Assembly (NCBI GenBank): GCA_963675755.2
Contig: CAXXMD010000003.1
Location: 192,001-256,000, forward strand
Direction of reading: 5' to 3'
DNA from: a bacterium
GTDB lineage: Bacteria > Zhuqueibacterota > Zhuqueibacteria > Residuimicrobiales > Krinioviventaceae
Length of the DNA stretch: 64,000 nt
Part shown: in pieces, positions 1 through 64,000 of the stretch
Layout: each line of letters opens with the position of its first letter
How positions within the stretch are numbered: position 1 is the stretch's first letter
The notes under the pieces: model-generated
The model's database searches: none
Seen by the model: only the letters and a program-made list of their open reading frames with translations
Told to the model about the DNA's origin: nothing
Made by a program: the position numbers and the translations under genes

Positions 1-141
1 TATGGCAATCCTGATAAAATCACAAACACATCACCCATTTTACCGGCAGCCATATTGGGTTCAATTTTCATTTTTGCGATACTCGGTGGAGCAGTTGTTA
101 AAAAAAAGAAAAGCACAAAAAAAAGCGGACATTTAAATTAA
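1..141 (+). CDS. 3' end of an unknown protein with a C-terminal hydrophobic helix and lysine-rich tail (partial)
   Basis: Frame 1 is open from the window edge: YGNPDKITNTSPILPAAILGSIFIFAILGGAVVKKKKSTKKSGHLN then TAA at 139-141. Confidence 0.6.
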   Translation, partial: YGNPDKITNTSPILPAAILGSIFIFAILGGAVVKKKKSTKKSGHLN

Positions 142-151
142 ACATCCGCTT
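117..151 (-). terminator. Intrinsic terminator downstream of nadA (possibly bidirectional)
   Basis: aagcgga...tccgctt stem (123-151) with an A-run at 117-124 that reads as a U-tract on the minus strand. Confidence 0.55.
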
Positions 152-177
152 CCATCATTATATAAAATCCTGAATTG

Positions 178-1233
178 CTAGCCAATAGCAATCATACGAT
201 CCACAGCTGTCTTTGCTCTCACCCGAATATCTTCTGGCACTTCAATCTGATATCTCATCAATTTCAAAGCATCCCGGGTTTCTTCCAGGGTTATTTCATT
301 CATATGTGGACACCGAACACTGCAAAGCCTGAGCATTTCCTTGTCAGGATTCTCACCGGCAATATTGTCACCCATGCTGCATTCAGTCAACAGCAAATAT
401 CGCTCTGCCTTTGTCTCTTGTACATATTTGATCATACCGGTTGTGCTGCCCGCATAATCCGAAGCCTCAATAACTTCAGGACTGCATTCAAGGTGCGCCA
501 ATACCACAACATCCGGGAATTGTTTACGTACATTTGCAACATCCTCGGGGGTAAATTGCTCATGCACTTCACATTTCCCCGACCATCCAACAATCTGATA
601 ATCAAGCCCATTGCCACGCTTGGAAACATCTGAAGGATCTTTTGATGGAAAGATTATGCGCTTTCCCGTTTCCTGTGCAATATTTTTAGCCATAAATTCA
701 TCCGGCAAAAAAATAATAGCCTCATCACCAAAGGATTCCACAACCTGCACAGCATTACCCGAAGTACAGCACACATCACTTTCTGCTTTTACATCAGCAT
801 ACGTATTCACATACGTAACAACCGGTACACCGGGAAACTCTTTTTTCAATTTACGCACATCTTCTGCTGTTATGCTTTCTGCCAAAGAACAACCGCCCTT
901 TGGAGATGGTAATAATACCGTTTTATCAGGGCTCAGGATCTTGGCTGTTTCAGCCATAAATCTTACACCACAAAAAACGATAACATCTTTATCCGTTGTA
1001 GCTGCAAGGCGTGACAGTCCCAAAGAATCTCCGGTATAGTCTGGTACTGAATGAAACAGAGCGGGTTCCATATAGTTATGACCCAGAATAACGGCATTCC
1101 GTTCTTCTTTGAGTTGATTTATCTCCATGGCAAGTTCCGCTTTGATACGCAATTCAACATCCGGAACGATGCCTTTGAGTTTTATTTTTAATTTATCAAA
1201 CATTTCGTCAACAGTTTTAGCTGCAATAGCCAT
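178..1233 (-). CDS. nadA: Quinolinate synthase A
   Basis: LGHNY, GDSL, FCGVRFMAETAKIL, YVNT, CTS, AHLEC, GST motifs; the three Fe-S cysteines in FCGV, KCEVH and RCPHM. Confidence 0.96.
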   Translation of the reverse strand: MAIAAKTVDEMFDKLKIKLKGIVPDVELRIKAELAMEINQLKEERNAVILGHNYMEPALFHSVPDYTGDSLGLSRLAATTDKDVIVFCGVRFMAETAKILSPDKTVLLPSPKGGCSLAESITAEDVRKLKKEFPGVPVVTYVNTYADVKAESDVCCTSGNAVQVVESFGDEAIIFLPDEFMAKNIAQETGKRIIFPSKDPSDVSKRGNGLDYQIVGWSGKCEVHEQFTPEDVANVRKQFPDVVVLAHLECSPEVIEASDYAGSTTGMIKYVQETKAERYLLLTECSMGDNIAGENPDKEMLRLCSVRCPHMNEITLEETRDALKLMRYQIEVPEDIRVRAKTAVDRMIAIG

Positions 1234-1293
1234 GAATTACCTCAATTGTTTTTTACAGTTGGTTTCTGTTTCCTATTAAAATAAGAAATAATT

Positions 1294-2721
1294 CTACAAG
1301 ATCAAATTGAATTGATGCGGTAATGATATTTTCAATTTACCAAGCATAAATGATACAGCGCCAATCATTTCATCGTTATGTTTCAAGGCATAATAACCAT
1401 TTTTTATACCATCAAAATCCATCCTGCTATTATAAAACAGTTCCTTTAGACTTTTTTCTTCCAATTCAATAAAAGATTGGGTAATATTATTACCAAAAAA
1501 CTGGGCGCCGTTACTAGTCAATTTCCATTGATTACCTTTGCGCACGGCCACAGGCAGTCCGGATTTGATAAACATTTCCGCAGGAAAAGATTCCCAGTCC
1601 TTACCGCATAGCCAAAGCCTTTTACTGGTCAGGTTAAATTTATAATCATCAAAAAATGATTTCTCAATACCCCAACGCTCACTTATATAATCAATAACCG
1701 GTACAAGCCGGGGATCATCACTGTTTTGCAAATAAATACTCTCAATTTTAGGCGGGGTTCCTTTAAATCGTATTGTATCTGTTTTTTTCAGCTTGGCTAC
1801 AAAAAACGCTTCAAATGGCTGGGGATGCGGAAATACCCGTTTGGTTTTTTGTATAGACTCGTCATACTTTTGGTCATTGTATTCCAAAATCCCATTTGAT
1901 ACAGATTCCCCCTCTAACCAGTCCATTGATTGCAATTCGACAGGATAGTCTGCCAGAACACTGTTAACAATGGCTTCATTTTCTTCAGCAGTCAGGGTGC
2001 ATGTTGAATAAACAATGGTACCACCGGGTTTAGCTGCCTTGATTGCAGACACCAGCATATGCTTTTGCGTGTTTAACAGGGTTTCAAGACCGGTAACACT
2101 CCACAGACTTCCGGTTCGCAAAACCTGTCCCGGCAATTTTGATAGTCCGGAACAAGGTGCATCAACAAGTACACGATCAAAAGATTCATAAAATAAACGC
2201 CCCATGCGTTGCCCCGGCATTTGCAAAAAAACATCGTTAACAATGCCAGCCCGGGATGTATTGGTTAACAGGGGTTGCTGCCGTTTCAATGAGGGATCAC
2301 ACAACAATAGTCGTCCCTTGTTTTGCATCATGGCGGCAATCTGTGTTGACTTTGAGCCGGGTGACGCAGCCATATCCAGCACTGAATCTCCGGGTTGCGG
2401 ATCAAGTGCCAACACCGGGATCTGCGAAGAAATACCCTGTCCATGAAACTCGCCACAGTAATATGAAAGCGTATGGGTTAAACGGGAAATATCATCATGC
2501 AAGATCAATCCGGTTGGATTGTAGGGATGTGGAGAAAAACCACAATCCCATTTTTTCATTTTTTCCAGAAAATCATTTACAGTTAATTTCAAAGAATTAA
2601 CACGTATTGCTGCAGGTTCTTCCGGAGAATTGACAAACCGTGATAAATCATCCTTTAAAACGGATTCAAGCGCTGTTTTTATTTCCTGGGGTAGTGCGTT
2701 ATATAGATCGTGATTCAACAT
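1294..2721 (-). CDS. RsmB/RsmF (NOL1/NOP2/Sun) family RNA cytosine-C5 methyltransferase
   Basis: VLDMAASPGSKS SAM-binding motif, DAPCSG and YSTCT cysteine motifs, RsmF-like C-terminal extension; start moved to ATG at 2721 (2727 possible). Confidence 0.88.
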   Translation of the reverse strand: MLNHDLYNALPQEIKTALESVLKDDLSRFVNSPEEPAAIRVNSLKLTVNDFLEKMKKWDCGFSPHPYNPTGLILHDDISRLTHTLSYYCGEFHGQGISSQIPVLALDPQPGDSVLDMAASPGSKSTQIAAMMQNKGRLLLCDPSLKRQQPLLTNTSRAGIVNDVFLQMPGQRMGRLFYESFDRVLVDAPCSGLSKLPGQVLRTGSLWSVTGLETLLNTQKHMLVSAIKAAKPGGTIVYSTCTLTAEENEAIVNSVLADYPVELQSMDWLEGESVSNGILEYNDQKYDESIQKTKRVFPHPQPFEAFFVAKLKKTDTIRFKGTPPKIESIYLQNSDDPRLVPVIDYISERWGIEKSFFDDYKFNLTSKRLWLCGKDWESFPAEMFIKSGLPVAVRKGNQWKLTSNGAQFFGNNITQSFIELEEKSLKELFYNSRMDFDGIKNGYYALKHNDEMIGAVSFMLGKLKISLPHQFNLIL

Positions 2722-2857
2722 GTACATACCTGATAAAAAAGAGACAGAAAAAAATATAATAATTTTCAAATCTAAATGAAACCGGAATATTTGACAAATT
2801 GATTTGTTTTATATTTTTAATCGTAAAATCCATGTATCAGATAATTTGGAGAAAGAT

Positions 2858-3214
2858 ATGTCACAAGTAGAAACCGGTCTTGAACAGGCCCTTATCAATA
2901 TATCACCGGAAGCACAAAAACAGTTTTTAACCATTATGCATGAGAATGAGAATCAATACAAGTTTTTGCGTCTTGGCGTTAATGCATCCGGCTGTTCAGG
3001 ATATTCTTACCTAGTGCTTTTTGAGAATTATAAAAAAGGAACAGACCAGCAAATTGATTTTGGTGAATTATCTGTATTGATATCCGCCGATTCAATTGAA
3101 ATGGTTAAAGGGGCCAACATTGATTACCAGACTGATGAAAACAGGAGCGGTTTTGTGATTGACAATCCAAGCAAAAGCGGTTCCTGCGGCTGTGGTGGCT
3201 CTTGCGGTTGTTAA
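2858..3214 (+). CDS. HesB/IscA/ErpA A-type iron-sulfur carrier protein
   Basis: LRLGVxxSGCSGYSY, GANIDY, FVIDNP, SCGCG; GGAG upstream of ATG 2858. Confidence 0.9.
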   Translation: MSQVETGLEQALINISPEAQKQFLTIMHENENQYKFLRLGVNASGCSGYSYLVLFENYKKGTDQQIDFGELSVLISADSIEMVKGANIDYQTDENRSGFVIDNPSKSGSCGCGGSCGC

Positions 3215-3221
3215 ACTTTTT

Positions 3222-3253
3222 AAGCTCTGATTTAAACAATCAGGGCTTTTTTT
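3222..3253 (+). terminator. Intrinsic terminator
   Basis: aagctctgatt / aatcagggctt stem followed by a T-run. Confidence 0.75.
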
Positions 3254-3372
3254 ATTTATTCTTGCAAACTATCCGTCCCTCTTGAAAAAAACACCCTCAT
3301 TTCTTTTAAATATTATTTTTATTTTATTTTACGATTTCGTAAGTTACAGTATTGTATAAAAACGGAAAATGT

Positions 3373-5487
3373 ATGAGAGACCAGTATAAATCCAGAGACC
3401 AGCTTTACCGTGAAGTGTTGACTCTGCGCAAGCAATTACGCGAATATAAAGATAAATACGATAATACACAGGCCAATATTAATAATGTTCAAACCAGTCC
3501 TCAAGAGCACAATATACTACTGGACTATTTGACAGATTATATATATACCGTTAGATTCAAAAAAACTAAACCCGCCGAAACCATGCACGGTCCGGGTTGT
3601 GTGTCTGTTACCGGATACACCTCAAAGGAATACACAAAAGATCCTGAACTGTGGTTTAGAATGGTATACAAAAGAGACCGGGAAGCCGTCTCCAAGCAGG
3701 CCCAAATGGCCCGTGACGGAAAGGCCGTTCCCCCATTGGAACACCGAATAATCCATAAAGATGGCAGTATACGCTGGGTACGTAACACCGTTGTACAATT
3801 GCGTGATGAAAACGGCAAATTTTACGGTTATAATGGGCTGATCAATGACATTACTGCACGAAAAAAAGCCGAAAAGACCCTGCTTACCAGTGAATTAAAA
3901 TATCGTTCACTTACAAATGATGTTTTGGAAAGCACCAAAGTAGGTATTGTAATACTGGATTATAAATACAATATCGTCTGGGTTAACCGTGCCTACGAGT
4001 ACTATACAGGCTTGAAACGTATTGATATTATTGGCAAAAATGCTCAGGATTATCTAAAATCCACGGTCAAACATCTGTTTCAAAATCCTGAAAATTTTGA
4101 AAAAATGGTCAATTCCTCTTATGGTTCAATAGAAACTGTAAATTTTGAATGCTGCCGTGTCAATAATCACGGAGAAATGGTGCGCTGTCTTGAATACTGG
4201 AGCATGCCAATAAAAACCGGTTTGTATGCAGGCGGTCGAATTGAGCAGTATTATGATGTTACCGAACATAAAACCATTCTTGATGATGTCGTTGAAAGTG
4301 AAAGACGGCATAAACAGCTATTGCACCACCTTACCGATTATGTCTATTCTGTCAAAGTGGAATTTGGTGAACCTGTTGATACATTCCATGGTATCGGCTG
4401 CGTTGCTGTAACCGGTTATACACAGGAAGATTTTGCCATGAATCCCGATCTTTGGATTGAAATGGTATACGATGAAGACCGTGATGATGTCAGAGAGCAT
4501 GCACGTAAAGCCCTGCTGGGAAAATCTTCAAAACCGCTGGTCCATCGCATCACCCACAGGGATGGATCATTGAGATGGGTTAAGAGCACGATTGTATTGC
4601 AAAAAAATGAAAAAGGAAATGTAATTTCCTATGACGGCCTGATAAATGACATTACAGAATTGAAAAAAGCGGAAGAACTTGATAAAATGCGCCAGCAGCA
4701 GCTGGTTCAGGCTGATAAAATGGTTACACTGGGTATTCTGGTATCGGGTGTGGCTCACGAGATCAATAATCCCAACAATTTCATAATGCTCAACAACAAG
4801 ATGATCAATAAAGCCTGGGAAAGCACAAAACCCATTCTTGACGAATATTACAATGAGCATGGTGATTTTGTTCTGGCTGGTATGCCCTATTCTAAAGCCC
4901 ACGACAAGATTGCTGAACTGATAACCGGTATTAGTGAAGGCGGGCAACGAATTAAAAAAATTGTAGAAAGCCTGAAAAACTTTGCACGTCACGATACCGG
5001 TGTTTTAGACCAGTCCATTAACCTGAATAAAGTTGTAGAAGCCGCTATCCTAATCGTAAACAATTTAATCAAAAAATCTACAACCGATTTCAAGGTAAAA
5101 TTTGCACCCAAGCTGCCTGAATTTCAAGGCAATTTCCAACAACTTGAACAATTGTTGATCAATCTAATTACAAATTCCTGTGAAGCTCTGAGCAAAAAAG
5201 AAAAACAATTACACATTACTACATTCTGGAACCGGGAATCGAACCAGGTTGGATTCTCAGTTATGGATAATGGTGACGGAATCACCAAAGACGATATGAA
5301 ACACATTATAGATCCGTTTTTTACGACCAAACGCGAAATCGGTGGAACAGGATTAGGGCTTTCCATCGCATACAATATTATTAAAGATCATGGCGGAGAA
5401 TTGCATCTTGACTCCCGGTTAGGATTCGGTACAACCGCCACAATAACAATTCCTCTGAATGATAAAGATTTTGGAGCAATATCATGA
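3373..5487 (+). CDS. Cytoplasmic multi-PAS sensor histidine kinase
   Basis: Three PAS/PAC regions (HRIxHxDGSxRWV), H-box VAHEINNP, N-box NLITNS, G1 DNGDG, F-box DPFFTTK, G2 GGTGLGL; no transmembrane segment; ATGA overlap with the next gene; start uncertain (3352 or 3373). Confidence 0.92.
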   Translation: MRDQYKSRDQLYREVLTLRKQLREYKDKYDNTQANINNVQTSPQEHNILLDYLTDYIYTVRFKKTKPAETMHGPGCVSVTGYTSKEYTKDPELWFRMVYKRDREAVSKQAQMARDGKAVPPLEHRIIHKDGSIRWVRNTVVQLRDENGKFYGYNGLINDITARKKAEKTLLTSELKYRSLTNDVLESTKVGIVILDYKYNIVWVNRAYEYYTGLKRIDIIGKNAQDYLKSTVKHLFQNPENFEKMVNSSYGSIETVNFECCRVNNHGEMVRCLEYWSMPIKTGLYAGGRIEQYYDVTEHKTILDDVVESERRHKQLLHHLTDYVYSVKVEFGEPVDTFHGIGCVAVTGYTQEDFAMNPDLWIEMVYDEDRDDVREHARKALLGKSSKPLVHRITHRDGSLRWVKSTIVLQKNEKGNVISYDGLINDITELKKAEELDKMRQQQLVQADKMVTLGILVSGVAHEINNPNNFIMLNNKMINKAWESTKPILDEYYNEHGDFVLAGMPYSKAHDKIAELITGISEGGQRIKKIVESLKNFARHDTGVLDQSINLNKVVEAAILIVNNLIKKSTTDFKVKFAPKLPEFQGNFQQLEQLLINLITNSCEALSKKEKQLHITTFWNRESNQVGFSVMDNGDGITKDDMKHIIDPFFTTKREIGGTGLGLSIAYNIIKDHGGELHLDSRLGFGTTATITIPLNDKDFGAIS

Positions 5488-6902
5488 ACGCATTAGATTA
5501 CCCTGAATTCCCGGTACTTATTGTTGATGATGAAGAGAATTTCCTCCTCAGTGCGGGCTTTACGCTCAGTTCAAACGGCATCAACAATGTTTTACAATGT
5601 CAAAACAGTACCAAAGTTATGGGTATATTGAAAGAAAAAACCGTATCCGTCATAGCTCTCGACATGACCATGCCCGAGATGTCCGGCTGGGATTTACTGC
5701 CTTTGATTGTCAAAGATTTCCCGGATGTTCCGGTAATTGTAATAACTGCGGTAAACGAGGTAGAAACTGCTGTAGAGTGTATGAAAGCTGGCGCTTTTGA
5801 TTATATCGTCAAGCCCGTTGATGACTCACGTCTGGTGACGGCAATTCAACGCGCACTTGAATTACGTGAAGTAATGGCAGAAAACGTTAAATTGAAACAA
5901 TACCTGCTCTCAGGAAAGTTGGAACACCCTGAAATTTTTGAGCATATTATCACCAAAAGCAACCTGATGCGCTCAATTTTCCAATACATTGAAGCAGTTG
6001 CGGGTACATCATTGCCGGTTTTGGTAACCGGCGAGACCGGTACCGGTAAAGAATTGTTTGCCCGTTCTATACATGACATGAGCGGTAGAAAAGGTGAATT
6101 TATTGCTGTTAACGTAGCTGGCCTTGATGACAATCTATTTTCAGACAGCCTTTTTGGACATAAAAAAGGCGCGTTTACCGGAGCAGACAAGGAACGCAAA
6201 GGTCTCATTGAACAGGCTGCAGGCGGAACCTTGTTTTTAGACGAAATCGGTGATCTCAGCATGGAATCTCAGGTCAAACTTTTGAGATTGCTCCAGGAAA
6301 AGCAATATTATCCCATAGGCTCAGATATCCCCAAAATGTCTGACGCCCGGGTTGTGGTAGCAACCCACCGGGATATCGATCAAATGTCTGAAGATGAAAC
6401 CTTTAGAAAAGATTTATACTACCGATTAAAAGCACACCATGTAAATATTCCCCCGCTCAGTGAGCGTAAAGAGGATATCCCCTTACTTATCAACTTTTTC
6501 CTGAACAAGGCATCAAAAGAGTTGAACAAAAAACGCCCAACACCTCCCAGAGAACTGTTCACATTGCTGAACAATTATGATTTTCCGGGTAACATCCGTG
6601 AACTGGAAGGCATGATATTCGATGCAGTTAGTCGTCATAAATCAGGCGTCTTGTCTACGGAAACATTCCGTGAAGTTGTAACCCCTAAAACCATTCAAAA
6701 TACAAACATGGACGCGGGAACAGAAATTCACGGATTGAACAACATTATTTTTCCTGATCCCTTACCTTCACTTAAAGAAATAGAAAACAGTATCATTGCT
6801 GAAGCTTTAAAACGCGCGGATGGTAACCAAACTATCGCAGCACAAATGCTTGGCATGACCCGCAGAGCACTAAACAACAGACTTCAACGCGCCCGCAAAT
6901 AA
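5484..6902 (+). CDS. NtrC-family sigma54-dependent response regulator (REC-AAA+-Fis HTH)
   Basis: IVDD...LDMTMP receiver, GETGTGKE Walker A, GAFTGA loop, LFLDEIG Walker B, FPGNIREL, GNQTIAAQMLG helix-turn-helix. Confidence 0.96.
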   Translation: MNALDYPEFPVLIVDDEENFLLSAGFTLSSNGINNVLQCQNSTKVMGILKEKTVSVIALDMTMPEMSGWDLLPLIVKDFPDVPVIVITAVNEVETAVECMKAGAFDYIVKPVDDSRLVTAIQRALELREVMAENVKLKQYLLSGKLEHPEIFEHIITKSNLMRSIFQYIEAVAGTSLPVLVTGETGTGKELFARSIHDMSGRKGEFIAVNVAGLDDNLFSDSLFGHKKGAFTGADKERKGLIEQAAGGTLFLDEIGDLSMESQVKLLRLLQEKQYYPIGSDIPKMSDARVVVATHRDIDQMSEDETFRKDLYYRLKAHHVNIPPLSERKEDIPLLINFFLNKASKELNKKRPTPPRELFTLLNNYDFPGNIRELEGMIFDAVSRHKSGVLSTETFREVVTPKTIQNTNMDAGTEIHGLNNIIFPDPLPSLKEIENSIIAEALKRADGNQTIAAQMLGMTRRALNNRLQRARK

Positions 6903-6903
6903 A

Positions 6904-7013
6904 GGGTGCCACAGATTTACCATATGCCACAAAATTTCATCTTGACATAAAATATTATTTTACAACAGCTTGAACCGGTTCAGCTAAACAAGGTGGAATT
7001 TTTGTGGCACCCC
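6904..7013. promoter_or_regulatory. Candidate upstream activator sequences for the sigma54 promoter
   Basis: tgccacagattt (6907-6918), tgccacaaaattt (6925-6937) and an inverted copy aatttttgtggcac (6997-7010), 80-180 bp upstream of the -24 box. Confidence 0.5.
6971..6982. promoter_or_regulatory. Perfect palindrome TGAACCGGTTCA, LacI-like operator candidate
   Basis: 12-bp palindrome; an identical copy lies upstream of pntA at 43120-43131. Confidence 0.45.
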
Positions 7014-7057
7014 TTTTCAAGGTCCCCCAAAAAATATTTTCAACATAAAGCCAGTTT

Positions 7058-7070
7058 TAACAATAACTTA
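7058..7070 (+). promoter_or_regulatory. Possible IHF site
   Basis: taacaataactta has one mismatch to WATCAANNNNTTR and lies between the putative UAS and the sigma54 promoter. Confidence 0.35.
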
Positions 7071-7087
7071 CAAACCAAAAAAGCTTG

Positions 7088-7103
7088 TGGCACACCCTTT
7101 GCT
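7088..7103 (+). promoter_or_regulatory. Sigma54 (-24/-12) promoter
   Basis: TGGCAC-ACCCT-TTGCT matches TGGCAC-N5-TTGCW exactly and sits directly downstream of an enhancer-binding-protein gene. Confidence 0.85.
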
Positions 7104-7198
7104 AAGGTAAGGGTGAACATCAATTGAAATAGTTTACAAAGCTTTGTAACAAATATATAAAACATCAAATTTAGCACTACCATAAAGGAGCAAGCATC

Positions 7199-7594
7199 AT
7201 GAAAAAATATATCGTTTTATTTGTACTCGTAGCCCTGTTCGCAGGCAACAGTTTAGCAGCTGAAAATGTATCAAAAGATCGTTTAGAATTGGCAGAAAAA
7301 GCATACAAACTTGCATTAAAATCAGATAACGCAGGTGTTCGCAACAGCGCACTGCATCGCATTGCAGTTTTAAAATCTCGTTCTCCTGAATTCGAAACCA
7401 GCGAATACAAAAATATCTTGAAATCAATGGCTAACAAAGATGACAAAGCATATATTCGCGTTAACGCCAAAATCACTTTGGATTTGTTGAACAATAAAAA
7501 CTTGATTGAAAATGTAGATACTGAAACCGTTGACCCTAACGAATTCTTTAACAGTATTCACATGAAGATGGTTGATCTTTACGCAATAAATTAA
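7199..7594 (+). CDS. Small secreted helical protein with a HEAT-like repeat, function unknown
   Basis: AAGGAG RBS; signal peptide MKKYIVLFVLVALFAGNSLA; ALKSDNAGVRNSAL...DDKAYIRVNAKITL resembles HEAT repeats. Confidence 0.75.
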   Translation: MKKYIVLFVLVALFAGNSLAAENVSKDRLELAEKAYKLALKSDNAGVRNSALHRIAVLKSRSPEFETSEYKNILKSMANKDDKAYIRVNAKITLDLLNNKNLIENVDTETVDPNEFFNSIHMKMVDLYAIN

Positions 7595-7672
7595 TAGCAA
7601 TTAATAGATTTTAGTTCTTTGAACAAGTATACCCTTTCATAACCATTTACTTTTCTTTTCCCAACCTCCGAA

Positions 7673-7705
7673 AAACTAGCGCCTGATACACTCAGGCGCT
7701 AGTTT
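7673..7705 (+). terminator. Stem-loop, likely terminator
   Basis: 14-bp stem aaactagcgcctga / tcaggcgctagttt. Confidence 0.7.
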
Positions 7706-7837
7706 AACAAAAAAGAAAGGGTCTACAAAGAGTTTTTCAAGCCAAATGTACCAAATGTCTTTAGAGGAGTTTTACTCCCTTATGTGATAGATATATGCTG
7801 AATAACTATATTTACCCTTGATTTTCCCGACCTCTGT

Positions 7838-7867
7838 ATAAAGCCCTCTTCTACCCGAGGGCTTTAT
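7838..7867 (-). terminator. Stem-loop at the end of the minus-strand operon
   Basis: ataaagccctc / gagggctttat immediately after the stop of 7873..8430. Confidence 0.55.
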
Positions 7868-7872
7868 CATTT

Positions 7873-8430
7873 CTAGTAATCAGAAAATACAACTTTGACT
7901 TGTTTGCACCCCAGTTCCATTTCTTTACACATATCCATAAAAAAAGCAGTTGCCTTTTCATTGCATTTATCCTGAACATAACTTTCAGTTAACAACTTTT
8001 CCCCTTCCTGAACAAAACGATCAGTTAATGTTTCCAATATCTGGATAGCTTCCCTGTCTTCATTAACCAGCAAACCACGTTCAGGATAACTAACTGTCGA
8101 TCCGTTAATCACAGGTTTTTTTACTCGAATCGGTGGTGCATAAACGGTTAATGCTTTTTCCTTTTGATCATACTTGATATCGTATGGATCTTTATCAAAA
8201 TCCAGGTAAAAATCAAACGTTACACTCGAATTCACCTGTACCTGTGCATCACTCTTTAAAAACACCAATGCTGTTTTTTTAACGGTTTCAACAAAATCAA
8301 CATTTTTGGTTTCTGAGGCTAAAACAAGCTGTGTTAAACCTTCAAACTTTTCTGTATAGGTTCGTGTTGTAATTTTGGGCGCACAAGACGCCAGTATAAC
8401 CACAATACCTGCGATAATTATTTTTTTCAT
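7873..8430 (-). CDS. Lipoprotein, possibly DUF4230-like
   Basis: Lipobox ILASC; GAGGG RBS; FYLDF...LTVYAPP and C-terminal 'NEKATAFF...VKVVF' resemble DUF4230. Confidence 0.6.
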   Translation of the reverse strand: MKKIIIAGIVVILASCAPKITTRTYTEKFEGLTQLVLASETKNVDFVETVKKTALVFLKSDAQVQVNSSVTFDFYLDFDKDPYDIKYDQKEKALTVYAPPIRVKKPVINGSTVSYPERGLLVNEDREAIQILETLTDRFVQEGEKLLTESYVQDKCNEKATAFFMDMCKEMELGCKQVKVVFSDY

Positions 8431-8451
8431 ATCACCCTCATTTTAATATAA

Positions 8452-10707
8452 TCAATAACCAGCCAGAGGAGGCAGAGATTTTTTACTTGTTGCCCATCGT
8501 TTATTTTGTTTTTTTCCCATTTTAAAAACCAGTTCCCCGCCCTGTATTATATCTCTATGCTGAATCCAGGATTTATTCCATTTTTCACCATTCAATGTTA
8601 CAGATTGAATATACTTGTTTTCATCCGAAAAATTTTCAGCCCTGACAATAAATTGTTTACCGCTAAAAAGATTCAGCACTGCTTTATCAACTACCGGTGA
8701 ACCAAACACATAGATACTGTTTGCAGGATTTACAGGATAAAAACCCATTGCGCTGAAAACATACCAGGCAGACATTTGTCCACAATCTTCATTTCCACAT
8801 AGACCTTCCGGTGATTCGTCGTACAATGTTGTTAGAATCTGATGAACGCGTTCCTGAGTTTTCCAGGGTTGGGCCGCATAATTATAGAGATAAGCTATAT
8901 GGTGGCTGGGTTCATTTCCATGTGCATATTGTCCAATCAAACCGGTTATATCTACCGGAGTAACCTCTCCTTTAACAAACTCGTACGAGAAAAACTGGTT
9001 CAATTTTTTTACAAATTTCTTTTTCCCGCCCAACAGATCAATCAGCGAGTATGGATCCTGGGGTACAAACCAGTTATACTGCCATGCGTTACCTTCGGTG
9101 TAATCTCCTCGGTATTTTGAATAATTGGAATCAAAAGGCTCACGCCACTGTCCGTCAGATAATTTTGCCCTAAAAAATCCGGTTTCCGCATCAAAAACAT
9201 TATTATAATTTTTTGATCGTGCAATATAGGTATTATAATCTGTGTCCTTGCCCAACGCTTTAGCCATTTGAGCAATACCCCAGTCATCAAGCGCATATTC
9301 CAGGGTTTTTGACGCAGCTTCATTATCTTTATCGATAGGTACGTAACCCATATCCATATAATATTGCAGTCCGTCATAATCGCCCCATTCGGCACTGGCC
9401 TTGATAGCCTGCCATGCCTTCTCAACATCATAATTACGTATGCCTTTAAAATAAGCATCTACAATTACCGGTACCGAATGATAACCGGTCATGGTCCAGG
9501 CTTCGTTATGATAAATGGACCAAACCGGAAGCACTTTGTAAACGTTTTGATCATAATGAGCAAGCATGCTGTTAATAAAATCATTCACCAAATCCGGTTT
9601 TAATATCGTCATAAGTGGATGATACGCCCGATAAGTGTCCCACAATGAAAAGATGGTATAATTTTCAAAATCCTTTGCCTGGTGAATATTTTGATCGAGC
9701 CCTCTATACTGACCGTCAACATCCTGATGGATTTCCGGGAACAGCATACTATGATATAGAGAGGTATAAAACGTGGTGCGTGTTTTCGGATCTGCATCAA
9801 CATCAATCACACCAAGCTCTTCGTTCCATGCAGTTTCTGCTGCTCTAACTACATTATTAAAATCCCAGCCAGGGATTTCAGCACGTAAATTCTGAATGGC
9901 ACCGGCGGTACTGACACAAGACAAACCGATCTTAACATAAACAACCGGACTTTTAGTTTGTTCAAACGTAAAACTTGCCTTTAGATCCGTTCCGCCTTCC
10001 AACAAAGCATTACCAACGGATTTCCCATCTTTGTAAATAGTAAATTCTTTAACGGGTCTTGAGAATTCAATTGCAAAGTACAACTGACGCATTTTAGACC
10101 AGCCCATAACATGTTTACTGCCGGTAATCAATTGATCGTTTTCCACTCTGACAGAAGAATAGAGCACCTGCCGATCATAGACACCATGTACAAGATCCAA
10201 TAATATTTTAGGAGATACAGATTCCGGAAAGACATATTTATGCAGACCTGAACGTTTGGCTGCTGTTAAAGAGACCTCAATATCATAATCCTGCAAATAA
10301 ACCTGGTAAAATCCGGGTTTTGCAACCTCACGCTCATGCGTAAAGCGGGAACGATAACCTTCATCGGGATTTGATTTTCTACCCGGCTCAAGCTTGGTTT
10401 CGCCAATATAAGGCATTAAAAGGATATCACCCAATCCTCCCTTGCCGGTTCCACTGAGATGGGTGTGGCTGAACCCCATAATTGAACTATCAGAATAATG
10501 ATACCCGGAACACCAGTCCCATTCCCGTATGCCGGTATCAGGACTTAACTTCATCATGCCAAAAGGTACAACCGCTCCGGGGAACGTATGTCCATGCGCG
10601 CTCGTCCCAATCATGGGATCTACAAAATCACAATAATTTTTACTTTCAGGTGCTGCCCACAGTATAGTTGAAAAGAAAAATATACAGCACAAAAGTCTAT
10701 ATTTCAC
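8452..10707 (-). CDS. GH92 alpha-mannosidase, secreted
   Basis: VDPMIGT, GHTFPGA..PFGM, GFSHTHLSGTG, SLWDTYR, YTEGNAWQY, HGNEPSHH, GNEDCGQMSAW; catalytic motifs intact. Confidence 0.95.
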   Translation of the reverse strand: MKYRLLCCIFFFSTILWAAPESKNYCDFVDPMIGTSAHGHTFPGAVVPFGMMKLSPDTGIREWDWCSGYHYSDSSIMGFSHTHLSGTGKGGLGDILLMPYIGETKLEPGRKSNPDEGYRSRFTHEREVAKPGFYQVYLQDYDIEVSLTAAKRSGLHKYVFPESVSPKILLDLVHGVYDRQVLYSSVRVENDQLITGSKHVMGWSKMRQLYFAIEFSRPVKEFTIYKDGKSVGNALLEGGTDLKASFTFEQTKSPVVYVKIGLSCVSTAGAIQNLRAEIPGWDFNNVVRAAETAWNEELGVIDVDADPKTRTTFYTSLYHSMLFPEIHQDVDGQYRGLDQNIHQAKDFENYTIFSLWDTYRAYHPLMTILKPDLVNDFINSMLAHYDQNVYKVLPVWSIYHNEAWTMTGYHSVPVIVDAYFKGIRNYDVEKAWQAIKASAEWGDYDGLQYYMDMGYVPIDKDNEAASKTLEYALDDWGIAQMAKALGKDTDYNTYIARSKNYNNVFDAETGFFRAKLSDGQWREPFDSNYSKYRGDYTEGNAWQYNWFVPQDPYSLIDLLGGKKKFVKKLNQFFSYEFVKGEVTPVDITGLIGQYAHGNEPSHHIAYLYNYAAQPWKTQERVHQILTTLYDESPEGLCGNEDCGQMSAWYVFSAMGFYPVNPANSIYVFGSPVVDKAVLNLFSGKQFIVRAENFSDENKYIQSVTLNGEKWNKSWIQHRDIIQGGELVFKMGKKQNKRWATSKKSLPPLAGY

Positions 10708-12457
10708 GGGTGGGTCCTTCCTTTTTCAGCTCTTTTTTAATTGCTTTACCCAGAGTTTCAATTAAATACGGCTTACGAATATAGGGCCCTGCTCCTAATT
10801 GCTGGGCTTTAATGACACGTTCAGTTTCTGCGTATCCGCTGGTGATGATTGCTTTTTGATCGGGATTAATTTGCAGCAACCTCTCATAGGTTTCCAATCC
10901 GTCAATTCCAGGTTCCATTATCATATCCAGCACAAACAAATCAATAGCATGCTCTTTTAAATAGGCTACAGCTTCTTCCCCGCTCGGCACGGTCACTACC
11001 CTGTAATTCAACTTTTGCAGAATTGTAGATGCAATCTCTCGTTGTTTTTCAAGATCGTCAACAACCATAATCAACTCACCATTCCCCATAATCTTGGCCA
11101 GCTTGTTTTCAGGTGTGTCCGGTTGATTTTCAAAATGGGTAGCAGGGAAAAACAATTCAAAAGCCGTCTCTTTGTTCCCCAAATTAGAAACATCAATATA
11201 ACCGGTATGATCTTTAATAACACCCCAAACAACAGCCATTCCCAGTCCTGAACCTCCCAGGCCCATAACTTTTTTGGTATAAAAAGGTTCAAATATTCTC
11301 TTTAGATTCTCATCACTCAGTTCCAGATTATCACTTTTCACCCGGATTACAACATAATCACCCTCGGGGATACGTTCATACCCGATAAATGCATGGTCAA
11401 CATGTTTATTTACGGTTGAAATCTTGACAGTTCCCCCATTGCCCATACACTCGTATACAAAAGTCAGCAAATTACCAATCACTTTATTCACGTGTGAGGG
11501 AGAACATTTCACAGACAATATTTTGTTCACCAGTTTATTGATCAAATTTATATTTGAATAATACATCTCAAGCTTTTCGTGCTCCAGAGAATTTAAATAC
11601 TCTTCAATAATGGTATTCAAATTAAACACAGCAGGCATAACCAAACCACGACGCGCGAGCATGAGCAAGTCCTGTACAATTGATGCCGCTTTTAATCCGG
11701 CCTCTTGAATACTCATGATCGGTCTTTTCAGATTGCTGTCCTCTGGTAATTCCATCAATACCAGATCCGGATAACTTACAATGCCCGTCAATATATTGTT
11801 CAGATCATGCGCTACCCCACCAGCCAGGGTTCCAATTGCTTCCATCTTTTCAGAACGGGCAAGTTTTTCTTTCAACGTATCCCGCTCCTGCTCTGCCCGG
11901 TAAATGTCAGAAGTATCCAAAGCAAACCCAATAATACCAACTACATTTCCATCCATATCTTTATAGGGCACTTTACTTACAAGTAGATGTCTTTCACCGC
12001 GCGATGTATTTACAAAAACTGTCTGGTTCAACACCGGTATTTTCTTTTCTAAAACAATTTTATCACTCGCAAAAAAAGAATCTGCGTCAGAGGGAAACAA
12101 GTCGGCATGTGTCTTGCCGATATAGTCCTGCACTACTCCACCAAAAGTTTCTGCAAAACCCTTGTTCAATCTGATATATTTTTCATTAACGTCTTTGTAA
12201 AATATCATACCCGGGGAAGCGTCTACCATGATTTCCAATTGCTCATTTTTCATCTTGAGAACATTTTGCAGCTGTGCCAGCTGTTCAGTCCGCTCTTCAA
12301 CATTTTTTTCCATATTGGAATAAAGATCAAAATATTTAGAAATCGAGTCTTCATTTTCTTTTCGCGTTAATTCCAGGTCATTGGACAAATGCTTAACTCG
12401 GGTTTCAAGCATTTTGATTTTGGTTTCCAATTCCTCAATATGTTTTGAATCAGACAT
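10697..12457 (-). CDS. Cytoplasmic PAS hybrid histidine kinase/receiver with a degenerate ATP-binding domain
   Basis: Coiled coil, PAS, H-box AHDLNNIL, F-box IFEPFYT, G2 GSGLGM, receiver VVDD...LDMIM...KP; N-box reads NLLTF and G1 reads SDNLEL. Confidence 0.88.
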   Translation of the reverse strand: MSDSKHIEELETKIKMLETRVKHLSNDLELTRKENEDSISKYFDLYSNMEKNVEERTEQLAQLQNVLKMKNEQLEIMVDASPGMIFYKDVNEKYIRLNKGFAETFGGVVQDYIGKTHADLFPSDADSFFASDKIVLEKKIPVLNQTVFVNTSRGERHLLVSKVPYKDMDGNVVGIIGFALDTSDIYRAEQERDTLKEKLARSEKMEAIGTLAGGVAHDLNNILTGIVSYPDLVLMELPEDSNLKRPIMSIQEAGLKAASIVQDLLMLARRGLVMPAVFNLNTIIEEYLNSLEHEKLEMYYSNINLINKLVNKILSVKCSPSHVNKVIGNLLTFVYECMGNGGTVKISTVNKHVDHAFIGYERIPEGDYVVIRVKSDNLELSDENLKRIFEPFYTKKVMGLGGSGLGMAVVWGVIKDHTGYIDVSNLGNKETAFELFFPATHFENQPDTPENKLAKIMGNGELIMVVDDLEKQREIASTILQKLNYRVVTVPSGEEAVAYLKEHAIDLFVLDMIMEPGIDGLETYERLLQINPDQKAIITSGYAETERVIKAQQLGAGPYIRKPYLIETLGKAIKKELKKEGPTREI

Positions 12458-13338
12458 TAAAATACTCCCTGTATTTCCATTGCGCGCAATTCTTTTTTCA
12501 TATCGCTGATGATATAATCAAATGCATAAGGCCCAATATCCATAGCCTTGCTGCATTGACGAAACAAATCATCATCAACTTTGGGGGCGTCACAATATCC
12601 TACCCTGTTGTCCTGCCCTAAATAATCCGCTAAATATAATGTGTAAACCATTCGCTGCATATATGCCTGCTGCACAAGCAATGGCTGATGATGGAATCCT
12701 ATTGCGGCGACAAGCTCTTCCGGTAGCTGCCAGTTCCTGGTTATGGCCATGCCCACTTCGGCATGATTAATTCCCAGAATCTCATTTTCAACTTTGATGA
12801 GATTGATCTTTTCCTGTTCTGACTTTATCAGGCATTTTTGAAAATCATTCTGCATAAACTGATCAATGGCAATAATACCAATATTTCTCAATAATCCCGC
12901 CGCGTAAATATCGTCACCTTTTTCTCCAAATTCTCGTCTGTAAATCATTTTACCTAGTATAGCAACCCCTACGCTATTTTTCCATAATTTGTAGCGGGAA
13001 TAACCTTTAATGGATTCATCCTTGTCAAATATCTCGCACACTTTTTGGTTCAACGCTAGTTCTTTAACAGCATCATACCCCACCCATATCACTGCATGCT
13101 CTACATCACTTATTTTGGTACGCCTGGCATAATGCGCAGAATTTGCAAGTTTAAGCACTTTGGCAGTCAGGGGTGGATCAATCTGTATAATCTCTTTGAG
13201 TTCTTTGGCTGTGGATGCCGAATCACTGATCGTTTTAATAATATTTGAAACAACACTCTTGATTGATGAAATATCTGATTCATTGACCAGATTTACAATC
13301 TCGTTCAGCTTTTCCTGCTTGACTTCTGATACTTCCAT
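12457..13338 (-). CDS. HDOD domain signalling protein
   Basis: IQIDPPLTAKVLKLANSAHY, AAGLLRNIG, LGINHAEVG...WQLPEELVAAIGFHHQP. Confidence 0.9.
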   Translation of the reverse strand: MEVSEVKQEKLNEIVNLVNESDISSIKSVVSNIIKTISDSASTAKELKEIIQIDPPLTAKVLKLANSAHYARRTKISDVEHAVIWVGYDAVKELALNQKVCEIFDKDESIKGYSRYKLWKNSVGVAILGKMIYRREFGEKGDDIYAAGLLRNIGIIAIDQFMQNDFQKCLIKSEQEKINLIKVENEILGINHAEVGMAITRNWQLPEELVAAIGFHHQPLLVQQAYMQRMVYTLYLADYLGQDNRVGYCDAPKVDDDLFRQCSKAMDIGPYAFDYIISDMKKELRAMEIQGVF

Positions 13339-13368
13339 ATAATATAACCTGCCTGCTTTTTAAAAAAT

Positions 13369-14739
13369 TTAACGTTTCATCAATTTGTCAATCAATTCCT
13401 GATTCTCATTACGAGCTTTAATATCCTCTAAAAAACGATCTGCTTCTTTAATAAGAGATTGAACGATCTCGGGTTTCTCATTGTATAAATCATATTTTTC
13501 AGATGGATCGACTAATAAATCATATAATTCATAAGGATCACATTCCTGCCACGAATAATCGCCCGGACTTTTACGAAAATGGAGTTTATATCGTCCTACC
13601 CGTATGGCGTTCAATTGATCGTTATAATAGTAATAAATTTTCTCTGTTTCAGAATTGGCGGATCCAACCAGTACGTCCATCATGTCACGTCCATCTATAA
13701 TCCTGTCTGCAGGAGTCTCAAGCCCTGCCAGCTTTAAACAGGTTGCAAACAGGTCCATGGTTGTACCCATTTCAGTCGTTACCTTTCCTTTAGGAATACG
13801 TGGTGGATATTTGGCAATAAAAGGAACCCGCATACCTCCCTCCCAGGTGGTTGCCTTGTATCCCCGCAGCAATCCTGAACTGCCGCCATTCTGTTTCTGA
13901 ATCATCCAGGGGCCATTATCACTGGTAAAAACAACAAACGTATTGTCTTCAAGCCCGTTACGTTTCAACGCATCCATTACCTGGCCAACACTCCAGTCAA
14001 TTTCCTCTATCACGTCTCCGTACAATCCGCGTTTTGAAGTATCTCTAAAATCATCCGATACATGCAGTGGTATGTGCGGCATGGAATGGGCAAGATATAA
14101 AAAGAAAGGTTTTTCTTTAGCTCTCTCTATAAATTCTATGGATTCCCTTGTATAATTCTTTGTCAGCAGATCCTGATTTGCAGGTTGTTCGATAATTTCT
14201 TCATTGCGCATAATGGGAATGGGTGGATCACCCCGCCGTTCAGAATTCATATCATTACTGTATGGAATGCCATAATAATAATCAAAACCCCTACTGGTGG
14301 GCAGATATTCTTTATGGTGGCCCAAATGCCATTTACCAACACAAGCTGTAGCATATCCTTTTTGTTTTAACAGATCTGCTAATGTAATCTCTGATTGGGG
14401 CAGACCAATATCATGATACGGAAAGAACACTTTGACCACCCCTGTTCGAATGGGCCATCTTCCGGTTAACAAGGCAGCGCGTGAAGGAGAACATACAGGA
14501 TTCGCAGTATAAAACTGGGTCATAATTACCCCGTCATCTGCCAATCGGTCAAGATTCGGAGTTTTAATTGTTGGATGCCCTGTTCGGGTAGTATCGCCAT
14601 AACCCATATCATCTACAAAAATGACAACTATATTGGGTAATGTGTTTTTACTCTTTGTACATCCTGCGGTAAACTGCCCCAAACATAAAGCACCCATGCC
14701 CACAGAAATATTTTTTAAAAACTGACGGCGATTTTCCAT
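13369..14739 (-). CDS. S1 family Cys-type sulfatase, Tat-exported lipoprotein
   Basis: RRQFLK twin-arginine motif and AGC lipobox; DDMGYGD, CSPSRAALLTGR, GKWHLG, SDNG. Confidence 0.93.
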   Translation of the reverse strand: MENRRQFLKNISVGMGALCLGQFTAGCTKSKNTLPNIVVIFVDDMGYGDTTRTGHPTIKTPNLDRLADDGVIMTQFYTANPVCSPSRAALLTGRWPIRTGVVKVFFPYHDIGLPQSEITLADLLKQKGYATACVGKWHLGHHKEYLPTSRGFDYYYGIPYSNDMNSERRGDPPIPIMRNEEIIEQPANQDLLTKNYTRESIEFIERAKEKPFFLYLAHSMPHIPLHVSDDFRDTSKRGLYGDVIEEIDWSVGQVMDALKRNGLEDNTFVVFTSDNGPWMIQKQNGGSSGLLRGYKATTWEGGMRVPFIAKYPPRIPKGKVTTEMGTTMDLFATCLKLAGLETPADRIIDGRDMMDVLVGSANSETEKIYYYYNDQLNAIRVGRYKLHFRKSPGDYSWQECDPYELYDLLVDPSEKYDLYNEKPEIVQSLIKEADRFLEDIKARNENQELIDKLMKR

Positions 14740-14791
14740 AATATCCTCAATAATTCCATTAAATCAGTATGCAATAACAATTCCAGAATCG

Positions 14792-16018
14792 CTATTGCAA
14801 CAAAACCTGATCCATATGAACTGCTTTAATATGATATAATCGGCGTAATAGTTCAATACAGGCCCTGCCATTATTGAAAGGACCTTTCCAGGGAGAGACT
14901 TTGGGAGATGTTTGTATTGGCTCAAGACCACGGGTAACTTTCCAATGCCATTCTTTGTTAACCGTATCAATCAAATTTTTCTCAATAAATAACCAGCTAT
15001 TGACCGAAGCTTCATAATAACGTCTATCCTGTGAGATCATAAAAGCATTTAAAAAACCAACAGCAGCTTCGGCCTGGGGCCACCAATGTTTATCAAAATC
15101 TGTAATTTCTTTTTGGGTTGCCTGATAAAACAATCCATTGTCTAAATCCGTACCTTCTTCCAGTGTTGTATCAGCAATATTTAAAGCAAGCTGTTCAACC
15201 TGCTCAATAACATCTTTGTTGCCCAGAACCTGTGCTGCTTCGCACAAAATCCAGGAGCTTTCCATATCCAAACCAAAAGATATCTGATTTGAAGTCTCAT
15301 TCCAACTTTTATTAAAATATAATCTAAAATGCATAGAATCTGCGTTGATAATCTTTTCTAAAAAAAGCTCTATCAATTCTTTTAATCTGTAAAACAAATT
15401 CCCGTCTTTCCATATTCTGCACAAACTGGTAAACGCCCCAAGGATATATAAATGTGTCAACAATGAACGATTCGCCAGTTTGCTATTTTCACCGGATCTG
15501 GAAGCATTCAAAGGCGTCCAGTCTCTTTTAAATGCTTCACTATACCCCAAATTTTCATCATCATGACTTTTTTCTTCCATTAAATCAAAAAGATTAGTTG
15601 CATACTGTAAAACATTCATATCCTGAGTGACTTTATAATGTTCAACAAGAGCAGAAATTAAAAAAGCCTGACCATATATTTCTTTTTGTGTGTCTATCAC
15701 TTTACCTTCAGCATTTAACTGCCAGTAAGCACCACCATATTTTACATCAAGGAAATGTTCAACAATATAATCAAAGGATTGTTGAGCAAACGGCAGGTAA
15801 ATATCACGTTTTTCATACAGACAAATACTGGAAAAAACCCAAAGCAACTGAGCATTTAACACCAGTGACTTGGGGGCCTGATAAATAGGGAATCCATCGA
15901 ATGTCACCTTGCCTACAAAACCACCATTTTGAGTATCAATCGCGACAGTTCTCCAAAATGGTAAAATATTCTCAAACAAGTTTTTGTAAACCCGATGTGA
16001 GAATTCTTTAATTTCCAT
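14792..16018 (-). CDS. AGE/cellobiose 2-epimerase family protein, catalytic histidines absent
   Basis: ENILPFW...D..NGGF.G, YGQAF, WWPQAEA..GF, WK.P..NGRAC fold signatures; His positions read LYIL, GLDME and PFNNG. Confidence 0.85.
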   Translation of the reverse strand: MEIKEFSHRVYKNLFENILPFWRTVAIDTQNGGFVGKVTFDGFPIYQAPKSLVLNAQLLWVFSSICLYEKRDIYLPFAQQSFDYIVEHFLDVKYGGAYWQLNAEGKVIDTQKEIYGQAFLISALVEHYKVTQDMNVLQYATNLFDLMEEKSHDDENLGYSEAFKRDWTPLNASRSGENSKLANRSLLTHLYILGAFTSLCRIWKDGNLFYRLKELIELFLEKIINADSMHFRLYFNKSWNETSNQISFGLDMESSWILCEAAQVLGNKDVIEQVEQLALNIADTTLEEGTDLDNGLFYQATQKEITDFDKHWWPQAEAAVGFLNAFMISQDRRYYEASVNSWLFIEKNLIDTVNKEWHWKVTRGLEPIQTSPKVSPWKGPFNNGRACIELLRRLYHIKAVHMDQVLLQ

Positions 16019-17819
16019 ACTCTACTTCCACTCTTGAAAAATCAGTTATTCCATTGCATTGAATTTTTAAAAATCTTGAATATACCGGAAACCTGTCAGC
16101 CTCATACAACTGTGCAGATGGTTGTTTATTACTAAAACCAGGAAAACTATAGTTTGACCTCTTTAATTGCAAGGGGATATATTGCTTTCCGTTTTGAGAA
16201 ACCCAAAAGTTTGGATCAAATACCGAATCCGGAAAACAAGTCAACAAGTTTATCGATTTCATCTGGCCTGGTAAATGGTATTCAAGGACCGTTCCCGTAT
16301 CTGCTCTTAGACAATGTTCATCAGGAATTTCTGTATCACATTGATTCGATAACAGATTAAAAGGTCCATCATTTAATAAAACTTTATCGTTTGTATTAAA
16401 ATGATCAATAAATGTATAAAAATCAACCTTTTTCGACAAAACAGGCGCAGAGGGAGCAGAGCGGCCAGTCTGATTTGCTGCAATTACTCTGTAATAATAA
16501 CGCTTGCCGACTTTAACGGTTGTATCATGATAAAGGGAATCAAAATAATTACTTGTATCTGCAATTTGTGCAATGGATTGCCATCGACCAGTTAGACCAT
16601 TTGCACGCTCCAGAATATAATACTCTGCTCCTGCTGATCCCTGCCAGTTAATAGCAGATACATTTGTTACTGGTAACATTTGTGGAATTCCGGGTGAATG
16701 GATATTTTGCTCAATTATATCATTTATTTGACAGTTGTAATTTATTATTATTCCGGGAATTGAAAATTCATCCTGGTTTTCATTCGATAAATTACCAGTC
16801 CAGCAGAATGAGCCACTAAATATTGAATCTGATCTACAATAACGATAAAATCCGCCATCTCTGCTGTGAATATTTAAATTAGAAATCAAAGCGCCACTGG
16901 CATTCATCGCAATAGACTGATCCATTAATTTCATAAAGTTTGTGTTGCAGGAATTCCCATGATAAATCAAATACCATGGTTTTGCAAAATCAGTGCTATC
17001 CATTATGGATTTTACAATAGCTGTTTTTTTTAAAATCGAATCACAATCCATATTTACAGTAAAAATATCAATATTCGGCTCAGAAAATACAGCAGATTCT
17101 ATATCAAAATCAAATGAACCCGAGGCCAGTAGATGATAGGGATCCATCTTTTTGATAAATCCGGACATTAACCGAATCCACTCATCAGGAGCTTTAATAT
17201 CAGAACAGAGTTCCCATGCTAAAATGGCTTTGTCTTTATTGTATTTTTTACCGGTATAAATATTTCTTCTATTCAGCAGGTAACGAATGGTTTGCTGGAA
17301 ATCATGAATAATCTGTTGATCACTCCAAAATGCATCTACCGACTTTTCCCGAAAGCTTGCATACTCTGCAATTCCTCCCCAACCTGAATCGTTTCCTGCC
17401 AGGGGTATAATGAGTCGAATTCCCATCTTGTTGGCATAATACAAGACCTTGTCCAAAGTTTGAAAGGCAGTCTCATTAAAAATTCCGGGGGATTCAACAT
17501 GTACGGGTTTTTCATTGGGATCATGAATGGTTCTAACAGTTAACGGATTCAATCTGATAACATCAACACCCATTTGTTTAACGCTATTCAATGCATCCAG
17601 AATCTCAAAATTGTCCGGGAACCGCCATGGCAATTCCGCACCATAGCGATAATGGTTATCAATGTAATGCAAATTCGGCACAGTAAACGACACAAAACGG
17701 ATTTCTTTATCACCCAAATATAACCTGCCGCTATCTGCACTTGTAAATGTGTGGATTAGTGTGTCCGCAAACAAGATCGAAGGTATGATTAAGCATAAAA
17801 AACCGCATTTTATCTTCAT
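16008..17819 (-). CDS. GH5 mannanase-like protein with Fn3 domain, catalytic glutamates absent
   Basis: Signal peptide; FNETAFQTLDKVL...GIRLIIPL, WGG...Y, NRRNIYTGKKYNKDKAILAWE; WQGSAGAEYY and YYYRVIAAN (Fn3); the NE motif reads SD. Confidence 0.75.
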   Translation of the reverse strand: MKIKCGFLCLIIPSILFADTLIHTFTSADSGRLYLGDKEIRFVSFTVPNLHYIDNHYRYGAELPWRFPDNFEILDALNSVKQMGVDVIRLNPLTVRTIHDPNEKPVHVESPGIFNETAFQTLDKVLYYANKMGIRLIIPLAGNDSGWGGIAEYASFREKSVDAFWSDQQIIHDFQQTIRYLLNRRNIYTGKKYNKDKAILAWELCSDIKAPDEWIRLMSGFIKKMDPYHLLASGSFDFDIESAVFSEPNIDIFTVNMDCDSILKKTAIVKSIMDSTDFAKPWYLIYHGNSCNTNFMKLMDQSIAMNASGALISNLNIHSRDGGFYRYCRSDSIFSGSFCWTGNLSNENQDEFSIPGIIINYNCQINDIIEQNIHSPGIPQMLPVTNVSAINWQGSAGAEYYILERANGLTGRWQSIAQIADTSNYFDSLYHDTTVKVGKRYYYRVIAANQTGRSAPSAPVLSKKVDFYTFIDHFNTNDKVLLNDGPFNLLSNQCDTEIPDEHCLRADTGTVLEYHLPGQMKSINLLTCFPDSVFDPNFWVSQNGKQYIPLQLKRSNYSFPGFSNKQPSAQLYEADRFPVYSRFLKIQCNGITDFSRVEVEYGN

Positions 17820-18182
17820 GGTACTCTCTAAGAATAGGAAGTTTAATGTATACCTATTTGTTATAATATAAAGCGCAACAAAGAATAATGATAGAGCGTG
17901 CTCTCATAAATCCATGCGGAAAATAAAATAAATCAATCAAACTAAACTTGTAAAACATTGAATATATAACAATTAAATTCAAGGTACGAAACAAGCTAAT
18001 ATAATTCAAGAATTTATACAAATATTATCTAAAAGTTGAGTTGCATCACTTTACAGCTTGAAAAAACAATGTATTTTTCAAAAAAACAATTGACTAACAT
18101 AATTAATTTTAATAACTTTATAATTATGGGGTCAAAACTCTAAAAAACATTAACATACAATAAAATAAAATTGGAGGGTAAA

Positions 18183-20075
18183 ATGAAACGTGTACTGTTA
18201 TTGTTACTATTTTTAATTCCATTACAAATCTTTGCGGTATCAAATTTAAAGCTCAATGGTGCTGCTTCCACTACAATCACTTCTTTTCCCGCAGATATTG
18301 TAATGACTTGCGATCTTGCTTCTAATGGAAATTCTGCTCAGGTTGAAGTATATTTGGATTTAGAAGGTAACGGCGTATTGAATGCTACCGATCAAATCAT
18401 TGATTATTCAGTAATCACTGATGGAATTGGCTGGATCACCTATCCGCCTGATCGTGACGAAGACATTATTGGTGACGAAACCGGTGTTAATGGCAAGCTT
18501 CAATCTACACTATCCCTGTCTAATGATCTCGATATTCTCACAGCCGGTACGTTTATTGTCAAAGTTATCGATGCGAATGGTTCTACAGCACAAGCAATTT
18601 TGAATGTAAACATTCAACCTACCCCACCTTATATTACAGGTACTGTAACTGATGAAAACGATGGAACACCTGTAGCGTTGGCAATCGTTTGGGCAGAAAG
18701 CCAATCAGACGAATACGCGGATGGTGCAGGTATTACAGATGCTAATGGTAACTATTTTATTAACGTGGAACCCGGTACTTATAAAGTATCTGCTACCAGT
18801 TACCTTGCCAGCACACATCAGCCATCAGATAGTACCAATGTTACAGTTGGTGAAGGAGAAACAAAAACTGTAAACATTCAAATGCCGCCTTATACTTCCT
18901 ATGTTGAAGGGTATGTTAAAACGGAAGCCGGTGTAGGCGTTCCTGGTATCATGTTATGGGTATACGGAACGGATTTAACTTCTTTATTTAGCAGTTTTAC
19001 ATTTACCAATGAAAGCGGGTATTACAAAGTAGGTGTAATGCCGGGTGAAGTAGCTGTTGGTGCACCATTATTTATTCAGGAAGATATTTCTTCAGATTAC
19101 TATATTGATCCGTCTGTTGATACCCTGACCGTAAATGAAGGACAAACCGCTACTGCAAATTTCACAGCAAAACAATATACAACCTTTATTACAGGTACTT
19201 GTAAAGTTGGTGAAACGCCTCTTGCAGGAGTTGAATTATATGCAACTGCAATTAATATGAGTACATTTGAATTCAATATATATTCAGCTGTTTCCGGAGC
19301 TGATGGTACTTATAAAATGGGTATCAAACCAGGAAATATTCAGGCGCTTATGGCAGAAAAAGATGGTTACACACTAAGTGATCCAGCTAATGGTTATTTC
19401 AGCCTCAGCGTAAGCGAGGGACAAACCCTTGAAAACCAAAACTTTGGTTTTACTGCAGAATCAGATGTCAATTCAATTTCTGGTCAGGTTACATTTGAAA
19501 ATGGTTCCCCGGCTGCGAATGTATATGTAGTTGCAATTGATGATTATGATGAATCCGCAACCAGTTACAGAATCCAATACACGGACGCAAACGGTAATTT
19601 CAGCTTTATAGGACTTGATGACGGCTACTGGAAAGTTGGAGTTTACAAAGACGGTTATTATACAGATCCTTATATGCTTTTTTATGATATTTGGTATTCC
19701 GGTGAACTGACCGGTGCTGACTTTGTATTAAAAGAAGGTCGTCCTACAGGTATTGGTGATCTGGCAGATTCCGCGTCTCCCGAAGCATTTCAACTGTCAC
19801 AAAACTATCCCAATCCTTTCAACCTGAGAACCGGTGCAACTGCTACACAAATCCGTTTTTCTCTCAATACTCACAAAAATGTAGATGTTTCTATTTTTAA
19901 TATCAATGGACAACTTGTCCACAAAGCACATTTGGGTCAAATGACTTCAGGCATTCACAGTTTTCAATGGGACGGTCGAGATATGTCCGGCTCTGTAGTA
20001 CCTTCAGGCACCTATTTTTATCGCTTTAAAGCGGGTGATCAGGTACTAACCAAACAAATGATGATCATCAAATAA
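18183..20075 (+). CDS. Secreted protein with carboxypeptidase-regulatory-like beta-sandwich repeats and a C-terminal T9SS/FlgD-type sorting domain
   Basis: GGAGG RBS; signal peptide; repeated ITGTVT...TDANGNY...PGTYKV units; LSQNYPNPFN...WDGRDMSG..VPSGTYFY. Confidence 0.85.
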   Translation: MKRVLLLLLFLIPLQIFAVSNLKLNGAASTTITSFPADIVMTCDLASNGNSAQVEVYLDLEGNGVLNATDQIIDYSVITDGIGWITYPPDRDEDIIGDETGVNGKLQSTLSLSNDLDILTAGTFIVKVIDANGSTAQAILNVNIQPTPPYITGTVTDENDGTPVALAIVWAESQSDEYADGAGITDANGNYFINVEPGTYKVSATSYLASTHQPSDSTNVTVGEGETKTVNIQMPPYTSYVEGYVKTEAGVGVPGIMLWVYGTDLTSLFSSFTFTNESGYYKVGVMPGEVAVGAPLFIQEDISSDYYIDPSVDTLTVNEGQTATANFTAKQYTTFITGTCKVGETPLAGVELYATAINMSTFEFNIYSAVSGADGTYKMGIKPGNIQALMAEKDGYTLSDPANGYFSLSVSEGQTLENQNFGFTAESDVNSISGQVTFENGSPAANVYVVAIDDYDESATSYRIQYTDANGNFSFIGLDDGYWKVGVYKDGYYTDPYMLFYDIWYSGELTGADFVLKEGRPTGIGDLADSASPEAFQLSQNYPNPFNLRTGATATQIRFSLNTHKNVDVSIFNINGQLVHKAHLGQMTSGIHSFQWDGRDMSGSVVPSGTYFYRFKAGDQVLTKQMMIIK

Positions 20076-20080
20076 ACTCT

Positions 20081-20110
20081 CAGGGCCGCGCAAATTCTGC
20101 GCGGCCTGTT
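20081..20110 (+). terminator. GC-rich stem-loop terminator
   Basis: ggccgcgca / tgcgcggcc directly after the stop codon. Confidence 0.65.
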
Positions 20111-20442
20111 ATATCGCTTTGATACACCTTGTTAAATCTTGGAACATTTCACAAATTTTAACACGTTTTCCCGGTTACATCACTTTTAACACAGTAAAAA
20201 TAAAAATGAACATGAAACTGCTGAACACTGGGAATCAACCGGCCTAATTCATTAATAAACAATATATTAAAACTCAAAACATATTGTAGCATTTTAAACT
20301 GTTTCGTTGTATATTATTATTATCTGTGTAAATTTATTTTGGTAAACAAATACAGTAAAGGGGTCTGGTTTTTGCATTTCGGGAGGTACTGTTTTGTATA
20401 TTGGCAATTTTTTACAACATATTGAAAACTTGAGGAAATTGA

Positions 20443-23400
20443 ATGCGGTCATTTATTACAGGTATCCCGATTGTTCTAATAATACTGGTATTGATACCCA
20501 ATGTTTACGCTGGTAATCCCCCTACCCATACAACGCTGTTATATTCCAGCAGTCTCGACAGCGACAATGATCCGGCTGTTGGTCAAATAACTAACAATAG
20601 CGGACAATTTATTACAGGTTCCGGCTGGAAAGCGACGAATGAAAACAGCCAGCTCATGATCAGCTTGCCGGCAGGACTTCCTCTGGAAGGTACTTTTTCA
20701 GTACAGGTAACCAACTTTAATCCTGCTGTACAGAATATTAGCGACAAACAGCAGATCATCAACCTCTATTCTCAAGCAAACGGCAGTAAAGATATTCTGG
20801 GTACCCATGGTTCCTGGATCAATATTCGTACCGGTACCGGTTATTCAGATGGCGCAGGCATGGCCGGTTACAAAATGCTTGCAGCTTATGACGGACAACG
20901 CCTTGAAGACCGGTACATGCAAAGCGCCACATGGAATGTAAGCCGGACTTATGAATTTAAACTGGTTTGGAATGAAACCAGTGTATGGACTATTGTGGAT
21001 GATGTTGTACAGGGCGAAATGGAAATGACCGGTTCACCCACTGAACTTTTCCGTTATATCTTTTTAGGTACTGATAATGTATATGTAGCCCAACCCGGCC
21101 CTATTTACAAGAATATGCGCATTTATTCTTCAGAAGATCCCTCTAGTGATGTATTGCTCTTTACCGATATTACAAGTCAGGCTGGCGTTGGCGGCGTTGA
21201 TCCAGAAGGATATGGCCATGGTGTTAATTTCAGCGATTTTAATCTGGATGGTTATCTCGATATCATGTCATCCAATGCAGGTGGCCCAACCATGCCGGAA
21301 GAATTTTATCTCAACCAGCAAAATAACACTTTTAGCGAAGTTGCATCGTCCAGAAATATCTCTGATGAAGGTCATACGCATGGCATTATCAGTGCAGACT
21401 GGGACAATGATGGTGATCTTGATGTATTTATGACCAATCAACCTGTAAACGCAACCAATCCGCCTCCAGGCAGGAACCGTATGTATCGTAATGACGGTAA
21501 TGGCAATTTCACAGATGTTTCGGATCTGGTTGGTATTGAAGAAGAATATTTTTACAGCCGTGGTGCAGTAGCCTCCGATATTAACAATGACGGTTGGCTT
21601 GATTTGTATGTATTGAACTGGGGTGATCCCAATGTTTTATATTTAAATGATGGTGACGGCACATTTACAAGAGTAAACCGCGGCACAGACGGCCCCGCAG
21701 GTGATGAAAATGGCCGCCAGGGTGTTACTGCTGCAGATGTTGACAATGATGGCGATATAGATTTTTATGTCTGCCGCCGTGAAGCAGAAAACTGGTTATT
21801 CATCAATGACGGCAACGGAAATTTTACCAACGAAGCTCCCGCCCGTGGTGTAAACGTAGGTGACCGCTCACATGGTGCCGCTTTTGTTGATATTGATAAC
21901 GATGGTGACCTTGATCTGTTCATCATGAACTATGCGCTGGGTGGCACAGCTTCTATCCCCAGAATGAGCGCGTTTTACAACAATGGTAATGGTTACTTTA
22001 CTGACCAAACCGACAAATACAATATTTATGTCAGCGGTTATTCATTAATTTTTGGAGATGTTGACAATGATGCCGACCAGGACATGTATCTTATCCGTAA
22101 TGATGAAAAAGAAGAAGGTACAACTCCTAAAATTTATTTAAATGATGGTAACGGTAACCTGACGCTGCGAAATATAGCAGGTGCTTCACCAGCCATTTCT
22201 GCTGCTCGTGGAGCAGGATTTGGTGATATTGATAATGACGGCGACCTAGATGCTTATATTGCAGCCGTTTATACCGATAATGTTTTATTACGTAACGACC
22301 TTAGCAGCGACAATCATTATATCGATGTTTTATGTATAGGCCCTGGTGGCGATTACGGTGGCTATGGCTCCAAAGTCAGTGTGTATGAATCGGGTCATAT
22401 GGGTGACGTCAACTATTTACTGGGTTACCAGGAAGCGGTTACAACGGTTGCTTACATGTGTCAAAATCAAACTGCACTGCATTTTGGCCTTGCACAAAAT
22501 ACAGCCTGTGATATCAAAGTAGAATTTACAAACGGACAAATTGCAGAATATTATTCTGTTTCAGCAGACCAGTTTTTTGAAGTAACTGCCAACCCACCTG
22601 TTCCCACATCCATAGCAAGGGTTTCAAATGCAGTTCTTTCCGGTCCCGCCGGACAGGTACTTGCAGATTCCGCGAAAATCCAGGTAGTGGATGAAAGCGG
22701 ACGTGGCGTTCCAAACCATACAGTCTCTTTTCAGATAACCAATGGTGGTGGTACACTGAATGGTTCTACCCGCACACAAGTAGATACAACAACAGACAAC
22801 CACGGATACGCCGCAATCGGTTGGAAAATGGGAACAGATGTAGATATTATTAACACATTGTCTGTCAGCGCCCAAAACGAAGGTATTGATTTGATTGGGT
22901 CACCCATGAATTTCACAGCCAATGTGAATCCCGGCGTAGATACGCTCATAACAAAACAAGCTGGAGATCTTCAAAACTCGGTTCCGGAAATTCCTCTACC
23001 CGATTCAATCCAGGTATTGATTCACGATACATGGGGTAATCCTCATCCCAATGTTAATGTAAACTTTACAGTCATCAGCGGAAACGGTAACATTGACGGA
23101 TCGGCAACCAAAATTGTTCAGACCAATGCGGCAGGTATTGCTTCCGTACAATGGACCCTGGGTGAAGCAGAAGGTGAAAACGCACATTCACTAAAAGCGT
23201 CTCTGGTTTCCGCACCCTTGACCAGTGTAACCTTTTTGGCCTCAACATCTTTGGCTCCTATTAAAACTTTGAAATATATTTCCGGAAATAATCAGACCGG
23301 TACAGTAACACAAGATCTTGCAAATCCCTTTGTTGTACAGTTGTTAGACAGTCTGGGAAATCCCCGTGGTGGCTTTGATATTCTTTTCAAGGTAACCGGT

Positions 23401-26400
23401 GGAAGCGGCAATCTTGATGGTCAAACCGAACAAACTGTTAAAACAGATGTAACCGGTAAAGCCTCTGCAACACTAACTCTGGGACAAACAGCCGGAACAA
23501 ATCTCCACACTGTTGAAGCAAGCTATGCGGAATTGGATGATAAAATAGTTTTCACCGCATCCGCAACATCAGGTACTGCCAGCAAAATCAGCAAGACAAG
23601 TGGAGACAACCAGAGCGCAGGTGTAGGACAAACATTGACAAACCCTCTTAAAGTCAGGGTATTGGATGTTTATAACAATCCTGTTTCAGGACATTCTGTA
23701 ATTTTCACCGTCAACAATAACAAGGGTCTTGTTAACAACAATCTGTCGGCAACCGTACAAACCGATGCCAGTGGTTATGCTACTGCTAATTTCACCATGG
23801 ATGACGAGCCGGGAACGCATTCTGTAACAGTTACTTCAACATATAATAATGTTCCTTTAACAGGTTCGCCCATTACTTTTACTGCAACTGCTACATCAGA
23901 GCCAACCACACTCGTCAAAGTATCCGGAGACAGTACATCCGGTATAGTTGGCCAGCCTATAACTTTGCCGCTTCAGGTCAAAGTTACCGATGACAATGGT
24001 TTTCCGGTCAGCAATTATCCCGTTACTTTTGTTTCTGAAAGCGGTGGAGCAACATTTGAAGGGAATCTTCAAATTCAACAAACCACCAATGAACAGGGTA
24101 TTGCATCTGTCTATCCTACTCTGGGTGAACGTATTGGACCATATGTATATGTTTTTACCGCTAAAGCATTTTTTGAAGGCGGATCGCACCTGAACGGTTC
24201 TCCACTGACATTTCGTTTATCTGCAAAAAGCACCCGTGCCGAAAAGATAGAGCTGATTGCCGGTGCAAACCAAAACGGTCAGGCGGGTGAATATCTGGCA
24301 AGTGCAATTCAGGTGCTGGTTACAGACAATGAAAATAATGTAATAGCCAATCACAATGTAAATTTTACAGTCAAACAGGGCAGCGGTAAATTAGGCACCA
24401 GTAAAGCTAACAGCTTGACCATTAAATCCGGGACAAACGGTGTTGCCAAAGTTAATTTCATGCTTGGCAGCGAAATTGGTGACAGTGTTCATGTAGTAGA
24501 GATCACCTCGGATGATGGTATAGAGACACTCGAAAACTCGCCTCTTTATGCATATGGAAGTGCCGAATACGGCCAACCGAACGCAGACAGTTCAAAACTA
24601 TATATTTCCGATTCCGTTGTACCTGCAGATGGCACCTCAGAATTGCTGATATCTGCACAATTAAAAGATTCGCAGGGACTACCAGTTCCCGGTGAAGCGA
24701 TTGAATTTATGATTACTGGTGAAGGAAATACCATAACACAGTCAGAAGATCCTTCCGATGAAAATGGCATGGTCAGTGCACGTATCACTTCAACGGTTGC
24801 GGAGAGTAAAACAGTAACCGCAAAAGTGACAGATAAAGCAATAACCATAAATGATACCAAAGTTGTTGAATTTACAGCCGGCTCTGCGGATGCAATAGAG
24901 ATCGTTTCCGGTGATGGCCAATCCGGTACTATCAATTCAGTTTTGCAGCAGCCGCTTATCGTTCAGGTTGTAGATGCAATGGGTAATCCCATATCAAACC
25001 ATCCGGTGCAATTTGCAATTGCTTCTGGCAATGGATCACTTGATCCTGCACAGGTAGATAATACTGATGAATCGGGTAAAACCCAAACCAACTGGATTTT
25101 GGGTCCACAAATTGGTTCTCAAACAGTAACAGCAACGGCACAAGGCATTGCCCAATCCGTGACCTTTACCGCAACCGCGCAAATGCCAGGAACAGCATAT
25201 ATCACCAAAGTTAAAGGTGATGAACAATTTGCCTCACCCGGTACAATATTCAGCGATTCCCTAACGGTCAAGATTGTTGACGAAAACAATAAACCCATCA
25301 GCGGTACACCGGTTAAATTCAGCATAGAACAAGGTGACGCGTCTTTTACCAGTATTTCATCAATAAACAGCGATAGTTATGGTTTAGCCAGAATCCAACT
25401 TTTGGCCGGAGAACTTTTAGGTACTGTAACCATAAACGCGTCAATCAATGAAACATCAAGTGTTGATTTCCTCTGCTCGGTTTCCTCCTCCCTGCCCGAT
25501 ACGCTGATCCACGTTTTGGGAGATAATACAGAAGGTACTGTCGATGCTACGGTTTATCCGCTTACTGTCAAAGTGCTTGATAATAACGGAGTAGCCATCT
25601 CGGGTGTGCCCATAACCTTTGCCAGCCTGACTGAAGGCGGCCAGGTAATGGATGAGCAGCCAATTCGTACAACCAGTAATGGTCAAGCATCCGCACGGGT
25701 AAAACTGGGAACCCTTGCTGGTGAATATATTTTTACCGCATCAAACGCAACACTTAAAGGTTCACCGGTAACTTTTACACTTACTGCACTGCCTGACAAT
25801 GCATCTGACATAGTTGTTGTCAGTGGCAACGAGCAAACCGGTGAAGCACTTGCAACTCTGGCAGATTCTCTTACGGTAAAGGTTGTAGATGAATATCAAA
25901 ACGGTATTCCCGGTGTACAGGTGGTATTTACAGTAGGTTCAGGCCAGGGAAGCATTCAAGCAGAATCACCATTGATTACCAATGACAATGGCCTGGCTTC
26001 CGCAGAATGGACATTGGGCGCATCTGGTACACAGCTGGTAAATGTAACTTCTGGTGTGCTTCCCGGAAAATCAGCCCAGTTTACAGCGAACTTGAAAGCG
26101 AATAATCTACCGGTCATTCAGGTAGTCACAGATACAACCGTAACTGAAAATCAGACTTTGATCTTTACAGTACAGGCAAGCGATCCTGAAGGTACTGAAG
26201 TAACATTGTCTGCATCAAATCTTCCGGCAGGAGCGGAATTTGATTCGCTCGAAACCTGGCAGTTCAGTTGGACACCCGGATACAATTCTCAGGGAGATTA
26301 TACCATTCGCTTCTCGGCAACGGATGAAAATGGCGGTACAGCAACTCAAGATGTTGTCCTGCATGTTGCAAACATGAACCGTAAACCGGTTGTACAGTCC

Positions 26401-27228
26401 ACAATACCAGAGCAGACTGCACTTTCGCTGAATTTATATGCAATCTCTGCATTCGAAGTTCATGTTACAGATGCTGATAACGATCCTTTAACATTTCTAT
26501 GGTTTGTAGACAAGAATCCGGTAAGCACACCGGAAGATTCAAACAGATTGATCATTCAGCCAAACAGTTCATGGCCGCAGCAATTCAAAGTTGATGTAAA
26601 CATAACCGATGGAATTGACACAACCCATCACGCATGGACAATTGATATTAGCAGCAGCATAGAGCTTGCCGCTTTTGAAGCATATGCTGACAAGGACCTG
26701 GTTACCATTACCTGGGAAACAGCAAGTGAGCACAACACAGCAGGCTTTAACCTGTATCGCGCTCCGGGAAAACTTGGACCCTATACCAAAATCAATTCGG
26801 AATTGATTTTACCTGTACCTGGTGGTGAATACGAAATTCAAGACAAGCCCGGTGCAGAGACATTAAACTGGTATTACAAACTTGAAGAAATGGAATATTC
26901 AGGTCGCACAGAATCCTTTGACCCAATTCAGATACAAATTGCAGTGCCGACTGATAATATATTGCATCAGAATTATCCAAATCCGTTCAACCCAACAACA
27001 ACACTGCAATACGAGTTGAACAAAACGCAGCAAATTGATATCTATATCTTTAACATACACGGTCAACTGGTCCGCACAGTCTATTCAGGCAAACAAAAAG
27101 CCGGATATCATCAAATCATGTGGGACAGTAAAAACGATAACGGCATTTCTGTTACCTCCGGCATCTATTATTGCTGTATGGTAGGCACCGGATACCGAAA
27201 TACCATTAAATTAGTATTACTAAAATAA
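20443..27228 (+). CDS. Giant secreted surface protein: FG-GAP/VCBS repeats, ASPIC/UnbV-like region, Big_1 Ig repeats, cadherin-like domain, T9SS-type CTD
   Basis: Signal peptide; many DxDNDGDLD motifs; LHFGL; repeated SGxNQxG...LxVxVxD..GNP...TxxxGxA units; ASDPEG; QNYPNPFNP CTD. Confidence 0.9.
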   Translation: MRSFITGIPIVLIILVLIPNVYAGNPPTHTTLLYSSSLDSDNDPAVGQITNNSGQFITGSGWKATNENSQLMISLPAGLPLEGTFSVQVTNFNPAVQNISDKQQIINLYSQANGSKDILGTHGSWINIRTGTGYSDGAGMAGYKMLAAYDGQRLEDRYMQSATWNVSRTYEFKLVWNETSVWTIVDDVVQGEMEMTGSPTELFRYIFLGTDNVYVAQPGPIYKNMRIYSSEDPSSDVLLFTDITSQAGVGGVDPEGYGHGVNFSDFNLDGYLDIMSSNAGGPTMPEEFYLNQQNNTFSEVASSRNISDEGHTHGIISADWDNDGDLDVFMTNQPVNATNPPPGRNRMYRNDGNGNFTDVSDLVGIEEEYFYSRGAVASDINNDGWLDLYVLNWGDPNVLYLNDGDGTFTRVNRGTDGPAGDENGRQGVTAADVDNDGDIDFYVCRREAENWLFINDGNGNFTNEAPARGVNVGDRSHGAAFVDIDNDGDLDLFIMNYALGGTASIPRMSAFYNNGNGYFTDQTDKYNIYVSGYSLIFGDVDNDADQDMYLIRNDEKEEGTTPKIYLNDGNGNLTLRNIAGASPAISAARGAGFGDIDNDGDLDAYIAAVYTDNVLLRNDLSSDNHYIDVLCIGPGGDYGGYGSKVSVYESGHMGDVNYLLGYQEAVTTVAYMCQNQTALHFGLAQNTACDIKVEFTNGQIAEYYSVSADQFFEVTANPPVPTSIARVSNAVLSGPAGQVLADSAKIQVVDESGRGVPNHTVSFQITNGGGTLNGSTRTQVDTTTDNHGYAAIGWKMGTDVDIINTLSVSAQNEGIDLIGSPMNFTANVNPGVDTLITKQAGDLQNSVPEIPLPDSIQVLIHDTWGNPHPNVNVNFTVISGNGNIDGSATKIVQTNAAGIASVQWTLGEAEGENAHSLKASLVSAPLTSVTFLASTSLAPIKTLKYISGNNQTGTVTQDLANPFVVQLLDSLGNPRGGFDILFKVTGGSGNLDGQTEQTVKTDVTGKASATLTLGQTAGTNLHTVEASYAELDDKIVFTASATSGTASKISKTSGDNQSAGVGQTLTNPLKVRVLDVYNNPVSGHSVIFTVNNNKGLVNNNLSATVQTDASGYATANFTMDDEPGTHSVTVTSTYNNVPLTGSPITFTATATSEPTTLVKVSGDSTSGIVGQPITLPLQVKVTDDNGFPVSNYPVTFVSESGGATFEGNLQIQQTTNEQGIASVYPTLGERIGPYVYVFTAKAFFEGGSHLNGSPLTFRLSAKSTRAEKIELIAGANQNGQAGEYLASAIQVLVTDNENNVIANHNVNFTVKQGSGKLGTSKANSLTIKSGTNGVAKVNFMLGSEIGDSVHVVEITSDDGIETLENSPLYAYGSAEYGQPNADSSKLYISDSVVPADGTSELLISAQLKDSQGLPVPGEAIEFMITGEGNTITQSEDPSDENGMVSARITSTVAESKTVTAKVTDKAITINDTKVVEFTAGSADAIEIVSGDGQSGTINSVLQQPLIVQVVDAMGNPISNHPVQFAIASGNGSLDPAQVDNTDESGKTQTNWILGPQIGSQTVTATAQGIAQSVTFTATAQMPGTAYITKVKGDEQFASPGTIFSDSLTVKIVDENNKPISGTPVKFSIEQGDASFTSISSINSDSYGLARIQLLAGELLGTVTINASINETSSVDFLCSVSSSLPDTLIHVLGDNTEGTVDATVYPLTVKVLDNNGVAISGVPITFASLTEGGQVMDEQPIRTTSNGQASARVKLGTLAGEYIFTASNATLKGSPVTFTLTALPDNASDIVVVSGNEQTGEALATLADSLTVKVVDEYQNGIPGVQVVFTVGSGQGSIQAESPLITNDNGLASAEWTLGASGTQLVNVTSGVLPGKSAQFTANLKANNLPVIQVVTDTTVTENQTLIFTVQASDPEGTEVTLSASNLPAGAEFDSLETWQFSWTPGYNSQGDYTIRFSATDENGGTATQDVVLHVANMNRKPVVQSTIPEQTALSLNLYAISAFEVHVTDADNDPLTFLWFVDKNPVSTPEDSNRLIIQPNSSWPQQFKVDVNITDGIDTTHHAWTIDISSSIELAAFEAYADKDLVTITWETASEHNTAGFNLYRAPGKLGPYTKINSELILPVPGGEYEIQDKPGAETLNWYYKLEEMEYSGRTESFDPIQIQIAVPTDNILHQNYPNPFNPTTTLQYELNKTQQIDIYIFNIHGQLVRTVYSGKQKAGYHQIMWDSKNDNGISVTSGIYYCCMVGTGYRNTIKLVLLK

Positions 27229-27308
27229 GTCTCTGTTTTGAAAAAAAAACAAAAATCCTTATATTGCCATGTAAGCGTGGTATAAACAAAATGTTAGCGG
27301 GTATGCTC

Positions 27309-30300
27309 ATGTATAAAAAAACATTTAGGTTATTCTCAGTTGCTTTGGTCTTTCTTTGTGCATCTATAGCTACAGCACAAGTCCCACCCACCCATACATC
27401 TGTTCTCTATCAGGATGATCTGGTCAGTGCGGGTCAAAAAGATATTGGCTATATTACAAACAGCAACGGTTCATTTCAAGCCGATGGGTGGAAAACTACC
27501 GGTCCCAGCAGCAAACTGGTTGTAGAATTGAATGAATTTTTGCCGCATGAAGGTACAATGCAGGTAAAGATCAAAAATCTAAACCCGGCCACTCAGGTGA
27601 ATAACGATTGGAGTTTAATGTCTTTATGGTCCAGGTCTGCTGGAAGCTGGCGCGATATGAACAGTACTCCCGGTTCTTATGTATTATTGAAAACCGAACC
27701 GGACGCACAGTACATTTCTGGCGGCAATGTAGCCTGGAAATTGGTTGAAACTCCGTTTTATGGTGGAGATACAGGCAATCCCAATGCCATGAACATCTCT
27801 AATACAACCATGCAGACATGGGATGCTACAATGGAGCATACATTCAAGATCATCTGGAATCCACAATACCTTTGGATCGTTATTGATGGTGAGATGGTAA
27901 AAAGAAAAGCATACAAAGACCAGATCGAAAATTTTGAATACATTTTCCTGGGTTCAGATAATGAATACGGCTCTATGGCCGGCCCTACATTTACCGACTT
28001 GCAGATCCTGGTACCTTCCAGCAGTTATAGTTTTGAAAATGTCACCAAATCTGCAGATCTGGCTTCAGATATGATTTTTGGTGAACAGGGAGTTTCTCTT
28101 GTTGATCTGAACAATGACGGACTGGATGATATTTATCTTAATTACTGTAATACTGCAGATGGTATTCCTAATGCCCTTTATATGAACAGCAATTCACAAC
28201 TCTTTACCGAAGATGCCGGTTCAGCAGGTATAGACAATACCAACTGTTCAAACTCTTCTACTTTTGCAGATTTTGATGGCGATGGCGACATTGACCTCTT
28301 TATCGCCAAAGTCAATTCACCAAATAAATTATATATCAATAATGGCAGTGGAGTATTCAGTGATCAATCCACATCCAGAGGTATCAGCTCACTGAACTAT
28401 AGCACTGTAAATGCAATGGCGATTGATATTGAAAATGATGGCGACCTTGATATTTTTGCAGTAAGCAGCACTCAAAATCATGAATTATATGTAAACCAGG
28501 GTGACGGCACATTTTCACTCGAAACCCGCGGCACCAACAATCCTACAGGTGCGGTAATGGGCGCAGTTGCCGGTGATGTCAACAACGATGGTTTCGTAGA
28601 TATCTTTATCGCACAGCGTAGTGCAGCCTGTGGCTTACTCATTAATGATGGTACAGGTAATTTCTCTAACGAAGCAGCAAGCAGAAATGCCAACCAATCA
28701 ATTAAAGCCAATAATCCCACAATGATGGATTATGATAATGATGGTGACCTTGATATTTTCCTGGCACCATCCAGTACATCCACAACCCCTGATCCCAGAG
28801 TACTGGTACTTAAAAACAATGGTAACGGTGTATTTACCGACATTTCAAATACAGCAAATATCAATATTGAAGCATATGGTCTGGTATCCGGAGATATCGA
28901 CAATGATGGTTATGAAGATCTGTATGCGGTACGCAGTAACCGTCGCGATGTTGTTGATGACCACTCTTCACGTATCTATCTCAACAATGGTGATGATACA
29001 TTTACCGCATTGACGGGTACTGGCGCAGAAGCAATTTTTTCAGATGGACGCGCTGGAATCATGATGGATTATGATAATGATGGTTTATTGGATCTTTATG
29101 GTGTTTCCAAAGGGAATCTTTATAACGGTTCAAGTTATGATACCATTGATTTTGGTCGCAATCAATTGCTCAAAAACACAACAGAAACACCCAACAACTG
29201 GCTCAAAGTTGTTGTAAATGATATTGCCGGTAATCCCGATGGTATTGGAGCCAAAATTTGGGTTTATGAAGCAGGACGTAATTTTAGTAACGACTATCTA
29301 ATCGGATATCGTGATGTATACGCTATGCAAGGCTATACATCTCAAGGTTCAATGACACAACATTTTGGTGTTGGTTCAAACACACAGGTTGATGTAAAAA
29401 TACAAATGCCGGGCGAAGAAGCCAAAACAATAAATAATGTAGTTGTAAACCGTACCGTTGAGTTTAATCCTTCACTTGTAGTGCCGCACCATATCAACGT
29501 ATCAGGTCACGATCAGACAGGTATTGCGGGCAACACACTTGCAAATCCATTACAGGTATATGTATATGCTGAAGACTCTACTCCTGCACCGGGCATTACA
29601 GTTCAATTTGACGTAACTGCCGGTGGTGGCACATTAGACGGAAATACTGAAACCCAGATTATAACCACTACAGATGAAAACGGACTTGCAGAAGTAACCT
29701 GGAAAATGGGAACCACTGCCGGTCAGGAAAACACTGTACGTGTAACTTCGTCATATAATGGTTCCGAACTTGAAGGTTCTCCTTTTGACGCCAGCATTAC
29801 ACCCGTTGCAGGTGATCCTGCCAAACTGGTAAAATCATCTGGAGACGCACAAACTGGTTATATTTTACAGTTTCTGGATAATCCAATCATTGCGCAAGTA
29901 ACAGATGCATTTAATAATCCTGTAGCAGGGCATAATGTTATTTTCACAATTTCAACGGGTGGTGGTTCGGTTGATCAATCCGGCACATCCACTTTCCAGG
30001 TACAAACCGATCAGGGTGGGCTTGCACAAGTGAACTGGCTTTTGGGTGAAACCATTGGTACACAAACCCTGAATGCAACTTCAACTTTTGATAGTAACCC
30101 GCTGACAAACAGTCCATTGTCTTTCAGTGCTACCGGTTTAGCCCCACAGCAAAAGCTACAATATCAATCAGGTAATTACCAAACAAAATTGATCAACAGT
30201 GCTCTTGATCCTTTTACAGTTCAAGTTGTTGACTTTACAGATGCTCCCATTTCGGGTGAAGAAATTGAATTCAAAGTTATTTCCGGCAATGGTACATTTG

Positions 30301-33300
30301 GCGGAGAAACTTCCGTTAACGTATTAACCAACGCACAGGGAATTGCAAGCGCAACCGCAACCCTGGGATCAACAGCTGGTGATACAATCTATGTGTTCCA
30401 TGCTATTTCTCCGGGTGCATCTGGTTCACCGGTCATTTTTAAAGCATCTGCAACACCTGGCAGTGCGGCTAAACTCGCCGAAGTTACAAATACCAATTAT
30501 CAGTCAGGTCCGGTTAACAGAACGCTTGAAAATGATATTGCTGTATTGGTTACCGATGCCAGCGACAATCCGGTACCCGGATATACTGTAACCTTTACCG
30601 TATCCAAAGGCGGCGGCAAGGTAGAAGGAGCAACATATGCCAATGTAATATCCGATGAAAATGGAAAAGCATCGGCTGCATTCAAACTGGGAACAGCGGT
30701 TGGCGAAAATATAGCCATAGCCAGTGCGGATGCACTTGAAGGCTCTCCCATCACCTTTTTTGCAGATGGTGAAGCTTCTACCCCGGCACGTATCGACATT
30801 GTATCCGGTAACAATCAGTCCGGAAACCTGGGCCAGCAACTGGCACAACCCTTTGTTGTTGTTGTCCGGGATTCATTCTTTAATGCAATCAACAATCACA
30901 CTGTTCAATATTCTGTTACTGAAGGTGACGGAAACATTGAAGGTTTGACCGTTGCTAATAAACAAACCAATGAAATTGGTAGAACATCCGCGTATCTGAC
31001 TCTGGGCACAACTGCTTATACAAATATTGTACAGGTATCAGCATTTCAAAATGATAATCCGCTTATCAACAGTCCGGTTACATTTGTAGCATCTACAGGT
31101 CCTGGAGATCCCAAATATCTGGTTTACGAAAGCGGTAACAATCAGATTGGTCGGGTAAGCGCACAATTACCTTCACCATTCAAGGTCAAAGTTACGGATG
31201 AAAACGGTATACCTGTCAAAGGCCACGAAGTTCAGTTTATCAGCTATACTCCGGGTGCACATTTTTCTGGCAGCAATATGATAACTGCGCAAACGGATGC
31301 AAATGGTTTTGCTACAGCGACTCCAACATTGGGAAGCAATTATACCACATATGAATTTGAAGCGGTTGCAAAATTCAATAATGTATCTCTTGGCGGTTCT
31401 CCACTGGTATTCGAAGCCTATGGACGTAAAAGTACAGCAACCCAAATTGAGAATCTGTCTACTGGAACATTAACCGGCACAGCAGGATTAGTATTGGGTG
31501 ATTCATTGAAAATTCGCGTCAAAGATGGCAATGGTAATCCTGTTGCAAATCATCCGGTGGAATTTCAAATCACATCAGGCAGCGGCAGCTTTTTGAACGA
31601 TCATCACAGCAGCGTTTCCATAAATTCAAATTCAAGTGGTGTTGCAAGTGTTGCCGTAACACTGCGTCAAACTCCGGGAACAGTTACCATAACCGCAATA
31701 TCAGACAATGGACTTGCGGACGGAGACCTTGATGGCTCACCAATCAATTATACAATTACTGCCGTAACCGGTGTTCCCGATCCGGATAATTGTACGATTC
31801 AATCCACTGACAATGTGCTTGCTGATGGCCAAACCCCATCACAGATAACCGTTACGCTCAAAGATGCATTCGAGAATCCGGTTTCAGGAAAAACGGTTAT
31901 GCTTGAAAGCGCGGGTATTGAAGTAATTAAAACCCAACCCCAAACTACAACGAATACAAGCGGACAAACATCAGGTTCTATTGTTTCTGAAAATGTAGGT
32001 CAGGTTTATGTTTGGGCAGTTGTTGATGATCAAATCGTAAAAAGAGATACAATCACATTTGTTACTGGCAGCCCTGCAATCATAAGCACTATTGGCTCGG
32101 GTCAGTTTGCAGTAGCTGGCAAAACCCTAACCAATACAGTAGGTGTATGGGTACAGGATGAATACAATCATCCTATTCCCGGTGTTAACACTACATTTAC
32201 AGTTGTTGACGGTGGCGGATCCGTTACAGAAAGCCAACCCATAACCACAAACAGCGAAGGTAAAGCTCTGGTACATTGGCAATTGGGATCAGCAATTGGA
32301 TTACAACATCTGAATGCTGCAGTTGATGGTGTTGCAGAAACATATGAAATCACTGCAATTGCAACAGCACCCACTTTGGCAAATATTACCAAAGTTGCCG
32401 GTGATTCGGCAATTGGGCTTGTAAATCAGGAATACCAGTTCACCACAGCGGTTATCGATACAAATGACAACCCTATTGTAAATTACAATGTCAGTTTCGA
32501 ACTGTTGCTGGGAACCGGCGAAGGCCAGGGCAATTTTACAACCGCAACTACAGTTGCCACAAATAATGAAGGTAAAGCAACCGTAACCTTTGAATCTGGC
32601 ACATTGATAGGTCTGCATAAAATTAAAGCCACAGCAACCGATTATGGACATGTTGTTTTTGATTTTATTGTAGAAGAACAACGATCTATTACCATGGAAA
32701 AGCTGGAAGGTGACGGTAACACGGTAAGACCAAACACGGATATCGATCTTTCAGTTAAAATCACAAACGCTTTTAATCAGCCTGTTTCGGATGAAAGCAT
32801 AAAATTTCAGGTTGTTGAAGGCTTGGGAGTACTCAAAGATATCCAGCCTGTTGCCACCAGTGATAAAGGTATTGCATATTCTACCTGGAGCGTTTCTACA
32901 TTGGCCGGCACCCATAAAGTCAAGGTAACACCGGTTAATGCAGTTGGTGATTCCGTTAATTTCACCGCAATTGTTGTCAATGCTGCACCTGTACTCATGG
33001 ATATGCCTGCAACAGTGAATATCAACTGGGGTGAGATCTATGATATCACAATTACAGCTGAAGATCCTGATGAAGACAATGTTCATTTTGGTATAAGAGG
33101 TTTACCGCTCAACGCTGAATTTGATTCTACCGGAACCCAAAAGTTCACCTGGGAGCCCAGCGCAGCACAGGAAGGCGAACACGAGGTTACTTTTATTGCT
33201 GCTGATCCTTACGGTTTATCAGACAGCACCAAAGTCACTTTTAATATTATGGTTGAGAACCGTTGTCCGATTATCAGCAGTTTTGAACCGGCTGATACAA

Positions 33301-34109
33301 CCCGCTTTGATGTCGAACAGGATGACAACAGAATCGTCTTTAAAGTTTCAGCAATGGACCCGGATTATGATGTACTGACTTTTGAATGGCGAGTAAACGA
33401 TGTTTACAATGGTTCAGATACAACATTGACAGTTCCATTCAGCAAAGATTTCTTCCCCAGTCCGAACAATACGGTTCAGGTTTTGATTTCAGACGGATCG
33501 TGTCAAAAATCCATTACCTGGAAAGTGGTTTTAACCGCTATTGAACTCAACACATTTGAGGCAATTTCTCAAAAAGGCGGCATAGAACTGTTCTGGGAAA
33601 CTTCATCAGAAACACAAAATGCAGGTTTTTATATAATTCGCAGTACAATGGAGCAAGGTACCTATGAACGTATCAATACTGAAATCATCAGTCCATCTTT
33701 GAATGGTGAATACAGTTATGTGGATACAGAGGCAAAAGCAGGTATCACCTATTATTATAAATTGCAGGATATTGATATCTATGGTTCTTTGAACGAACAC
33801 GGACCGGTTACAGCCAAAGCGGCACTTCCGGATAAATTTGCACTTTCACAAAACTATCCAAATCCGTTCAACCCAAGCACCACTATCAGTTTTGAGCTGC
33901 CTGAACCAGCTGATGTCAAAATTGTGATTTTTAACACCAATGGTCAATTGGTAAAAACTCTGGTAGATTCTCGTCTTGAACCGGGCTATCATAACATTCT
34001 CTGGAATGCTAAAAATGACCAGGGAATCTCATTACCGTCTGGTATCTATTTTTACAAGATGCAGGCAAAAGATTTTACACTGGCCAAAAAACTTTTATTA
34101 TTGAAATAA
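27309..34109 (+). CDS. Giant secreted surface protein, tandem paralog of 20443..27228
   Basis: Same colinear architecture (PPTHT N-terminus, FG-GAP repeats, QHFGV, Big_1 repeats, AEDPD, WETSSE, QNYPNPFNP); start uncertain (27291, 27303 or 27309). Confidence 0.9.
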   Translation: MYKKTFRLFSVALVFLCASIATAQVPPTHTSVLYQDDLVSAGQKDIGYITNSNGSFQADGWKTTGPSSKLVVELNEFLPHEGTMQVKIKNLNPATQVNNDWSLMSLWSRSAGSWRDMNSTPGSYVLLKTEPDAQYISGGNVAWKLVETPFYGGDTGNPNAMNISNTTMQTWDATMEHTFKIIWNPQYLWIVIDGEMVKRKAYKDQIENFEYIFLGSDNEYGSMAGPTFTDLQILVPSSSYSFENVTKSADLASDMIFGEQGVSLVDLNNDGLDDIYLNYCNTADGIPNALYMNSNSQLFTEDAGSAGIDNTNCSNSSTFADFDGDGDIDLFIAKVNSPNKLYINNGSGVFSDQSTSRGISSLNYSTVNAMAIDIENDGDLDIFAVSSTQNHELYVNQGDGTFSLETRGTNNPTGAVMGAVAGDVNNDGFVDIFIAQRSAACGLLINDGTGNFSNEAASRNANQSIKANNPTMMDYDNDGDLDIFLAPSSTSTTPDPRVLVLKNNGNGVFTDISNTANINIEAYGLVSGDIDNDGYEDLYAVRSNRRDVVDDHSSRIYLNNGDDTFTALTGTGAEAIFSDGRAGIMMDYDNDGLLDLYGVSKGNLYNGSSYDTIDFGRNQLLKNTTETPNNWLKVVVNDIAGNPDGIGAKIWVYEAGRNFSNDYLIGYRDVYAMQGYTSQGSMTQHFGVGSNTQVDVKIQMPGEEAKTINNVVVNRTVEFNPSLVVPHHINVSGHDQTGIAGNTLANPLQVYVYAEDSTPAPGITVQFDVTAGGGTLDGNTETQIITTTDENGLAEVTWKMGTTAGQENTVRVTSSYNGSELEGSPFDASITPVAGDPAKLVKSSGDAQTGYILQFLDNPIIAQVTDAFNNPVAGHNVIFTISTGGGSVDQSGTSTFQVQTDQGGLAQVNWLLGETIGTQTLNATSTFDSNPLTNSPLSFSATGLAPQQKLQYQSGNYQTKLINSALDPFTVQVVDFTDAPISGEEIEFKVISGNGTFGGETSVNVLTNAQGIASATATLGSTAGDTIYVFHAISPGASGSPVIFKASATPGSAAKLAEVTNTNYQSGPVNRTLENDIAVLVTDASDNPVPGYTVTFTVSKGGGKVEGATYANVISDENGKASAAFKLGTAVGENIAIASADALEGSPITFFADGEASTPARIDIVSGNNQSGNLGQQLAQPFVVVVRDSFFNAINNHTVQYSVTEGDGNIEGLTVANKQTNEIGRTSAYLTLGTTAYTNIVQVSAFQNDNPLINSPVTFVASTGPGDPKYLVYESGNNQIGRVSAQLPSPFKVKVTDENGIPVKGHEVQFISYTPGAHFSGSNMITAQTDANGFATATPTLGSNYTTYEFEAVAKFNNVSLGGSPLVFEAYGRKSTATQIENLSTGTLTGTAGLVLGDSLKIRVKDGNGNPVANHPVEFQITSGSGSFLNDHHSSVSINSNSSGVASVAVTLRQTPGTVTITAISDNGLADGDLDGSPINYTITAVTGVPDPDNCTIQSTDNVLADGQTPSQITVTLKDAFENPVSGKTVMLESAGIEVIKTQPQTTTNTSGQTSGSIVSENVGQVYVWAVVDDQIVKRDTITFVTGSPAIISTIGSGQFAVAGKTLTNTVGVWVQDEYNHPIPGVNTTFTVVDGGGSVTESQPITTNSEGKALVHWQLGSAIGLQHLNAAVDGVAETYEITAIATAPTLANITKVAGDSAIGLVNQEYQFTTAVIDTNDNPIVNYNVSFELLLGTGEGQGNFTTATTVATNNEGKATVTFESGTLIGLHKIKATATDYGHVVFDFIVEEQRSITMEKLEGDGNTVRPNTDIDLSVKITNAFNQPVSDESIKFQVVEGLGVLKDIQPVATSDKGIAYSTWSVSTLAGTHKVKVTPVNAVGDSVNFTAIVVNAAPVLMDMPATVNINWGEIYDITITAEDPDEDNVHFGIRGLPLNAEFDSTGTQKFTWEPSAAQEGEHEVTFIAADPYGLSDSTKVTFNIMVENRCPIISSFEPADTTRFDVEQDDNRIVFKVSAMDPDYDVLTFEWRVNDVYNGSDTTLTVPFSKDFFPSPNNTVQVLISDGSCQKSITWKVVLTAIELNTFEAISQKGGIELFWETSSETQNAGFYIIRSTMEQGTYERINTEIISPSLNGEYSYVDTEAKAGITYYYKLQDIDIYGSLNEHGPVTAKAALPDKFALSQNYPNPFNPSTTISFELPEPADVKIVIFNTNGQLVKTLVDSRLEPGYHNILWNAKNDQGISLPSGIYFYKMQAKDFTLAKKLLLLK

Positions 34110-34118
34110 ATATCGTAC

Positions 34119-34155
34119 ATTTAACCCGGCAATCGTAAAAATTGCCGGGTTAAAT
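34119..34155 (+). terminator. 15-bp perfect stem-loop
   Basis: atttaacccggcaat / attgccgggttaaat between the giant protein gene and the next gene; no clear U-tract. Confidence 0.6.
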
Positions 34156-34182
34156 ATTCCTCCAAACAAAATAAGACAGCGT

Positions 34183-35049
34183 ATGAAATATATCATTCTG
34201 GCAATGCGCCCAAAACAATGGATAAAGAATATTCTTGTCTTTGCAGGCGTCATCTTTGCTGAAGATCTTTTCAACCTTCAATTAATTCAGGATTCGATTT
34301 TTGCATTTATCATTTTTTGTATGATCTCCAGCAGTACATACTTGATAAATGACATTGTAGACAGAAAAAAAGATGCAATGCACCCCAAGAAAAAGAACCG
34401 CCCCATTGCATCGGGTAAAGTTTCTGTTCAACTCGCACTCATCCTGGCAATTGTACTTATCATAACCAGCCAGTTTTTTGCTTATCGTTTGCAATTGTCT
34501 TTTGGTATTATTATCTCACTCTATTTTATTACCACACTGCTCTACTCGATGCTGCTCAAGCGCATCATCATTCTGGATGTAATGATCATTGCTTCGGGTT
34601 TTATTTTCAGAGCGGTTGGCGGTACATTTGCAATCAACGAGCATGTATCATCCTGGTTGATCATATGCACCATGTTTCTTGCCCTGTTTTTTGCACTCAA
34701 TAAACGTCGTGCTGAACTGATCTCACTTGGCGACAATGCGGGTACAGTACGTAAAACATTATCCGGTTATAGTTTAACATTTCTCGATCAGATGATAAAT
34801 GTAGTCACAGCTACTTGTCTGGTCACATACGCATTGTACACGTTGGATGCTGAAACGGTTGAAAAATTTGGTTCACGCAATCTTGTATTCACATTACCAT
34901 TTGTTATATATGGTTTATTTAGATATCTATATCTGGCCTATCATTTAAATCTGGGTGAAACACCGGAAACCACACTGGTTCGGGATAAACCCATATTGAT
35001 TTGTCTGGCAATGTATGCTATATCAATTATAGTTATTATTTACTTGTAA
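34183..35049 (+). CDS. Decaprenyl-phosphate phosphoribosyltransferase-like UbiA family membrane protein
   Basis: MRPKQWIKN, YLINDIVD...D..HPKKKNRPIASG, KRRAEL, YGLFRY; multiple hydrophobic helices. Confidence 0.88.
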   Translation: MKYIILAMRPKQWIKNILVFAGVIFAEDLFNLQLIQDSIFAFIIFCMISSSTYLINDIVDRKKDAMHPKKKNRPIASGKVSVQLALILAIVLIITSQFFAYRLQLSFGIIISLYFITTLLYSMLLKRIIILDVMIIASGFIFRAVGGTFAINEHVSSWLIICTMFLALFFALNKRRAELISLGDNAGTVRKTLSGYSLTFLDQMINVVTATCLVTYALYTLDAETVEKFGSRNLVFTLPFVIYGLFRYLYLAYHLNLGETPETTLVRDKPILICLAMYAISIIVIIYL

Positions 35050-35073
35050 GCATTATAATATTAAGGGAGTACT

Positions 35074-36111
35074 ATGAAAGTATTAGTAACTGGTGGAAGC
35101 GGATTTTTAGGCATCAACATGATTCGGTATCTGATGTCTAAAGGGATCACCGATATTGTATCTCTGGATATTGTAGATTTTGATTATCCTGAAAAAAATC
35201 AAATCACAGAGATTAAAGGTGATATTCGAGATGAAGAAGCTGTGAAAAAAGCAATGCAGGGTGTTAACTGGGTTATACATACAGCTGCGGCATTACCTCT
35301 CTATACTGAACAAGAGATCATGACCATCGATGTGGATGGTACACGTATGCTACTGAAACATGCCCAGGAAAACAATGTAGAACGTTTTGTTCATACCTCT
35401 TCAACTGCGGTTTACGGTATTCCTGATCACCATCCCCTTTACGAAGACGATAAACTGGATGGCGTTGGCCCTTATGGTATTGCAAAAATTGAAGCAGAAA
35501 AAGTTTGTCTGGAATACCGTGAAAAAGGCATGTGTGTTCCCATCATTCGTCCCAAATCATTTATAGGACCGGAAAGATTGGGTGTTTTCGCTATCTTTTA
35601 TGAATGGGCAAGAGATGGCAAAAATTTCCCCATGATCGGAAATGGCAAAAACCGTTACCAGCTATTGGATGTTGAAGACCTCTGTACTTCAATCTATTTA
35701 TGCCTCACGCTTGATAAAGATACCGTTAACGATACATTCAATATTGGCGCCAAAGAATTCACAACCATGAAAGAAGACTATCAGGCTGTTTTAGATAAAG
35801 CAGGATTTGGTAAAAAAATCATTCCTTTCCCTGATGGCCCGGTTATCTTTATGCTAAGAGTACTTGAAGCATTAAAACTATCACCTCTTTACAAGTGGAT
35901 ATACGAAACAGCATCCAAAGATTCTTTTGTTTCTGTAGAAAAAGCAGAAAAAACACTGGGTTTTGTATCGCAATACTCTAACAAAGATGCCCTGCTCCGC
36001 AATTACCAGTGGTATCTAGATAAATACGATCCAAACCTGAAAATTACTGGTGTTTCTCACCGGGTACCATGGAAACAGGGAATTCTCAAGGTGGCAAAAG
36101 CATTTTTCTAA
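35074..36111 (+). CDS. NAD-dependent epimerase/dehydratase (extended SDR)
   Basis: VTGGSGFLG, HTAA, TSSTAVYG, YGIAK. Confidence 0.9.
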   Translation: MKVLVTGGSGFLGINMIRYLMSKGITDIVSLDIVDFDYPEKNQITEIKGDIRDEEAVKKAMQGVNWVIHTAAALPLYTEQEIMTIDVDGTRMLLKHAQENNVERFVHTSSTAVYGIPDHHPLYEDDKLDGVGPYGIAKIEAEKVCLEYREKGMCVPIIRPKSFIGPERLGVFAIFYEWARDGKNFPMIGNGKNRYQLLDVEDLCTSIYLCLTLDKDTVNDTFNIGAKEFTTMKEDYQAVLDKAGFGKKIIPFPDGPVIFMLRVLEALKLSPLYKWIYETASKDSFVSVEKAEKTLGFVSQYSNKDALLRNYQWYLDKYDPNLKITGVSHRVPWKQGILKVAKAFF

Positions 36112-36131
36112 TATCAATTTTATAAAAATTC

Positions 36132-36172
36132 AATGCCCCAATACATATATGGAACTGTATTGGGGTATTTTT
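36132..36172 (+). terminator. Intrinsic terminator
   Basis: aatgccccaataca / tgtattggggtatt stem plus T-run. Confidence 0.65.
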
Positions 36173-36289
36173 GTTAAATACAGATATAAAACCTGAATTT
36201 AAACAAAATTAACAGGATTATTATCTTGCCTGATCGATGTTTATTTTGTAAGTTGCGGTATAATTTTTGTCAACGGAGTTATTAATATT

Positions 36290-38518
36290 ATGCGCAAATA
36301 CTATATAATCCTCGGACTATTGGTACTTTTTTCTGCTTGTACAAGTTATCGCAGGACTAACGAGGAAAAAGTACGTAAAAAGCTGGAATATTCCGTTGCA
36401 CAATATAATAAAATGGCTTTGGCTAAAGCTGACAGCCAAAGATATGATCTAGCCATAGATATTCTACGAGAAGCACTCTATCTGACTCCCTGGGATCCCG
36501 AGCTTTATCTCAACCTCGGTTCCATGTTCTATTATAACGATCAGCTCGATTCGGCAGAATTTATGTTCAAACGGGCCACATTGATGCGACCATCTTTTGC
36601 AATGGCTTATACCAACCTGTCCAAGGTATATATAAAACAAAAAAAATATAAACAAGCGCTGGATGCGGTTGATAATGCAATTGAACAGGATTCTGAATTT
36701 TCAGAAGCCTGGTTAACAAAATCAGAGATCTATTTGGAGAATAACCTCATTGATGATGCCGTAACATTACTTCAGGAGCAAACTGAAAAAGAACCAGACA
36801 TTTCAGAATACCATTCACAATTGGGGTACATTTATCAAAAAACCGGGTTAATTGATGATGCTATAAACGAGTATCTGTATGCATTAAATATAGATCCGGG
36901 TGCTTCATCCATTTATTTCAATCTGGGCAATGCTTTTTTTCAACAATGCCGCTTGGGAGACGCACAATCCGCATTTCTCAAAGCTATTGAATTAGACACC
37001 ACCTTGGAAACGACATATAACAATTACAGTCTGGTATTGATCAATATGGAACAATACCGGGATGCCATAAGAACGTTGTACAAAGCGTTGGAGAAAAATC
37101 CCAAATCCTCTGTTGTATTCTTTAATCTTTCCATTGCGATGGACCGTGTAAAAAACTATGACAAAGCATTGGAATATATCAACAAGGCCATTGACAGGGA
37201 CAGTTCACGAATTGTCTTTTATGTTCACAAAGGCAACATGTTAAAGAAAACCAACAAGCTTGAAGAGGCATTAATAGAATATGAAAACGCTTTAAATATT
37301 GACAGCAATTCTACTACTGCCTATAATAATCTGGGCAACACCCTGATGTTGTTGGGAAGAATTGACGAGGCAAATCTGGCATACCAGAAATCCATAGAAT
37401 TATATACAGAGCCGCCTAGTCAACCAAACACGTCATCTCTTGATAACATTGACAAAGGGATAACCATGGTAGTTGGCTGGTGCAGTGATCCCTATCGCAT
37501 TTATCAGGAATATGCCATGCTTTACAATAACCTGGGTAAAGCAAGAATCTTTTCAGGGCAAATATCTCAGGCCAAACAAGCCTTTAAAATTGCAATTAAT
37601 TATAATCCGGATTTTGTAGAGGCATATCAAAATCTTGCCGCGGTCTATTTTCAATTGGACCAGACAGCACTTGGTAAAGATGCATTATCCATGTCGCGCA
37701 TAAAAGCAGGTGACCTCTGGTACGATCAGCAGCTATACCAGGCTGCCCGCGAACAATATCTGGATGCACAAAAGATTGATCCAACTCTACCCCTGGCTCT
37801 TGCCAAAATGGCGTTATTAAACAAGCGACTGGGACAGGATATCTCTGCAATTCAATACAAAAATGCTAAAAAAGCGATTTACGAAGATACAGATATGTAT
37901 ATTACGCTTGCAGAATACTGCCAGCTTGATGAAAATCCAGAAGATGCATTGCAATATTATAAAAAAGCAATTGAACTGTCACCAGCATCTTTAACCGCTC
38001 TAAGTAAAGCAGCAGATTTTTGTGAAACCCATTATCCTGAATTGGCAAGACAATACAAAGCAGATGTACATTTTCTCAAGGGCAAGGCACTAAACTTTGC
38101 CAATCTTGAGGATGCCGCTGTTGAACAGTATAAACAGGCAGTTGCGTTAGATTCTACGCACATCAAATCGTCACTAGCTTTGGCAGTCCTTTATATGAAA
38201 AAGAACCATATGGAGCGAGCCAAGGCCCAATACAACCGGGTATTAAGTATTGATCCTGAAAATTCCAAAGCAATGCTGGGACTGGGAACATTATATGGCA
38301 ACCAACAGCAATTTGACAAAGCAATTGCCTATCTTCAGCAAACGATTATACAAGACTCTACAAATGCTCAGGCCCATTATACACTGGGTGTGAATTACTA
38401 TTTTCTGAATGATCTTGATAACGCCCTCAAATACACGCAAAAAGCTGAGGAGCTGGGTATAGAAATCAATAATGAATTTTTGCAGAAACTCTTGGATGAT
38501 AAAGAAACAAAAAGGTAA
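36290..38518 (+). CDS. Tetratricopeptide-repeat lipoprotein
   Basis: Lipobox FSAC; many TPR units (AYNNLG, YFNLG, A..Y..A...DP). Confidence 0.9.
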   Translation: MRKYYIILGLLVLFSACTSYRRTNEEKVRKKLEYSVAQYNKMALAKADSQRYDLAIDILREALYLTPWDPELYLNLGSMFYYNDQLDSAEFMFKRATLMRPSFAMAYTNLSKVYIKQKKYKQALDAVDNAIEQDSEFSEAWLTKSEIYLENNLIDDAVTLLQEQTEKEPDISEYHSQLGYIYQKTGLIDDAINEYLYALNIDPGASSIYFNLGNAFFQQCRLGDAQSAFLKAIELDTTLETTYNNYSLVLINMEQYRDAIRTLYKALEKNPKSSVVFFNLSIAMDRVKNYDKALEYINKAIDRDSSRIVFYVHKGNMLKKTNKLEEALIEYENALNIDSNSTTAYNNLGNTLMLLGRIDEANLAYQKSIELYTEPPSQPNTSSLDNIDKGITMVVGWCSDPYRIYQEYAMLYNNLGKARIFSGQISQAKQAFKIAINYNPDFVEAYQNLAAVYFQLDQTALGKDALSMSRIKAGDLWYDQQLYQAAREQYLDAQKIDPTLPLALAKMALLNKRLGQDISAIQYKNAKKAIYEDTDMYITLAEYCQLDENPEDALQYYKKAIELSPASLTALSKAADFCETHYPELARQYKADVHFLKGKALNFANLEDAAVEQYKQAVALDSTHIKSSLALAVLYMKKNHMERAKAQYNRVLSIDPENSKAMLGLGTLYGNQQQFDKAIAYLQQTIIQDSTNAQAHYTLGVNYYFLNDLDNALKYTQKAEELGIEINNEFLQKLLDDKETKR

Positions 38519-40755
38519 TGAATTCAATGAAACGTTATTTAATATATCTACTAGCTATTCCACTCCTGATTATTAATTGTGGTCCGGGAGAGCAGCCCAT
38601 AACACTCATCAGTCCAAGCCAGATTTGCACTATTGTACTTGATCTGGGGAATTATGATGATGTCGTAAAAGCAAGTCAGGCTACAGATCAAAAAAATATC
38701 ACCCTTGACAGTCTTGACCAGGCTATTGCTATACACGCTTATGCTGCTCGTGAACTACAACACTATCTGGCTAAAATGCTGGAGTTGAGTACGCACGAGA
38801 TCCCCATTGTTGACGATAATAATATACCGGATGGCCCTATTATTTTTATTGGCTCCCCCCGTTCCGGAGGCAAACGCGAAGCAGTATACAAAAAATTGAG
38901 AAAACGCTGGAAAAAAACAAAATCCAAATCTCTGCAATGTTTTCGTCAGGATACTTTTTGGTTCAAGGAATCGCAAGACTTTTTGGTATTGAGTGGACGT
39001 ACCCCAACCGCGGTTCTCTATTCAGTATATGATTTTCTGGACAGGTTGGGTGTTCGCTGGATTTCCCCACAAGCCAGTGGTGAGATTGTGCCTAAACAGG
39101 GTGGCCTGGTCCTTCAACCCATTGCCAGATATTTTACACCGCAAATGAGACTACGTGGTTTTCTATATGATTATTTGGGAGAGATCCCAGCCTCGCAGCA
39201 ACTCACACCCGAATTTTTAACCTGGATGGGCAGAAACAGATTAAACCTGGCTAAATACAGTGACTCTACCAGGTATCTGTACAACAAACTGGGGATCAAA
39301 ACCACCAATGGCGATACCGAGCTCCTGAAAATGGCACTAAATCCGGATGCACCCTATCCTTACAAGCATAAAAATTTTGAGAATCCGGGAACATCAGAAC
39401 CGGATCCATACCCATTATCATCACAATTTGCTGGAGATCGGAATAACGATAATAACCTGTCTTATTTTGAAGCGCACCCGGAATGGTACCTGGTATCTTC
39501 CAAAGAACCAGTATTGTGCGTTTCTCAAAACACATTCATGTCAGAAATATTAAAACAAATTCAAAACCGTCTTGCAAACCAATGGAAAAACATTGATTAT
39601 ATAGAATTGTATAATATTAATCAATTGCCGTGGTGCTCTTGCAACGAATGCAGCAACCTGGGTAACGATACCAATAAATGGTTATACATGCTGCAAATTG
39701 TAAACACAGAAATCCAAAAATCAGCATACCCGAAAAAAATCATCGGACTGAATGACAAATATACAGTATCCCCCCCTGACCAGGAATTGCACGGCTTTGA
39801 TTATGATAACATCCAGGTATTCATCAGTCCTCACCATCGGTGTTACAACCACACTCTTTACGATGAAAAATGCAAAGTAAACTATAATATTGTGGAAATG
39901 TTACATAGCTGGCAAAACCAAAACAGCAATTTTGAAAACAGTATAAATGTTTGCGAATTGTATAATAACAGAGATTTTCAAAATCTGCCTTTATTATTTA
40001 CAACCGCCATGAACCTTGATATGCCCTTGTATCATGAACTCGGGATTAAAGGTATGGCCACTGAAAATCCATGGGTAACAAATGGTGGTGCTAATAATTT
40101 CATGAACTATCAATTGGCGCGACAAACCTGGCGTCAGCATGTGGATCTCGACTCTTTAAAAATAGAGTATATTGTTAACCAGTATCCTGGTGCATATCAG
40201 TTGATGCAAGAATATTACAATAAAATTGAAGAAGCCATGGCAAATATTGCCGCATGGAAATGGGACCTAGCAGATCAGGTTAACCGGGTTATTCTGGATT
40301 CTACCGCCCAGACGCTCTTACCCCTTGAAAATTTTGCAGATCATTTCACGCTCGATGAAACAACTTCCAATCCTCAAACAGGAACAAATTGGGAACGGAC
40401 ATATCAATTGATTTACGAGGTGCAATATATTCTGTACGAAGCACTGACAGGAGATATACCGCCACAAACCCAAAAGAGATTACTGGAATTGAATCAACAA
40501 AAGAAATATTCAGAATTAATGGTCAACCTGTACGACAATGTGATACGTTCGATGACCCTGGGACAAGATGAACCTGAAATGAAAATTGAATCTCTGATTC
40601 GTTTGGAAGAAATTGAGAACGAATTAAAAGATTTTACCATTACAGAGCCGGCCTTTGGTATAAAAAACGGACTTGAATCGTCTGGCATCCAAAAAGCAGT
40701 GAACCAACTGGTAATGGATAATCAGTCTGTAATCAATAAATACAAAACTCCATAG
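38518..40755 (+). CDS. DUF4838-like lipoprotein (GH20/GH67-like N-terminal domain)
   Basis: Lipobox LIINC; AARELQHYL..M, YSVYDFLDRLGVRW, WMGRNRLN, HPEWY, LCVS, WCSCNEC. Confidence 0.7.
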   Translation: MNSMKRYLIYLLAIPLLIINCGPGEQPITLISPSQICTIVLDLGNYDDVVKASQATDQKNITLDSLDQAIAIHAYAARELQHYLAKMLELSTHEIPIVDDNNIPDGPIIFIGSPRSGGKREAVYKKLRKRWKKTKSKSLQCFRQDTFWFKESQDFLVLSGRTPTAVLYSVYDFLDRLGVRWISPQASGEIVPKQGGLVLQPIARYFTPQMRLRGFLYDYLGEIPASQQLTPEFLTWMGRNRLNLAKYSDSTRYLYNKLGIKTTNGDTELLKMALNPDAPYPYKHKNFENPGTSEPDPYPLSSQFAGDRNNDNNLSYFEAHPEWYLVSSKEPVLCVSQNTFMSEILKQIQNRLANQWKNIDYIELYNINQLPWCSCNECSNLGNDTNKWLYMLQIVNTEIQKSAYPKKIIGLNDKYTVSPPDQELHGFDYDNIQVFISPHHRCYNHTLYDEKCKVNYNIVEMLHSWQNQNSNFENSINVCELYNNRDFQNLPLLFTTAMNLDMPLYHELGIKGMATENPWVTNGGANNFMNYQLARQTWRQHVDLDSLKIEYIVNQYPGAYQLMQEYYNKIEEAMANIAAWKWDLADQVNRVILDSTAQTLLPLENFADHFTLDETTSNPQTGTNWERTYQLIYEVQYILYEALTGDIPPQTQKRLLELNQQKKYSELMVNLYDNVIRSMTLGQDEPEMKIESLIRLEEIENELKDFTITEPAFGIKNGLESSGIQKAVNQLVMDNQSVINKYKTP

Positions 40756-40816
40756 TTCCTTGTAAACGCATTCAAGGATCCGTTCGTCTAAATATTGATA
40801 ACCAAATTCAAGGACT

Positions 40817-41737
40817 ATGAAACAGCTATATACACATATATTCATTCTGGCACTGGTGCTGACATCATGCACCTTTGCCCCAATATTCGTTTATGAATGG
40901 GGCCCGGATGAGACTTATAACTTGCCCGGTTCATATAATCAGCTCAACACGGTTTTAACCGATTCTTCCGGCAGACAATGGACACTCTATGCCTCTAACG
41001 CATATGGCTTTTGGGAATTCTGGATGGCCTGGGCTGACAAAGACGGTGACTGGTCAAGACCGGTTTATTCGGGTATTCCTTCCAATCCCAATTATTATTA
41101 TGAATGGGATATCATAGAGCCCAACAAGTTTAATATTAAGCGCACATGGAATGGTGGCAGAGAAACGTTTTACCAGAGGATGATGTACGATCCCAAAGTA
41201 AAAGACTATACAATAAACAAATCTGATATTTATTATGATACCGATGCCGATGGTTTGACCGATTATTCCGAATACGTCTTGCTAACCGACCCTCTTGATA
41301 ATGATACAGATGGCGACGGAAAAGCTGATGGTTTTGATTCAAATCCGCTTGCAGGCCCCCCTGACGATTCTTTGTCAGAACATGCAAAATTGCACAAATA
41401 TATTATTGAAAGACAATTATATCTGTTTGACACCAAACGTCTGGTTATTGTTGAACAATTTGAAAACACTCCCATGGAATACAAACGCCGGGATGGCCTT
41501 GTGCTGAGTCTATCGTCAGATGAATGCGACAGTTATCTGGACAATTTTGGCTATGGAACTCCCATCATGACAGCATCAATCAAGGATACGCTTAGCTATT
41601 ACCTTGTTAATTACCAGCTATACATAGATCCGGATACAGCATTTGGTTTTGATGCTCTGTATCGGTGGAGCGATAAATACAAACAATTTGTTCGCAAAAA
41701 GACCCTTTACAACTGGGAATCCGTACCGAGACGTTAA
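40817..41737 (+). CDS. Lipoprotein with thrombospondin type-3-like Ca-binding repeats
   Basis: Lipobox LTSC; DTDADGLTDYSE...TDPLDNDTDGDGKADG.D.NPL. Confidence 0.7.
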   Translation: MKQLYTHIFILALVLTSCTFAPIFVYEWGPDETYNLPGSYNQLNTVLTDSSGRQWTLYASNAYGFWEFWMAWADKDGDWSRPVYSGIPSNPNYYYEWDIIEPNKFNIKRTWNGGRETFYQRMMYDPKVKDYTINKSDIYYDTDADGLTDYSEYVLLTDPLDNDTDGDGKADGFDSNPLAGPPDDSLSEHAKLHKYIIERQLYLFDTKRLVIVEQFENTPMEYKRRDGLVLSLSSDECDSYLDNFGYGTPIMTASIKDTLSYYLVNYQLYIDPDTAFGFDALYRWSDKYKQFVRKKTLYNWESVPRR

Positions 41738-41748
41738 GTTTCCCCGTT

Positions 41749-42852
41749 TTACATCATGTTTTCAAAACAATTGTCATAGTGTTCAATGATATTCTGCCAA
41801 TCAAAAGGCGCAGCAATCTCTCTATAGGTGCTTGTTTTAATCTTTTCAATATTCTCGATTGCATTTTTAACTCTGCTGAATAAATCCTGGTTATCAGTAT
41901 ATATAATTTCATTACGGAACGATTCCGGGACCAATTCCGGATAAGAGAGTCGGTCAGGCAACAGTGGAAAACATCCACAATAGACAGCTTCCATAACACT
42001 GGCGCCAAAAAAATCATGAAATGAAGTAACCGGAAGAATATCTGCCTGCCATAACCAGTGAGCATAATCCTCAAATGACTCTACAAATCCCATATGCACA
42101 ATTTTATCCCGTAACCGTTCTTTTGCCTTGTTGAATATTTCAGGATTCTTGCTAAAATTCTCACCCAGTACTGCAACATTAAAATCGAAACCCGCGTTAT
42201 CAAGATCAAACAAGCACTTAAAAAAATCTTCCGGATTTTTATCAAATTCCCAGCGGTGGTTCCACAAGATCAAGGGTTTATCTTTGCTAAAATCATCAGG
42301 CCTGTATGCATCAAATTTCTGCAGATCAAGACCCAGAGATAACACCTCTGCTTTTACTTTAATCACATCAATACTGCCCATTTCATTATAATCCGGAAAA
42401 TGTTTAAGGAATCGTGGCAATTCTGCCAAAAAACTGTCACAATTAAACCGCGAATTAAAAAATACACGATCAGCGGCAAGAGCTGAAGCATAATTGATGA
42501 ATCCATAGTGCCGGTCCCGTTTGTATTTCACATCCCTGTCATAGGGAGACCACGGGTAAACCAGCTGGTTTTCGTGACAATACAATGCTACCGGAATGTC
42601 GGTAGTTTGTTTGCGGGTCAGAGCCAAAAAAGTTGAAAGGTCAAGCATATCTGTTGCGATTATGAGATCGGGTTTCAACTTTTGCTCCAAAAATTGACGT
42701 GCAAGGGTAACTGCGCCACCATGCATTCGCCATTTCCAGAACTGCCCCTTCATTGACAGAATGTCAATCTTGTGCGAACTGTATTGCTGCAGACCGTTGG
42801 CCCAGTCTGCATGAGAGCCGGTAAAATAGGGTTCAATGAGTAAAATATCCAA
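41749..42852 (-). CDS. DUF3524/GTDC1-like GT-B glycosyltransferase
   Basis: IEPYFTGSH, WKWRMHGGA, YCHENQLVYP, FNSRFN, LWNHRWEFDKNP, HDFFGASVMEA, RLSYPEL; probable TTG start at 42852 after AGGA. Confidence 0.85.
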   Translation of the reverse strand: MDILLIEPYFTGSHADWANGLQQYSSHKIDILSMKGQFWKWRMHGGAVTLARQFLEQKLKPDLIIATDMLDLSTFLALTRKQTTDIPVALYCHENQLVYPWSPYDRDVKYKRDRHYGFINYASALAADRVFFNSRFNCDSFLAELPRFLKHFPDYNEMGSIDVIKVKAEVLSLGLDLQKFDAYRPDDFSKDKPLILWNHRWEFDKNPEDFFKCLFDLDNAGFDFNVAVLGENFSKNPEIFNKAKERLRDKIVHMGFVESFEDYAHWLWQADILPVTSFHDFFGASVMEAVYCGCFPLLPDRLSYPELVPESFRNEIIYTDNQDLFSRVKNAIENIEKIKTSTYREIAAPFDWQNIIEHYDNCFENMM

Positions 42853-43118
42853 AATCAATCCTGAAAAAATTTTAAAATCCATAGTAAGGTATATAACATA
42901 GAGTATTAAAAACAAAAATCAAAGTCTGATTTAATTTTTTTTAATTATCTGGCATTTTTTTAATCCCAGATAATACGTATAAATCCAATTGGTTACGAAT
43001 TTAGGAATAACAATAAATCCCTTCGTGTTATAAAAGCCGAATTCGGAGGTGCTATTTTCAAAATGAAATATTTTACAGAAATAACTGTTTATTAACAGAT
43101 TATTTTTCTCCAAAGCAC

Positions 43119-43132
43119 TTGAACCGGTTCAA
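43119..43132. promoter_or_regulatory. Perfect 14-bp palindrome TTGAACCGGTTCAA upstream of pntA
   Basis: Seen directly about 57 bp before the pntA start; CG-centred, like LacI/GalR operators. Confidence 0.5.
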
Positions 43133-43188
43133 ATTCTTTATAAACAATTACACAGAATCATAAACCATAGATTCGACAAGGAGTTATA

Positions 43189-44340
43189 ATGAAAATCGCA
43201 GTCCCCAAAGAGATCCTTCCCGGCGAAGAGCGGGTAGCCCTTGTTCCCGCTGTTGTCGGAAAATTGGTAAAATCGGAATACGATGTTGCTGTCGAAACCG
43301 GAGCCGGTACAGCGTCTGGTTATACGGACGAGCAATATAAAGAAGCAGGTGCTTCTATTGCCAACTCTGTATCCGAGCTGTATAACGGGGCCAATGTTAT
43401 ACTCAAAGTTCGCCCACCGGTAGAACATCCAACAGAAAAGAAACATGAAGCCGAGCTCATGCCGGACGGTTCTTTGTTGATCAGCTTTTTAGAGATTCTC
43501 AGGAATCCCGCAATTGCAGAAACGTTGGCAAAAAACAAGGTCAATTCCTTGAGCATGGATACAGTCCCTCGTATCAGCCGCGCCCAAAGTATGGATGCGC
43601 TGTCTTCACAGGCATCAGCAGCCGGTTATAAAGCCGTATTGATCGCCGCTGAAAACTCGCACAAATTCTTTCCCATGCTTACAACCGCAGCAGGTACTAT
43701 CCCTCCTGCCAAAGTTTTTGTCATTGGTGCAGGTGTTGCCGGTTTACAGGCCATTGCTACAGCTAAACGCCTGGGTGCCACCGTAGAAGGATTTGATATT
43801 CGTCCTGCAGCCAAAGGCGAAGTGGAAAGTCTGGGTGCCAAATTCGTAGAGGTAGACCTGGGAGAATCCACAGAAGCAGGCGGCGGCTATGCCAAAGAAG
43901 TGTCTGAAGAAGCCAAAAAGAAAGAACATGAAGCAGTACATAAACATGTAGCCATGTCTGATATTGTCATCACAACTGCTGCGGTGCCCGGTAAAAAAGC
44001 GCCCTTGCTGGTTACAACAGATATGGTTAAAGATATGAAACCCGGCAGCGTCATCGTTGATATGGCAGTTGAACAGGGAGGAAATGTTGAAGGTTCAAAA
44101 CCCGGTGAAATAGTTGACTTGAATGGTGTAAACATTATTGGGCCGGTGAACCTGCCTAGCAAAATGTCAATTCATACAAGCATGATGTATGCTAAAAATA
44201 TAACGTCGTTGTTAAACCTGCTCCTCAAAGAAGGAGAGGTTGTATTTGACTTTGAAGATGAAATCATCAAAGACAGTTGTATAACCCATAACGGCGATAT
44301 AGTTCACGAACAAACCAGACAGTTATTATCAAATGCATAA
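43189..44340 (+). CDS. pntA: NAD(P) transhydrogenase alpha subunit part 1 (domain I)
   Basis: MKIAVPKE...EERVA, PRISRAQSMDALSSQ, AGYKAV, GAGVAGLQAIATAKRLGA, GGGYAKE. Confidence 0.96.
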   Translation: MKIAVPKEILPGEERVALVPAVVGKLVKSEYDVAVETGAGTASGYTDEQYKEAGASIANSVSELYNGANVILKVRPPVEHPTEKKHEAELMPDGSLLISFLEILRNPAIAETLAKNKVNSLSMDTVPRISRAQSMDALSSQASAAGYKAVLIAAENSHKFFPMLTTAAGTIPPAKVFVIGAGVAGLQAIATAKRLGATVEGFDIRPAAKGEVESLGAKFVEVDLGESTEAGGGYAKEVSEEAKKKEHEAVHKHVAMSDIVITTAAVPGKKAPLLVTTDMVKDMKPGSVIVDMAVEQGGNVEGSKPGEIVDLNGVNIIGPVNLPSKMSIHTSMMYAKNITSLLNLLLKEGEVVFDFEDEIIKDSCITHNGDIVHEQTRQLLSNA

Positions 44341-44354
44341 GAAAGGAAAGTTGT

Positions 44355-44639
44355 ATGCCTGAACAATTATTAATGGGTATAACCGTTTTTGTGTTAGCCA
44401 TGTTTGTCGGCTTTGAAGTTATAACCAAAGTGCCGCCAACGTTGCATACACCACTCATGTCTGGTGCAAATGCAATTTCCGGTATTGCCATTATTGGCGC
44501 GCTGTTGGTTACAGGCCGCACAGATTTTTATCTTGAACTTGTACTAGGTGTAGTTGCTGTTGTTTTTGCCACCATAAATGTTGTAGGTGGTTTTCTAGTC
44601 ACAGACCGAATGTTGCAAATGTTTAAAAAGAAAAAGTGA
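44355..44639 (+). CDS. pntA: NAD(P) transhydrogenase alpha subunit part 2 (membrane)
   Basis: VPPTLHTPLMSGANAISG, INVVGGFLVTDRMLQMF. Confidence 0.95.
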   Translation: MPEQLLMGITVFVLAMFVGFEVITKVPPTLHTPLMSGANAISGIAIIGALLVTGRTDFYLELVLGVVAVVFATINVVGGFLVTDRMLQMFKKKK

Positions 44640-44649
44640 GAAATAAATT

Positions 44650-46050
44650 ATGGATGGTTTATCAACGTTTATTACCCTGTCCTATTTGTTATCAGCTGCG
44701 CTGTTCATATTAGGACTCAAGTATATGAGTTCTCCGGCAAGTGCCCGCCGGGGAAACCTGTTGGCCGCAATTGCCATGTTTATTGCGATTGTTGTAACTT
44801 TGCTCGATCGGCAAATCCTTAGCTACTCGTGGATCATTGTCGGTATCATTATTGGTTCAGTCATTGGCGCTGTTGCTGCCCGTCTGGTAAAAATGACTGC
44901 AATGCCAGAAATGGTAGGTATTTTTAATGGATTTGGTGGTGGTGCCTCTGCACTGGTAGCTATTGCTGAATTTATTCGCTTGACCGCAGAGCCCAACCCG
45001 GTAATTCCTATGGATATTTCCATTACCACAATCCTGGGTGTTATCATTGGTGGTATTACCTTTAGCGGCAGTTTTATTGCCTGGGGTAAACTGGCAGGCT
45101 TTATATCTGGTTCTCCCATTACTTTTCCATTACAAAAAGTGGTCAGCTCATTGGTAATGGCTGCTGCGGTTGTCATTTCCGTTTATATTATTGGCTGGGT
45201 ACCAGACATTGTATTGTTTTATGTAATTATTGGTTTATCTCTACTCTATGGTGTACTCTTGGTTATCCCAATCGGTGGTGCAGATATGCCGGTTGTGGTT
45301 TCACTATTAAACTCTTTTTCAGGTCTGGCAGCCTGTGCAGCAGGATTTGTAGTGGGTAACAATATTCTCATCATTGCGGGTTCCCTTGTTGGTTCCGCAG
45401 GTTTAATATTAACCCAGATCATGTGTAAAGCCATGAACCGTTCACTTACCAATGTACTCTTTAGCGCATTTGGTACAGGTGACATGGCCGCAGGCAGTAC
45501 CGAAGCAGGCGGCGACAAGTCAGCTCACTCGGTTGATGCTGAAGAGGCGTCTATGGTCATTGGCTATGCTCAGTCTGTTATTATTGTACCGGGCTATGGT
45601 ATGGCTGCTGCCCAGGCACAACACGCAGTACGTGAACTTACAGAGCTTCTTGAAAGCCGGGGCGTTGAAGTAAAATTTGCCGTTCACCCGGTTGCCGGTC
45701 GTATGCCGGGGCATATGAATGTATTACTGGCAGAAGCAAATGTTCCTTATAATTTGCTGCATGACATGGATGATATCAATCCGGAATTCCCGCATACAGA
45801 TGTTGTGCTGGTTATTGGCGCGAATGACGTTATCAATCCCGCAGCGCGCGAAGACAAGTCCAGTCCCATTTATGGAATGCCAATCCTGGATGTAGACAAG
45901 GCCCGTAATGTAATCATTATCAAGCGTAGTCTAAACCCGGGGTTTGCCGGTATTGATAATGAATTATTTTACGCTCCTAAAACACTCATGTTTTTTGGCG
46001 GTGCCCGTCAGGCAGTTCAGGAAATTGTAAGCGAAGTCAAAAAATTATAA
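44650..46050 (+). CDS. pntB: NAD(P) transhydrogenase beta subunit
   Basis: MTAMPEMV, IGGADMPVVVSLLNS, CKAMNRS, VPGYGMA, HPVAGRMPGHMNVLLAEA, GANDVINPAA. Confidence 0.97.
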   Translation: MDGLSTFITLSYLLSAALFILGLKYMSSPASARRGNLLAAIAMFIAIVVTLLDRQILSYSWIIVGIIIGSVIGAVAARLVKMTAMPEMVGIFNGFGGGASALVAIAEFIRLTAEPNPVIPMDISITTILGVIIGGITFSGSFIAWGKLAGFISGSPITFPLQKVVSSLVMAAAVVISVYIIGWVPDIVLFYVIIGLSLLYGVLLVIPIGGADMPVVVSLLNSFSGLAACAAGFVVGNNILIIAGSLVGSAGLILTQIMCKAMNRSLTNVLFSAFGTGDMAAGSTEAGGDKSAHSVDAEEASMVIGYAQSVIIVPGYGMAAAQAQHAVRELTELLESRGVEVKFAVHPVAGRMPGHMNVLLAEANVPYNLLHDMDDINPEFPHTDVVLVIGANDVINPAAREDKSSPIYGMPILDVDKARNVIIIKRSLNPGFAGIDNELFYAPKTLMFFGGARQAVQEIVSEVKKL

Positions 46051-46076
46051 ATCCTTTCTTTACACTACCCAACTCG

Positions 46077-46105
46077 AAAAAAGCCGGCCTTGCCCGGCTT
46101 TTTTT
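46077..46105 (+). terminator. Intrinsic terminator of the pnt operon
   Basis: aaaaaagccgg / ccggctttttt. Confidence 0.8.
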
Positions 46106-46116
46106 CTGCCACAAAA

Positions 46117-46144
46117 TGACAAAATGTCGTGCGACATTTTGTCA
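46117..46144. promoter_or_regulatory. 13-bp-arm inverted repeat, candidate activator site for hsp20
   Basis: tgacaaaatgtcg-tg-cgacattttgtca, about 110 bp upstream of a sigma54-like promoter. Confidence 0.6.
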
Positions 46145-46252
46145 AAAGCACGTCTATTTGTCTTAAAGTCTGCCACCACCAAAACACCATAAAAAATTCA
46201 AAATAGCCATAAACTATTATTTAATATACACTTATCATATTGTTAGATTTTT

Positions 46253-46268
46253 TGGCACGCGAGTTGTA
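46253..46268 (+). promoter_or_regulatory. Sigma54-like promoter of hsp20
   Basis: TGGCACG-CGAG-TTGTA: perfect -24 box and spacing, C-to-T change in the -12 box. Confidence 0.6.
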
Positions 46269-46321
46269 TAATACCGAGTAGAAAACGAAATAAAAATAAT
46301 ATCAATATAAAGGAGAACATT

Positions 46322-46759
46322 ATGTATCTAGTAAGACGTAACAACCCGGCAAACACTTTTCCACGCAACTTTGATCGTTTCTTTGAAGATTTTTGGAATG
46401 CACCCGCAGCACGTGATTACGATCAGGATTCTGTAGTTTGGTCACCACGCGTAGATGTCAAAGAAACCAAAGATGCATATGAAGTTCTGGCTGATTTGCC
46501 AGGCTTGAAAAAAGAAGATATTTCTATTTCTCTTCACAACGATGTTTTGACTCTAAAAGGTGAACGGAAATACGAAGATAAAAAAGAAGATGAAAACAGC
46601 TATTATGCTGAACGTTCATATGGAAGCTTTTGCAGATCTTTCCAATTGCCTGCAAAAGTAAATACAGATAGTGTAAATGCAGAATACAAAGATGGTGTTT
46701 TGCACTTGTCAATCCCCAAAGCTGAAGAAGCTAAACCCCGCGATATTCAAATCAAATAA
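46322..46759 (+). CDS. Hsp20/alpha-crystallin small heat shock protein
   Basis: PRVDVKET, DLPGLKKEDI, LTLKGER, ERSYGSFCRSFQLP, AEYKDGVLHLSIPK; AAGGAG RBS. Confidence 0.96.
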   Translation: MYLVRRNNPANTFPRNFDRFFEDFWNAPAARDYDQDSVVWSPRVDVKETKDAYEVLADLPGLKKEDISISLHNDVLTLKGERKYEDKKEDENSYYAERSYGSFCRSFQLPAKVNTDSVNAEYKDGVLHLSIPKAEEAKPRDIQIK

Positions 46760-46763
46760 CCTC

Positions 46764-46790
46764 AAGCCCCCGAAAGGGGGCTTTTTTTTT
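46764..46790 (+). terminator. Intrinsic terminator with GAAA tetraloop
   Basis: aagccccc-gaaa-gggggctt plus T-run. Confidence 0.9.
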
Positions 46791-46862
46791 GCACAATACT
46801 CTTAAAAAAACACTTTTTTTTTGAATCCTTTTACATCATACTTCATCAAACTATATAGGAAC

Positions 46863-46880
46863 CTGTAAAATAATTCACAG
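46863..46880. promoter_or_regulatory. Candidate Rex operator upstream of sqr
   Basis: CTGTAAA-ATAA-TTCACAG versus the Rex consensus TTGTGAA-N4-TTCACAA; arms are one base from a perfect inverted repeat. Confidence 0.45.
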
Positions 46881-46907
46881 CTTTTTCAGATCAACTGAGA
46901 GGTCGTT

Positions 46908-48137
46908 ATGAAAAAAGTGTTAATTTTAGGTGCCGGAACTGCCGGTACAATTATGGCGAACAAACTGAGTCAGCATCTACCATTAGATCAATGGGAAATC
47001 ACCATCGTTGACAAGGAAGAAAATCACTATTATCAACCCGGTTTTTTATTTATACCCTTTAACATATACACACGCAATGATGTTATTAAACCCAAACGAG
47101 ATTATTTACCATCAAACGTTATTGTTGAAATGTCAGGAATTGAGGTCATTGAGCCAGAGAATAATCGTGTAAAACTCACGAACAACAAAGTTCTGGGTTA
47201 CGACTATCTCATTATCGCAACCGGTTCGAACGTCCACCCTGAAGAAACTGAAGGTTTAAAAAACGGCAAATGGAATGAAAATATATTTGAATTTTACACA
47301 CTGGACGGTTCGTGCCATTTACAAAAAGCGCTTAAACATTGGGAAGGCGGCAGACTTGCAGTAAATATTGTAGAAATGCCAATTAAATGCCCTGTAGCTC
47401 CACTCGAATTTTTGTTCCTTGCCGACTGGTGGTTTACCGAAAAAGGAATTCGTGATAAAGTGGATCTGACTTTTGTCACCCCCATGCCCGGTGCTTTTAC
47501 AAAACCAAAGGCATCTCAAATTTTAAATTCTTTTCTGGACAAGAAAAATATAAACCTGGTGTCTGAATTCAGTACCGGGTCTGTAAATGCAGATAAAAAT
47601 AAATTAACATCATGGGACGAGCGTGAAGTTGAATACGACTTGCTGGTAACGGTCCCCACCAATATGGGTGACGATTTAATAGCGCGTTCCGATATGGGTG
47701 ACGATTTAAACTTTGTACCCACTAACAAACATACACTGCAATCCAATGATTATGAAAATATTTTCGTCATTGGAGACGCAACAGACCTGCCAAGTTCAAA
47801 AGCTGGTTCCGTTGCGCATTTCCAGGCAGATGTTTTAACAGAAAACTTTATGAGACATATAGATGGTCTCCCCCTTCTTGAAGATTTTGATGGTCACGCC
47901 AACTGTTTTATTGAATCCGGATTTGGTAAAGGCTTGTTAATTGATTTTAATTATGATGTAGAACCCCTGCCAGGCAAATTCCCCTTGCCCGGTGTTGGTC
48001 CTTTTTCACTGTTGCAGGAAACCCAAATGAACCACTGGGGCAAAATGATGTTTAGATGGATTTACTGGAATTTATTACTCAAAGGTTCTGAACTCCCCAT
48101 ACAGGCACAGATGCAAATGGCCGGGAAAAAGGGTTAG
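46908..48137 (+). CDS. sqr: Sulfide:quinone oxidoreductase (type III-like flavoprotein disulfide reductase)
   Basis: ILGAGTAG, HYYQPG, IKCPVAPLEF, IGDATDLPSSKAGSVAHF, FDGHANCFIESG, C-terminal HWGKMMFRWIYW. Confidence 0.88.
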   Translation: MKKVLILGAGTAGTIMANKLSQHLPLDQWEITIVDKEENHYYQPGFLFIPFNIYTRNDVIKPKRDYLPSNVIVEMSGIEVIEPENNRVKLTNNKVLGYDYLIIATGSNVHPEETEGLKNGKWNENIFEFYTLDGSCHLQKALKHWEGGRLAVNIVEMPIKCPVAPLEFLFLADWWFTEKGIRDKVDLTFVTPMPGAFTKPKASQILNSFLDKKNINLVSEFSTGSVNADKNKLTSWDEREVEYDLLVTVPTNMGDDLIARSDMGDDLNFVPTNKHTLQSNDYENIFVIGDATDLPSSKAGSVAHFQADVLTENFMRHIDGLPLLEDFDGHANCFIESGFGKGLLIDFNYDVEPLPGKFPLPGVGPFSLLQETQMNHWGKMMFRWIYWNLLLKGSELPIQAQMQMAGKKG

Positions 48138-48146
48138 GGGGCTATT

Positions 48147-48797
48147 ATGGATAAAGATTTGGAAATTCTGAACCAAAAGCTGGACCATATTACTGAACGC
48201 CTGGAAGAGACTGCCAGACGTCAAAAAGAGTTCAAAGAGTTGCAGCATGATTTAACGCCAATCGTGTCCGATCTCTATCAATCCGTTGTAATGGAGCTGG
48301 ATCAGCTTTCTCCTTATTTTACTTATGAAGACATGCTGTATCTGGTCAAAAAACTTGTTCGTAACACCCGCAATATTACAGCTATGGTAGAACAGATGGA
48401 AAATATTTCAGATTTTGTTAAAGATGCAATGCCTCTTTCCAAGCCCTTGTTCCAAACAACGCTCGAAAACCTGAACACTCTGGAGCAAAAAGGTTATTTT
48501 ACACTAGGTCAACAACTATTACAAATAACAGACAAACTCGTAACTTCCTTTGATCCAAAAGAAATTGACAATATGGCTCAAAACATGGATGTCTATATTG
48601 ATCTTTTGAAAAAAGTATCACCAGACAAAATGACTGATAAAGTACAAGAGGCAGTAAAAGCTTATGACTCTGCAAAAGAAGCCAAACCTGCATCCTGGTT
48701 CAAGATACTAAAAGAGTTAAATGATCCCAATGTTAGACGAGAAATTTTCGCATTTATTTCATCGTTTAAAGTGTTAACAAAAGAGTCTCACAATTAA
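48147..48797 (+). CDS. DUF1641-like helical protein accompanying sqr
   Basis: All-helical; LEQKGYF and ILKELNDPNVRR; position directly after sqr. Confidence 0.7.
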   Translation: MDKDLEILNQKLDHITERLEETARRQKEFKELQHDLTPIVSDLYQSVVMELDQLSPYFTYEDMLYLVKKLVRNTRNITAMVEQMENISDFVKDAMPLSKPLFQTTLENLNTLEQKGYFTLGQQLLQITDKLVTSFDPKEIDNMAQNMDVYIDLLKKVSPDKMTDKVQEAVKAYDSAKEAKPASWFKILKELNDPNVRREIFAFISSFKVLTKESHN

Positions 48798-48818
48798 TTA
48801 TAAATGGAGGTATTCACT

Positions 48819-49136
48819 ATGCCGGTTAAACAAATAGCAGGGGTTCAGGTCGACCTTGATGATGAAGGATTCATGATCAATCCCGATCAATGGACTAGAG
48901 AAATAGCCGTTGAACTTGCAAAAGAAGAAGGTATAGATACTCTCACAGACGGTCACTGGAAAATCATTGATTTTGTAAGAAAAGATTCCAAAGAAAAAGG
49001 TCAAATACCTACAATACGCAGAATGAAAAACATAGGTGGCATAGCGACCAAAGATCTTTACGATCTTTTTCCGCAAGGTCCGGCAAAGAAATCTGCAAAA
49101 ATTGCAGGCTATCCTAAACCCAAGGGCTGTGTATAA
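48819..49136 (+). CDS. tusE: TusE/DsrC-family sulfur relay protein (TusE type, single C-terminal Cys)
   Basis: DDEGF...W.REIA, HWKIIDFVR, LYDLFPQGPAKKSAKIAGYPKPKGCV; lacks the second Cys of DsrC; GGAGG before ATG 48819. Confidence 0.88.
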   Translation: MPVKQIAGVQVDLDDEGFMINPDQWTREIAVELAKEEGIDTLTDGHWKIIDFVRKDSKEKGQIPTIRRMKNIGGIATKDLYDLFPQGPAKKSAKIAGYPKPKGCV

Positions 49137-49151
49137 ACAAGGAGACGTTTA

Positions 49152-49631
49152 ATGGCTGATAACGAAAAGTCAAGAATAGAAAAAGTATCGATTGTGATCT
49201 CCCGTGGCTCACTTGATGGAGTTTATCCGGGATTGATTATGGCTAATGGTGCCCGTATGGAAGGTATTGATGCAACAATCTTTTTTACATTCTTTGGGCT
49301 GGAAGCCATTATGAAAAAACGTGCAGACAAACTCAAAGTATCAACTGTAGGGAATCCGGCAATGCACATGCCTACTATGGTTGGAATGCTGCCGGGAATG
49401 TCATCATTTGCAACGAGCATGATGAAAAAAGAAATGGATAAACTGGATATTCCCCCGGTAGGAGAATTTATTGAAATGATCTCTGATACCGGTGCAGATC
49501 TGTTTGCCTGTAAAGCAACCGTAGATATGTTCCATCTTTCAATTGATGACTTTCTCCCCCAGGTTGATGGAATTATCAATGTAGGAGAGTTTTACGAACG
49601 TTCTGCCAACGCGCAGATCATTTTTACATAA
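49152..49631 (+). CDS. DsrE/DsrF/DrsH-like (DsrE2) sulfurtransferase
   Basis: SIVISRGSLDGVYPGLI, FFTFFGL, LFACKATVDMF, AQIIFT. Confidence 0.87.
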   Translation: MADNEKSRIEKVSIVISRGSLDGVYPGLIMANGARMEGIDATIFFTFFGLEAIMKKRADKLKVSTVGNPAMHMPTMVGMLPGMSSFATSMMKKEMDKLDIPPVGEFIEMISDTGADLFACKATVDMFHLSIDDFLPQVDGIINVGEFYERSANAQIIFT

Positions 49632-49633
49632 TC

Positions 49634-49668
49634 AAATGCGGGATGTATTTTCATCCCGCATTTTTTTT
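49634..49668 (+). terminator. Intrinsic terminator inside the sulfur cluster
   Basis: aaatgcgggatg / catcccgcattt plus T8. Confidence 0.85.
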
Positions 49669-49777
49669 GCAATATTGTATTGTTTTTTGTAACTTTACTT
49701 ACTTGCCAAAACTGTTTTCTAAAAATTTACAATTTCAAAAATATGACAAACTAAAGTTAAACGAGTACGGAACGAAA

Positions 49778-51214
49778 ATGAAGAAAAAAGCATTAACATC
49801 TCTATCGATCTTGCTGACAATTATTATTGTCATCACAATCCCGGTAATCTGGTTGTTAAACCCATCTACAGAAGAAAAAGATGCCTGGGCCAATGTACCG
49901 AAAAGATTACCCCAAACTAGTCATGCCGATCTTATAAAGGGCCCCTTTAAAGACGGACCCTCTGTAACCCGGGCGTGTTTAGAGTGTCATCCTGATGCTG
50001 GTGAGCAGGTCATTCACTCTGCGCACTTTACCTGGGAAAGCCCGGCAATACAACTACCCGGTAGAGATAAACCGGTTGTTTTGGGTAAAAAACACGCAAT
50101 GAACAACTTTTGTATTGGTATTACCTCAAACTGGCCTCCTTGTACCGCATGTCACACCGGTTACGGTTGGGAAGACGATTCTTTTGATTTTACCAATCAG
50201 GAACTCATTGACTGTCTTGTCTGTCACGACCATTCCGGACAATATGTAAAATCCAAAGGCGGCTACCCTGCCCCGGATGTAGACCTGGTTGCGGTAGCAA
50301 AAAGTGTTGGCCCCACCACACGAGACAACTGTGGCGGTTGTCATTTTAGAGGTGGCGGCGGTAACGCAGTAAAACATGGTGATCTGGATGAAAGTCTCTA
50401 CAATCCCAATGAGAGTATCGATATCCATATGGGTAAATACAACTTTTTATGCACCGACTGTCACCAGACTGAAAACCACAACATTAAAGGCAGATCCATA
50501 TCTGTAAGTGCCGACAATGAAAATCAGGCTTATTGCACAGATTGTCACGATCAAAAAACGCACAAAGATGAACGTATTAACACACATACAGCTTCGGTTG
50601 CCTGCCAGACTTGTCACATCCCTCATGCCGCAGTCAAAGAAGCAACCAAAATGCATTGGGACTGGTCTGAAGCGGGTAAAGATTTACCCGAGAATCCTCA
50701 CGAATATTTAAAGATCAAAGGTCGCTTTGTATATGAAAAAAATATTCAACCCGATTATTTCTGGTTTAACGGTAATGCCAAACACTATGTAATGGGAGAC
50801 AAAATAGATCCGTCTCAACCCACATTAATGAACGAACCGGATGGCAGCATCAAAGATCCCAATGCCAAAATCTGGCCGTTTAAACTACATACTGCAAAAC
50901 AAATTTATGATCCGGTTAATAATTATTTACTGGTCCCCAAGACCTTTGGTAAAGGCGGTTTCTGGACTGAATTTGACTGGGAAAAAGCGGCTGAACTGGG
51001 TTCCGAGGCAACAGGCCTTGATTACAGCGGCCAATTTGGATTTACCAATACAGTCATGTTCTGGCCCATTACACATATGGTGACATCAAAGGACAAAGCA
51101 CTGCAATGTGTTGATTGTCATGGAGAAAGTGAAAATACAAGAATGGACTGGTCCGCTTTGGGTTACGATGGTGACCCCATGTTGACTGGTGGAAGAAAAA
51201 ATAAAAATCTATAA
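49778..51214 (+). CDS. otr: Octaheme tetrathionate reductase family c-type cytochrome
   Basis: Eight CxxCH motifs (CLECH, CTACH, CLVCH, CGGCH, CTDCH x2, CQTCH, CVDCH); GK...NNFC, CHTGYGW, GGGGNAVKHGDL; N-terminal anchor; the ORF-track start at 49643 lies inside the terminator. Confidence 0.9.
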   Translation: MKKKALTSLSILLTIIIVITIPVIWLLNPSTEEKDAWANVPKRLPQTSHADLIKGPFKDGPSVTRACLECHPDAGEQVIHSAHFTWESPAIQLPGRDKPVVLGKKHAMNNFCIGITSNWPPCTACHTGYGWEDDSFDFTNQELIDCLVCHDHSGQYVKSKGGYPAPDVDLVAVAKSVGPTTRDNCGGCHFRGGGGNAVKHGDLDESLYNPNESIDIHMGKYNFLCTDCHQTENHNIKGRSISVSADNENQAYCTDCHDQKTHKDERINTHTASVACQTCHIPHAAVKEATKMHWDWSEAGKDLPENPHEYLKIKGRFVYEKNIQPDYFWFNGNAKHYVMGDKIDPSQPTLMNEPDGSIKDPNAKIWPFKLHTAKQIYDPVNNYLLVPKTFGKGGFWTEFDWEKAAELGSEATGLDYSGQFGFTNTVMFWPITHMVTSKDKALQCVDCHGESENTRMDWSALGYDGDPMLTGGRKNKNL

Positions 51215-51231
51215 ACCATAAAGGATTCGTA

Positions 51232-53865
51232 ATGCTAAGCAAACGCTTTATATTTATCACAATCTTTTTCGCGCTACTGACAGGCCAGGTTTTTTCCGAA
51301 TCCCTTCACCCGGATGTAAAGCTGCTTGACCAAAACGGTACTCCCGTTATTACCAGTGGTTTACCTGTATCTACAATGAAAACCTGTGGAACATGTCACG
51401 ATGCTGAATATATCGCATCTCACAGTTATCATAGCACCGTTGGTTTTGACAAAAATACAGATAATGAAACAACAGATCCCGGCTTCTTTAACAATTGGGA
51501 CCCTGTCATCTATCATCGCATGATGAATGATGAACTCAAAGATGGCAACCTGGGTCTTGCAAACTGGCTCATGACCTATGGTAAAAGGCACGTGGGTGGC
51601 GGCCCTGCTGAATTCAACCAGGCAATGAAACCGTTGAATGCTCCCAATGCTCAATCAAGTAAAACTGAAAACCACTGGCACAATCCCCAAACAGGTTCAA
51701 TCGAATCCTGGAACTGGCAAAATTCGGGCATAGTAGAGATGAATTGTTTTCTTTGTCACACACCCAATCCCGACAACCAGGCAAGAATGGAAGCGCTTGA
51801 GCAAGGCCACTTTAAATGGGCAAACACGGCAACATTAACCGGTATTGCGGTTAAAAGCGGTGACCGTTATCGCTACAATACCAACAGTATAAATCCGGAT
51901 GGTACTGTAAAACGATCAGTCTTTCAGGTTACAGATCCTTCGAATGAAAATTGCGGTCTCTGTCATGGCTTGGTTAAAGATGATGAATCCAATCCTGTTG
52001 TGCTTACCGAATGTACACCTGAAAATTGGTCTACCATGACTACCGGACAGATTTTCTCGCCGCAACGGATCTCTGACAGCGGATTGAATCTTGAAGATAA
52101 ATCTGATCTGGCTTATGCCTGGGATGTACACGCGGAAAGACTTGTAAATTGTGTGGATTGCCATTTTTCAATCAACAATCCCATCTATTATCAGGAATCA
52201 GCAAAAACCCGTCCTGCTCACCTGAATTTTGATGCACGCCGGATGGATATTGACGATTACCTGTTAAAACCCAGTCACGACTTTGCATTCGGCCCCGGCA
52301 ATCACAATCCTGAAAGCAATACATTTAGCAACAATATGAGAAGATGCGAGTCTTGCCATAATATTGAGGCAACACACGATTGGTTACCTTACAAAGAAAG
52401 ACATATGCAAACCATGATATGTGAATCCTGCCACATTCCTCATATTCGCTCAACTGCCAAACAGACTGTTGACTGGACAATGATTCATCCGGATGGCACA
52501 CCAAGAACCGAGTGCAGAGGTACGGATGCGTCTGCACCCAACAGCAATACATTATTAAAAGGATATCAACCCGTACTTTTGGGTCGTGTTGAACCGGATG
52601 GAAGCTCTCGCCTTGCTCCCTATAACCTGATCACTTCATGGTTTTGGGTACAGGGTGAAAATGAAGCACCTGTATTATTAAGCGATCTGAAAAAAGCGCT
52701 GTTAAATGGTGATGCTTTTGACTCTCAGATTGTCAAGTTCCTGGATGCTAATCAAAATGGTTCTCTTGAAGACAGTGAAATGGTGTTAAATTCTACTGAA
52801 AAAATAGAGTTTATAAAATCCCGACTTTCATCTATCGGATTGACCAATTTTGCAATCAAAGGTGAAGTGAATCCTTACGGATTACACCACAATGTTACAC
52901 ATGGTGACTGGACAACCCGTACATGCGAATCCTGTCACAGTAACAAATCTAAAATATCTCAACCCATGGTTCTTGCAAGCAGCTTTCCCCCGGTTGTTCC
53001 GCAAATGATCAATCGTGGATCAATAATACCCAAAGGCAAAGTCATCACAAAAAATAAAGTGCTGGTCTTTAAACCAGCACCGGATAGGAATGGATATTAC
53101 ATTTTGGGTCACGACAAAAGTATGGTTGCCCAGGTTATCGGCGCGTTAATATTCATATCCGTCATAATTGGTATTGCCATTCATGCAACACTGCGTGTAA
53201 TTGCAACGGCAAAACACACACATGAAAAAGGACCCTTTAAAAGCATATACATGTACACCGTTTATGAAAGGTTCTGGCATTGGATGCAGGCAATAGCCAT
53301 TATTGGTTTAATTTTTACAGGCTTGACTATCCACTCTCCATTGGTATTCAAGTTCATGCCCTTCCATGTTGCGGTAATTATTCACAATGTACTGGGTTTT
53401 ATTTTACTGGGTAATGCCTTTTTGGCTGCATTTTATCATTTTTCAAGTGGTAAAATCAAAAACTATTTGCCCGAACCCAAAGGATTTTTCAGTCAGGCTA
53501 TAGATCAAACCCTGTTTTACATCAAGGGCATTTTCAAAGGCCAGCCTCACCCCTTTGAAAAAGATATTGATAAAAAACTGAATCCATTACAAAAGATAAC
53601 TTATCTTATTATATTGAATGCATTGCTTCCTATACAAATCATTACCGGCATTCTGATCTGGGGAGCACAAAGATGGCCGGCATTGGCAGAATCGTTAGGT
53701 GGATTGCTTATATTGGTTCCCTTACACTCTTTGGTCGCGTGGTTCTTTGCTGCTTTTCTCATGCTGCATATTTATTTAACCACTACCGGTTACACACCCA
53801 CATCAGCTATTCAGGCAATGATAATCGGATGGGAAAAAGTTCATACAAATCATAATGGAGATTGA
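51232..53865 (+). CDS. Seven-heme OTR-like cytochrome c fused to a C-terminal membrane cytochrome b (PhsC/HyaC-like)
   Basis: Signal peptide; CGTCH, CFLCH, CGLCH, CVDCH, CESCH x3; YERFWHW, IIHNVLG, KLNPLQKITY, LHSLVAW, MLHIYLTTTG. Confidence 0.85.
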   Translation: MLSKRFIFITIFFALLTGQVFSESLHPDVKLLDQNGTPVITSGLPVSTMKTCGTCHDAEYIASHSYHSTVGFDKNTDNETTDPGFFNNWDPVIYHRMMNDELKDGNLGLANWLMTYGKRHVGGGPAEFNQAMKPLNAPNAQSSKTENHWHNPQTGSIESWNWQNSGIVEMNCFLCHTPNPDNQARMEALEQGHFKWANTATLTGIAVKSGDRYRYNTNSINPDGTVKRSVFQVTDPSNENCGLCHGLVKDDESNPVVLTECTPENWSTMTTGQIFSPQRISDSGLNLEDKSDLAYAWDVHAERLVNCVDCHFSINNPIYYQESAKTRPAHLNFDARRMDIDDYLLKPSHDFAFGPGNHNPESNTFSNNMRRCESCHNIEATHDWLPYKERHMQTMICESCHIPHIRSTAKQTVDWTMIHPDGTPRTECRGTDASAPNSNTLLKGYQPVLLGRVEPDGSSRLAPYNLITSWFWVQGENEAPVLLSDLKKALLNGDAFDSQIVKFLDANQNGSLEDSEMVLNSTEKIEFIKSRLSSIGLTNFAIKGEVNPYGLHHNVTHGDWTTRTCESCHSNKSKISQPMVLASSFPPVVPQMINRGSIIPKGKVITKNKVLVFKPAPDRNGYYILGHDKSMVAQVIGALIFISVIIGIAIHATLRVIATAKHTHEKGPFKSIYMYTVYERFWHWMQAIAIIGLIFTGLTIHSPLVFKFMPFHVAVIIHNVLGFILLGNAFLAAFYHFSSGKIKNYLPEPKGFFSQAIDQTLFYIKGIFKGQPHPFEKDIDKKLNPLQKITYLIILNALLPIQIITGILIWGAQRWPALAESLGGLLILVPLHSLVAWFFAAFLMLHIYLTTTGYTPTSAIQAMIIGWEKVHTNHNGD

Positions 53866-53871
53866 TAATAA

Positions 53872-54402
53872 ATGAAAACCAATCAAATTGAAAACGGAAA
53901 ACCGTATATGAATCCCTACCTGGCAGGAACCCTGCTTGGGATCGTACTCTTTTTAGCGTTTTTTATCACAGGGAACGGATTGGGTGCATCCGGTGGAATT
54001 AACAGAATCTTACTCTATGTTGAAGACGCGGTAGCGCCTGCTCATGTAGACCATGTGCCCTATTTATTAAGCATGGCCGGTGGAGATAAAAATCCCCTGG
54101 ATCATTGGATCGTCTTTTTAACAATTGGCACCTTGATTGGAGGCTTTATCTCCGGCCTGATCCACAAACGGGTAAAATTGAAAACAGCCAAAGGCCCCAA
54201 TATTACCAACTGGCAGCGCTGGGTATTGGCGTTTGCGGGAGGTATATTTATGGGGTATGGCGCCAGAATGGCGCGAGGCTGTACTTCCGGTCAGGCACTC
54301 TCCGGAGGAGCGGTATTGTCTGCCGGAAGCTGGGCGTTCATGTTTGCGGTTTTTGCAGGTGGTTACGCGGTTGCATGGTTTGTTAGAAAAATCTGGAATT
54401 AA
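53872..54402 (+). CDS. YeeE/YedE sulfur-compound transporter (half-size)
   Basis: NPYLAG, GLGASG, GYGARMARGCTSGQALSG. Confidence 0.88.
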   Translation: MKTNQIENGKPYMNPYLAGTLLGIVLFLAFFITGNGLGASGGINRILLYVEDAVAPAHVDHVPYLLSMAGGDKNPLDHWIVFLTIGTLIGGFISGLIHKRVKLKTAKGPNITNWQRWVLAFAGGIFMGYGARMARGCTSGQALSGGAVLSAGSWAFMFAVFAGGYAVAWFVRKIWN

Positions 54403-54420
54403 AAAAGGACGGATAAAAAA

Positions 54421-55647
54421 ATGGCACCTTTCCCTATAGATGCAATTCTTGGTAAATTCGGAGCGTATCTGATCTACTTGTTGATCGGAGTTGGCTTTGG
54501 CTCTGTTTTAGAAATGGCAGGTTTTGCCCACTCGCCCAAACTTGCCGCTCAATTTTATTTCAAAGACATGACGGTACTAAAAGTCATGTTTACTGCAATT
54601 ATTGTTGCAATGACACTCATATTTCTCTCATCAGGCTTTATGATGCTCGACTTTGACAAGTTGTGGGTGAACCCTACCTACCTCTGGCCCGGCATTATAG
54701 GCGGATTGATTATGGGTGTAGGTTTTATAATTGGTGGATTTTGTCCCGGAACATCACTGGTTGCGTTAGCTACCTTGAGAGTAGACGGTTTCTTTTTTGT
54801 ACTGGGCGCAACCACAGGTATCTTTATTTTTGGTGAAACGGTAAGCAATTATACAGGTTTCTGGACATCTTCCTACCTGGGACGAATTATACTGCCAGAA
54901 GTCTTTCACGTTCATACTGGCGTAATTGTACTGCTCGTCATTCTCATGGCTCTCTTTATGTTTAAAGGTGGAGAGATGCTTGAAGCTGCTATTGGAAAGA
55001 AAACAATCACAAAATCAAAATGGAAAGTTGCAGGTGCCTCTGCCCTTGTTGTCTTGTCATTGTTGGGCATTGTGATTGGTCAACCTTCTGTACAGGACAA
55101 GTGGGAAATGGTCTCCAAAACCAAACAGGCACTTTTGGATGATCGCCAGGTACAAATTCATCCCGGTGAATTGCTTGACCTGATGTATGATGACAGCAAA
55201 AATCTGGTTTTGCTGGACGTACGGCCGGAAAAAGACTATAATATATTCCACATAAAAAACGCGAAAATGGTTGAATTAAATGAAATACCACAATACGCTT
55301 CAGAACTACTGCATGAACCAGCCAATACGGTAATTGTAACTATATGCAATAATGAAAAATTGTCTACTATTGCATGGCAGTGGTTAACCGCGCTAAACGT
55401 TCCCAATGTATATATTCTTGAAGGTGGCATTAACAACTGGCTTGATATTTTCGGGCATGAAGGTCATGAGAATTGTTATACCGTTAAAGACAAAGACGAT
55501 ACTTCTTTACGGCATATTTTCAACTCAGCATTAGGATCACGTTACGAAGCGGCAGAGCCGGAACCGGAACACCAGGAATCAAAACTGTTATTTGAACCCA
55601 AAGTAAAAATTGCCACCCAGGTAAGACGTCAAGGTGGTTGCGGATAA
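54421..55647 (+). CDS. YeeE/YedE transporter fused to a rhodanese domain
   Basis: GFGSVLE.AGF, FYFKDMTVLKVMF, GGFCPGTS; LLDVRP...FHIKNA, IVTIC, YILEGGINNW; C-terminal GGCG. Confidence 0.88.
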   Translation: MAPFPIDAILGKFGAYLIYLLIGVGFGSVLEMAGFAHSPKLAAQFYFKDMTVLKVMFTAIIVAMTLIFLSSGFMMLDFDKLWVNPTYLWPGIIGGLIMGVGFIIGGFCPGTSLVALATLRVDGFFFVLGATTGIFIFGETVSNYTGFWTSSYLGRIILPEVFHVHTGVIVLLVILMALFMFKGGEMLEAAIGKKTITKSKWKVAGASALVVLSLLGIVIGQPSVQDKWEMVSKTKQALLDDRQVQIHPGELLDLMYDDSKNLVLLDVRPEKDYNIFHIKNAKMVELNEIPQYASELLHEPANTVIVTICNNEKLSTIAWQWLTALNVPNVYILEGGINNWLDIFGHEGHENCYTVKDKDDTSLRHIFNSALGSRYEAAEPEPEHQESKLLFEPKVKIATQVRRQGGCG

Positions 55648-55677
55648 AAAAAAAGCCCTTTAAAAAGGGCTTTTTTT
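55646..55677. terminator. Bidirectional intrinsic terminator
   Basis: aaaaaaaagccctt-taaa-aagggctttttt between convergent genes. Confidence 0.85.
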
Positions 55678-56272
55678 ATTTCAAAGGTTGTACAGGAATT
55701 CCTCGCCTGAATACCCTGATTTTTCCATTATCAAAATTCAATTTTAATGATAAAAGCAGCATTTGTGCCAGAGGATCTTTATCTGCATTATACGCATTCA
55801 CCATAACACCAAAACGTACAGATTTCGATTGTCCCGATTCTATCAGCAAATTAACATCTGCCTGGGTATCAAAATTTTGTTCTGCTAATGATTTTATTAA
55901 CCGGGGATTTTGCTGAATTTCGCTTATGGATGGTTTTACAAGAAAAGCTTTGCTGGATAGATTAACATCCAGAATTTTTTGTCCCGCTAAAGGAATCAAA
56001 AATCCTGCACCATCAGAAATCTTTTCAATGGATTTTAAAGAAAAACTGGCTGGTCCCTGATTTGTGATGCTTGTTTCATATATGGCTAAAAATGCCCACG
56101 ATTGTGAAGCTTCATCGTAAACCGGTGTCATCAATGTGTTACGTTCTTCAAGTTCAATATCAGCAAGCGCCAATTGATAAGCCAGGTTTGCTTTTAACAA
56201 ACCCAGTACGGCAATACTCAGGGCTATAATAGCAATAGCGTATAATGTGATCGTTTTCCATTTCATCAACAA
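55676..56272 (-). CDS. Hypothetical protein with an N-terminal membrane anchor
   Basis: 198-aa ORF, GGAG RBS, hydrophobic N-terminus; no family recognised. Confidence 0.65.
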   Translation of the reverse strand: MLMKWKTITLYAIAIIALSIAVLGLLKANLAYQLALADIELEERNTLMTPVYDEASQSWAFLAIYETSITNQGPASFSLKSIEKISDGAGFLIPLAGQKILDVNLSSKAFLVKPSISEIQQNPRLIKSLAEQNFDTQADVNLLIESGQSKSVRFGVMVNAYNADKDPLAQMLLLSLKLNFDNGKIRVFRRGIPVQPLK

Positions 56273-56320
56273 ATCTCCGTTTTAGAATTTTAATAATATA
56301 GGAAAACGAAAAATAAATTC

Positions 56321-57148
56321 CTATTTTATTAATAATATTTTATGAACTGCAAACATCTGCCCCAAATTGACGCGCACATAATACACACCGGATGGAACAG
56401 AATTCCCGTCCATATCAACACCAGACCATAAATATTCATACGAACCCATTTCAAGCTTTCCAAAATTATGAAACGAAATCCTTTTACTTGAAACATCATA
56501 AATTTCAAGATGTACATTTTCACTTTTAGAAATATCAAAATGTATCCGCGTTGAACTGTTGAAAGGATTTGGATAGTTCCTGACAACCAGATTCTGGCTA
56601 ACCGGATATTCCGGTTCTTTAATTTTTGTATCGATATTCCGTACAACTGCACGGAGGAGAAAATCAAGATCTTCTCTCAGCCACCAGCTTCAGCAGTCGG
56701 TATCGTAAGAATGTAGACTTATGGGTTCCTGATCATCAACACCAATTGCAAAAAAGCTGTTCGGGTTTTGTGATAGAACAAAAAAGAAATCATTATCAAC
56801 ATTGATATCCAAAGCACTGAGATCATATTCATTCCATCCGACATGCCCACCAGATATTACAAACGGATCAACGAGATCATTTCCATCCCAGGGTTTACCA
56901 TCCAAATCAGCAGGTAATATTGACAACTTGAATGCCGTAGTCTCATTTACTTCGGGCATATAATATTTAATTTTTATCAATTTTGCGGGATATTGGGACG
57001 GAGAGAATTTTGTAACGACATATATACCATTTTGTCCCATAATAAATGAATCATGAGCAATGCCATCGTCATAATAAAGCTCTTCATCTGCAAAAGAAAT
57101 TGAAAAAAGAGTTAAAACCAACAGACACATCAAAAAAACTTTGTTCAT
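56321..57148 (-). CDS. Secreted CTD-bearing protein with an in-frame TGA at codon 153 (candidate selenoprotein, or nonsense-split gene)
   Basis: GAGGA RBS; signal peptide MNKVFLMCLLVLTLFSISFA; ...HSYDTDC-TGA(56690-56692)-SWWLREDLDFLLRAVV... stays in frame through RNYPNPFN...WSGVDMDGNSVPSGVYY...KILLIK to TAG at 56321-56323. Confidence 0.8.
56654..56678 (-). promoter_or_regulatory. Hairpin 11 nt downstream of the in-frame UGA (SECIS candidate)
   Basis: GAGAGAAGAUCUUGAUUUUCUCCUC: 8-bp stem GAGAAGAU/AUUUUCUC closing a CUUG loop. Confidence 0.45.
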
Positions 57149-57180
57149 CGAATCCTCTCTGTAAAATTTCTGATAAAAAC

Positions 57181-57208
57181 ACCAAAGGCCCCATAAGGGG
57201 CCTTTGGT
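57181..57208 (-). terminator. Stem-loop terminator after the PorV-family gene
   Basis: accaaaggcccc-ataa-ggggcctttggt followed on the minus strand by gttttt. Confidence 0.8.
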
Positions 57209-57234
57209 TATTAACAACTCATTCGAAAATGAGA

Positions 57235-58254
57235 TTATTTCATATAGATGCTCCAGGAGATTCTGTGTACAGAGCCAAAAAACTCGCCAAAGTCACCATA
57301 GGAGTAATCAAATTTTACACCATAGTTACCCAAGGGTTTGTTGACACCAACACCAAAGGTCAATCCTTCTTCATCATAATTGAATTTGTAACCACCGCGC
57401 AGGAACAGCATATTACTCATACCATATTCAGCACCAAGGTGAATACGTTCAGAGTAATCTCTGGGGTGAATTGCATCTACTGCAACTGTCAGTTTATGCA
57501 TATCACTGTCTGCAAACAAGGTCATTACATCCATTGCCATACCAATATTGAACATCAAAGGCAATTCAAAACGTTCAAACACATAACGACCCTGGCGGGA
57601 AAAGTTGCGGATTGACATAGCAACGCGCAAATCTTTCCAACCTGTGTAATACAGGGTACCAAAATCAAATGCATTTACAGTTTGTTCATTTTGTACAACG
57701 GTTTCACCATAGACTTCATGCAAGATCAAGCTTTCATACAAGTCCTGTTTAACCATTTTTATCTGGGCACCGATTGAAAATTGGTTGCTGATACGACGAC
57801 CATAAGATAATCCTACAGCATATTCGCCAACTTCAAAGTCACCAAGGTCTTCATAACCTTGGTTTCTCAGTATAGGATCAGAACCATCATACGGACGTGT
57901 TTCTGTCATTGTACCATAGTCCATATAGATCAAGCTAACACCAAAAGTACCCCAGTTTTTAAAACCGTAAGCAACACCACCGGCATAATGTTTAATGTCG
58001 GCAATCCAATTGGTTTGGTTCATTGCAACTTCAAAGCCATCAACAAAAGCGAGACCAGCCAGATTCGAAAACATGGATGTGGCATCATCAGTAACGGCTG
58101 CACTGGCACTACCCATTGCAGAAGCACGACCACCTACATCAATTTTTAAGAACGGCATACCCGTTTGACCTAATTTATCAATAGCTTGTGACGCAGGACT
58201 AAGTCCCAATATTAATAGCGCCGTCACCAGCAAATAAAAAACAGTTTTTTTCAT
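57235..58254 (-). CDS. PorV/PorQ-family outer-membrane beta-barrel protein
   Basis: Signal peptide; FLKIDVGGRASAMGSA, SMFSNLAGLA, WIADI, HLGAEY, FLRGGYKFNYD, FDYSY, VHRIS. Confidence 0.87.
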   Translation of the reverse strand: MKKTVFYLLVTALLILGLSPASQAIDKLGQTGMPFLKIDVGGRASAMGSASAAVTDDATSMFSNLAGLAFVDGFEVAMNQTNWIADIKHYAGGVAYGFKNWGTFGVSLIYMDYGTMTETRPYDGSDPILRNQGYEDLGDFEVGEYAVGLSYGRRISNQFSIGAQIKMVKQDLYESLILHEVYGETVVQNEQTVNAFDFGTLYYTGWKDLRVAMSIRNFSRQGRYVFERFELPLMFNIGMAMDVMTLFADSDMHKLTVAVDAIHPRDYSERIHLGAEYGMSNMLFLRGGYKFNYDEEGLTFGVGVNKPLGNYGVKFDYSYGDFGEFFGSVHRISWSIYMK

Positions 58255-58290
58255 TTCATTTCCTCCTTATTCATGCCTTTTACCCAAAGG

Positions 58291-60348
58291 TTATTTAACC
58301 ACTACAAATTTTCCAATTGCAGTTTCACCCGTTGGGCTGCCTTGAGGACCATCTAATTCTTCAACAACAAACAGATAGATACCGCTCACAATTCTCATTG
58401 AAGAGAAAGTGTCCTGACGGGTCCATTCTTCGTCACCTGTTCCTTCGTTATGATACAGAGTCTGTACCAGGTCACCTGTCATTGTGTAGATGTGGATATT
58501 ACAATAAGCAGGTGTATTGAGGAATTTAATTTGATCTTCTTCATATTTGTAGCGGGAAAGGGCATTAAAAGGATTCGGTACAACAACTACATTGTCTTTC
58601 CAGTTTGCATCCGGTGAACGTGTCGGTGCAACAGCTTCATCAACTCGATTATCTCCGGATTTCAACTGACCGGAACGGTTCAGCAGCATACTGCTTTCGG
58701 TTCCATCAGTGGTATACGCGGTTACATAATACCAATAGTTTTGTCCGCGGATTACATCCGTATCAACATAACTATGAGTTGACGCATTAACATCTGCAAG
58801 CAGTACAAATGTTGTATCAGTTGGTATAGCCAATTCCGCTGGGCGGTAATAGTTACGATAGATCTTGTATCCGGCAAGACCCGGGAACCCATCAGCTTCT
58901 GTGCCCCAATCAATTTCAATTTGATCAGGAACTGAAGTTAATGTTAATGAAGGAGATGGTGGTGTAGCAGGAACCATCAACTCACCAGTACCCCTGAATA
59001 CGTCGCTGTTTTCCCAGATTCTTTTCAACATTCCGGCCTTTTTAAAAACAGAATCTTTACCGGTATCAATGATCATGTCTTTTTGTACCTGGCTCAGAAA
59101 ACTTCCTTGAACTCCAAGATCCATTACATCATAAGGCATTTCAACATTAAGCTGACTAGAGTATCCGGCTTTATAAGCACGACCGGCATCAATAGCCAGA
59201 CGGTGGTTAATAGAGCCACCAATGTAAGCAACTACAATACGCACATCTTCACCTGGAGCCATCTGGTAAGGACCAAAATGGAATGAACCGGGTTTTGCCT
59301 GTTCTTCAACAGGATTACTAACATGTGCTACCCAACTGCCGATCAAGCTGCGATACATACCGCTTTCATCAGTCTGCAGACTGGGGTTAGCTGTATTCCA
59401 GGGGCCAGACATGAATTCATAAATCTCGTCATGGGTTGCTTCACTCAATGAAGGAAGTAACTCACGCTGTGACCAACCCGCTTTATGCGGTTGTGCAGGA
59501 TCATCAGTATCATCGGTAGTGCTTTTATCCGCATGAAGTACCTGCATACCCATATATTGTGGTTTTTCAAAGTTACCCCAGATCAGATCAGGGTTGGCTT
59601 TGTCATCTTCAGGAATTTCAGGTTCGTCTGCTTCCCACATGTAGTAGAGACGCAGTGAATCTTGACCACTTGCATAACCAGCGCCATAGTAATCTGACCA
59701 CAAGTTACCGGGATAGTGATCACCTGTCATCATTTCAGTAACGATACTGAAATAAACATCAGTTTTAGCTTCGTTAGATGCGTTTTCAAAAACCCATTCA
59801 TAAACAACAAAGTCATCATATTCTTGATTGGCACACGCGTAAACCCAACGTTCTACATCAATACCGGTCCAGGTATTCCACTTGCCATAGACCATACCGT
59901 CTGCAGGAATTGATTCGTCAACAGGGTCGGTTTTGTACTGTGCATCAGTCCAGTCACGGCCATCAATCATTCTGATAGGTGGCGCATATTTAAAAACACG
60001 TTTAAAAGCACCGCTTACGGGCACAATTACGTTTTCAATTTCAGTAAATTTGCTTTGTATACCCTGGGCAATTTTATGTTCCCAAGGTACACCATTACCA
60101 TCTGTCCAACTCATTTTAACGCCAACATTGATACCGTTAACAGATGATACTTCTCTGGCATCACTATCAAGATTATTATTCCAGGTTTGGGGGTATTGCA
60201 TTGACATTGCACTGATCGTCTCCCCCGGTGTCACCTGGATATCACCGAATCTCAACTGTCTGGTAGACGACTGACCCAATAGTGTTGAATTTATGAGCAA
60301 CAGCAGAACAAGAACAAATAATCCGCCGTACTTGAAAAGTTTTTTCAT
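58291..60348 (-). CDS. Secreted protein with Fn3-like module and a variant T9SS-type CTD
   Basis: Signal peptide; PPSPSL...GYKIYR...YVDTDV..GQNYWYYVTAY; VVVVPNPF...IKFLN.P...IHIYTMTGDLVQTL...SGIYLFVVE...GKFVVVK. Confidence 0.8.
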   Translation of the reverse strand: MKKLFKYGGLFVLVLLLLINSTLLGQSSTRQLRFGDIQVTPGETISAMSMQYPQTWNNNLDSDAREVSSVNGINVGVKMSWTDGNGVPWEHKIAQGIQSKFTEIENVIVPVSGAFKRVFKYAPPIRMIDGRDWTDAQYKTDPVDESIPADGMVYGKWNTWTGIDVERWVYACANQEYDDFVVYEWVFENASNEAKTDVYFSIVTEMMTGDHYPGNLWSDYYGAGYASGQDSLRLYYMWEADEPEIPEDDKANPDLIWGNFEKPQYMGMQVLHADKSTTDDTDDPAQPHKAGWSQRELLPSLSEATHDEIYEFMSGPWNTANPSLQTDESGMYRSLIGSWVAHVSNPVEEQAKPGSFHFGPYQMAPGEDVRIVVAYIGGSINHRLAIDAGRAYKAGYSSQLNVEMPYDVMDLGVQGSFLSQVQKDMIIDTGKDSVFKKAGMLKRIWENSDVFRGTGELMVPATPPSPSLTLTSVPDQIEIDWGTEADGFPGLAGYKIYRNYYRPAELAIPTDTTFVLLADVNASTHSYVDTDVIRGQNYWYYVTAYTTDGTESSMLLNRSGQLKSGDNRVDEAVAPTRSPDANWKDNVVVVPNPFNALSRYKYEEDQIKFLNTPAYCNIHIYTMTGDLVQTLYHNEGTGDEEWTRQDTFSSMRIVSGIYLFVVEELDGPQGSPTGETAIGKFVVVK

Positions 60349-60412
60349 ATTTATTTCCTCCTAAACAGAGTCCACAAGTTTGATTCCGTTGAAATAACTT
60401 GTATTAATGATA

Positions 60413-63400
60413 TCAATAGAAATTAATTTTGATACCGAAAAAGATATCACGTTTTTCCAGGAATGTCCATGGAGTAAACGACGGCATTACGATATAATCT
60501 TTACCGTTGCTGTCTGTTGGGTAATCTCCGGGACGATCTCCACCTTCAATGTCCAATGAATTCATATATGCTCTGAATTCACCGTTCCACCATTTGTGAT
60601 CGTTCCATGCCCAGTTTCCATTAACACCTGTGAGAACTCTGTTATCACCATAAGAATAATCATCTGGATAAGTCATATTCTTGTTATTAAATACGTTAAA
60701 AACGTCTACGTAAAATACGGTTTCCATGCCCCATTTATGGAACAGACGTTTGGTGAAACGCATATCTGTTCTTTGGTAGGGACGCCAGCGGATATTATCT
60801 TCTACGTATGGAATACCTTTGGGATTCCAGGTGAATACTTCACCTGCACGCCAATAGTACAAGAAATTCAGGTTCATGTCAGCAAAAACCGGGTAACCTG
60901 CAAGTCTGTAACCAAAATCTGCTGGTGTATGAAAATCTACATTAACTTTCCAAACCGGACGAGCAACCGGTTGGGTAATATCTGTGTTCCACAATGTGTT
61001 ACCACTGTTGGGATCTTCACGGTAATACTGAGTACCGTAACGACCGCGACTTGAGATCATGTATTCATAACTGGTAAAACCAGTTACAAATGTACCACGA
61101 CGCAGCTCGGCCATCAATTCAACACCGCGAATATCGCGATACTGGTTGTTTTCCGGGAAACGTACATCCGAACCTTCCATAGGATAGTAACGGATTTCGT
61201 TATATTCATCAGACACATCTTTGTAATAACCGGTAGCGGTCAACTGGAACATGTCCATTAAATTATGAGCATAACCCACTTCGTACATGATGGTTTTGGG
61301 AGGTACTAAACTGGGGTTACCCAGATTTGAAATTCTCCAGCCATCTGTTGTACGTTGGCGATAATAGTACAAATCATACGCACTGGGCCATTTGTAAAAG
61401 TGGCCATAGTTGAAAAAGATTTTTGCGTCGTTTGAAATAGGATGAGAAATACCAACACGCGGGCTAATACGCGCCTGAGTAATGCCTTCCCAATTCAACA
61501 TATCCAGACTGTCAGACTTGCCTGCCTGCAGAAATCTGGAATAGGGAGATGCATCAGGATCATCTACATCTGTATTATTGATCATATCACCGCGTTTTTG
61601 AACGTCTAAACGCAAACCCAGGTTAGCAATCATACCCTGGAATTCAAGTTTATCTTGAACAAACAAAGCGCCTGACCATGGTTTTGCTTTGGCAAAGTAC
61701 CAGCTACCACCATTTACGGAGGGATCGATTTCGCCATATTCACCATGAATTTTATCATGCTGCAATTCAATACCGGCTTTGATCTGGTTAAAACGGTTAA
61801 CCTGACTGGTAATAGCAGCTTTTAATACATATTTACGGAAAATAGAATTGTTTTCACGCAAGTTACAAGATTCCATACGGTATTCACCGGTTACATCACG
61901 CCAGTTCACAGGACCATAGCCCCATGGACCTTCATCATACCAGTATTTACCAATCTTGACACGTGCGTAATTCTGCCAGTTTTCCCAATCATAATCACCA
62001 TTGTCAATATGTTCCTGGATTTCATCAGCAGTACCTAAACGGCCATACTGTAAATGGGTTGCACCCCATTCATTACCCTGGATTTTAACTGTGTTACGAT
62101 GATACATATCGTGACCTTCTTCAGTCAGCAAGTGGCTGAATGTAACTTCATAAAATGTTGAAGGAGACAATACATGGGTGAACTGGAAGCCCATTGAAAC
62201 ACGTTCCTGAACAGCGGTAACGTTACAGTAGGGATACCACATTTTGTTAGCGCTAGACATACTATTGGGAACATCGCTTTCAAAACCAGAGCTGTTGCTT
62301 GAGAAGGGGTTATTGGTAATTTCAATACCAATACCACCACCCTGGCCACCACTGGTACCTGATTGCTTACCATATAAAAAGTTGAGATTCAACTTCATGG
62401 ATTCACTCAGGTTTGTGGTCAGCTTGAGGTTAGTTAAGCGATCACGATAATAGTCTTGTGGATAAGTACGTGCGTAATAGGTTTTTTCTTCTCTATGTGA
62501 AACAAAGAATTTCATGTCATTATAGAATGGAATAGGTCCGCCAAATGTAAAGGAACCGACAAAATCACCTTCATCACCATATTCGTATACGTCATCTTCA
62601 TCGGGATCAATACCGGTAACATCGGCATTTACTTTACCTTGTTCTGCAAGGCTTAACAACAATTCCAAATTATCTTTAGATCTGTGGCGCCACAAGTACA
62701 GTGCCAAATTTTCATAAGGTTCACCATAGTGAGGATCACCAGGCTGCAGGGTACCATTGGTTCCCAAAACCCATTTGGAAGAGTCCCACCAGTTAGACAG
62801 TTCACTACCGTTTGCGTCAACGGGAATACCATTTGCGCTCACTTCAACACCTGAATATTTGAACCAACCGGGGAAAAACTGACTTGCTGTACCAACTTCA
62901 CCCATACCACCTTCACGGTAATATCCGGTCCACGCACCGTCTTTGGCATAAAGAAAAGGGCGAACCAGGGGAGAATCTTTACCATAGATCATGGGGCCAA
63001 AATGTTTTACGGCAGCTGGGCTGTATTTAAAATCAATACTTCCGGTATAACGATCGCCACCTTCTTTGGTAACAACATTGATCAAGCCTGAACGAACATT
63101 ACCATATTCAGCATTGAAACCACCGGTGATAACCTGAATTTCCTGCACTGCGTCCATGTTAATTTTCATGTATGGACGGTTACGGATTTCATCTGTCATT
63201 GCCATACCATCGGTGATCATTGCACCATTGGTATAATCCTGACCGCGGAAACGCGGGTGAGATGCGTTAGCACCAAAACCGGAAATACCAACCTGCGCAT
63301 GCATAACATTTGCAAGGTCTTTGTATGCAGCATTTTCAAGTTGTTCGGGGGAAATAATTTGTTGGGTGCTGGAAACATCGAGGGGAACAATTGCGCGTTC

Positions 63401-63766
63401 GGCAACTACTGTAACTTCCTGAGAAGCTTCCAGAACTTTTTCTTCGAGTTTAAAATCTGCGACCGTTGTGCGGTCAACGTTTACACCTACTCCTGTAAGT
63501 TTAAGAGGTGTGTAACCGATCATTGTAGCGGTTAATGCATATTGTCCGGGACGAACATTGATGATAAAATAATAACCATCAAGATCTGTTGCAGCACCCA
63601 TCTGGGTACCTTCAATCACAACATTAACGCCAGGGAGTGGCTCCCCTGTTTTTGCGTCTGTTACTCTACCTGATATTTTACCGGTTGTTGCCGAAAAACC
63701 CGTACCGGCAATTAACAGGCCTAGTATAAATACACAGGCGAGTTTAAATATTACACTTCTCTGCAT
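60413..63766 (-). CDS. TonB-dependent outer-membrane receptor with N-terminal carboxypeptidase-regulatory-like domain
   Basis: GKISGRVTDAKTGEPLPGVNV, TDLDGYYFI, plug motif TGGFNAEYGNVRSGLINVVTKEG, SPRVGISHPI, YEVGY, aromatic C-terminus; AAGGAGG RBS. Confidence 0.93.
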   Translation of the reverse strand: MQRSVIFKLACVFILGLLIAGTGFSATTGKISGRVTDAKTGEPLPGVNVVIEGTQMGAATDLDGYYFIINVRPGQYALTATMIGYTPLKLTGVGVNVDRTTVADFKLEEKVLEASQEVTVVAERAIVPLDVSSTQQIISPEQLENAAYKDLANVMHAQVGISGFGANASHPRFRGQDYTNGAMITDGMAMTDEIRNRPYMKINMDAVQEIQVITGGFNAEYGNVRSGLINVVTKEGGDRYTGSIDFKYSPAAVKHFGPMIYGKDSPLVRPFLYAKDGAWTGYYREGGMGEVGTASQFFPGWFKYSGVEVSANGIPVDANGSELSNWWDSSKWVLGTNGTLQPGDPHYGEPYENLALYLWRHRSKDNLELLLSLAEQGKVNADVTGIDPDEDDVYEYGDEGDFVGSFTFGGPIPFYNDMKFFVSHREEKTYYARTYPQDYYRDRLTNLKLTTNLSESMKLNLNFLYGKQSGTSGGQGGGIGIEITNNPFSSNSSGFESDVPNSMSSANKMWYPYCNVTAVQERVSMGFQFTHVLSPSTFYEVTFSHLLTEEGHDMYHRNTVKIQGNEWGATHLQYGRLGTADEIQEHIDNGDYDWENWQNYARVKIGKYWYDEGPWGYGPVNWRDVTGEYRMESCNLRENNSIFRKYVLKAAITSQVNRFNQIKAGIELQHDKIHGEYGEIDPSVNGGSWYFAKAKPWSGALFVQDKLEFQGMIANLGLRLDVQKRGDMINNTDVDDPDASPYSRFLQAGKSDSLDMLNWEGITQARISPRVGISHPISNDAKIFFNYGHFYKWPSAYDLYYYRQRTTDGWRISNLGNPSLVPPKTIMYEVGYAHNLMDMFQLTATGYYKDVSDEYNEIRYYPMEGSDVRFPENNQYRDIRGVELMAELRRGTFVTGFTSYEYMISSRGRYGTQYYREDPNSGNTLWNTDITQPVARPVWKVNVDFHTPADFGYRLAGYPVFADMNLNFLYYWRAGEVFTWNPKGIPYVEDNIRWRPYQRTDMRFTKRLFHKWGMETVFYVDVFNVFNNKNMTYPDDYSYGDNRVLTGVNGNWAWNDHKWWNGEFRAYMNSLDIEGGDRPGDYPTDSNGKDYIVMPSFTPWTFLEKRDIFFGIKINFY

Positions 63767-64000
63767 GGAATAACCTCCTTTACCCTAATTAATAGCAGAA
63801 GGAATTAATAAATCTACCCAATTAATATCACATTTACCAAAAGACTACCCTTCTTTTAGTAAATCACTTTGTACAATTTCTGCCAGCAACACCTCCTTTC
63901 AAGCACTTAAACTGTTAAATGTTAGTATATGAATTCCAATTGATTAATCTCAATTCATTCTTCTATTTTACAATAGTTTACAATTCAAAAATGAGTAAAA

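Follow-up and report, generated by a model that had tools for sequence, protein, structure and literature searches.

The OTR locus and its gene order

The window analyzed here is a 64,000-nucleotide stretch of contig CAXXMD010000003.1 (assembly GCA_963675755.2) from a bacterium of the Krinioviventaceae. Four consecutive genes at positions 49778 to 55647 encode a canonical octaheme tetrathionate reductase (OTR), an 877-aa protein in which a multiheme c-type domain is fused to a cytochrome b, and two YeeE/YedE-family transporter halves. The features of the locus, with the evidence for each, are as follows.

46908..49631, + strand: upstream sulfur-gene unit encoding a type III SQR, a DUF1641 protein, a TusE/DsrC-like protein and a DsrE2-like protein (context only)
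49634..49663, + strand: terminator-like hairpin with a 12-bp stem and a T run after it (consensus scan only)
49778..51214, + strand: canonical OTR gene, 478 aa (TIGR04315, 1sp3, motif positions)
50087..50089, + strand: codon of K104, counterpart of the heme II Lys ligand (1sp3 alignment)
50141..50155, + strand: heme-2 attachment motif CTACH of the OTR (C122, C125 and H126 invariant)
51232..53865, + strand: 877-aa fusion protein (signal peptide, seven-heme OTR-fold domain, linker transmembrane helix, four-helix di-heme cytochrome b)
51301..53121, + strand: extracytoplasmic heptaheme c-type domain, residues 24 to 630, predicted OTR fold, lacking heme 2
51577..51603, + strand: relic of the heme-2 motif, YGKRHVGGG, residues 116 to 124 (MAFFT alignment with eight-heme relatives)
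53122..53214, + strand: first transmembrane helix, residues about 631 to 661 (DSSP helix 631 to 661; invariant H651 and R655)
53230..53862, + strand: FdnI/PhsC-like four-helix di-heme cytochrome b, residues 667 to 877 (PF01292, NF011582, 1kqf_C)
53872..54402, + strand: YeeE/YedE-family half transporter, 176 aa (PF04143, E value 1.5e-22)
54421..55647, + strand: second YeeE/YedE-family half with a C-terminal rhodanese domain (PF04143, PF00581)

The first gene encodes a full member of the family of Shewanella oneidensis OTR (SO4144; 1sp3; TIGR04315), matching the family model at 569 bits against a cut-off of 375 and 1sp3 with an E value of 2e-148. Its eight CxxCH motifs lie at residues 67, 122, 146, 185, 225, 253, 276 and 444, its N terminus is a hydrophobic anchor or signal, and a C-terminal transmembrane helix is absent from its 478 residues. 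By our own count K104 falls on chain position 56 of 1sp3 and C112 on position 64; Lys56 is reported as the ligand of the catalytic heme II in the S. oneidensis enzyme (PMC3769277). K104 is invariant in all 71 partner OTRs, and eight CxxCH motifs are present in 68 of 70. The 877-aa protein has seven such motifs, at residues 52, 172, 241, 307, 372, 397 and 565, and the first-pass annotation, made from the sequence alone, had given both motif sets and the gene coordinates correctly.

Matches of the 176-aa YeeE half to the TsuA and YedE models were weak and below cut-off, and the rhodanese domain of the second half spans residues 249 to 341, with a Cys visible by eye in the loop of the translation. 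The hairpin follows the DsrE2 stop and precedes the OTR start. It thereby sets the upstream sulfur-gene unit apart from the operon with the OTR, and it makes a longer reading frame starting at 49643 less likely. This unit adjoins the operon in few other loci: L032, L036, L052 and, in part, L054 among 80 genome loci, and L140 and L187 among 80 metagenome loci.

The heptaheme domain, its missing heme and its membrane module

Direct comparison of the OTR and the 877-aa protein by BLASTP gave a weak match (29% identity over 75 aa, E value 2e-5), and an hhalign comparison of 74 fusion sequences with 71 OTRs aligned 396 columns (probability 98.9%, E value 2e-16), pairing fusion hemes 1 to 7 with OTR hemes 1, 3, 4, 5, 6, 7 and 8. 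The seven CxxCH motifs and seven nonmotif His residues of the domain are all invariant. Six distal His residues align directly with conserved OTR His residues; the seventh conserved His, one at each N terminus (H26 and H49), was left unpaired by the profile alignment. With seven invariant nonmotif His residues for seven hemes, no heme is obviously short of a sixth ligand.

The AF2 model of the domain, which is heme free and contains the protein chain only, has a pLDDT of 84 and a pTM of 0.86. Its sole Foldseek match at an E value of ≤0.001 was 1sp3 (4e-8; next, 0.12), which was also the sole chain above Z 3 among the 48,161 compared by VIA-align (Z 11.9; next, 2.7), aligning over the whole domain with 336 residues at an rmsd of 4.8. 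The predicted fold is thus that of OTR, as the first-pass annotation had proposed. Its suggestion of a duplicated OTR holds in part: the two proteins are homologous and share a fold, but the fusion c-type domain falls in an ancient sister group of canonical OTR and is not a recent copy of the neighboring gene. It shares the order of its seven hemes with the S. oneidensis enzyme, yet it has no heme 2, exceeds that enzyme by about 140 residues and matches TIGR04315 at only 21.7 bits.

The missing heme is heme II, as had been claimed; both the hhalign pairing and the MAFFT alignment with eight-heme relatives identify it. The two methods differ on the exact register: hhalign places heme 2 11 residues away from YGKRHVGGG, the position originally picked out, whereas in the MAFFT alignment the motifs CG(T/S/A/N)CH(V/L/P)G(G/A/S)G and CAICHTGSG of the eight-heme relatives fall exactly over it, indicating that the YGKRH register is right. 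The Cys pair is replaced by Y116 and R119, and H120 is kept. An x-R-H pattern runs across the 74 fusion homologues, with R119 and H120 nearly invariant and G122 to G124 invariant, and a CCH pattern at heme 2 was found in none of the 74 genome homologues. Both heme-2 Cys residues are absent in all 68 counted seven-heme forms and in 54 of 60 complete representatives, and seven CxxCH motifs occur in 71 of 73 fusion homologues; the loss, suggested from a single protein, is therefore a family-wide pattern.

The segment around the OTR Lys ligand had been described as absent from the fusion protein, but it is diverged rather than deleted: N87 and N88 lie opposite G103 and K104 of the OTR, and the segment equivalent to GK..NNFC in the window contains no Cys. 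GK is kept at this position in 46 of 74 fusion homologues, which would be a relic if the reading developed below is right and may leave some room for residual function. Other residues that are invariant in OTR but not conserved in the fusion are C112, C122/C125/H126, K158, K199, H200, K291, K314 and K369.

The C-terminal module is a His-bearing cytochrome b, in agreement with the original description, matching PF01292 at 76.6 bits (cut-off, 30.1) and carrying four invariant His residues (H683, H718, H832 and H846, the last two 14 residues apart). The best named model, PhsC (NF011582), matched with an E value of 1e-40 at 139.9 bits, below its cut-off of 204. The model of residues 667 to 877 aligned 186 residues with the four-helix di-heme Escherichia coli FdnI (1kqf_C; Z 14.0; rmsd, 4.1), and the module presumably holds the quinol site. 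A profile of residues 621 to 665 matched the tails of all four OTRs of the transmembrane type (12.9 to 19.5 bits), and on this basis the first transmembrane helix is homologous to the C-terminal anchor of OTRs that have a separate cytochrome b. In FdnH and FdnI, the electron-transfer subunit likewise adds one extra transmembrane helix to the cytochrome b; here the combination occurs either split, as a transmembrane-type OTR with a cytochrome b, or fused. The periplasmic partner of FdnI and PhsC is an Fe-S/molybdopterin module, in contrast to the multiheme cytochrome of the fusion.

Gene context, phylogeny and natural fusions

Co-occurrence of the two genes, which the first-pass annotation had made a point to check, is nearly complete. 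In 67 of 68 genome loci (counting L077, whose OTR is present although automatic scoring missed it), the gene directly upstream of the fusion, in the same orientation, is an OTR, and both the YeeE half and the YeeE-rhodanese gene follow in 66 of 67. The metagenome set, in which 72 of 80 loci have a complete c-type domain, separates two kinds of locus. Eight-heme split forms, with heme 2 and the Lys intact, have no OTR in 36 of 37 loci with enough upstream flank and no YeeE gene in any of 27, whereas seven-heme fused forms have both an upstream OTR (19/19) and YeeE (19/19). Split seven-heme forms number 46 among the representatives compared by sequence, and three were seen in their loci, with YeeE present in two and a partial upstream OTR in two. 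In these counts the loss of heme 2 thus goes together with having an OTR partner; the counts are not independent, since the loci are mutually related and were retrieved by similarity. Three loci (L106 to L108) have a simpler operon, in which an eight-heme OTR with a C-terminal transmembrane helix is followed by a plain cytochrome b of 218 to 263 aa and then YeeE genes (the L106 sequence stops after the first of these); this arrangement shows OTR's native membrane partner to be the cytochrome b.

In a phylogeny of 51 sequences rooted on 9 canonical OTRs, all 25 seven-heme sequences formed one clade (SH-aLRT, 99) and one change of state was needed, consistent with a single loss of heme 2; the tree was built by a fast search, with SH-aLRT as its one measure of support, and its root assumes canonical OTR as the outgroup. 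Three natural proteins join the partners covalently: P0221 (1,180 aa) combines an OTR (564 bits), a seven-heme domain and a PhsC-like cytochrome b in one chain, and P0212 and P0256 each combine an OTR with a seven-heme domain. No signal peptide occurs at the junctions of these three proteins. The ancestor was likely an eight-heme, Lys-bearing, membrane-anchored OTR-like enzyme whose cytochrome b was a separate protein; this enzyme would have gained a canonical OTR partner and dropped heme 2 once, the cytochrome b then being fused on in several lineages.

A proposed electron relay, its precedents and its alternatives

We propose, with a probability of about 0.7, that the four genes form an operon for a membrane-bound OTR-type reductase built from two diverged homologues, with the heptaheme-cytochrome b protein as the electron relay of the OTR. 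The di-heme cytochrome b and the extra transmembrane helix would accept electrons from (mena)quinol; the heptaheme domain, with its seven bis-His hemes kept and the Lys-ligated catalytic heme gone, would pass them to the separately encoded OTR; and the OTR, with heme 2 and Lys104, would do the chemistry, giving a chain of 2 b-hemes and 15 c-hemes. The first-pass annotation had already read the seven-heme domain as a noncatalytic electron wire, a reading that is supported here and further strengthened by the inverse correlation between heme 2 and a partner, the single-loss phylogeny and the OTR/seven-heme fusions. We infer that the two proteins dock, that quinol supplies the electrons and that these run toward the OTR. 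The complex would also be independent of NapC/CymA; NapC/NirT-family genes are present elsewhere in the genome, making another electron donor possible.

The nearest precedent for the wire is MmcA of Methanosarcina acetivorans, a heptaheme OTR relative in which precisely the second heme motif and the Lys ligand are missing and for which a role as electron conduit, not as enzyme, was shown (PMC11024163). Of the named multiheme models, TIGR04314 (MmcA) scored best on the fusion (44 bits, E value 1e-11, residues 296 to 518), far under its cut-off of 250 bits. Unlike the fusion, MmcA is archaeal, lies in the Rnf operon and has no fused cytochrome b and no adjacent OTR (PMC11024163). CbcL of Geobacter sulfurreducens likewise joins a transmembrane di-heme cytochrome b to a periplasmic, all-bis-His multiheme c-type domain and is an inner-membrane bc-type quinol oxidase serving downstream cytochromes; it differs in having nine c-hemes and six transmembrane helices and in pairing with a soluble triheme protein, PpcA, and its c-type domain is not reported as OTR derived (PMC9129911). 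Shewanella OTR is described as soluble, with CymA proposed as the ultimate donor (PMC12949373), in contrast to the dedicated membrane partner proposed here.

An improbable alternative is that the fusion protein, like CbcL or MmcA, serves more generally to oxidize quinol or let out electrons to several acceptors, possibly extracellular, and that the OTR is one client or a mere neighbor. Both of these proteins operate in that way (PMC11024163, PMC9129911), one genome locus (L007) has the fusion with no OTR and no YeeE gene closer than 10 kb, and the genome encodes a second, unrelated fusion of seven CxxCH motifs with a cytochrome b (L109). Most fusion hosts are Chloroflexota, whose envelope may favor membrane-tethered conduits. 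The near-constant OTR immediately upstream, the three covalent fusions and the tie between heme-2 loss and an OTR partner all argue against it.

Reversed flow is similarly unlikely: the OTR would oxidize a reduced sulfur compound (e.g., thiosulfate) while the wire and cytochrome b reduced quinone, as in a redox loop of the FdnGHI type or a thiosulfate:quinone oxidoreductase. In its favor, the cytochrome b resembles FdnI, the module that reduces quinone in formate dehydrogenase-N; the window operon also adjoins genes characteristic of sulfur oxidizers (SQR, DsrE2 and TusE-like). PMC12949373 notes a very low activity of OTR enzymes as thiosulfate oxidases. Against it, the potential of the tetrathionate/thiosulfate couple lies far above that of menaquinone, so that quinone reduction would be uphill for anaerobes using it; the closest named model, PhsC, is the quinol-oxidizing subunit of thiosulfate reductase; and few loci have the SQR cluster next to the operon. 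That the seven-heme domain is itself an enzyme with a new active site, making two catalysts in one operon, is very improbable: the strongly conserved RHVGGG, the frequently kept GK and an invariant K290 in an insertion missing from OTR would favor it, but the seven invariant His residues suffice for seven hemes, the heme-2 Cys pair is uniformly gone, the OTR-invariant residues are not conserved and the forms that keep heme 2 manage without a partner OTR.

A sulfur oxyanion is the most likely substrate, because the split YeeE-type transporter and rhodanese, which would move thiosulfate or a similar compound through the membrane for use in sulfur transfer, follow in nearly every locus. Reduction of tetrathionate to thiosulfate is a tentative candidate; sulfite is possible at best, nitrite or hydroxylamine rather unlikely, and another sulfur or selenium species improbable. 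Tetrathionate is doubtful even for Shewanella OTR, which has no part in tetrathionate respiration in Shewanella sp. strain ANA-3 and for which a sulfite-reductase role was suggested, according to PMC12949373.

We found no description in the literature of an OTR paired with a heme-2-less OTR relative fused to cytochrome b. Besides MmcA and CbcL, known precedents include OTR-cytochrome b gene pairs, in which a neighboring cytochrome b ties OTR to the membrane and quinone pool in Thermosulfurimonas dismutans (TDIS_1882/1883; PMC4911364) and the Ignavibacteria MAG Ch128a (PMC7509429); as described, neither account mentions a multiheme domain on the cytochrome b, heme-2 loss or YeeE-rhodanese. The arrangement of OTR and fusion is widespread in uncultured bacteria, and in the window the 877-aa protein is most likely the private cable of the OTR from the membrane quinone pool.

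A conserved operon around the OTR

The genes for the octaheme tetrathionate reductase family protein (OTR, 478 aa) and the 877-aa fusion protein lie in a stretch of the window, 46908 to 55647, in which every gene is on the plus strand:

46908-48137, plus strand: type III sulfide:quinone reductase (SQR; NCBIfam match), first gene of the upstream unit
3' of the SQR, plus strand: DUF1641 protein, TusE/DsrC-like protein, and DsrE2-like protein, in that order
49634-49663: terminator-like hairpin between the DsrE2-like gene and the OTR gene
49778-51214, plus strand: OTR gene (TIGR04315)
51232-53865, plus strand: gene for the 877-aa protein, starting 17 nt past the OTR gene
53872-54402, plus strand: YeeE/YedE half (PF04143), 6 nt past the gene for the 877-aa protein
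54421-55647, plus strand: second YeeE/YedE half and a rhodanese domain in one gene

The OTR contains eight CxxCH motifs and scores 569.4 bits on TIGR04315 (cut-off, 375), with residues 49 to 463 covering model positions 3 to 440 and hence the full length; its match to the Shewanella oneidensis OTR (SO4144, structure 1sp3) has an E value of 2e-148. Heme II of SO4144 is described in PMC3769277 as bound by C74xxC77H78 and Lys56, and PMC11024163 describes the second heme of OTR as the catalytic one. In our alignment, with positions counted by hand, K104 of the window OTR corresponds to residue 56 of the 1sp3 chain and C112 to residue 64, and K104 is invariant in 71 of 71 partner OTRs. The two YeeE proteins, whose family functions in thiosulfate uptake, reach 40.6 and 31.3 bits on the NCBIfam TsuA models and miss both cut-offs (400 and 645, respectively), leaving PF04143 as the only family threshold attained.

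Several features of the surrounding genes deserve mention. On the model "type III SQR, selenoprotein subtype" (cut-off, 525) the SQR reaches 661 bits; it has no in-frame stop and is presumably the Cys form. The C-terminal stretch of the TusE/DsrC-like protein holds a single Cys as the second-last residue (…GCV). Judged by eye, three upstream genes at 43189-46050 (383, 94, and 466 aa) resemble a split PntA/PntB transhydrogenase, and minus-strand genes on the 3' side (57235-60348) resemble those for a beta-barrel protein of the outer membrane and for a secreted protein of large size.

The fusion family comprises at least 1990 clusters at 90% identity, the best 120 of which are all full length with 46 to 94% identity, and relatives occur in at least 578 species genomes. 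Among the best 80 loci, 74 have Chloroflexota-type hosts, and the others include Cytophagia, KSB1, Gammaproteobacteria, and Acidimicrobiia, as judged from record titles. Current annotation of the family consists only of "cytochrome b/b6 domain-containing protein" or "thiosulfate reductase cytochrome b subunit." Seven CxxCH motifs are present in 71 of 73 full-length fusion homologues and eight in 68 of 70 partner OTRs. Five loci in the window's phylum (L098-L102, family f4) have shorter fusions, in frames of 742 to 786 aa, that still carry seven CxxCH motifs.

The operon is conserved. The first-pass annotation had coupled the two proteins, and their genes do occur together elsewhere: an OTR lies directly 5' on the same strand in 67 of the 68 genome loci with sufficient flank (including L077, whose OTR lies in a long stop-to-stop frame; the scripted count was 66) and upstream in 19 of 19 seven-heme fused loci from metagenomes whose upstream flank is long enough. 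Both YeeE genes follow 3' of the fusion in 66 of 67 loci, and only one genome locus (L007, fusion at L007:9962-12631) has neither an OTR nor YeeE genes within 10 kb. The SQR-DUF1641-TusE-DsrE2 unit stands beside the operon in few loci only. In 48 of 80 genome loci an ArsR-type regulator (PF01022, ∼107 aa) lies 5' of the OTR; this gene is found ∼300 to 450 nt upstream (L005-L080; e.g., L006:8028-8351), and the six copies examined have a Cys in the context H-x-x-I-C-x-A-L. This regulator, which might be a sulfur-responsive repressor of the OTR operon, has no counterpart in the window.

The window's genome encodes one OTR and one fusion of the heptaheme-cytochrome b kind. It also encodes, outside the window, a second and unrelated bc-type fusion of 524 aa (G000:C3:1631019-1632590, equivalent to L109:559-2130), with seven CxxCH motifs in ∼270 residues, an H-x3-R motif in its transmembrane (TM) helix, and a cytochrome b of family PF01292 that is 37% identical to the window's; homologues of this protein occur in three related genomes (L110-L112).

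The c-type domain and its missing heme

The 877-aa protein has seven CxxCH motifs and a hydrophobic N terminus that we read as a putative signal peptide. Sequence comparison hardly connects its c-type domain to OTRs: BLASTP against the OTR gave a weak match (E value of 2e-5 over 75 residues), and HMMER searches of the PDB with the single sequence and with a profile returned only marginal matches (1sp3 at an E value of 0.03 with the profile), so that profile-profile and fold comparisons were needed to establish the kinship. On TIGR04315 the domain scores 21.7 bits, below the cut-off of 375, and a search of the ESM Atlas with the c-domain, leaving out PF01292 clusters, recovered generic multiheme clusters only. 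When a profile of 74 fusion c-domains was compared with a profile of 71 partner OTRs in hhalign, the two were homologous with 98.9% probability (E value of 2e-16), the seven motifs of the fusion pairing with OTR hemes 1, 3, 4, 5, 6, 7, and 8 and six distal His residues matching as well. The c-domain has seven invariant His residues outside the motifs, for seven hemes.

The fold comparison agrees with the OTR fold proposed for this domain in the first-pass annotation. An AF2 model of the full-length protein was mediocre (pLDDT of 69) and matched 1sp3 at Z 7.6; the c-domain modeled alone from a 72-row alignment reached a pLDDT of 84 and a pTM of 0.86. With the latter model as a query, Foldseek returned 1sp3 as the sole match at E ≤ 0.001 (4e-8; next, 0.12), and VIA-align against 48,161 representative chains placed 1sp3 alone above Z 3 (Z 11.9; next, 2.7), with 336 of 436 residues aligned end to end at an rmsd of 4.8 Å.

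The missing heme is heme II, as had also been claimed: hhalign leaves OTR heme 2 unpaired, and MAFFT places the CxxCH of 8-heme relatives on YGKRHVGGG of the 877-aa protein. The earlier pairing of this stretch with CTACHTGYG of the OTR proved correct, since in the MAFFT alignment the CxxCH-x-G-x-G of 8-heme clade members falls exactly over YGKRHVGGG and CTACHTGYG of the OTR occupies the same columns. The heme-2 register in hhalign (E127-Q130), which is 11 residues off and takes in the K104-L109 pairing, is overruled by this alignment. At the site itself the two Cys residues are replaced by Y116 and R119, and the His is kept as H120; both the heme-II attachment motif and the Lys ligand, that is, the catalytic site, are missing from the fusion c-domain. 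The Lys column holds N88 in the window, and the GK motif, which contains the heme-II Lys ligand in OTR, is kept in 46 of 74 fusion homologues. Residues that are invariant in OTRs yet unconserved in the fusion include C112, K158, K199, H200, K291, K314, and K369.

Cytochrome b, related architectures, and loss of heme 2

Past residue 630, the AF2 model of the 877-aa protein has five long helices. Residues 675 to 864 score 76.6 bits on PF01292 (gathering threshold, 30.1), the score on the PhsC equivalog NF011582 is 139.9 bits, under its cut-off of 204, and residues 667 to 877 superpose on FdnI (1kqf_C) with Z 14.0 as a four-helix fold. All 40 homologues compared keep H683, H718, H832, and H846, the predicted ligands of two b-hemes of the PF01292 type. 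In the extra helix (∼631 to 661), H651 and R655 are invariant.

With the cytochrome b part as the query, 24 of the 167 genomes scanned from the window's phylum gave a match, mostly in frames of 742 to 911 aa. At three loci (L106-L108) a canonical OTR with eight hemes precedes a plain cytochrome b (218 to 263 aa) and YeeE genes, with the L106 locus stopping after the first YeeE gene. The OTRs of these loci and of L063 have a C-terminal TM helix with H-x3-R, and segment 621 to 665 of the fusion matches this tail in 4 of 4 such OTRs (12.9 to 19.5 bits); on the strength of this alignment the fusion resembles an OTR-type protein with a TM anchor that has been linked to its own cytochrome b. We take such a combination to be an echo of FdnH plus FdnI. 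One Anaerolineae contig (L063:4762-7105) carries a TM-anchored 8-heme OTR and plain cytochrome b, followed by an operon of OTR, fusion, and YeeE genes.

In a profile search covering 1.84 billion representatives (50% identity), the c-domain had 1136 relatives with E ≤ 0.001, of which 412 reached E ≤ 1e-30. Among the best 150 representatives, 60 have a complete, in-register c-domain; 46 of these are split from cytochrome b and combine seven hemes with one TM helix, 8 are heptaheme fusions to cytochrome b, and 6 still show CxxCH where heme 2 would attach, with GK present in 5 of the 6. In some relatives of the c-domain (P0143, P0187, and P0122) added N-terminal CxxCH motifs bring the total to 10, 13, and 9, respectively, which suggests longer wires on the same c-domain core.

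In three representatives a canonical OTR and the heptaheme domain are covalently joined in one natural protein. P0221 (1180 aa) combines an OTR (564 bits, residues 49 to 461), a 7-heme domain, and a PhsC-like cytochrome b (942-1170), and P0212 (990 aa) and the fragment P0256 combine an OTR with a 7-heme domain. The junctions run from the C-terminal motif of the OTR through a short linker to the mature heptaheme N terminus, and the lack of an intervening signal peptide rules out read-through artefacts.

Loss of heme 2 is linked to the presence of a partner OTR. In a metagenome scan seeded with 8-heme forms (80 loci, 72 with a complete c-domain), the 46 split 8-heme loci have an OTR upstream in 1 of 37 cases and YeeE downstream in 0 of 27 cases with sufficient flank, and GK is present in all 46; the 23 fused 7-heme loci have both neighbors wherever the flank suffices (19 of 19 for each), with GK in 12 of the 22 tallied; because kin loci were fetched by similarity, these counts describe a pattern rather than an independent statistical test. 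A separate cytochrome b stands beside every split 8-heme form wherever the sequence continues. Two loci, L118 and, by inspection, L119, are intermediate, with an OTR, an 8-heme form, and a separate cytochrome b.

In a c-domain tree of 51 rows (IQ-TREE quick search, LG+G4, rooted on nine canonical OTRs), three clades form an unresolved trichotomy: 25 seven-heme rows (SH-aLRT, 99), 14 solo 8-heme rows (SH-aLRT, 99), and three 8-heme-with-OTR rows (SH-aLRT, 100). A single change suffices to explain the heme-2 state on this tree. Two of the shorter fusions (L099 and L102) appear as a long-branched pair of rows.

Proposed function and significance

The architecture of the 877-aa protein recalls two known systems. 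PMC11024163 describes MmcA as an OTR relative that lacks heme 2 and its Lys and acts as a conduit; by that description the c-domain is MmcA-like in having seven hemes and in lacking the heme-2 motif and Lys of OTR, but the 877-aa protein reaches only 44.2 bits on TIGR04314 (cut-off, 250), over residues 296 to 518 only. CbcL is presented in PMC9129911 as a multiheme-c/di-heme-b quinol oxidase, and the combination of periplasmic multiheme c and di-heme b membrane domains in one polypeptide is CbcL-like according to this description. Two genome papers mention an OTR with a neighboring "cytochrome b" or "b561" gene as a probable link to quinone (PMC4911364; PMC7509429). In the literature covered, mainly from outside the subscription journals, we found no description of a heptaheme OTR-derived domain on a cytochrome b beside an OTR, of the strict pairing of heptaheme-cytochrome b, catalytic OTR, and YeeE-rhodanese, or of the gradation from 8-heme through split and fused to triple-fused forms.

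We propose that quinol would be oxidized at the di-heme b module of the 877-aa protein, that electrons would pass to the outer face and along the seven bis-His c-hemes of the fusion, and that they would then enter the eight-heme OTR, where the Lys-ligated heme 2 would reduce the substrate. Co-folding of OTR residues 40 to 478 with c-domain residues 1 to 560 (both as alignments), run without controls, gave a score of 0.00 and a mark of 0.32, which speaks neither for nor against binding. The argument that the genome has no NapC/CymA does not hold, as PF03264 matches occur at four other places in the genome.

According to PMC12949373 (2026), neither what OTR does physiologically nor which donor supplies its electrons has ever been established; the paper reports CymA as the proposed ultimate electron donor in Shewanella, OTR having no part in tetrathionate respiration in Shewanella sp. 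ANA-3, dominance of nitrite and hydroxylamine activities in vitro, and a possible sulfite-reductase role. For the system proposed here, the near-universal YeeE-rhodanese pair leads us to favor a sulfur oxyanion as the probable substrate, with no commitment to tetrathionate. Thermodynamic considerations based on redox potentials make reduction a more plausible direction than the oxidation of thiosulfate.

A broader reading would join these observations into one history. The starting point would be an OTR-like enzyme that had eight hemes, the Lys, a TM anchor, and a cytochrome b of its own. This enzyme would have recruited a canonical OTR (as in L118 and L119), lost heme 2 in a single event, been joined to cytochrome b, and finally been combined with both other parts in one chain. 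The family would preserve all stages of the conversion of an enzyme into its own electron cable. In its boldest form, this reading would also have the heptaheme clade include or have given rise to the archaeal MmcA, and the conserved OTR-wire-YeeE-rhodanese operon would reveal the physiological role and the electron donor that have long been sought for OTR. We regard this reading in its entirety as tentative, with roughly one chance in four of being right.

The strict conservation of an operon in which OTR stands with a dedicated partner on the quinol side and with a pair of sulfur-transporter and rhodanese genes offers a concrete, testable system, and this context points to sulfur rather than nitrogen chemistry for OTR. 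The OTR and heptaheme fusion would constitute a clear natural example of a multiheme enzyme subfunctionalized into catalyst and wire, and a bacterial parallel to the methanogen MmcA. If the broader reading is true in its boldest form, OTR would act as terminal reductase in a sulfur-oxyanion pathway linked to quinol, and such a pathway would be common in Anaerolineae and other uncultured bacteria.

Follow-up and report, generated by a model that had tools for sequence, protein, structure and literature searches.

A gene on the reverse strand of the window, the whole 64,000-nucleotide stretch of bacterial DNA that was analysed, contains a single in-frame TGA codon and very probably encodes a true selenoprotein, recoded by hairpins downstream of the TGA and carrying a type IX secretion system (T9SS) sorting domain. 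The reading of this gene as a T9SS-type exported selenoprotein was put forward in an original prediction from the DNA letters, and it is supported by a homolog column that holds TGA or Cys, by RNA structure that accompanies the TGA form only, and by the selenocysteine (Sec) genes of the genome. The features of the gene and its neighbourhood are listed in Table 1.

Table 1. Features of the selenoprotein gene and of the genes upstream of it (window coordinates).
Feature	Positions	Strand	Basis or remark
Selenoprotein gene	56321..57148	-	275 codons plus TAG; the single in-frame TGA is codon 153
Putative signal peptide, residues 1-20 (MNKVFLMCLLVLTLFSISFA, then DEE)	57089..57148	-	Sequence reading
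Lectin-like beta jelly-roll domain, residues 21-172, spanning the TGA	56633..57088	-	Structure model
TGC, Cys152, immediately 5' of the Sec codon	56693..56695	-	Sequence
TGA, probably read as selenocysteine, residue 153	56690..56692	-	Conserved TGA/Cys column, 13 shortened representatives, Sec machinery
Hairpin 1, 8 bp, loop CUUG, 13 nt after the UGA	56657..56676	-	Proposed SECIS spacer/helper
Hairpin 2, 7 bp, loop AGUU	56638..56655	-	Proposed SelB-binding part of the SECIS
T9SS type A C-terminal sorting domain, residues 192-271	56336..56575	-	PF18962, TIGR04183, PF13860
Terminator-like hairpin, 12 bp, 8 G-C, then a T run	57181..57208	-	Consensus scan only
PorV/PorQ-family outer-membrane protein gene, directly upstream	57235..58254	-	NF033709, 203.7 bits (cut-off 90)
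685-aa protein of no curated family	58291..60348	-	Conserved cluster member
SusC-like TonB-dependent receptor (CarboxypepD_reg, Plug, barrel)	60413..63766	-	First gene of the conserved cluster

Reading frame and genomic context of the TGA codon

The frame opens with an ATG at 57148 and closes with a TAG stop at 56323-56321, giving a product of 275 aa when TGA is read as U. As predicted, the only in-frame TGA (56692-56690) directly follows a TGC codon and is succeeded by 122 sense codons, and no ATG lies between it and the sorting domain; GTG and TTG are absent from this interval too, and the next start in frame is an ATG at 56449. The translation shows Cys152 to be the sole Cys of the mature protein. 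TGA is an ordinary stop elsewhere, ending four of the 31 long open reading frames in the window, including those at 5487 and 53865 that had been named as examples, and a genome-wide code change with TGA as a sense codon was rejected on this ground.

Among 283 sorting-domain matches genome-wide, only the window gene has a long open frame 5' of an in-frame TGA, with 200 codons vs 64 in the next best. Screening for TGA codons flanked on either side by an open frame returned 551 candidates, a Cys being close by in 143, and these are noise except for selD and the window gene. The TGA is retained in assembled contigs of public runs: positions 56690-56692 are unchanged in contigs from two runs of a single sample and in those of a relative from another study. 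Being assemblies, these contigs show presence only.

Conservation of the TGA/Cys column

Orthologs with the same architecture and length are present in eight genomes. TGA occupies one alignment column in nine distinct sequences, from eight genomes of the phylum and a metagenome contig (L085), at identities that span 34-88%, and because all the relatives belong to one phylum these sequences are not independent. The TGA form accounts for six of the 11 matches among 61 relatives and occurs in eight of the 167 genomes of the phylum. Five homologs carry Cys at this column within the motif D-C-C-G-W (G011, G044, G049, G076 and a paralog in G001), and none carries Gly or Trp, the residues that the original prediction had named as evidence against it.

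A search of 1.84 billion cluster representatives yields, within the best 150, 13 proteins of 148-175 aa whose C-terminus falls immediately before the TGA column, each standing for a separate cluster at 50% identity, and seven domain rows with Cys-Cys at the column. One of the public shortened forms carries the name 'hypothetical protein'. The vicinal Cys-Sec motif of the original prediction is borne out by nine of the 13 shortened clusters, which end in ..DC, but not by the other four (..DG in two, ..GA in one and ..ST in one), in which Gly, Ala or Thr precedes the TGA. The residue before the TGA is Cys in all ten rows of alignment A1; G123 has Ala at this place and G063 has Thr. Since a Cys before the Sec is not universal, a vicinal Cys-Sec redox pair is not the sole possible chemistry.

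The pattern Y-D-x-D-C-TGA-S-W was found in metagenome DNA on two contigs, one of which is near-identical to G054. A Cys-Cys-based pattern search of genome contigs, which could detect Cys forms only, returned two loci, both duplicating sequences already in the set. In each of the nine TGA sequences the frame beyond the TGA stays open, contains no indels and can still be identified as a sorting domain, and third-position changes after the TGA are over-represented (16 of 32 and 39 of 76). Codon differences that change the amino acid outnumber synonymous ones after the TGA (17 vs 12 and 31 vs 25), whereas synonymous differences prevail before it (20 vs 27 and 30 vs 50).

Selenocysteine machinery in the genome and in relatives

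The window itself is without sel genes, as had been cautioned, but the genome encodes selA (580.2 bits), selB (371.2 bits) and selD (376.7 bits), all over their cut-offs, together with a tRNA-Sec that scores 68.1 bits, also over its cut-off, and is called by ARAGORN as SeC(tca). The selD gene of the source genome itself has an in-frame TGA, and its SECIS is the only other one available for comparison in the genome; the formate dehydrogenase alpha model TIGR01553 has no match there. Among the genomes holding a family member, selA is present in 11 of 11 and selB in ten of 11. For genomes with the TGA form the corresponding counts are seven of seven and six of seven, and the one lacking selB is 73% complete.

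Conserved RNA structure downstream of the TGA

RNAalifold on the nine Sec-form sequences predicts two adjacent hairpins after the TGA, which are present in nine of nine Sec forms and absent from five Cys forms and six Cys-less forms, and the stretch after the TGA is thus a conserved structured RNA in TGA forms only. Hairpin cells are paired at 94.1%, vs 43.7-55.6% with the partners slid, and the observed pairing or covariation score is reached by none of 500 shuffles. Only four of the 15 pairs have changed on both sides, a count that 41 of 500 shuffles reach, and the folding of the whole 57-nt stretch is modest (z -2.41; six of 200 shuffles fold as well).

The original prediction described one stem-loop, starting 11 nt after the TGA at 56678-56654. 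This hairpin (hairpin 1) exists, but it occupies 56676-56657 and starts 13 nt after the codon. It is 88.9% paired over the nine sequences, with two pairs changed on both sides, is weak on its own (-5.4 kcal/mol, z -1.24) and has its loop 21 nt from the UGA. The missing early G that had been raised as a caveat is indeed missing from the loop of this hairpin in most sequences, and when the loop is taken as the 6-nt loop of RNAalifold an early G is found in three of nine. Hairpin 2, which had been overlooked, is 100% paired, with seven of seven pairs in nine of nine Sec forms, one of them being U-A in three, C-G in three, G-C in two and U-G in one, and it folds at -9.2 kcal/mol (z -5.64; none of 200 shuffles as good). 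At its columns, two to five of the seven pairs can form in the five Cys forms and two to six in the six Cys-less forms, where the six pairs of L068 arise by chance. The loop of hairpin 2 is AGUU in eight sequences and GGUC in one ortholog. Hairpin 2, and not the CUUG hairpin, carries the SelB-type loop and is the predicted SelB site, which removes the caveat on the missing early G.

In the published bacterial SECIS (bSECIS) model, the loop has 3-9 nt, the upper stem 4-16 bp and the fold an energy of at most -7.5 kcal/mol (PMC13188914, Fig. 2 legend); one of the first two loop nucleotides is a G, usually with G or U next to it on the 3' side, and the apical loop is 16-37 nt from the UGA (PMC13188914). 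Neither hairpin fully fits this model (PMC13188914, section 5). Hairpin 2 agrees with it in loop size, stem, energy (4 nt, 7 bp, -9.2 kcal/mol) and early loop G, but the 41 nt between the UGA and its loop (44 nt in G123 and G063) exceed the 16-37 nt spacing, while hairpin 1, at 21 nt, departs from the loop rule. The best hairpin loop of selD in the source genome is 38 nt after its own UGA, suggesting that long spacing is usual in this genome. An Rfam search of 56560-56760 at E up to 10 matched no SECIS family and returned chance-level hits to DnaX (E 0.34) and sR51 (E 8.8).

Domain architecture and export

The N-terminus is hydrophobic, with SFA and then DEE in the translation, and in the full-length model the putative signal peptide forms a helix at residues 3-14 with low pLDDT, detached from the domains. 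The domain that spans the TGA is modelled as a jelly roll with a pLDDT of 94.1 and a pTM of 0.89. Its best structural match is the lectin-like domain of Cwp84 (4ci7_A; Z 16.3, rmsd 2.4, 145 of 159 residues), the next entries having Z scores of 13.4 and 13.2, and Foldseek on the same model found 4ci7_B at E 4.3e-5. In the model, Cys152 and Sec153 sit in a four-residue hairpin turn (D-C-U-S) between two strands, and a 152-residue product would be without the last strand of the domain.

The family had not been recognised in the original prediction, and at the level of sequence this stands: residues 1-190 have no Pfam match at E up to 1, including to the jelly rolls of DUF4082 (PF13313) and InhA-like MAM domains, and no NCBIfam family covers the N-domain. 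Its fold, by contrast, is identifiable as a lectin-like jelly roll. One distant relative (P0026) matches DUF4082 over the corresponding domain, and a remote relation is possible. The fold of the N-domain is widespread, without Cys, in large secreted proteins, and relatives of the domain are appended to peptidases of the S8, C10 and M10 families.

The sorting domain predicted after the TGA scores above the curated cut-offs of PF18962 (30.8 bits, cut-off 27) and TIGR04183 (31.8 bits, cut-off 23), and scores 36.6 bits for PF13860. Such domains also occur, in keeping with the prediction, on three other window proteins at 19794-20072, 26950-27207 and 33843-34106 (contig coordinates C3:211794-212072, 218950-219207 and 225843-226106). 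The T9SS core genes covered by the search are present in the genome, namely SprA (518.3 bits), PorU (884.4 and 877.3 bits) and the PorV/PorQ family (203.7 bits).

Gene neighbourhood

The selenoprotein gene follows three genes in a cluster that is conserved in its own genome, G001, G034, G036, G123, G063 and G054. Orthologs of the receptor (41-97% identity) and of the 685-aa protein (46-98% identity) occupy corresponding positions in six other genomes, and the PorV/PorQ-family gene lies immediately 5' of the Sec form in eight of eight loci with an upstream flank; in L085, too, a PorV-like gene is upstream. The 685-aa protein has no Pfam, NCBIfam or PDB sequence match and falls into unnamed clusters only in the protein atlas. 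The receptor of the cluster is without an in-frame TGA and scores 21.8 bits with the NCBIfam model NF049946, vs a cut-off of 700. Downstream of the PorV-like gene and ahead of the selenoprotein gene, a consensus scan marks a terminator-like hairpin.

Around the four-gene core, the flanking genes vary by genome, comprising DHDPS and LacI, GH28, FecCD/ABC, or YeeE, and thus indicate no single substrate. In G123, genes for Peripla_BP_2, an ABC ATPase and a FecCD permease lie directly downstream. In G076 the gene immediately before the Cys form combines LVIVD repeats with an Ig-like domain, a redoxin domain and a T9SS sorting domain, and this redoxin domain reads W-U-P-M-C, with an in-frame TGA at the first active-site position. 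A search of the source genome with the redoxin and sorting domain of G076 was dominated by sorting-domain matches and is uninformative on a redoxin homolog.

Proposed mechanism and alternative explanations

It is proposed that SelB and tRNA-Sec insert selenocysteine at UGA codon 153, and that the recoding signal is a coding-region SECIS of two adjacent hairpins. Hairpin 2 (loop A/G-G-U-U/C) would be the likely SelB site, and hairpin 1 may serve as a compact spacer that brings hairpin 2 near the ribosome despite the distance of 41 nt. With its putative signal peptide and its sorting domain, the protein would be expected to pass the inner membrane through the Sec translocon, then the outer membrane through the type IX system, and so to reach the cell surface. 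If the UGA were read as a stop, the product would be without the last domain strand and without the sorting signal, and surface display would consequently depend on selenium. At the surface, the selenoprotein may work with the SusC-like receptor, the 685-aa protein and the barrel of the PorV/PorQ family, its selenol, usually paired with the adjacent thiol, capturing a thiophilic ligand for TonB-dependent uptake. Candidate ligands are soft metals, metal chelates and chalcogen species. This function in thiophilic-ligand capture together with the three preceding genes is advanced tentatively, as a reading that may well prove wrong. It is favoured by the FecCD/ABC/Peripla_BP_2 genes downstream in G123, by C152 being the only Cys of the mature protein, by the four of 13 Sec clusters in which the lack of a preceding Cys precludes an internal selenenylsulfide, by the published proposal that CU motifs of transport proteins bind heavy metals and by the NCBIfam model NF049946 for a CU motif-type receptor; the variable flanks of the core name no single substrate for it, and the redoxin selenoprotein beside the Cys form in G076 argues against it by pointing to redox chemistry.

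That redox chemistry could reside in the same selenoprotein if the Cys-Sec pair were a catalytic centre on the cell surface, closing to an eight-membered selenenylsulfide ring as in the C-terminus of animal thioredoxin reductase, performing thiol/disulfide or chalcogen exchange and being recycled by a surface redoxin. The two adjacent Cys in seven of seven Cys-type domain rows, the Cys before Sec in nine of 13 Sec clusters and the adjoining LVIVD-redoxin(W-U-P-M-C)-sorting-domain gene of G076 are consistent with such a centre, as is the predominance of redox enzymes among known selenoproteins (PMC13188914, section 7). It is nonetheless judged rather unlikely, given that the four Sec clusters with Gly, Ala or Thr before the Sec can form no internal selenenylsulfide, that the full-length product of G123 is without a Cys to resolve one, that the mature window protein has no Cys besides C152, that the fold is a lectin-like binding module and not a thioredoxin fold, and that a redoxin neighbour occurs in one of the 12 loci examined. 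Furthermore, we know of no electron donor outside the outer membrane, which also counts against a redox centre.

Two further explanations dispense with Sec altogether. The UGA could be read through or recoded without Sec insertion, for instance by a near-cognate Trp or Cys tRNA stimulated by the hairpins, to give a selenium-free product, and the departure of the hairpins from what the standard bacterial SECIS model requires of spacing or loop, as well as the lack of a SECIS match in Rfam, would agree with this. Such readthrough is very improbable, however, because the TGA-form genomes have selA (seven of seven) and selB (six of seven, with the 73% complete exception), the column alternates with Cys only, which is the signature of Sec/Cys exchange, the A/G-G-U-U/C loop of hairpin 2 fits the SelB-type loop rule, and the 38-nt spacing in selD makes long spacing seem usual. 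Least probable is a TGA that acts as a real stop through nonsense mutation, pseudogene formation or assembly error, leaving a decaying downstream frame and a 152-residue fragment or nothing as the product. Gene callers do end the gene there, public collections hold the shortened forms (152-175 aa) and constraint is weaker after the TGA than before; against this, the TGA is kept in nine distinct sequences down to 34% identity with the downstream frame open, 13 clusters at 50% identity end at the TGA column, the contigs of two runs and the relative from a second study are unchanged at 56690-56692, and the fragment would be without the last strand of its domain.

Significance and comparison with known systems

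Most of the bacterial selenoproteins known so far are redox enzymes of the cytoplasm or periplasm. According to the 2026 catalogue of selenoprotein families, the majority of those characterised adopt a thioredoxin-like fold, and the present family is absent from the 119 families of that catalogue, a comparison that did not extend to Tables S2 of BSepDB (PMC13326102) and deep-Sep (PMC12013277). A literature search found no T9SS cargo with selenocysteine in print. It is reasonably probable that this is the first selenoprotein family exported by T9SS to the surface, with a lectin-like Sec turn serving a TonB-dependent uptake complex. If so, an outer-membrane function would be gated by selenium, since without Sec translation ends before the sorting signal, and selenium supply and uptake function would form a testable link. 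A Sec-bearing lectin-like module at the surface, linked to a TonB-dependent receptor, would carry selenium biology beyond the outer membrane, and G076 would provide another exported example with its LVIVD-redoxin(UxxC)-sorting-domain gene. SECIS elements would also be conserved, and perhaps functional, beyond the 16-37 nt window of predictors, which bears on the completeness of selenoproteome catalogues: a tandem-hairpin SECIS lies outside the standard search window, and exported selenoproteins may have been missed systematically in candidate phyla of the FCB group. The annotation of 'hypothetical proteins' stored publicly as fragments of 150-175 aa would be corrected.

The protein resembles T9SS type A cargo (TIGR04183/PF18962) in its putative signal peptide and in a sorting domain over the cut-offs, and SprA, PorU and a PorV/PorQ-family protein are encoded in the genome. 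A PorV-family protein and a sorting domain are a textbook pair. With the Cwp84 domain of Clostridioides difficile (PDB 4ci7) it shares the fold and the role of an accessory module of a secreted or surface protein; that domain is only 11% identical, has no Cys-Sec or Cys-Cys loop and no T9SS-type sorting domain, and the shared fold does not imply shared function. Like animal thioredoxin reductase, the protein has a vicinal Cys-Sec able to close to a selenenylsulfide. The reductase bears its Gly-Cys-Sec-Gly C-terminus on the flexible tail of a flavoenzyme that reduces it, whereas the pair described here lies in a turn inside a beta-sandwich, is predicted to be outside the cell and has no flavoprotein partner in view.

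The RNA is akin to the E. coli fdhF-type element and the bSECIS model in having a coding-region hairpin after the UGA with a small loop of G then U and, in hairpin 2, a 7-bp stem and an energy below -7.5 kcal/mol. It differs in that two hairpins stand in tandem, the G-U loop is 41-44 nt from the UGA and the hairpin whose spacing is canonical (21 nt) varies in its loop, in most sequences without an early G.

Haft and Gwadz (bioRxiv 10.1101/2022.07.06.499078) have proposed that the CU motifs of transport proteins serve as ligands for heavy metals. The SaoB, SaoC, SaoL, HgcA and MerT-type proteins described there have adjacent Cys-Sec, CC in non-Sec homologs and database entries truncated at the CU site, as here, and some are located outside the cytoplasm and linked to importers, with a thiophilic metal ligand proposed. 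They have no sequence or fold relation to the window protein, which combines a lectin-like jelly roll with a T9SS sorting domain, belongs to a diderm, is encoded beside a TonB-dependent receptor and not an ABC system, and is missing the Cys in four of 13 Sec clusters. An NCBIfam scan of the readthrough product gave sorting-domain and FlgD-type matches only, with no CU-motif family (SaoB, SaoL, HgcA, TonB_dep_CU). Further parallels are NF049945, a TonB-dependent receptor selenoprotein of the FCYXU motif-type (PMC13188914, Table 1), and NF049946, the 'TonB-dependent receptor, CU motif-type' model of NCBIfam, which likewise place selenocysteine in outer-membrane uptake machinery, one of them with a CU motif; there, however, the Sec is in the receptor, whereas here it would reside in a separate secreted protein.

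Reading frame across the TGA

The fourth gene of a conserved cluster in the window very probably encodes a true selenoprotein, with a tandem-hairpin SECIS as the predicted recoding signal and the type IX secretion system (T9SS) as the predicted export route. Its ATG is preceded by GAGAGGA, and the ORF ends at a TGA directly after the TGC codon of Cys152. Re-reading and translation confirmed that, as originally predicted, the same frame continues for 122 sense codons to a TAG, giving a 275-residue product. The part beyond the TGA passes the curated cut-offs of two sorting-domain models (PF18962, 30.8 bits against 27; TIGR04183, 31.8 bits against 23), so the complete sorting domain claimed there is borne out, and a T9SS-type C-terminal sorting domain does end three other window proteins. 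The reported absence of an in-frame ATG between the TGA and this domain also stands and extends to GTG and TTG. TGA is a normal stop codon in this DNA, as had been stated, and terminates 4 of the 31 long ORFs in the window.

As a control for chance, all 283 sorting-domain matches in the genome were scanned for an upstream in-frame TGA before the next TAA or TAG. Some such TGA was present in 75 of the 283, and only the studied gene has a long open frame before it (200 codons; next best, 64), with the TGA 38 residues from the sorting domain. The observation is therefore real and not a chance open frame.

Positions of the features described (window coordinates unless another genome or locus is named)
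Feature	Position	Strand	Description
Cluster gene 1	60413-63766	-	SusC-like TonB-dependent receptor, CarboxypepD_reg and Plug domains
Cluster gene 2			685-aa protein, no curated family
Cluster gene 3			PorV/PorQ-family protein (NF033709, 203.7 bits)
Cluster gene 4	57148..56321	-	Predicted selenoprotein gene
In-frame TGA	56692-56690	-	Candidate Sec153
Terminal TAG	56323-56321	-	End of read-through frame
Hairpin 1	56676-56657	-	8 bp, loop CUUG, starts 13 nt after codon
Hairpin 2	56655-56638	-	7 bp, loop AGUU
Palindrome	56600-56616		Perfect, 7 bp, AACCGGATATTCCGGTT
Terminator-like hairpin	57181-57208	-	12 bp, 8 G-C, T run
198-aa ORF	55676-56272	-	No family, directly downstream of gene 4
Flank, window	53872-55647	+	Two YeeE/YedE-type sulphur-transport genes, second fused to rhodanese; converge on cluster
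Flank, G123			Peripla_BP_2, ABC ATPase, FecCD
Flank, G034			DHDPS-family and LacI genes; DHDPS-family gene also in G036 and L085
Flank, G063			GH28 gene
Giant ORFs	20443-27228 and 27264-34109	+	Adjacent, 2261 and 2281 aa
selD	G000:C3:1425405-1426334 (L001)		In the window's genome, outside the window
Second G001 copy	G001:C1:2356538-2356915 (L052, L095)		Cys-Cys form
G076 frame	L094:1954-4023	+	689 codons
G076 in-frame TGA	L094:3391	+	First redoxin active-site position

Conservation of the TGA column

Searched with the N-terminal 185 residues, 61 related genomes yielded 11 matches, spread over 10 of them; six matches contain exactly one TGA. A profile search of 167 genomes of the phylum found the TGA form in eight, and a DNA pattern search added one distinct metagenome contig (L085). 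The TGA falls in a single alignment column in all nine translated sequences, within the motif Y-D-[TS]-D-C-U-S-W in seven of these Sec forms, G-A-U-G-D-W in genome G123 and C-Y-C-T-U-T-G-W in genome G063; the TGA orthologs share 34-88% identity with the window's protein. Five homologs carry Cys at this column, in the motif D-C-C-G-W (in G011, G044, G049, G076 and a second copy in the same-genus genome G001), so that the homolog alignment proposed as a check on the original prediction returns TGA or Cys. TGA alternating with Cys alone across such wide divergence is the classical signature of a selenoprotein family. The second G001 copy is at another chromosomal site, away from the receptor cluster, and in the window's genome the Sec copy is the only one.

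With E up to 0.001, the profile matched 1368 of 1.84 billion cluster representatives. In the top 150, 13 proteins of 148-175 residues terminate exactly before the column (ending in ..DC in 9, ..DG in 2, ..GA in 1 and ..ST in 1), 7 domain rows have Cys-Cys and 149 rows have no Cys there. One shortened form is named 'hypothetical protein [candidate division KSB1 bacterium]' in NCBI nr, indicating that public annotation does not recognise it.

Tandem hairpins after the UGA

Every Sec form has two adjacent hairpins 3' of the TGA, both predicted by RNAalifold on the nine Sec sequences. The stem-loop originally placed at 56678-56654, 11 nt from the codon, is present as hairpin 1, with its position and spacing revised. 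In the two-hairpin structure assigned to these sequences 94.1% of cells are paired, a share that drops to 43.7-55.6% once the 3' partners are shifted by 1-3 columns. None of 500 column shuffles gave as much pairing, as many doubly changed cells (9) or as high a covariation score; the covariation is based on nine sequences, and all compared sequences are from one phylum. The count of pairs altered on both sides (4 of 15) is a weaker result, equalled by 41 of 500 shuffles. All cells of hairpin 2 are paired, and one pair, which links an Arg codon to a Val codon at their third positions, occurs as U-A (3), C-G (3), G-C (2) and U-G (1). In G063 an A-U pair of hairpin 1 is replaced by G-C at the cost of two amino-acid changes (R to W, L to P). 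None of the five Cys forms and six Cys-less forms folds into either hairpin at the homologous codons: the Cys forms retain 0-5 of 8 pairs at hairpin 1 and 2-5 of 7 at hairpin 2, and the Cys-less forms 2-6 of 8 and 2-6 of 7, the highest non-Sec value at hairpin 2 (6 of 7) belonging to one Cys-less form. The Cys-less set includes L065, from a genome marked as unpublished (G162), and the result is unchanged for the other five without it.

[quoted passage not shown] Hairpin 2 (loop AGUU or GGUC, -9.2 kcal/mol, z -5.64) agrees with these rules in everything except spacing, its loop lying 41 nt from the UGA (44 nt in G123 and G063). The loop of hairpin 1, at 21 nt, falls within the spacing range; in most sequences it has no early G, and this hairpin by itself is weak (-5.4 kcal/mol, z -1.24). 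The earlier caveat that the CUUG loop lacks an early G thus applies to hairpin 1 and not to hairpin 2. The strongest downstream hairpin of selD in the same genome has a GGA loop 38 nt after the UGA, beyond the usual window, suggesting that such distances may be the norm in this lineage. Rfam gave no SECIS match for the hairpin region. SelB would bind hairpin 2, and hairpin 1 may act as a conserved compact spacer.

Fold and predicted export

Residues 1-20 look like a signal peptide, and residues 21-172 are modelled with high confidence as a beta jelly roll (pLDDT 94.1, pTM 0.89; alignment of 41 sequences), followed by a short linker and the sorting domain. The best solved structural match is the Cwp84 lectin-like domain (4ci7_A; Z 16.3, rmsd 2.4 over 145 residues; Foldseek E 4.3e-5), followed by phage baseplate and capsid decoration modules, PHR domains and carbohydrate-binding modules. 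D-C-U-S forms a four-residue turn joining two strands in the predicted model, and the mature protein has no Cys besides C152. In the wider domain family the equivalent turn is D-F-[DN]-G-x-x-W, and large secreted proteins (S8, C10 and M10 peptidases, NosD-like, BNR), many with a sorting domain of their own, carry the domain as an accessory module. The Cys-Sec or Cys-Cys turn is thus derived, and confined to a small subfamily whose members stand alone. The linker-coding palindrome matches the DnaX frameshift element at chance level (E 0.34) and is also called terminator-like on the opposite strand; the E-P-E-Y-P peptide it encodes occurs, among the aligned proteins, in the window and G001 only.

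The genome encodes SprA, two PorU and very many T9SS cargo proteins. A stop at the UGA would leave a product without the last strand of the domain and without the sorting signal, and surface export should thus depend on Sec insertion. The 283 sorting-domain matches amount to an unusually large T9SS secretome, and both giant ORFs in the window end in T9SS sorting domains.

Gene cluster

The same-strand, four-gene order is shared by G001, G034, G036, G123, G063 and G054, and L085 also has a PorV-like gene directly upstream. With the window included, the PorV-like gene directly precedes the Sec form in all eight loci that have an upstream flank; among the five Cys forms, G076 alone is found in a cluster of this kind. 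The cluster flanks differ from genome to genome, and the YeeE/YedE adjacency is common only to the window and the same-genus genome. Neither of the two YeeE/YedE-type window genes, the rhodanese fusion included, has an in-frame TGA; according to Table 1 of PMC13188914, both families include selenoproteins in other organisms. The cluster's receptor scores 21.8 bits against NF049946 ('TonB-dependent receptor, CU motif-type'; cut-off 700) and is not a member; the faint match does show that NCBIfam has a curated model for receptors with a Cys-Sec motif of their own. A strong terminator-like hairpin separates the PorV-like gene from the selenoprotein gene, which may have its own transcript or rely on terminator read-through. 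The downstream 198-aa ORF is 93% identical in G001; its homolog in G034 (40%) follows a second TonB-dependent receptor, a paralog, at the same locus.

In G076, the frame preceding the Cys form encodes LVIVD repeats, an Ig-like domain, a redoxin/AhpC-TSA domain with the active site W-U-P-M-C, and a T9SS sorting domain. This frame overlaps the Cys form, which directly follows, by 1 nt and looks like a candidate second T9SS-exported selenoprotein gene.

Rival readings, Sec machinery and proposed function

The evidence leaves practically no room for a pseudogene or an assembly error. The TGA is matched by assembled contigs of public runs, these being assemblies that probably include the source sample. 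Constraint is weaker downstream of the TGA (amino-acid-changing to synonymous codon differences, 17 to 12 and 31 to 25) than upstream (20 to 27 and 30 to 50); third codon positions downstream are still the most variable, with zero indels. Sec-independent read-through of the UGA is unlikely. The window's genome (6.48 Mb, 3 contigs) has the full Sec machinery for which a search had been suggested: selA (580.2 bits), selB (371.2 bits), selD (376.7 bits), itself a selenoprotein gene with an in-frame TGA (motif C-A-G-U-A-S-K), and tRNA-Sec (68.1 bits; called SeC, anticodon tca, by ARAGORN). Among genomes with a Sec or Cys form, selA is present in 11 of 11 and selB in 10 of 11, the selB-less genome being 73% complete.

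As to function, the protein could, at somewhat under even chances, serve the adjacent TonB-dependent receptor by capturing a thiophilic ligand at the cell surface. This is suggested by the invariable cluster with that receptor, the presence of a FecCD-type importer in G123, a fold of the binding-module kind, Sec forms with no partner Cys, and precedents in CU motifs of transport proteins, for which Haft and Gwadz (bioRxiv 10.1101/2022.07.06.499078) propose heavy-metal ligation, and in TonB-dependent receptor selenoproteins (NF049945, listed in PMC13188914, Table 1; NF049946, NCBIfam). The main rival, a surface redox centre, is consistent with the Cys-Cys pair strictly kept in the Cys forms and with the redoxin neighbour in G076, and is the more doubtful of the two.

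Comparison with known selenoproteins

The read-through product matches no NCBIfam selenoprotein model, and none of the 119 families and subfamilies in Table 1 of the 2026 review (PMC13188914) is described there as a T9SS cargo or lectin-like module. The text passages compared from deep-Sep and BSepDB mention no such family, and a full-text literature search, judged largely by title and abstract, found among the papers listed no work joining selenoproteins or selenocysteine with type IX secretion or T9SS. A KSB1 genomics paper, in the passages compared, reports selA, selB and selD in the phylum and names no selenoproteins. Recoding follows the known bacterial mechanism. What is rated as new is the selenoprotein family, together with its route of export and the fold in which Sec is placed, and the geometry of its SECIS is atypical.
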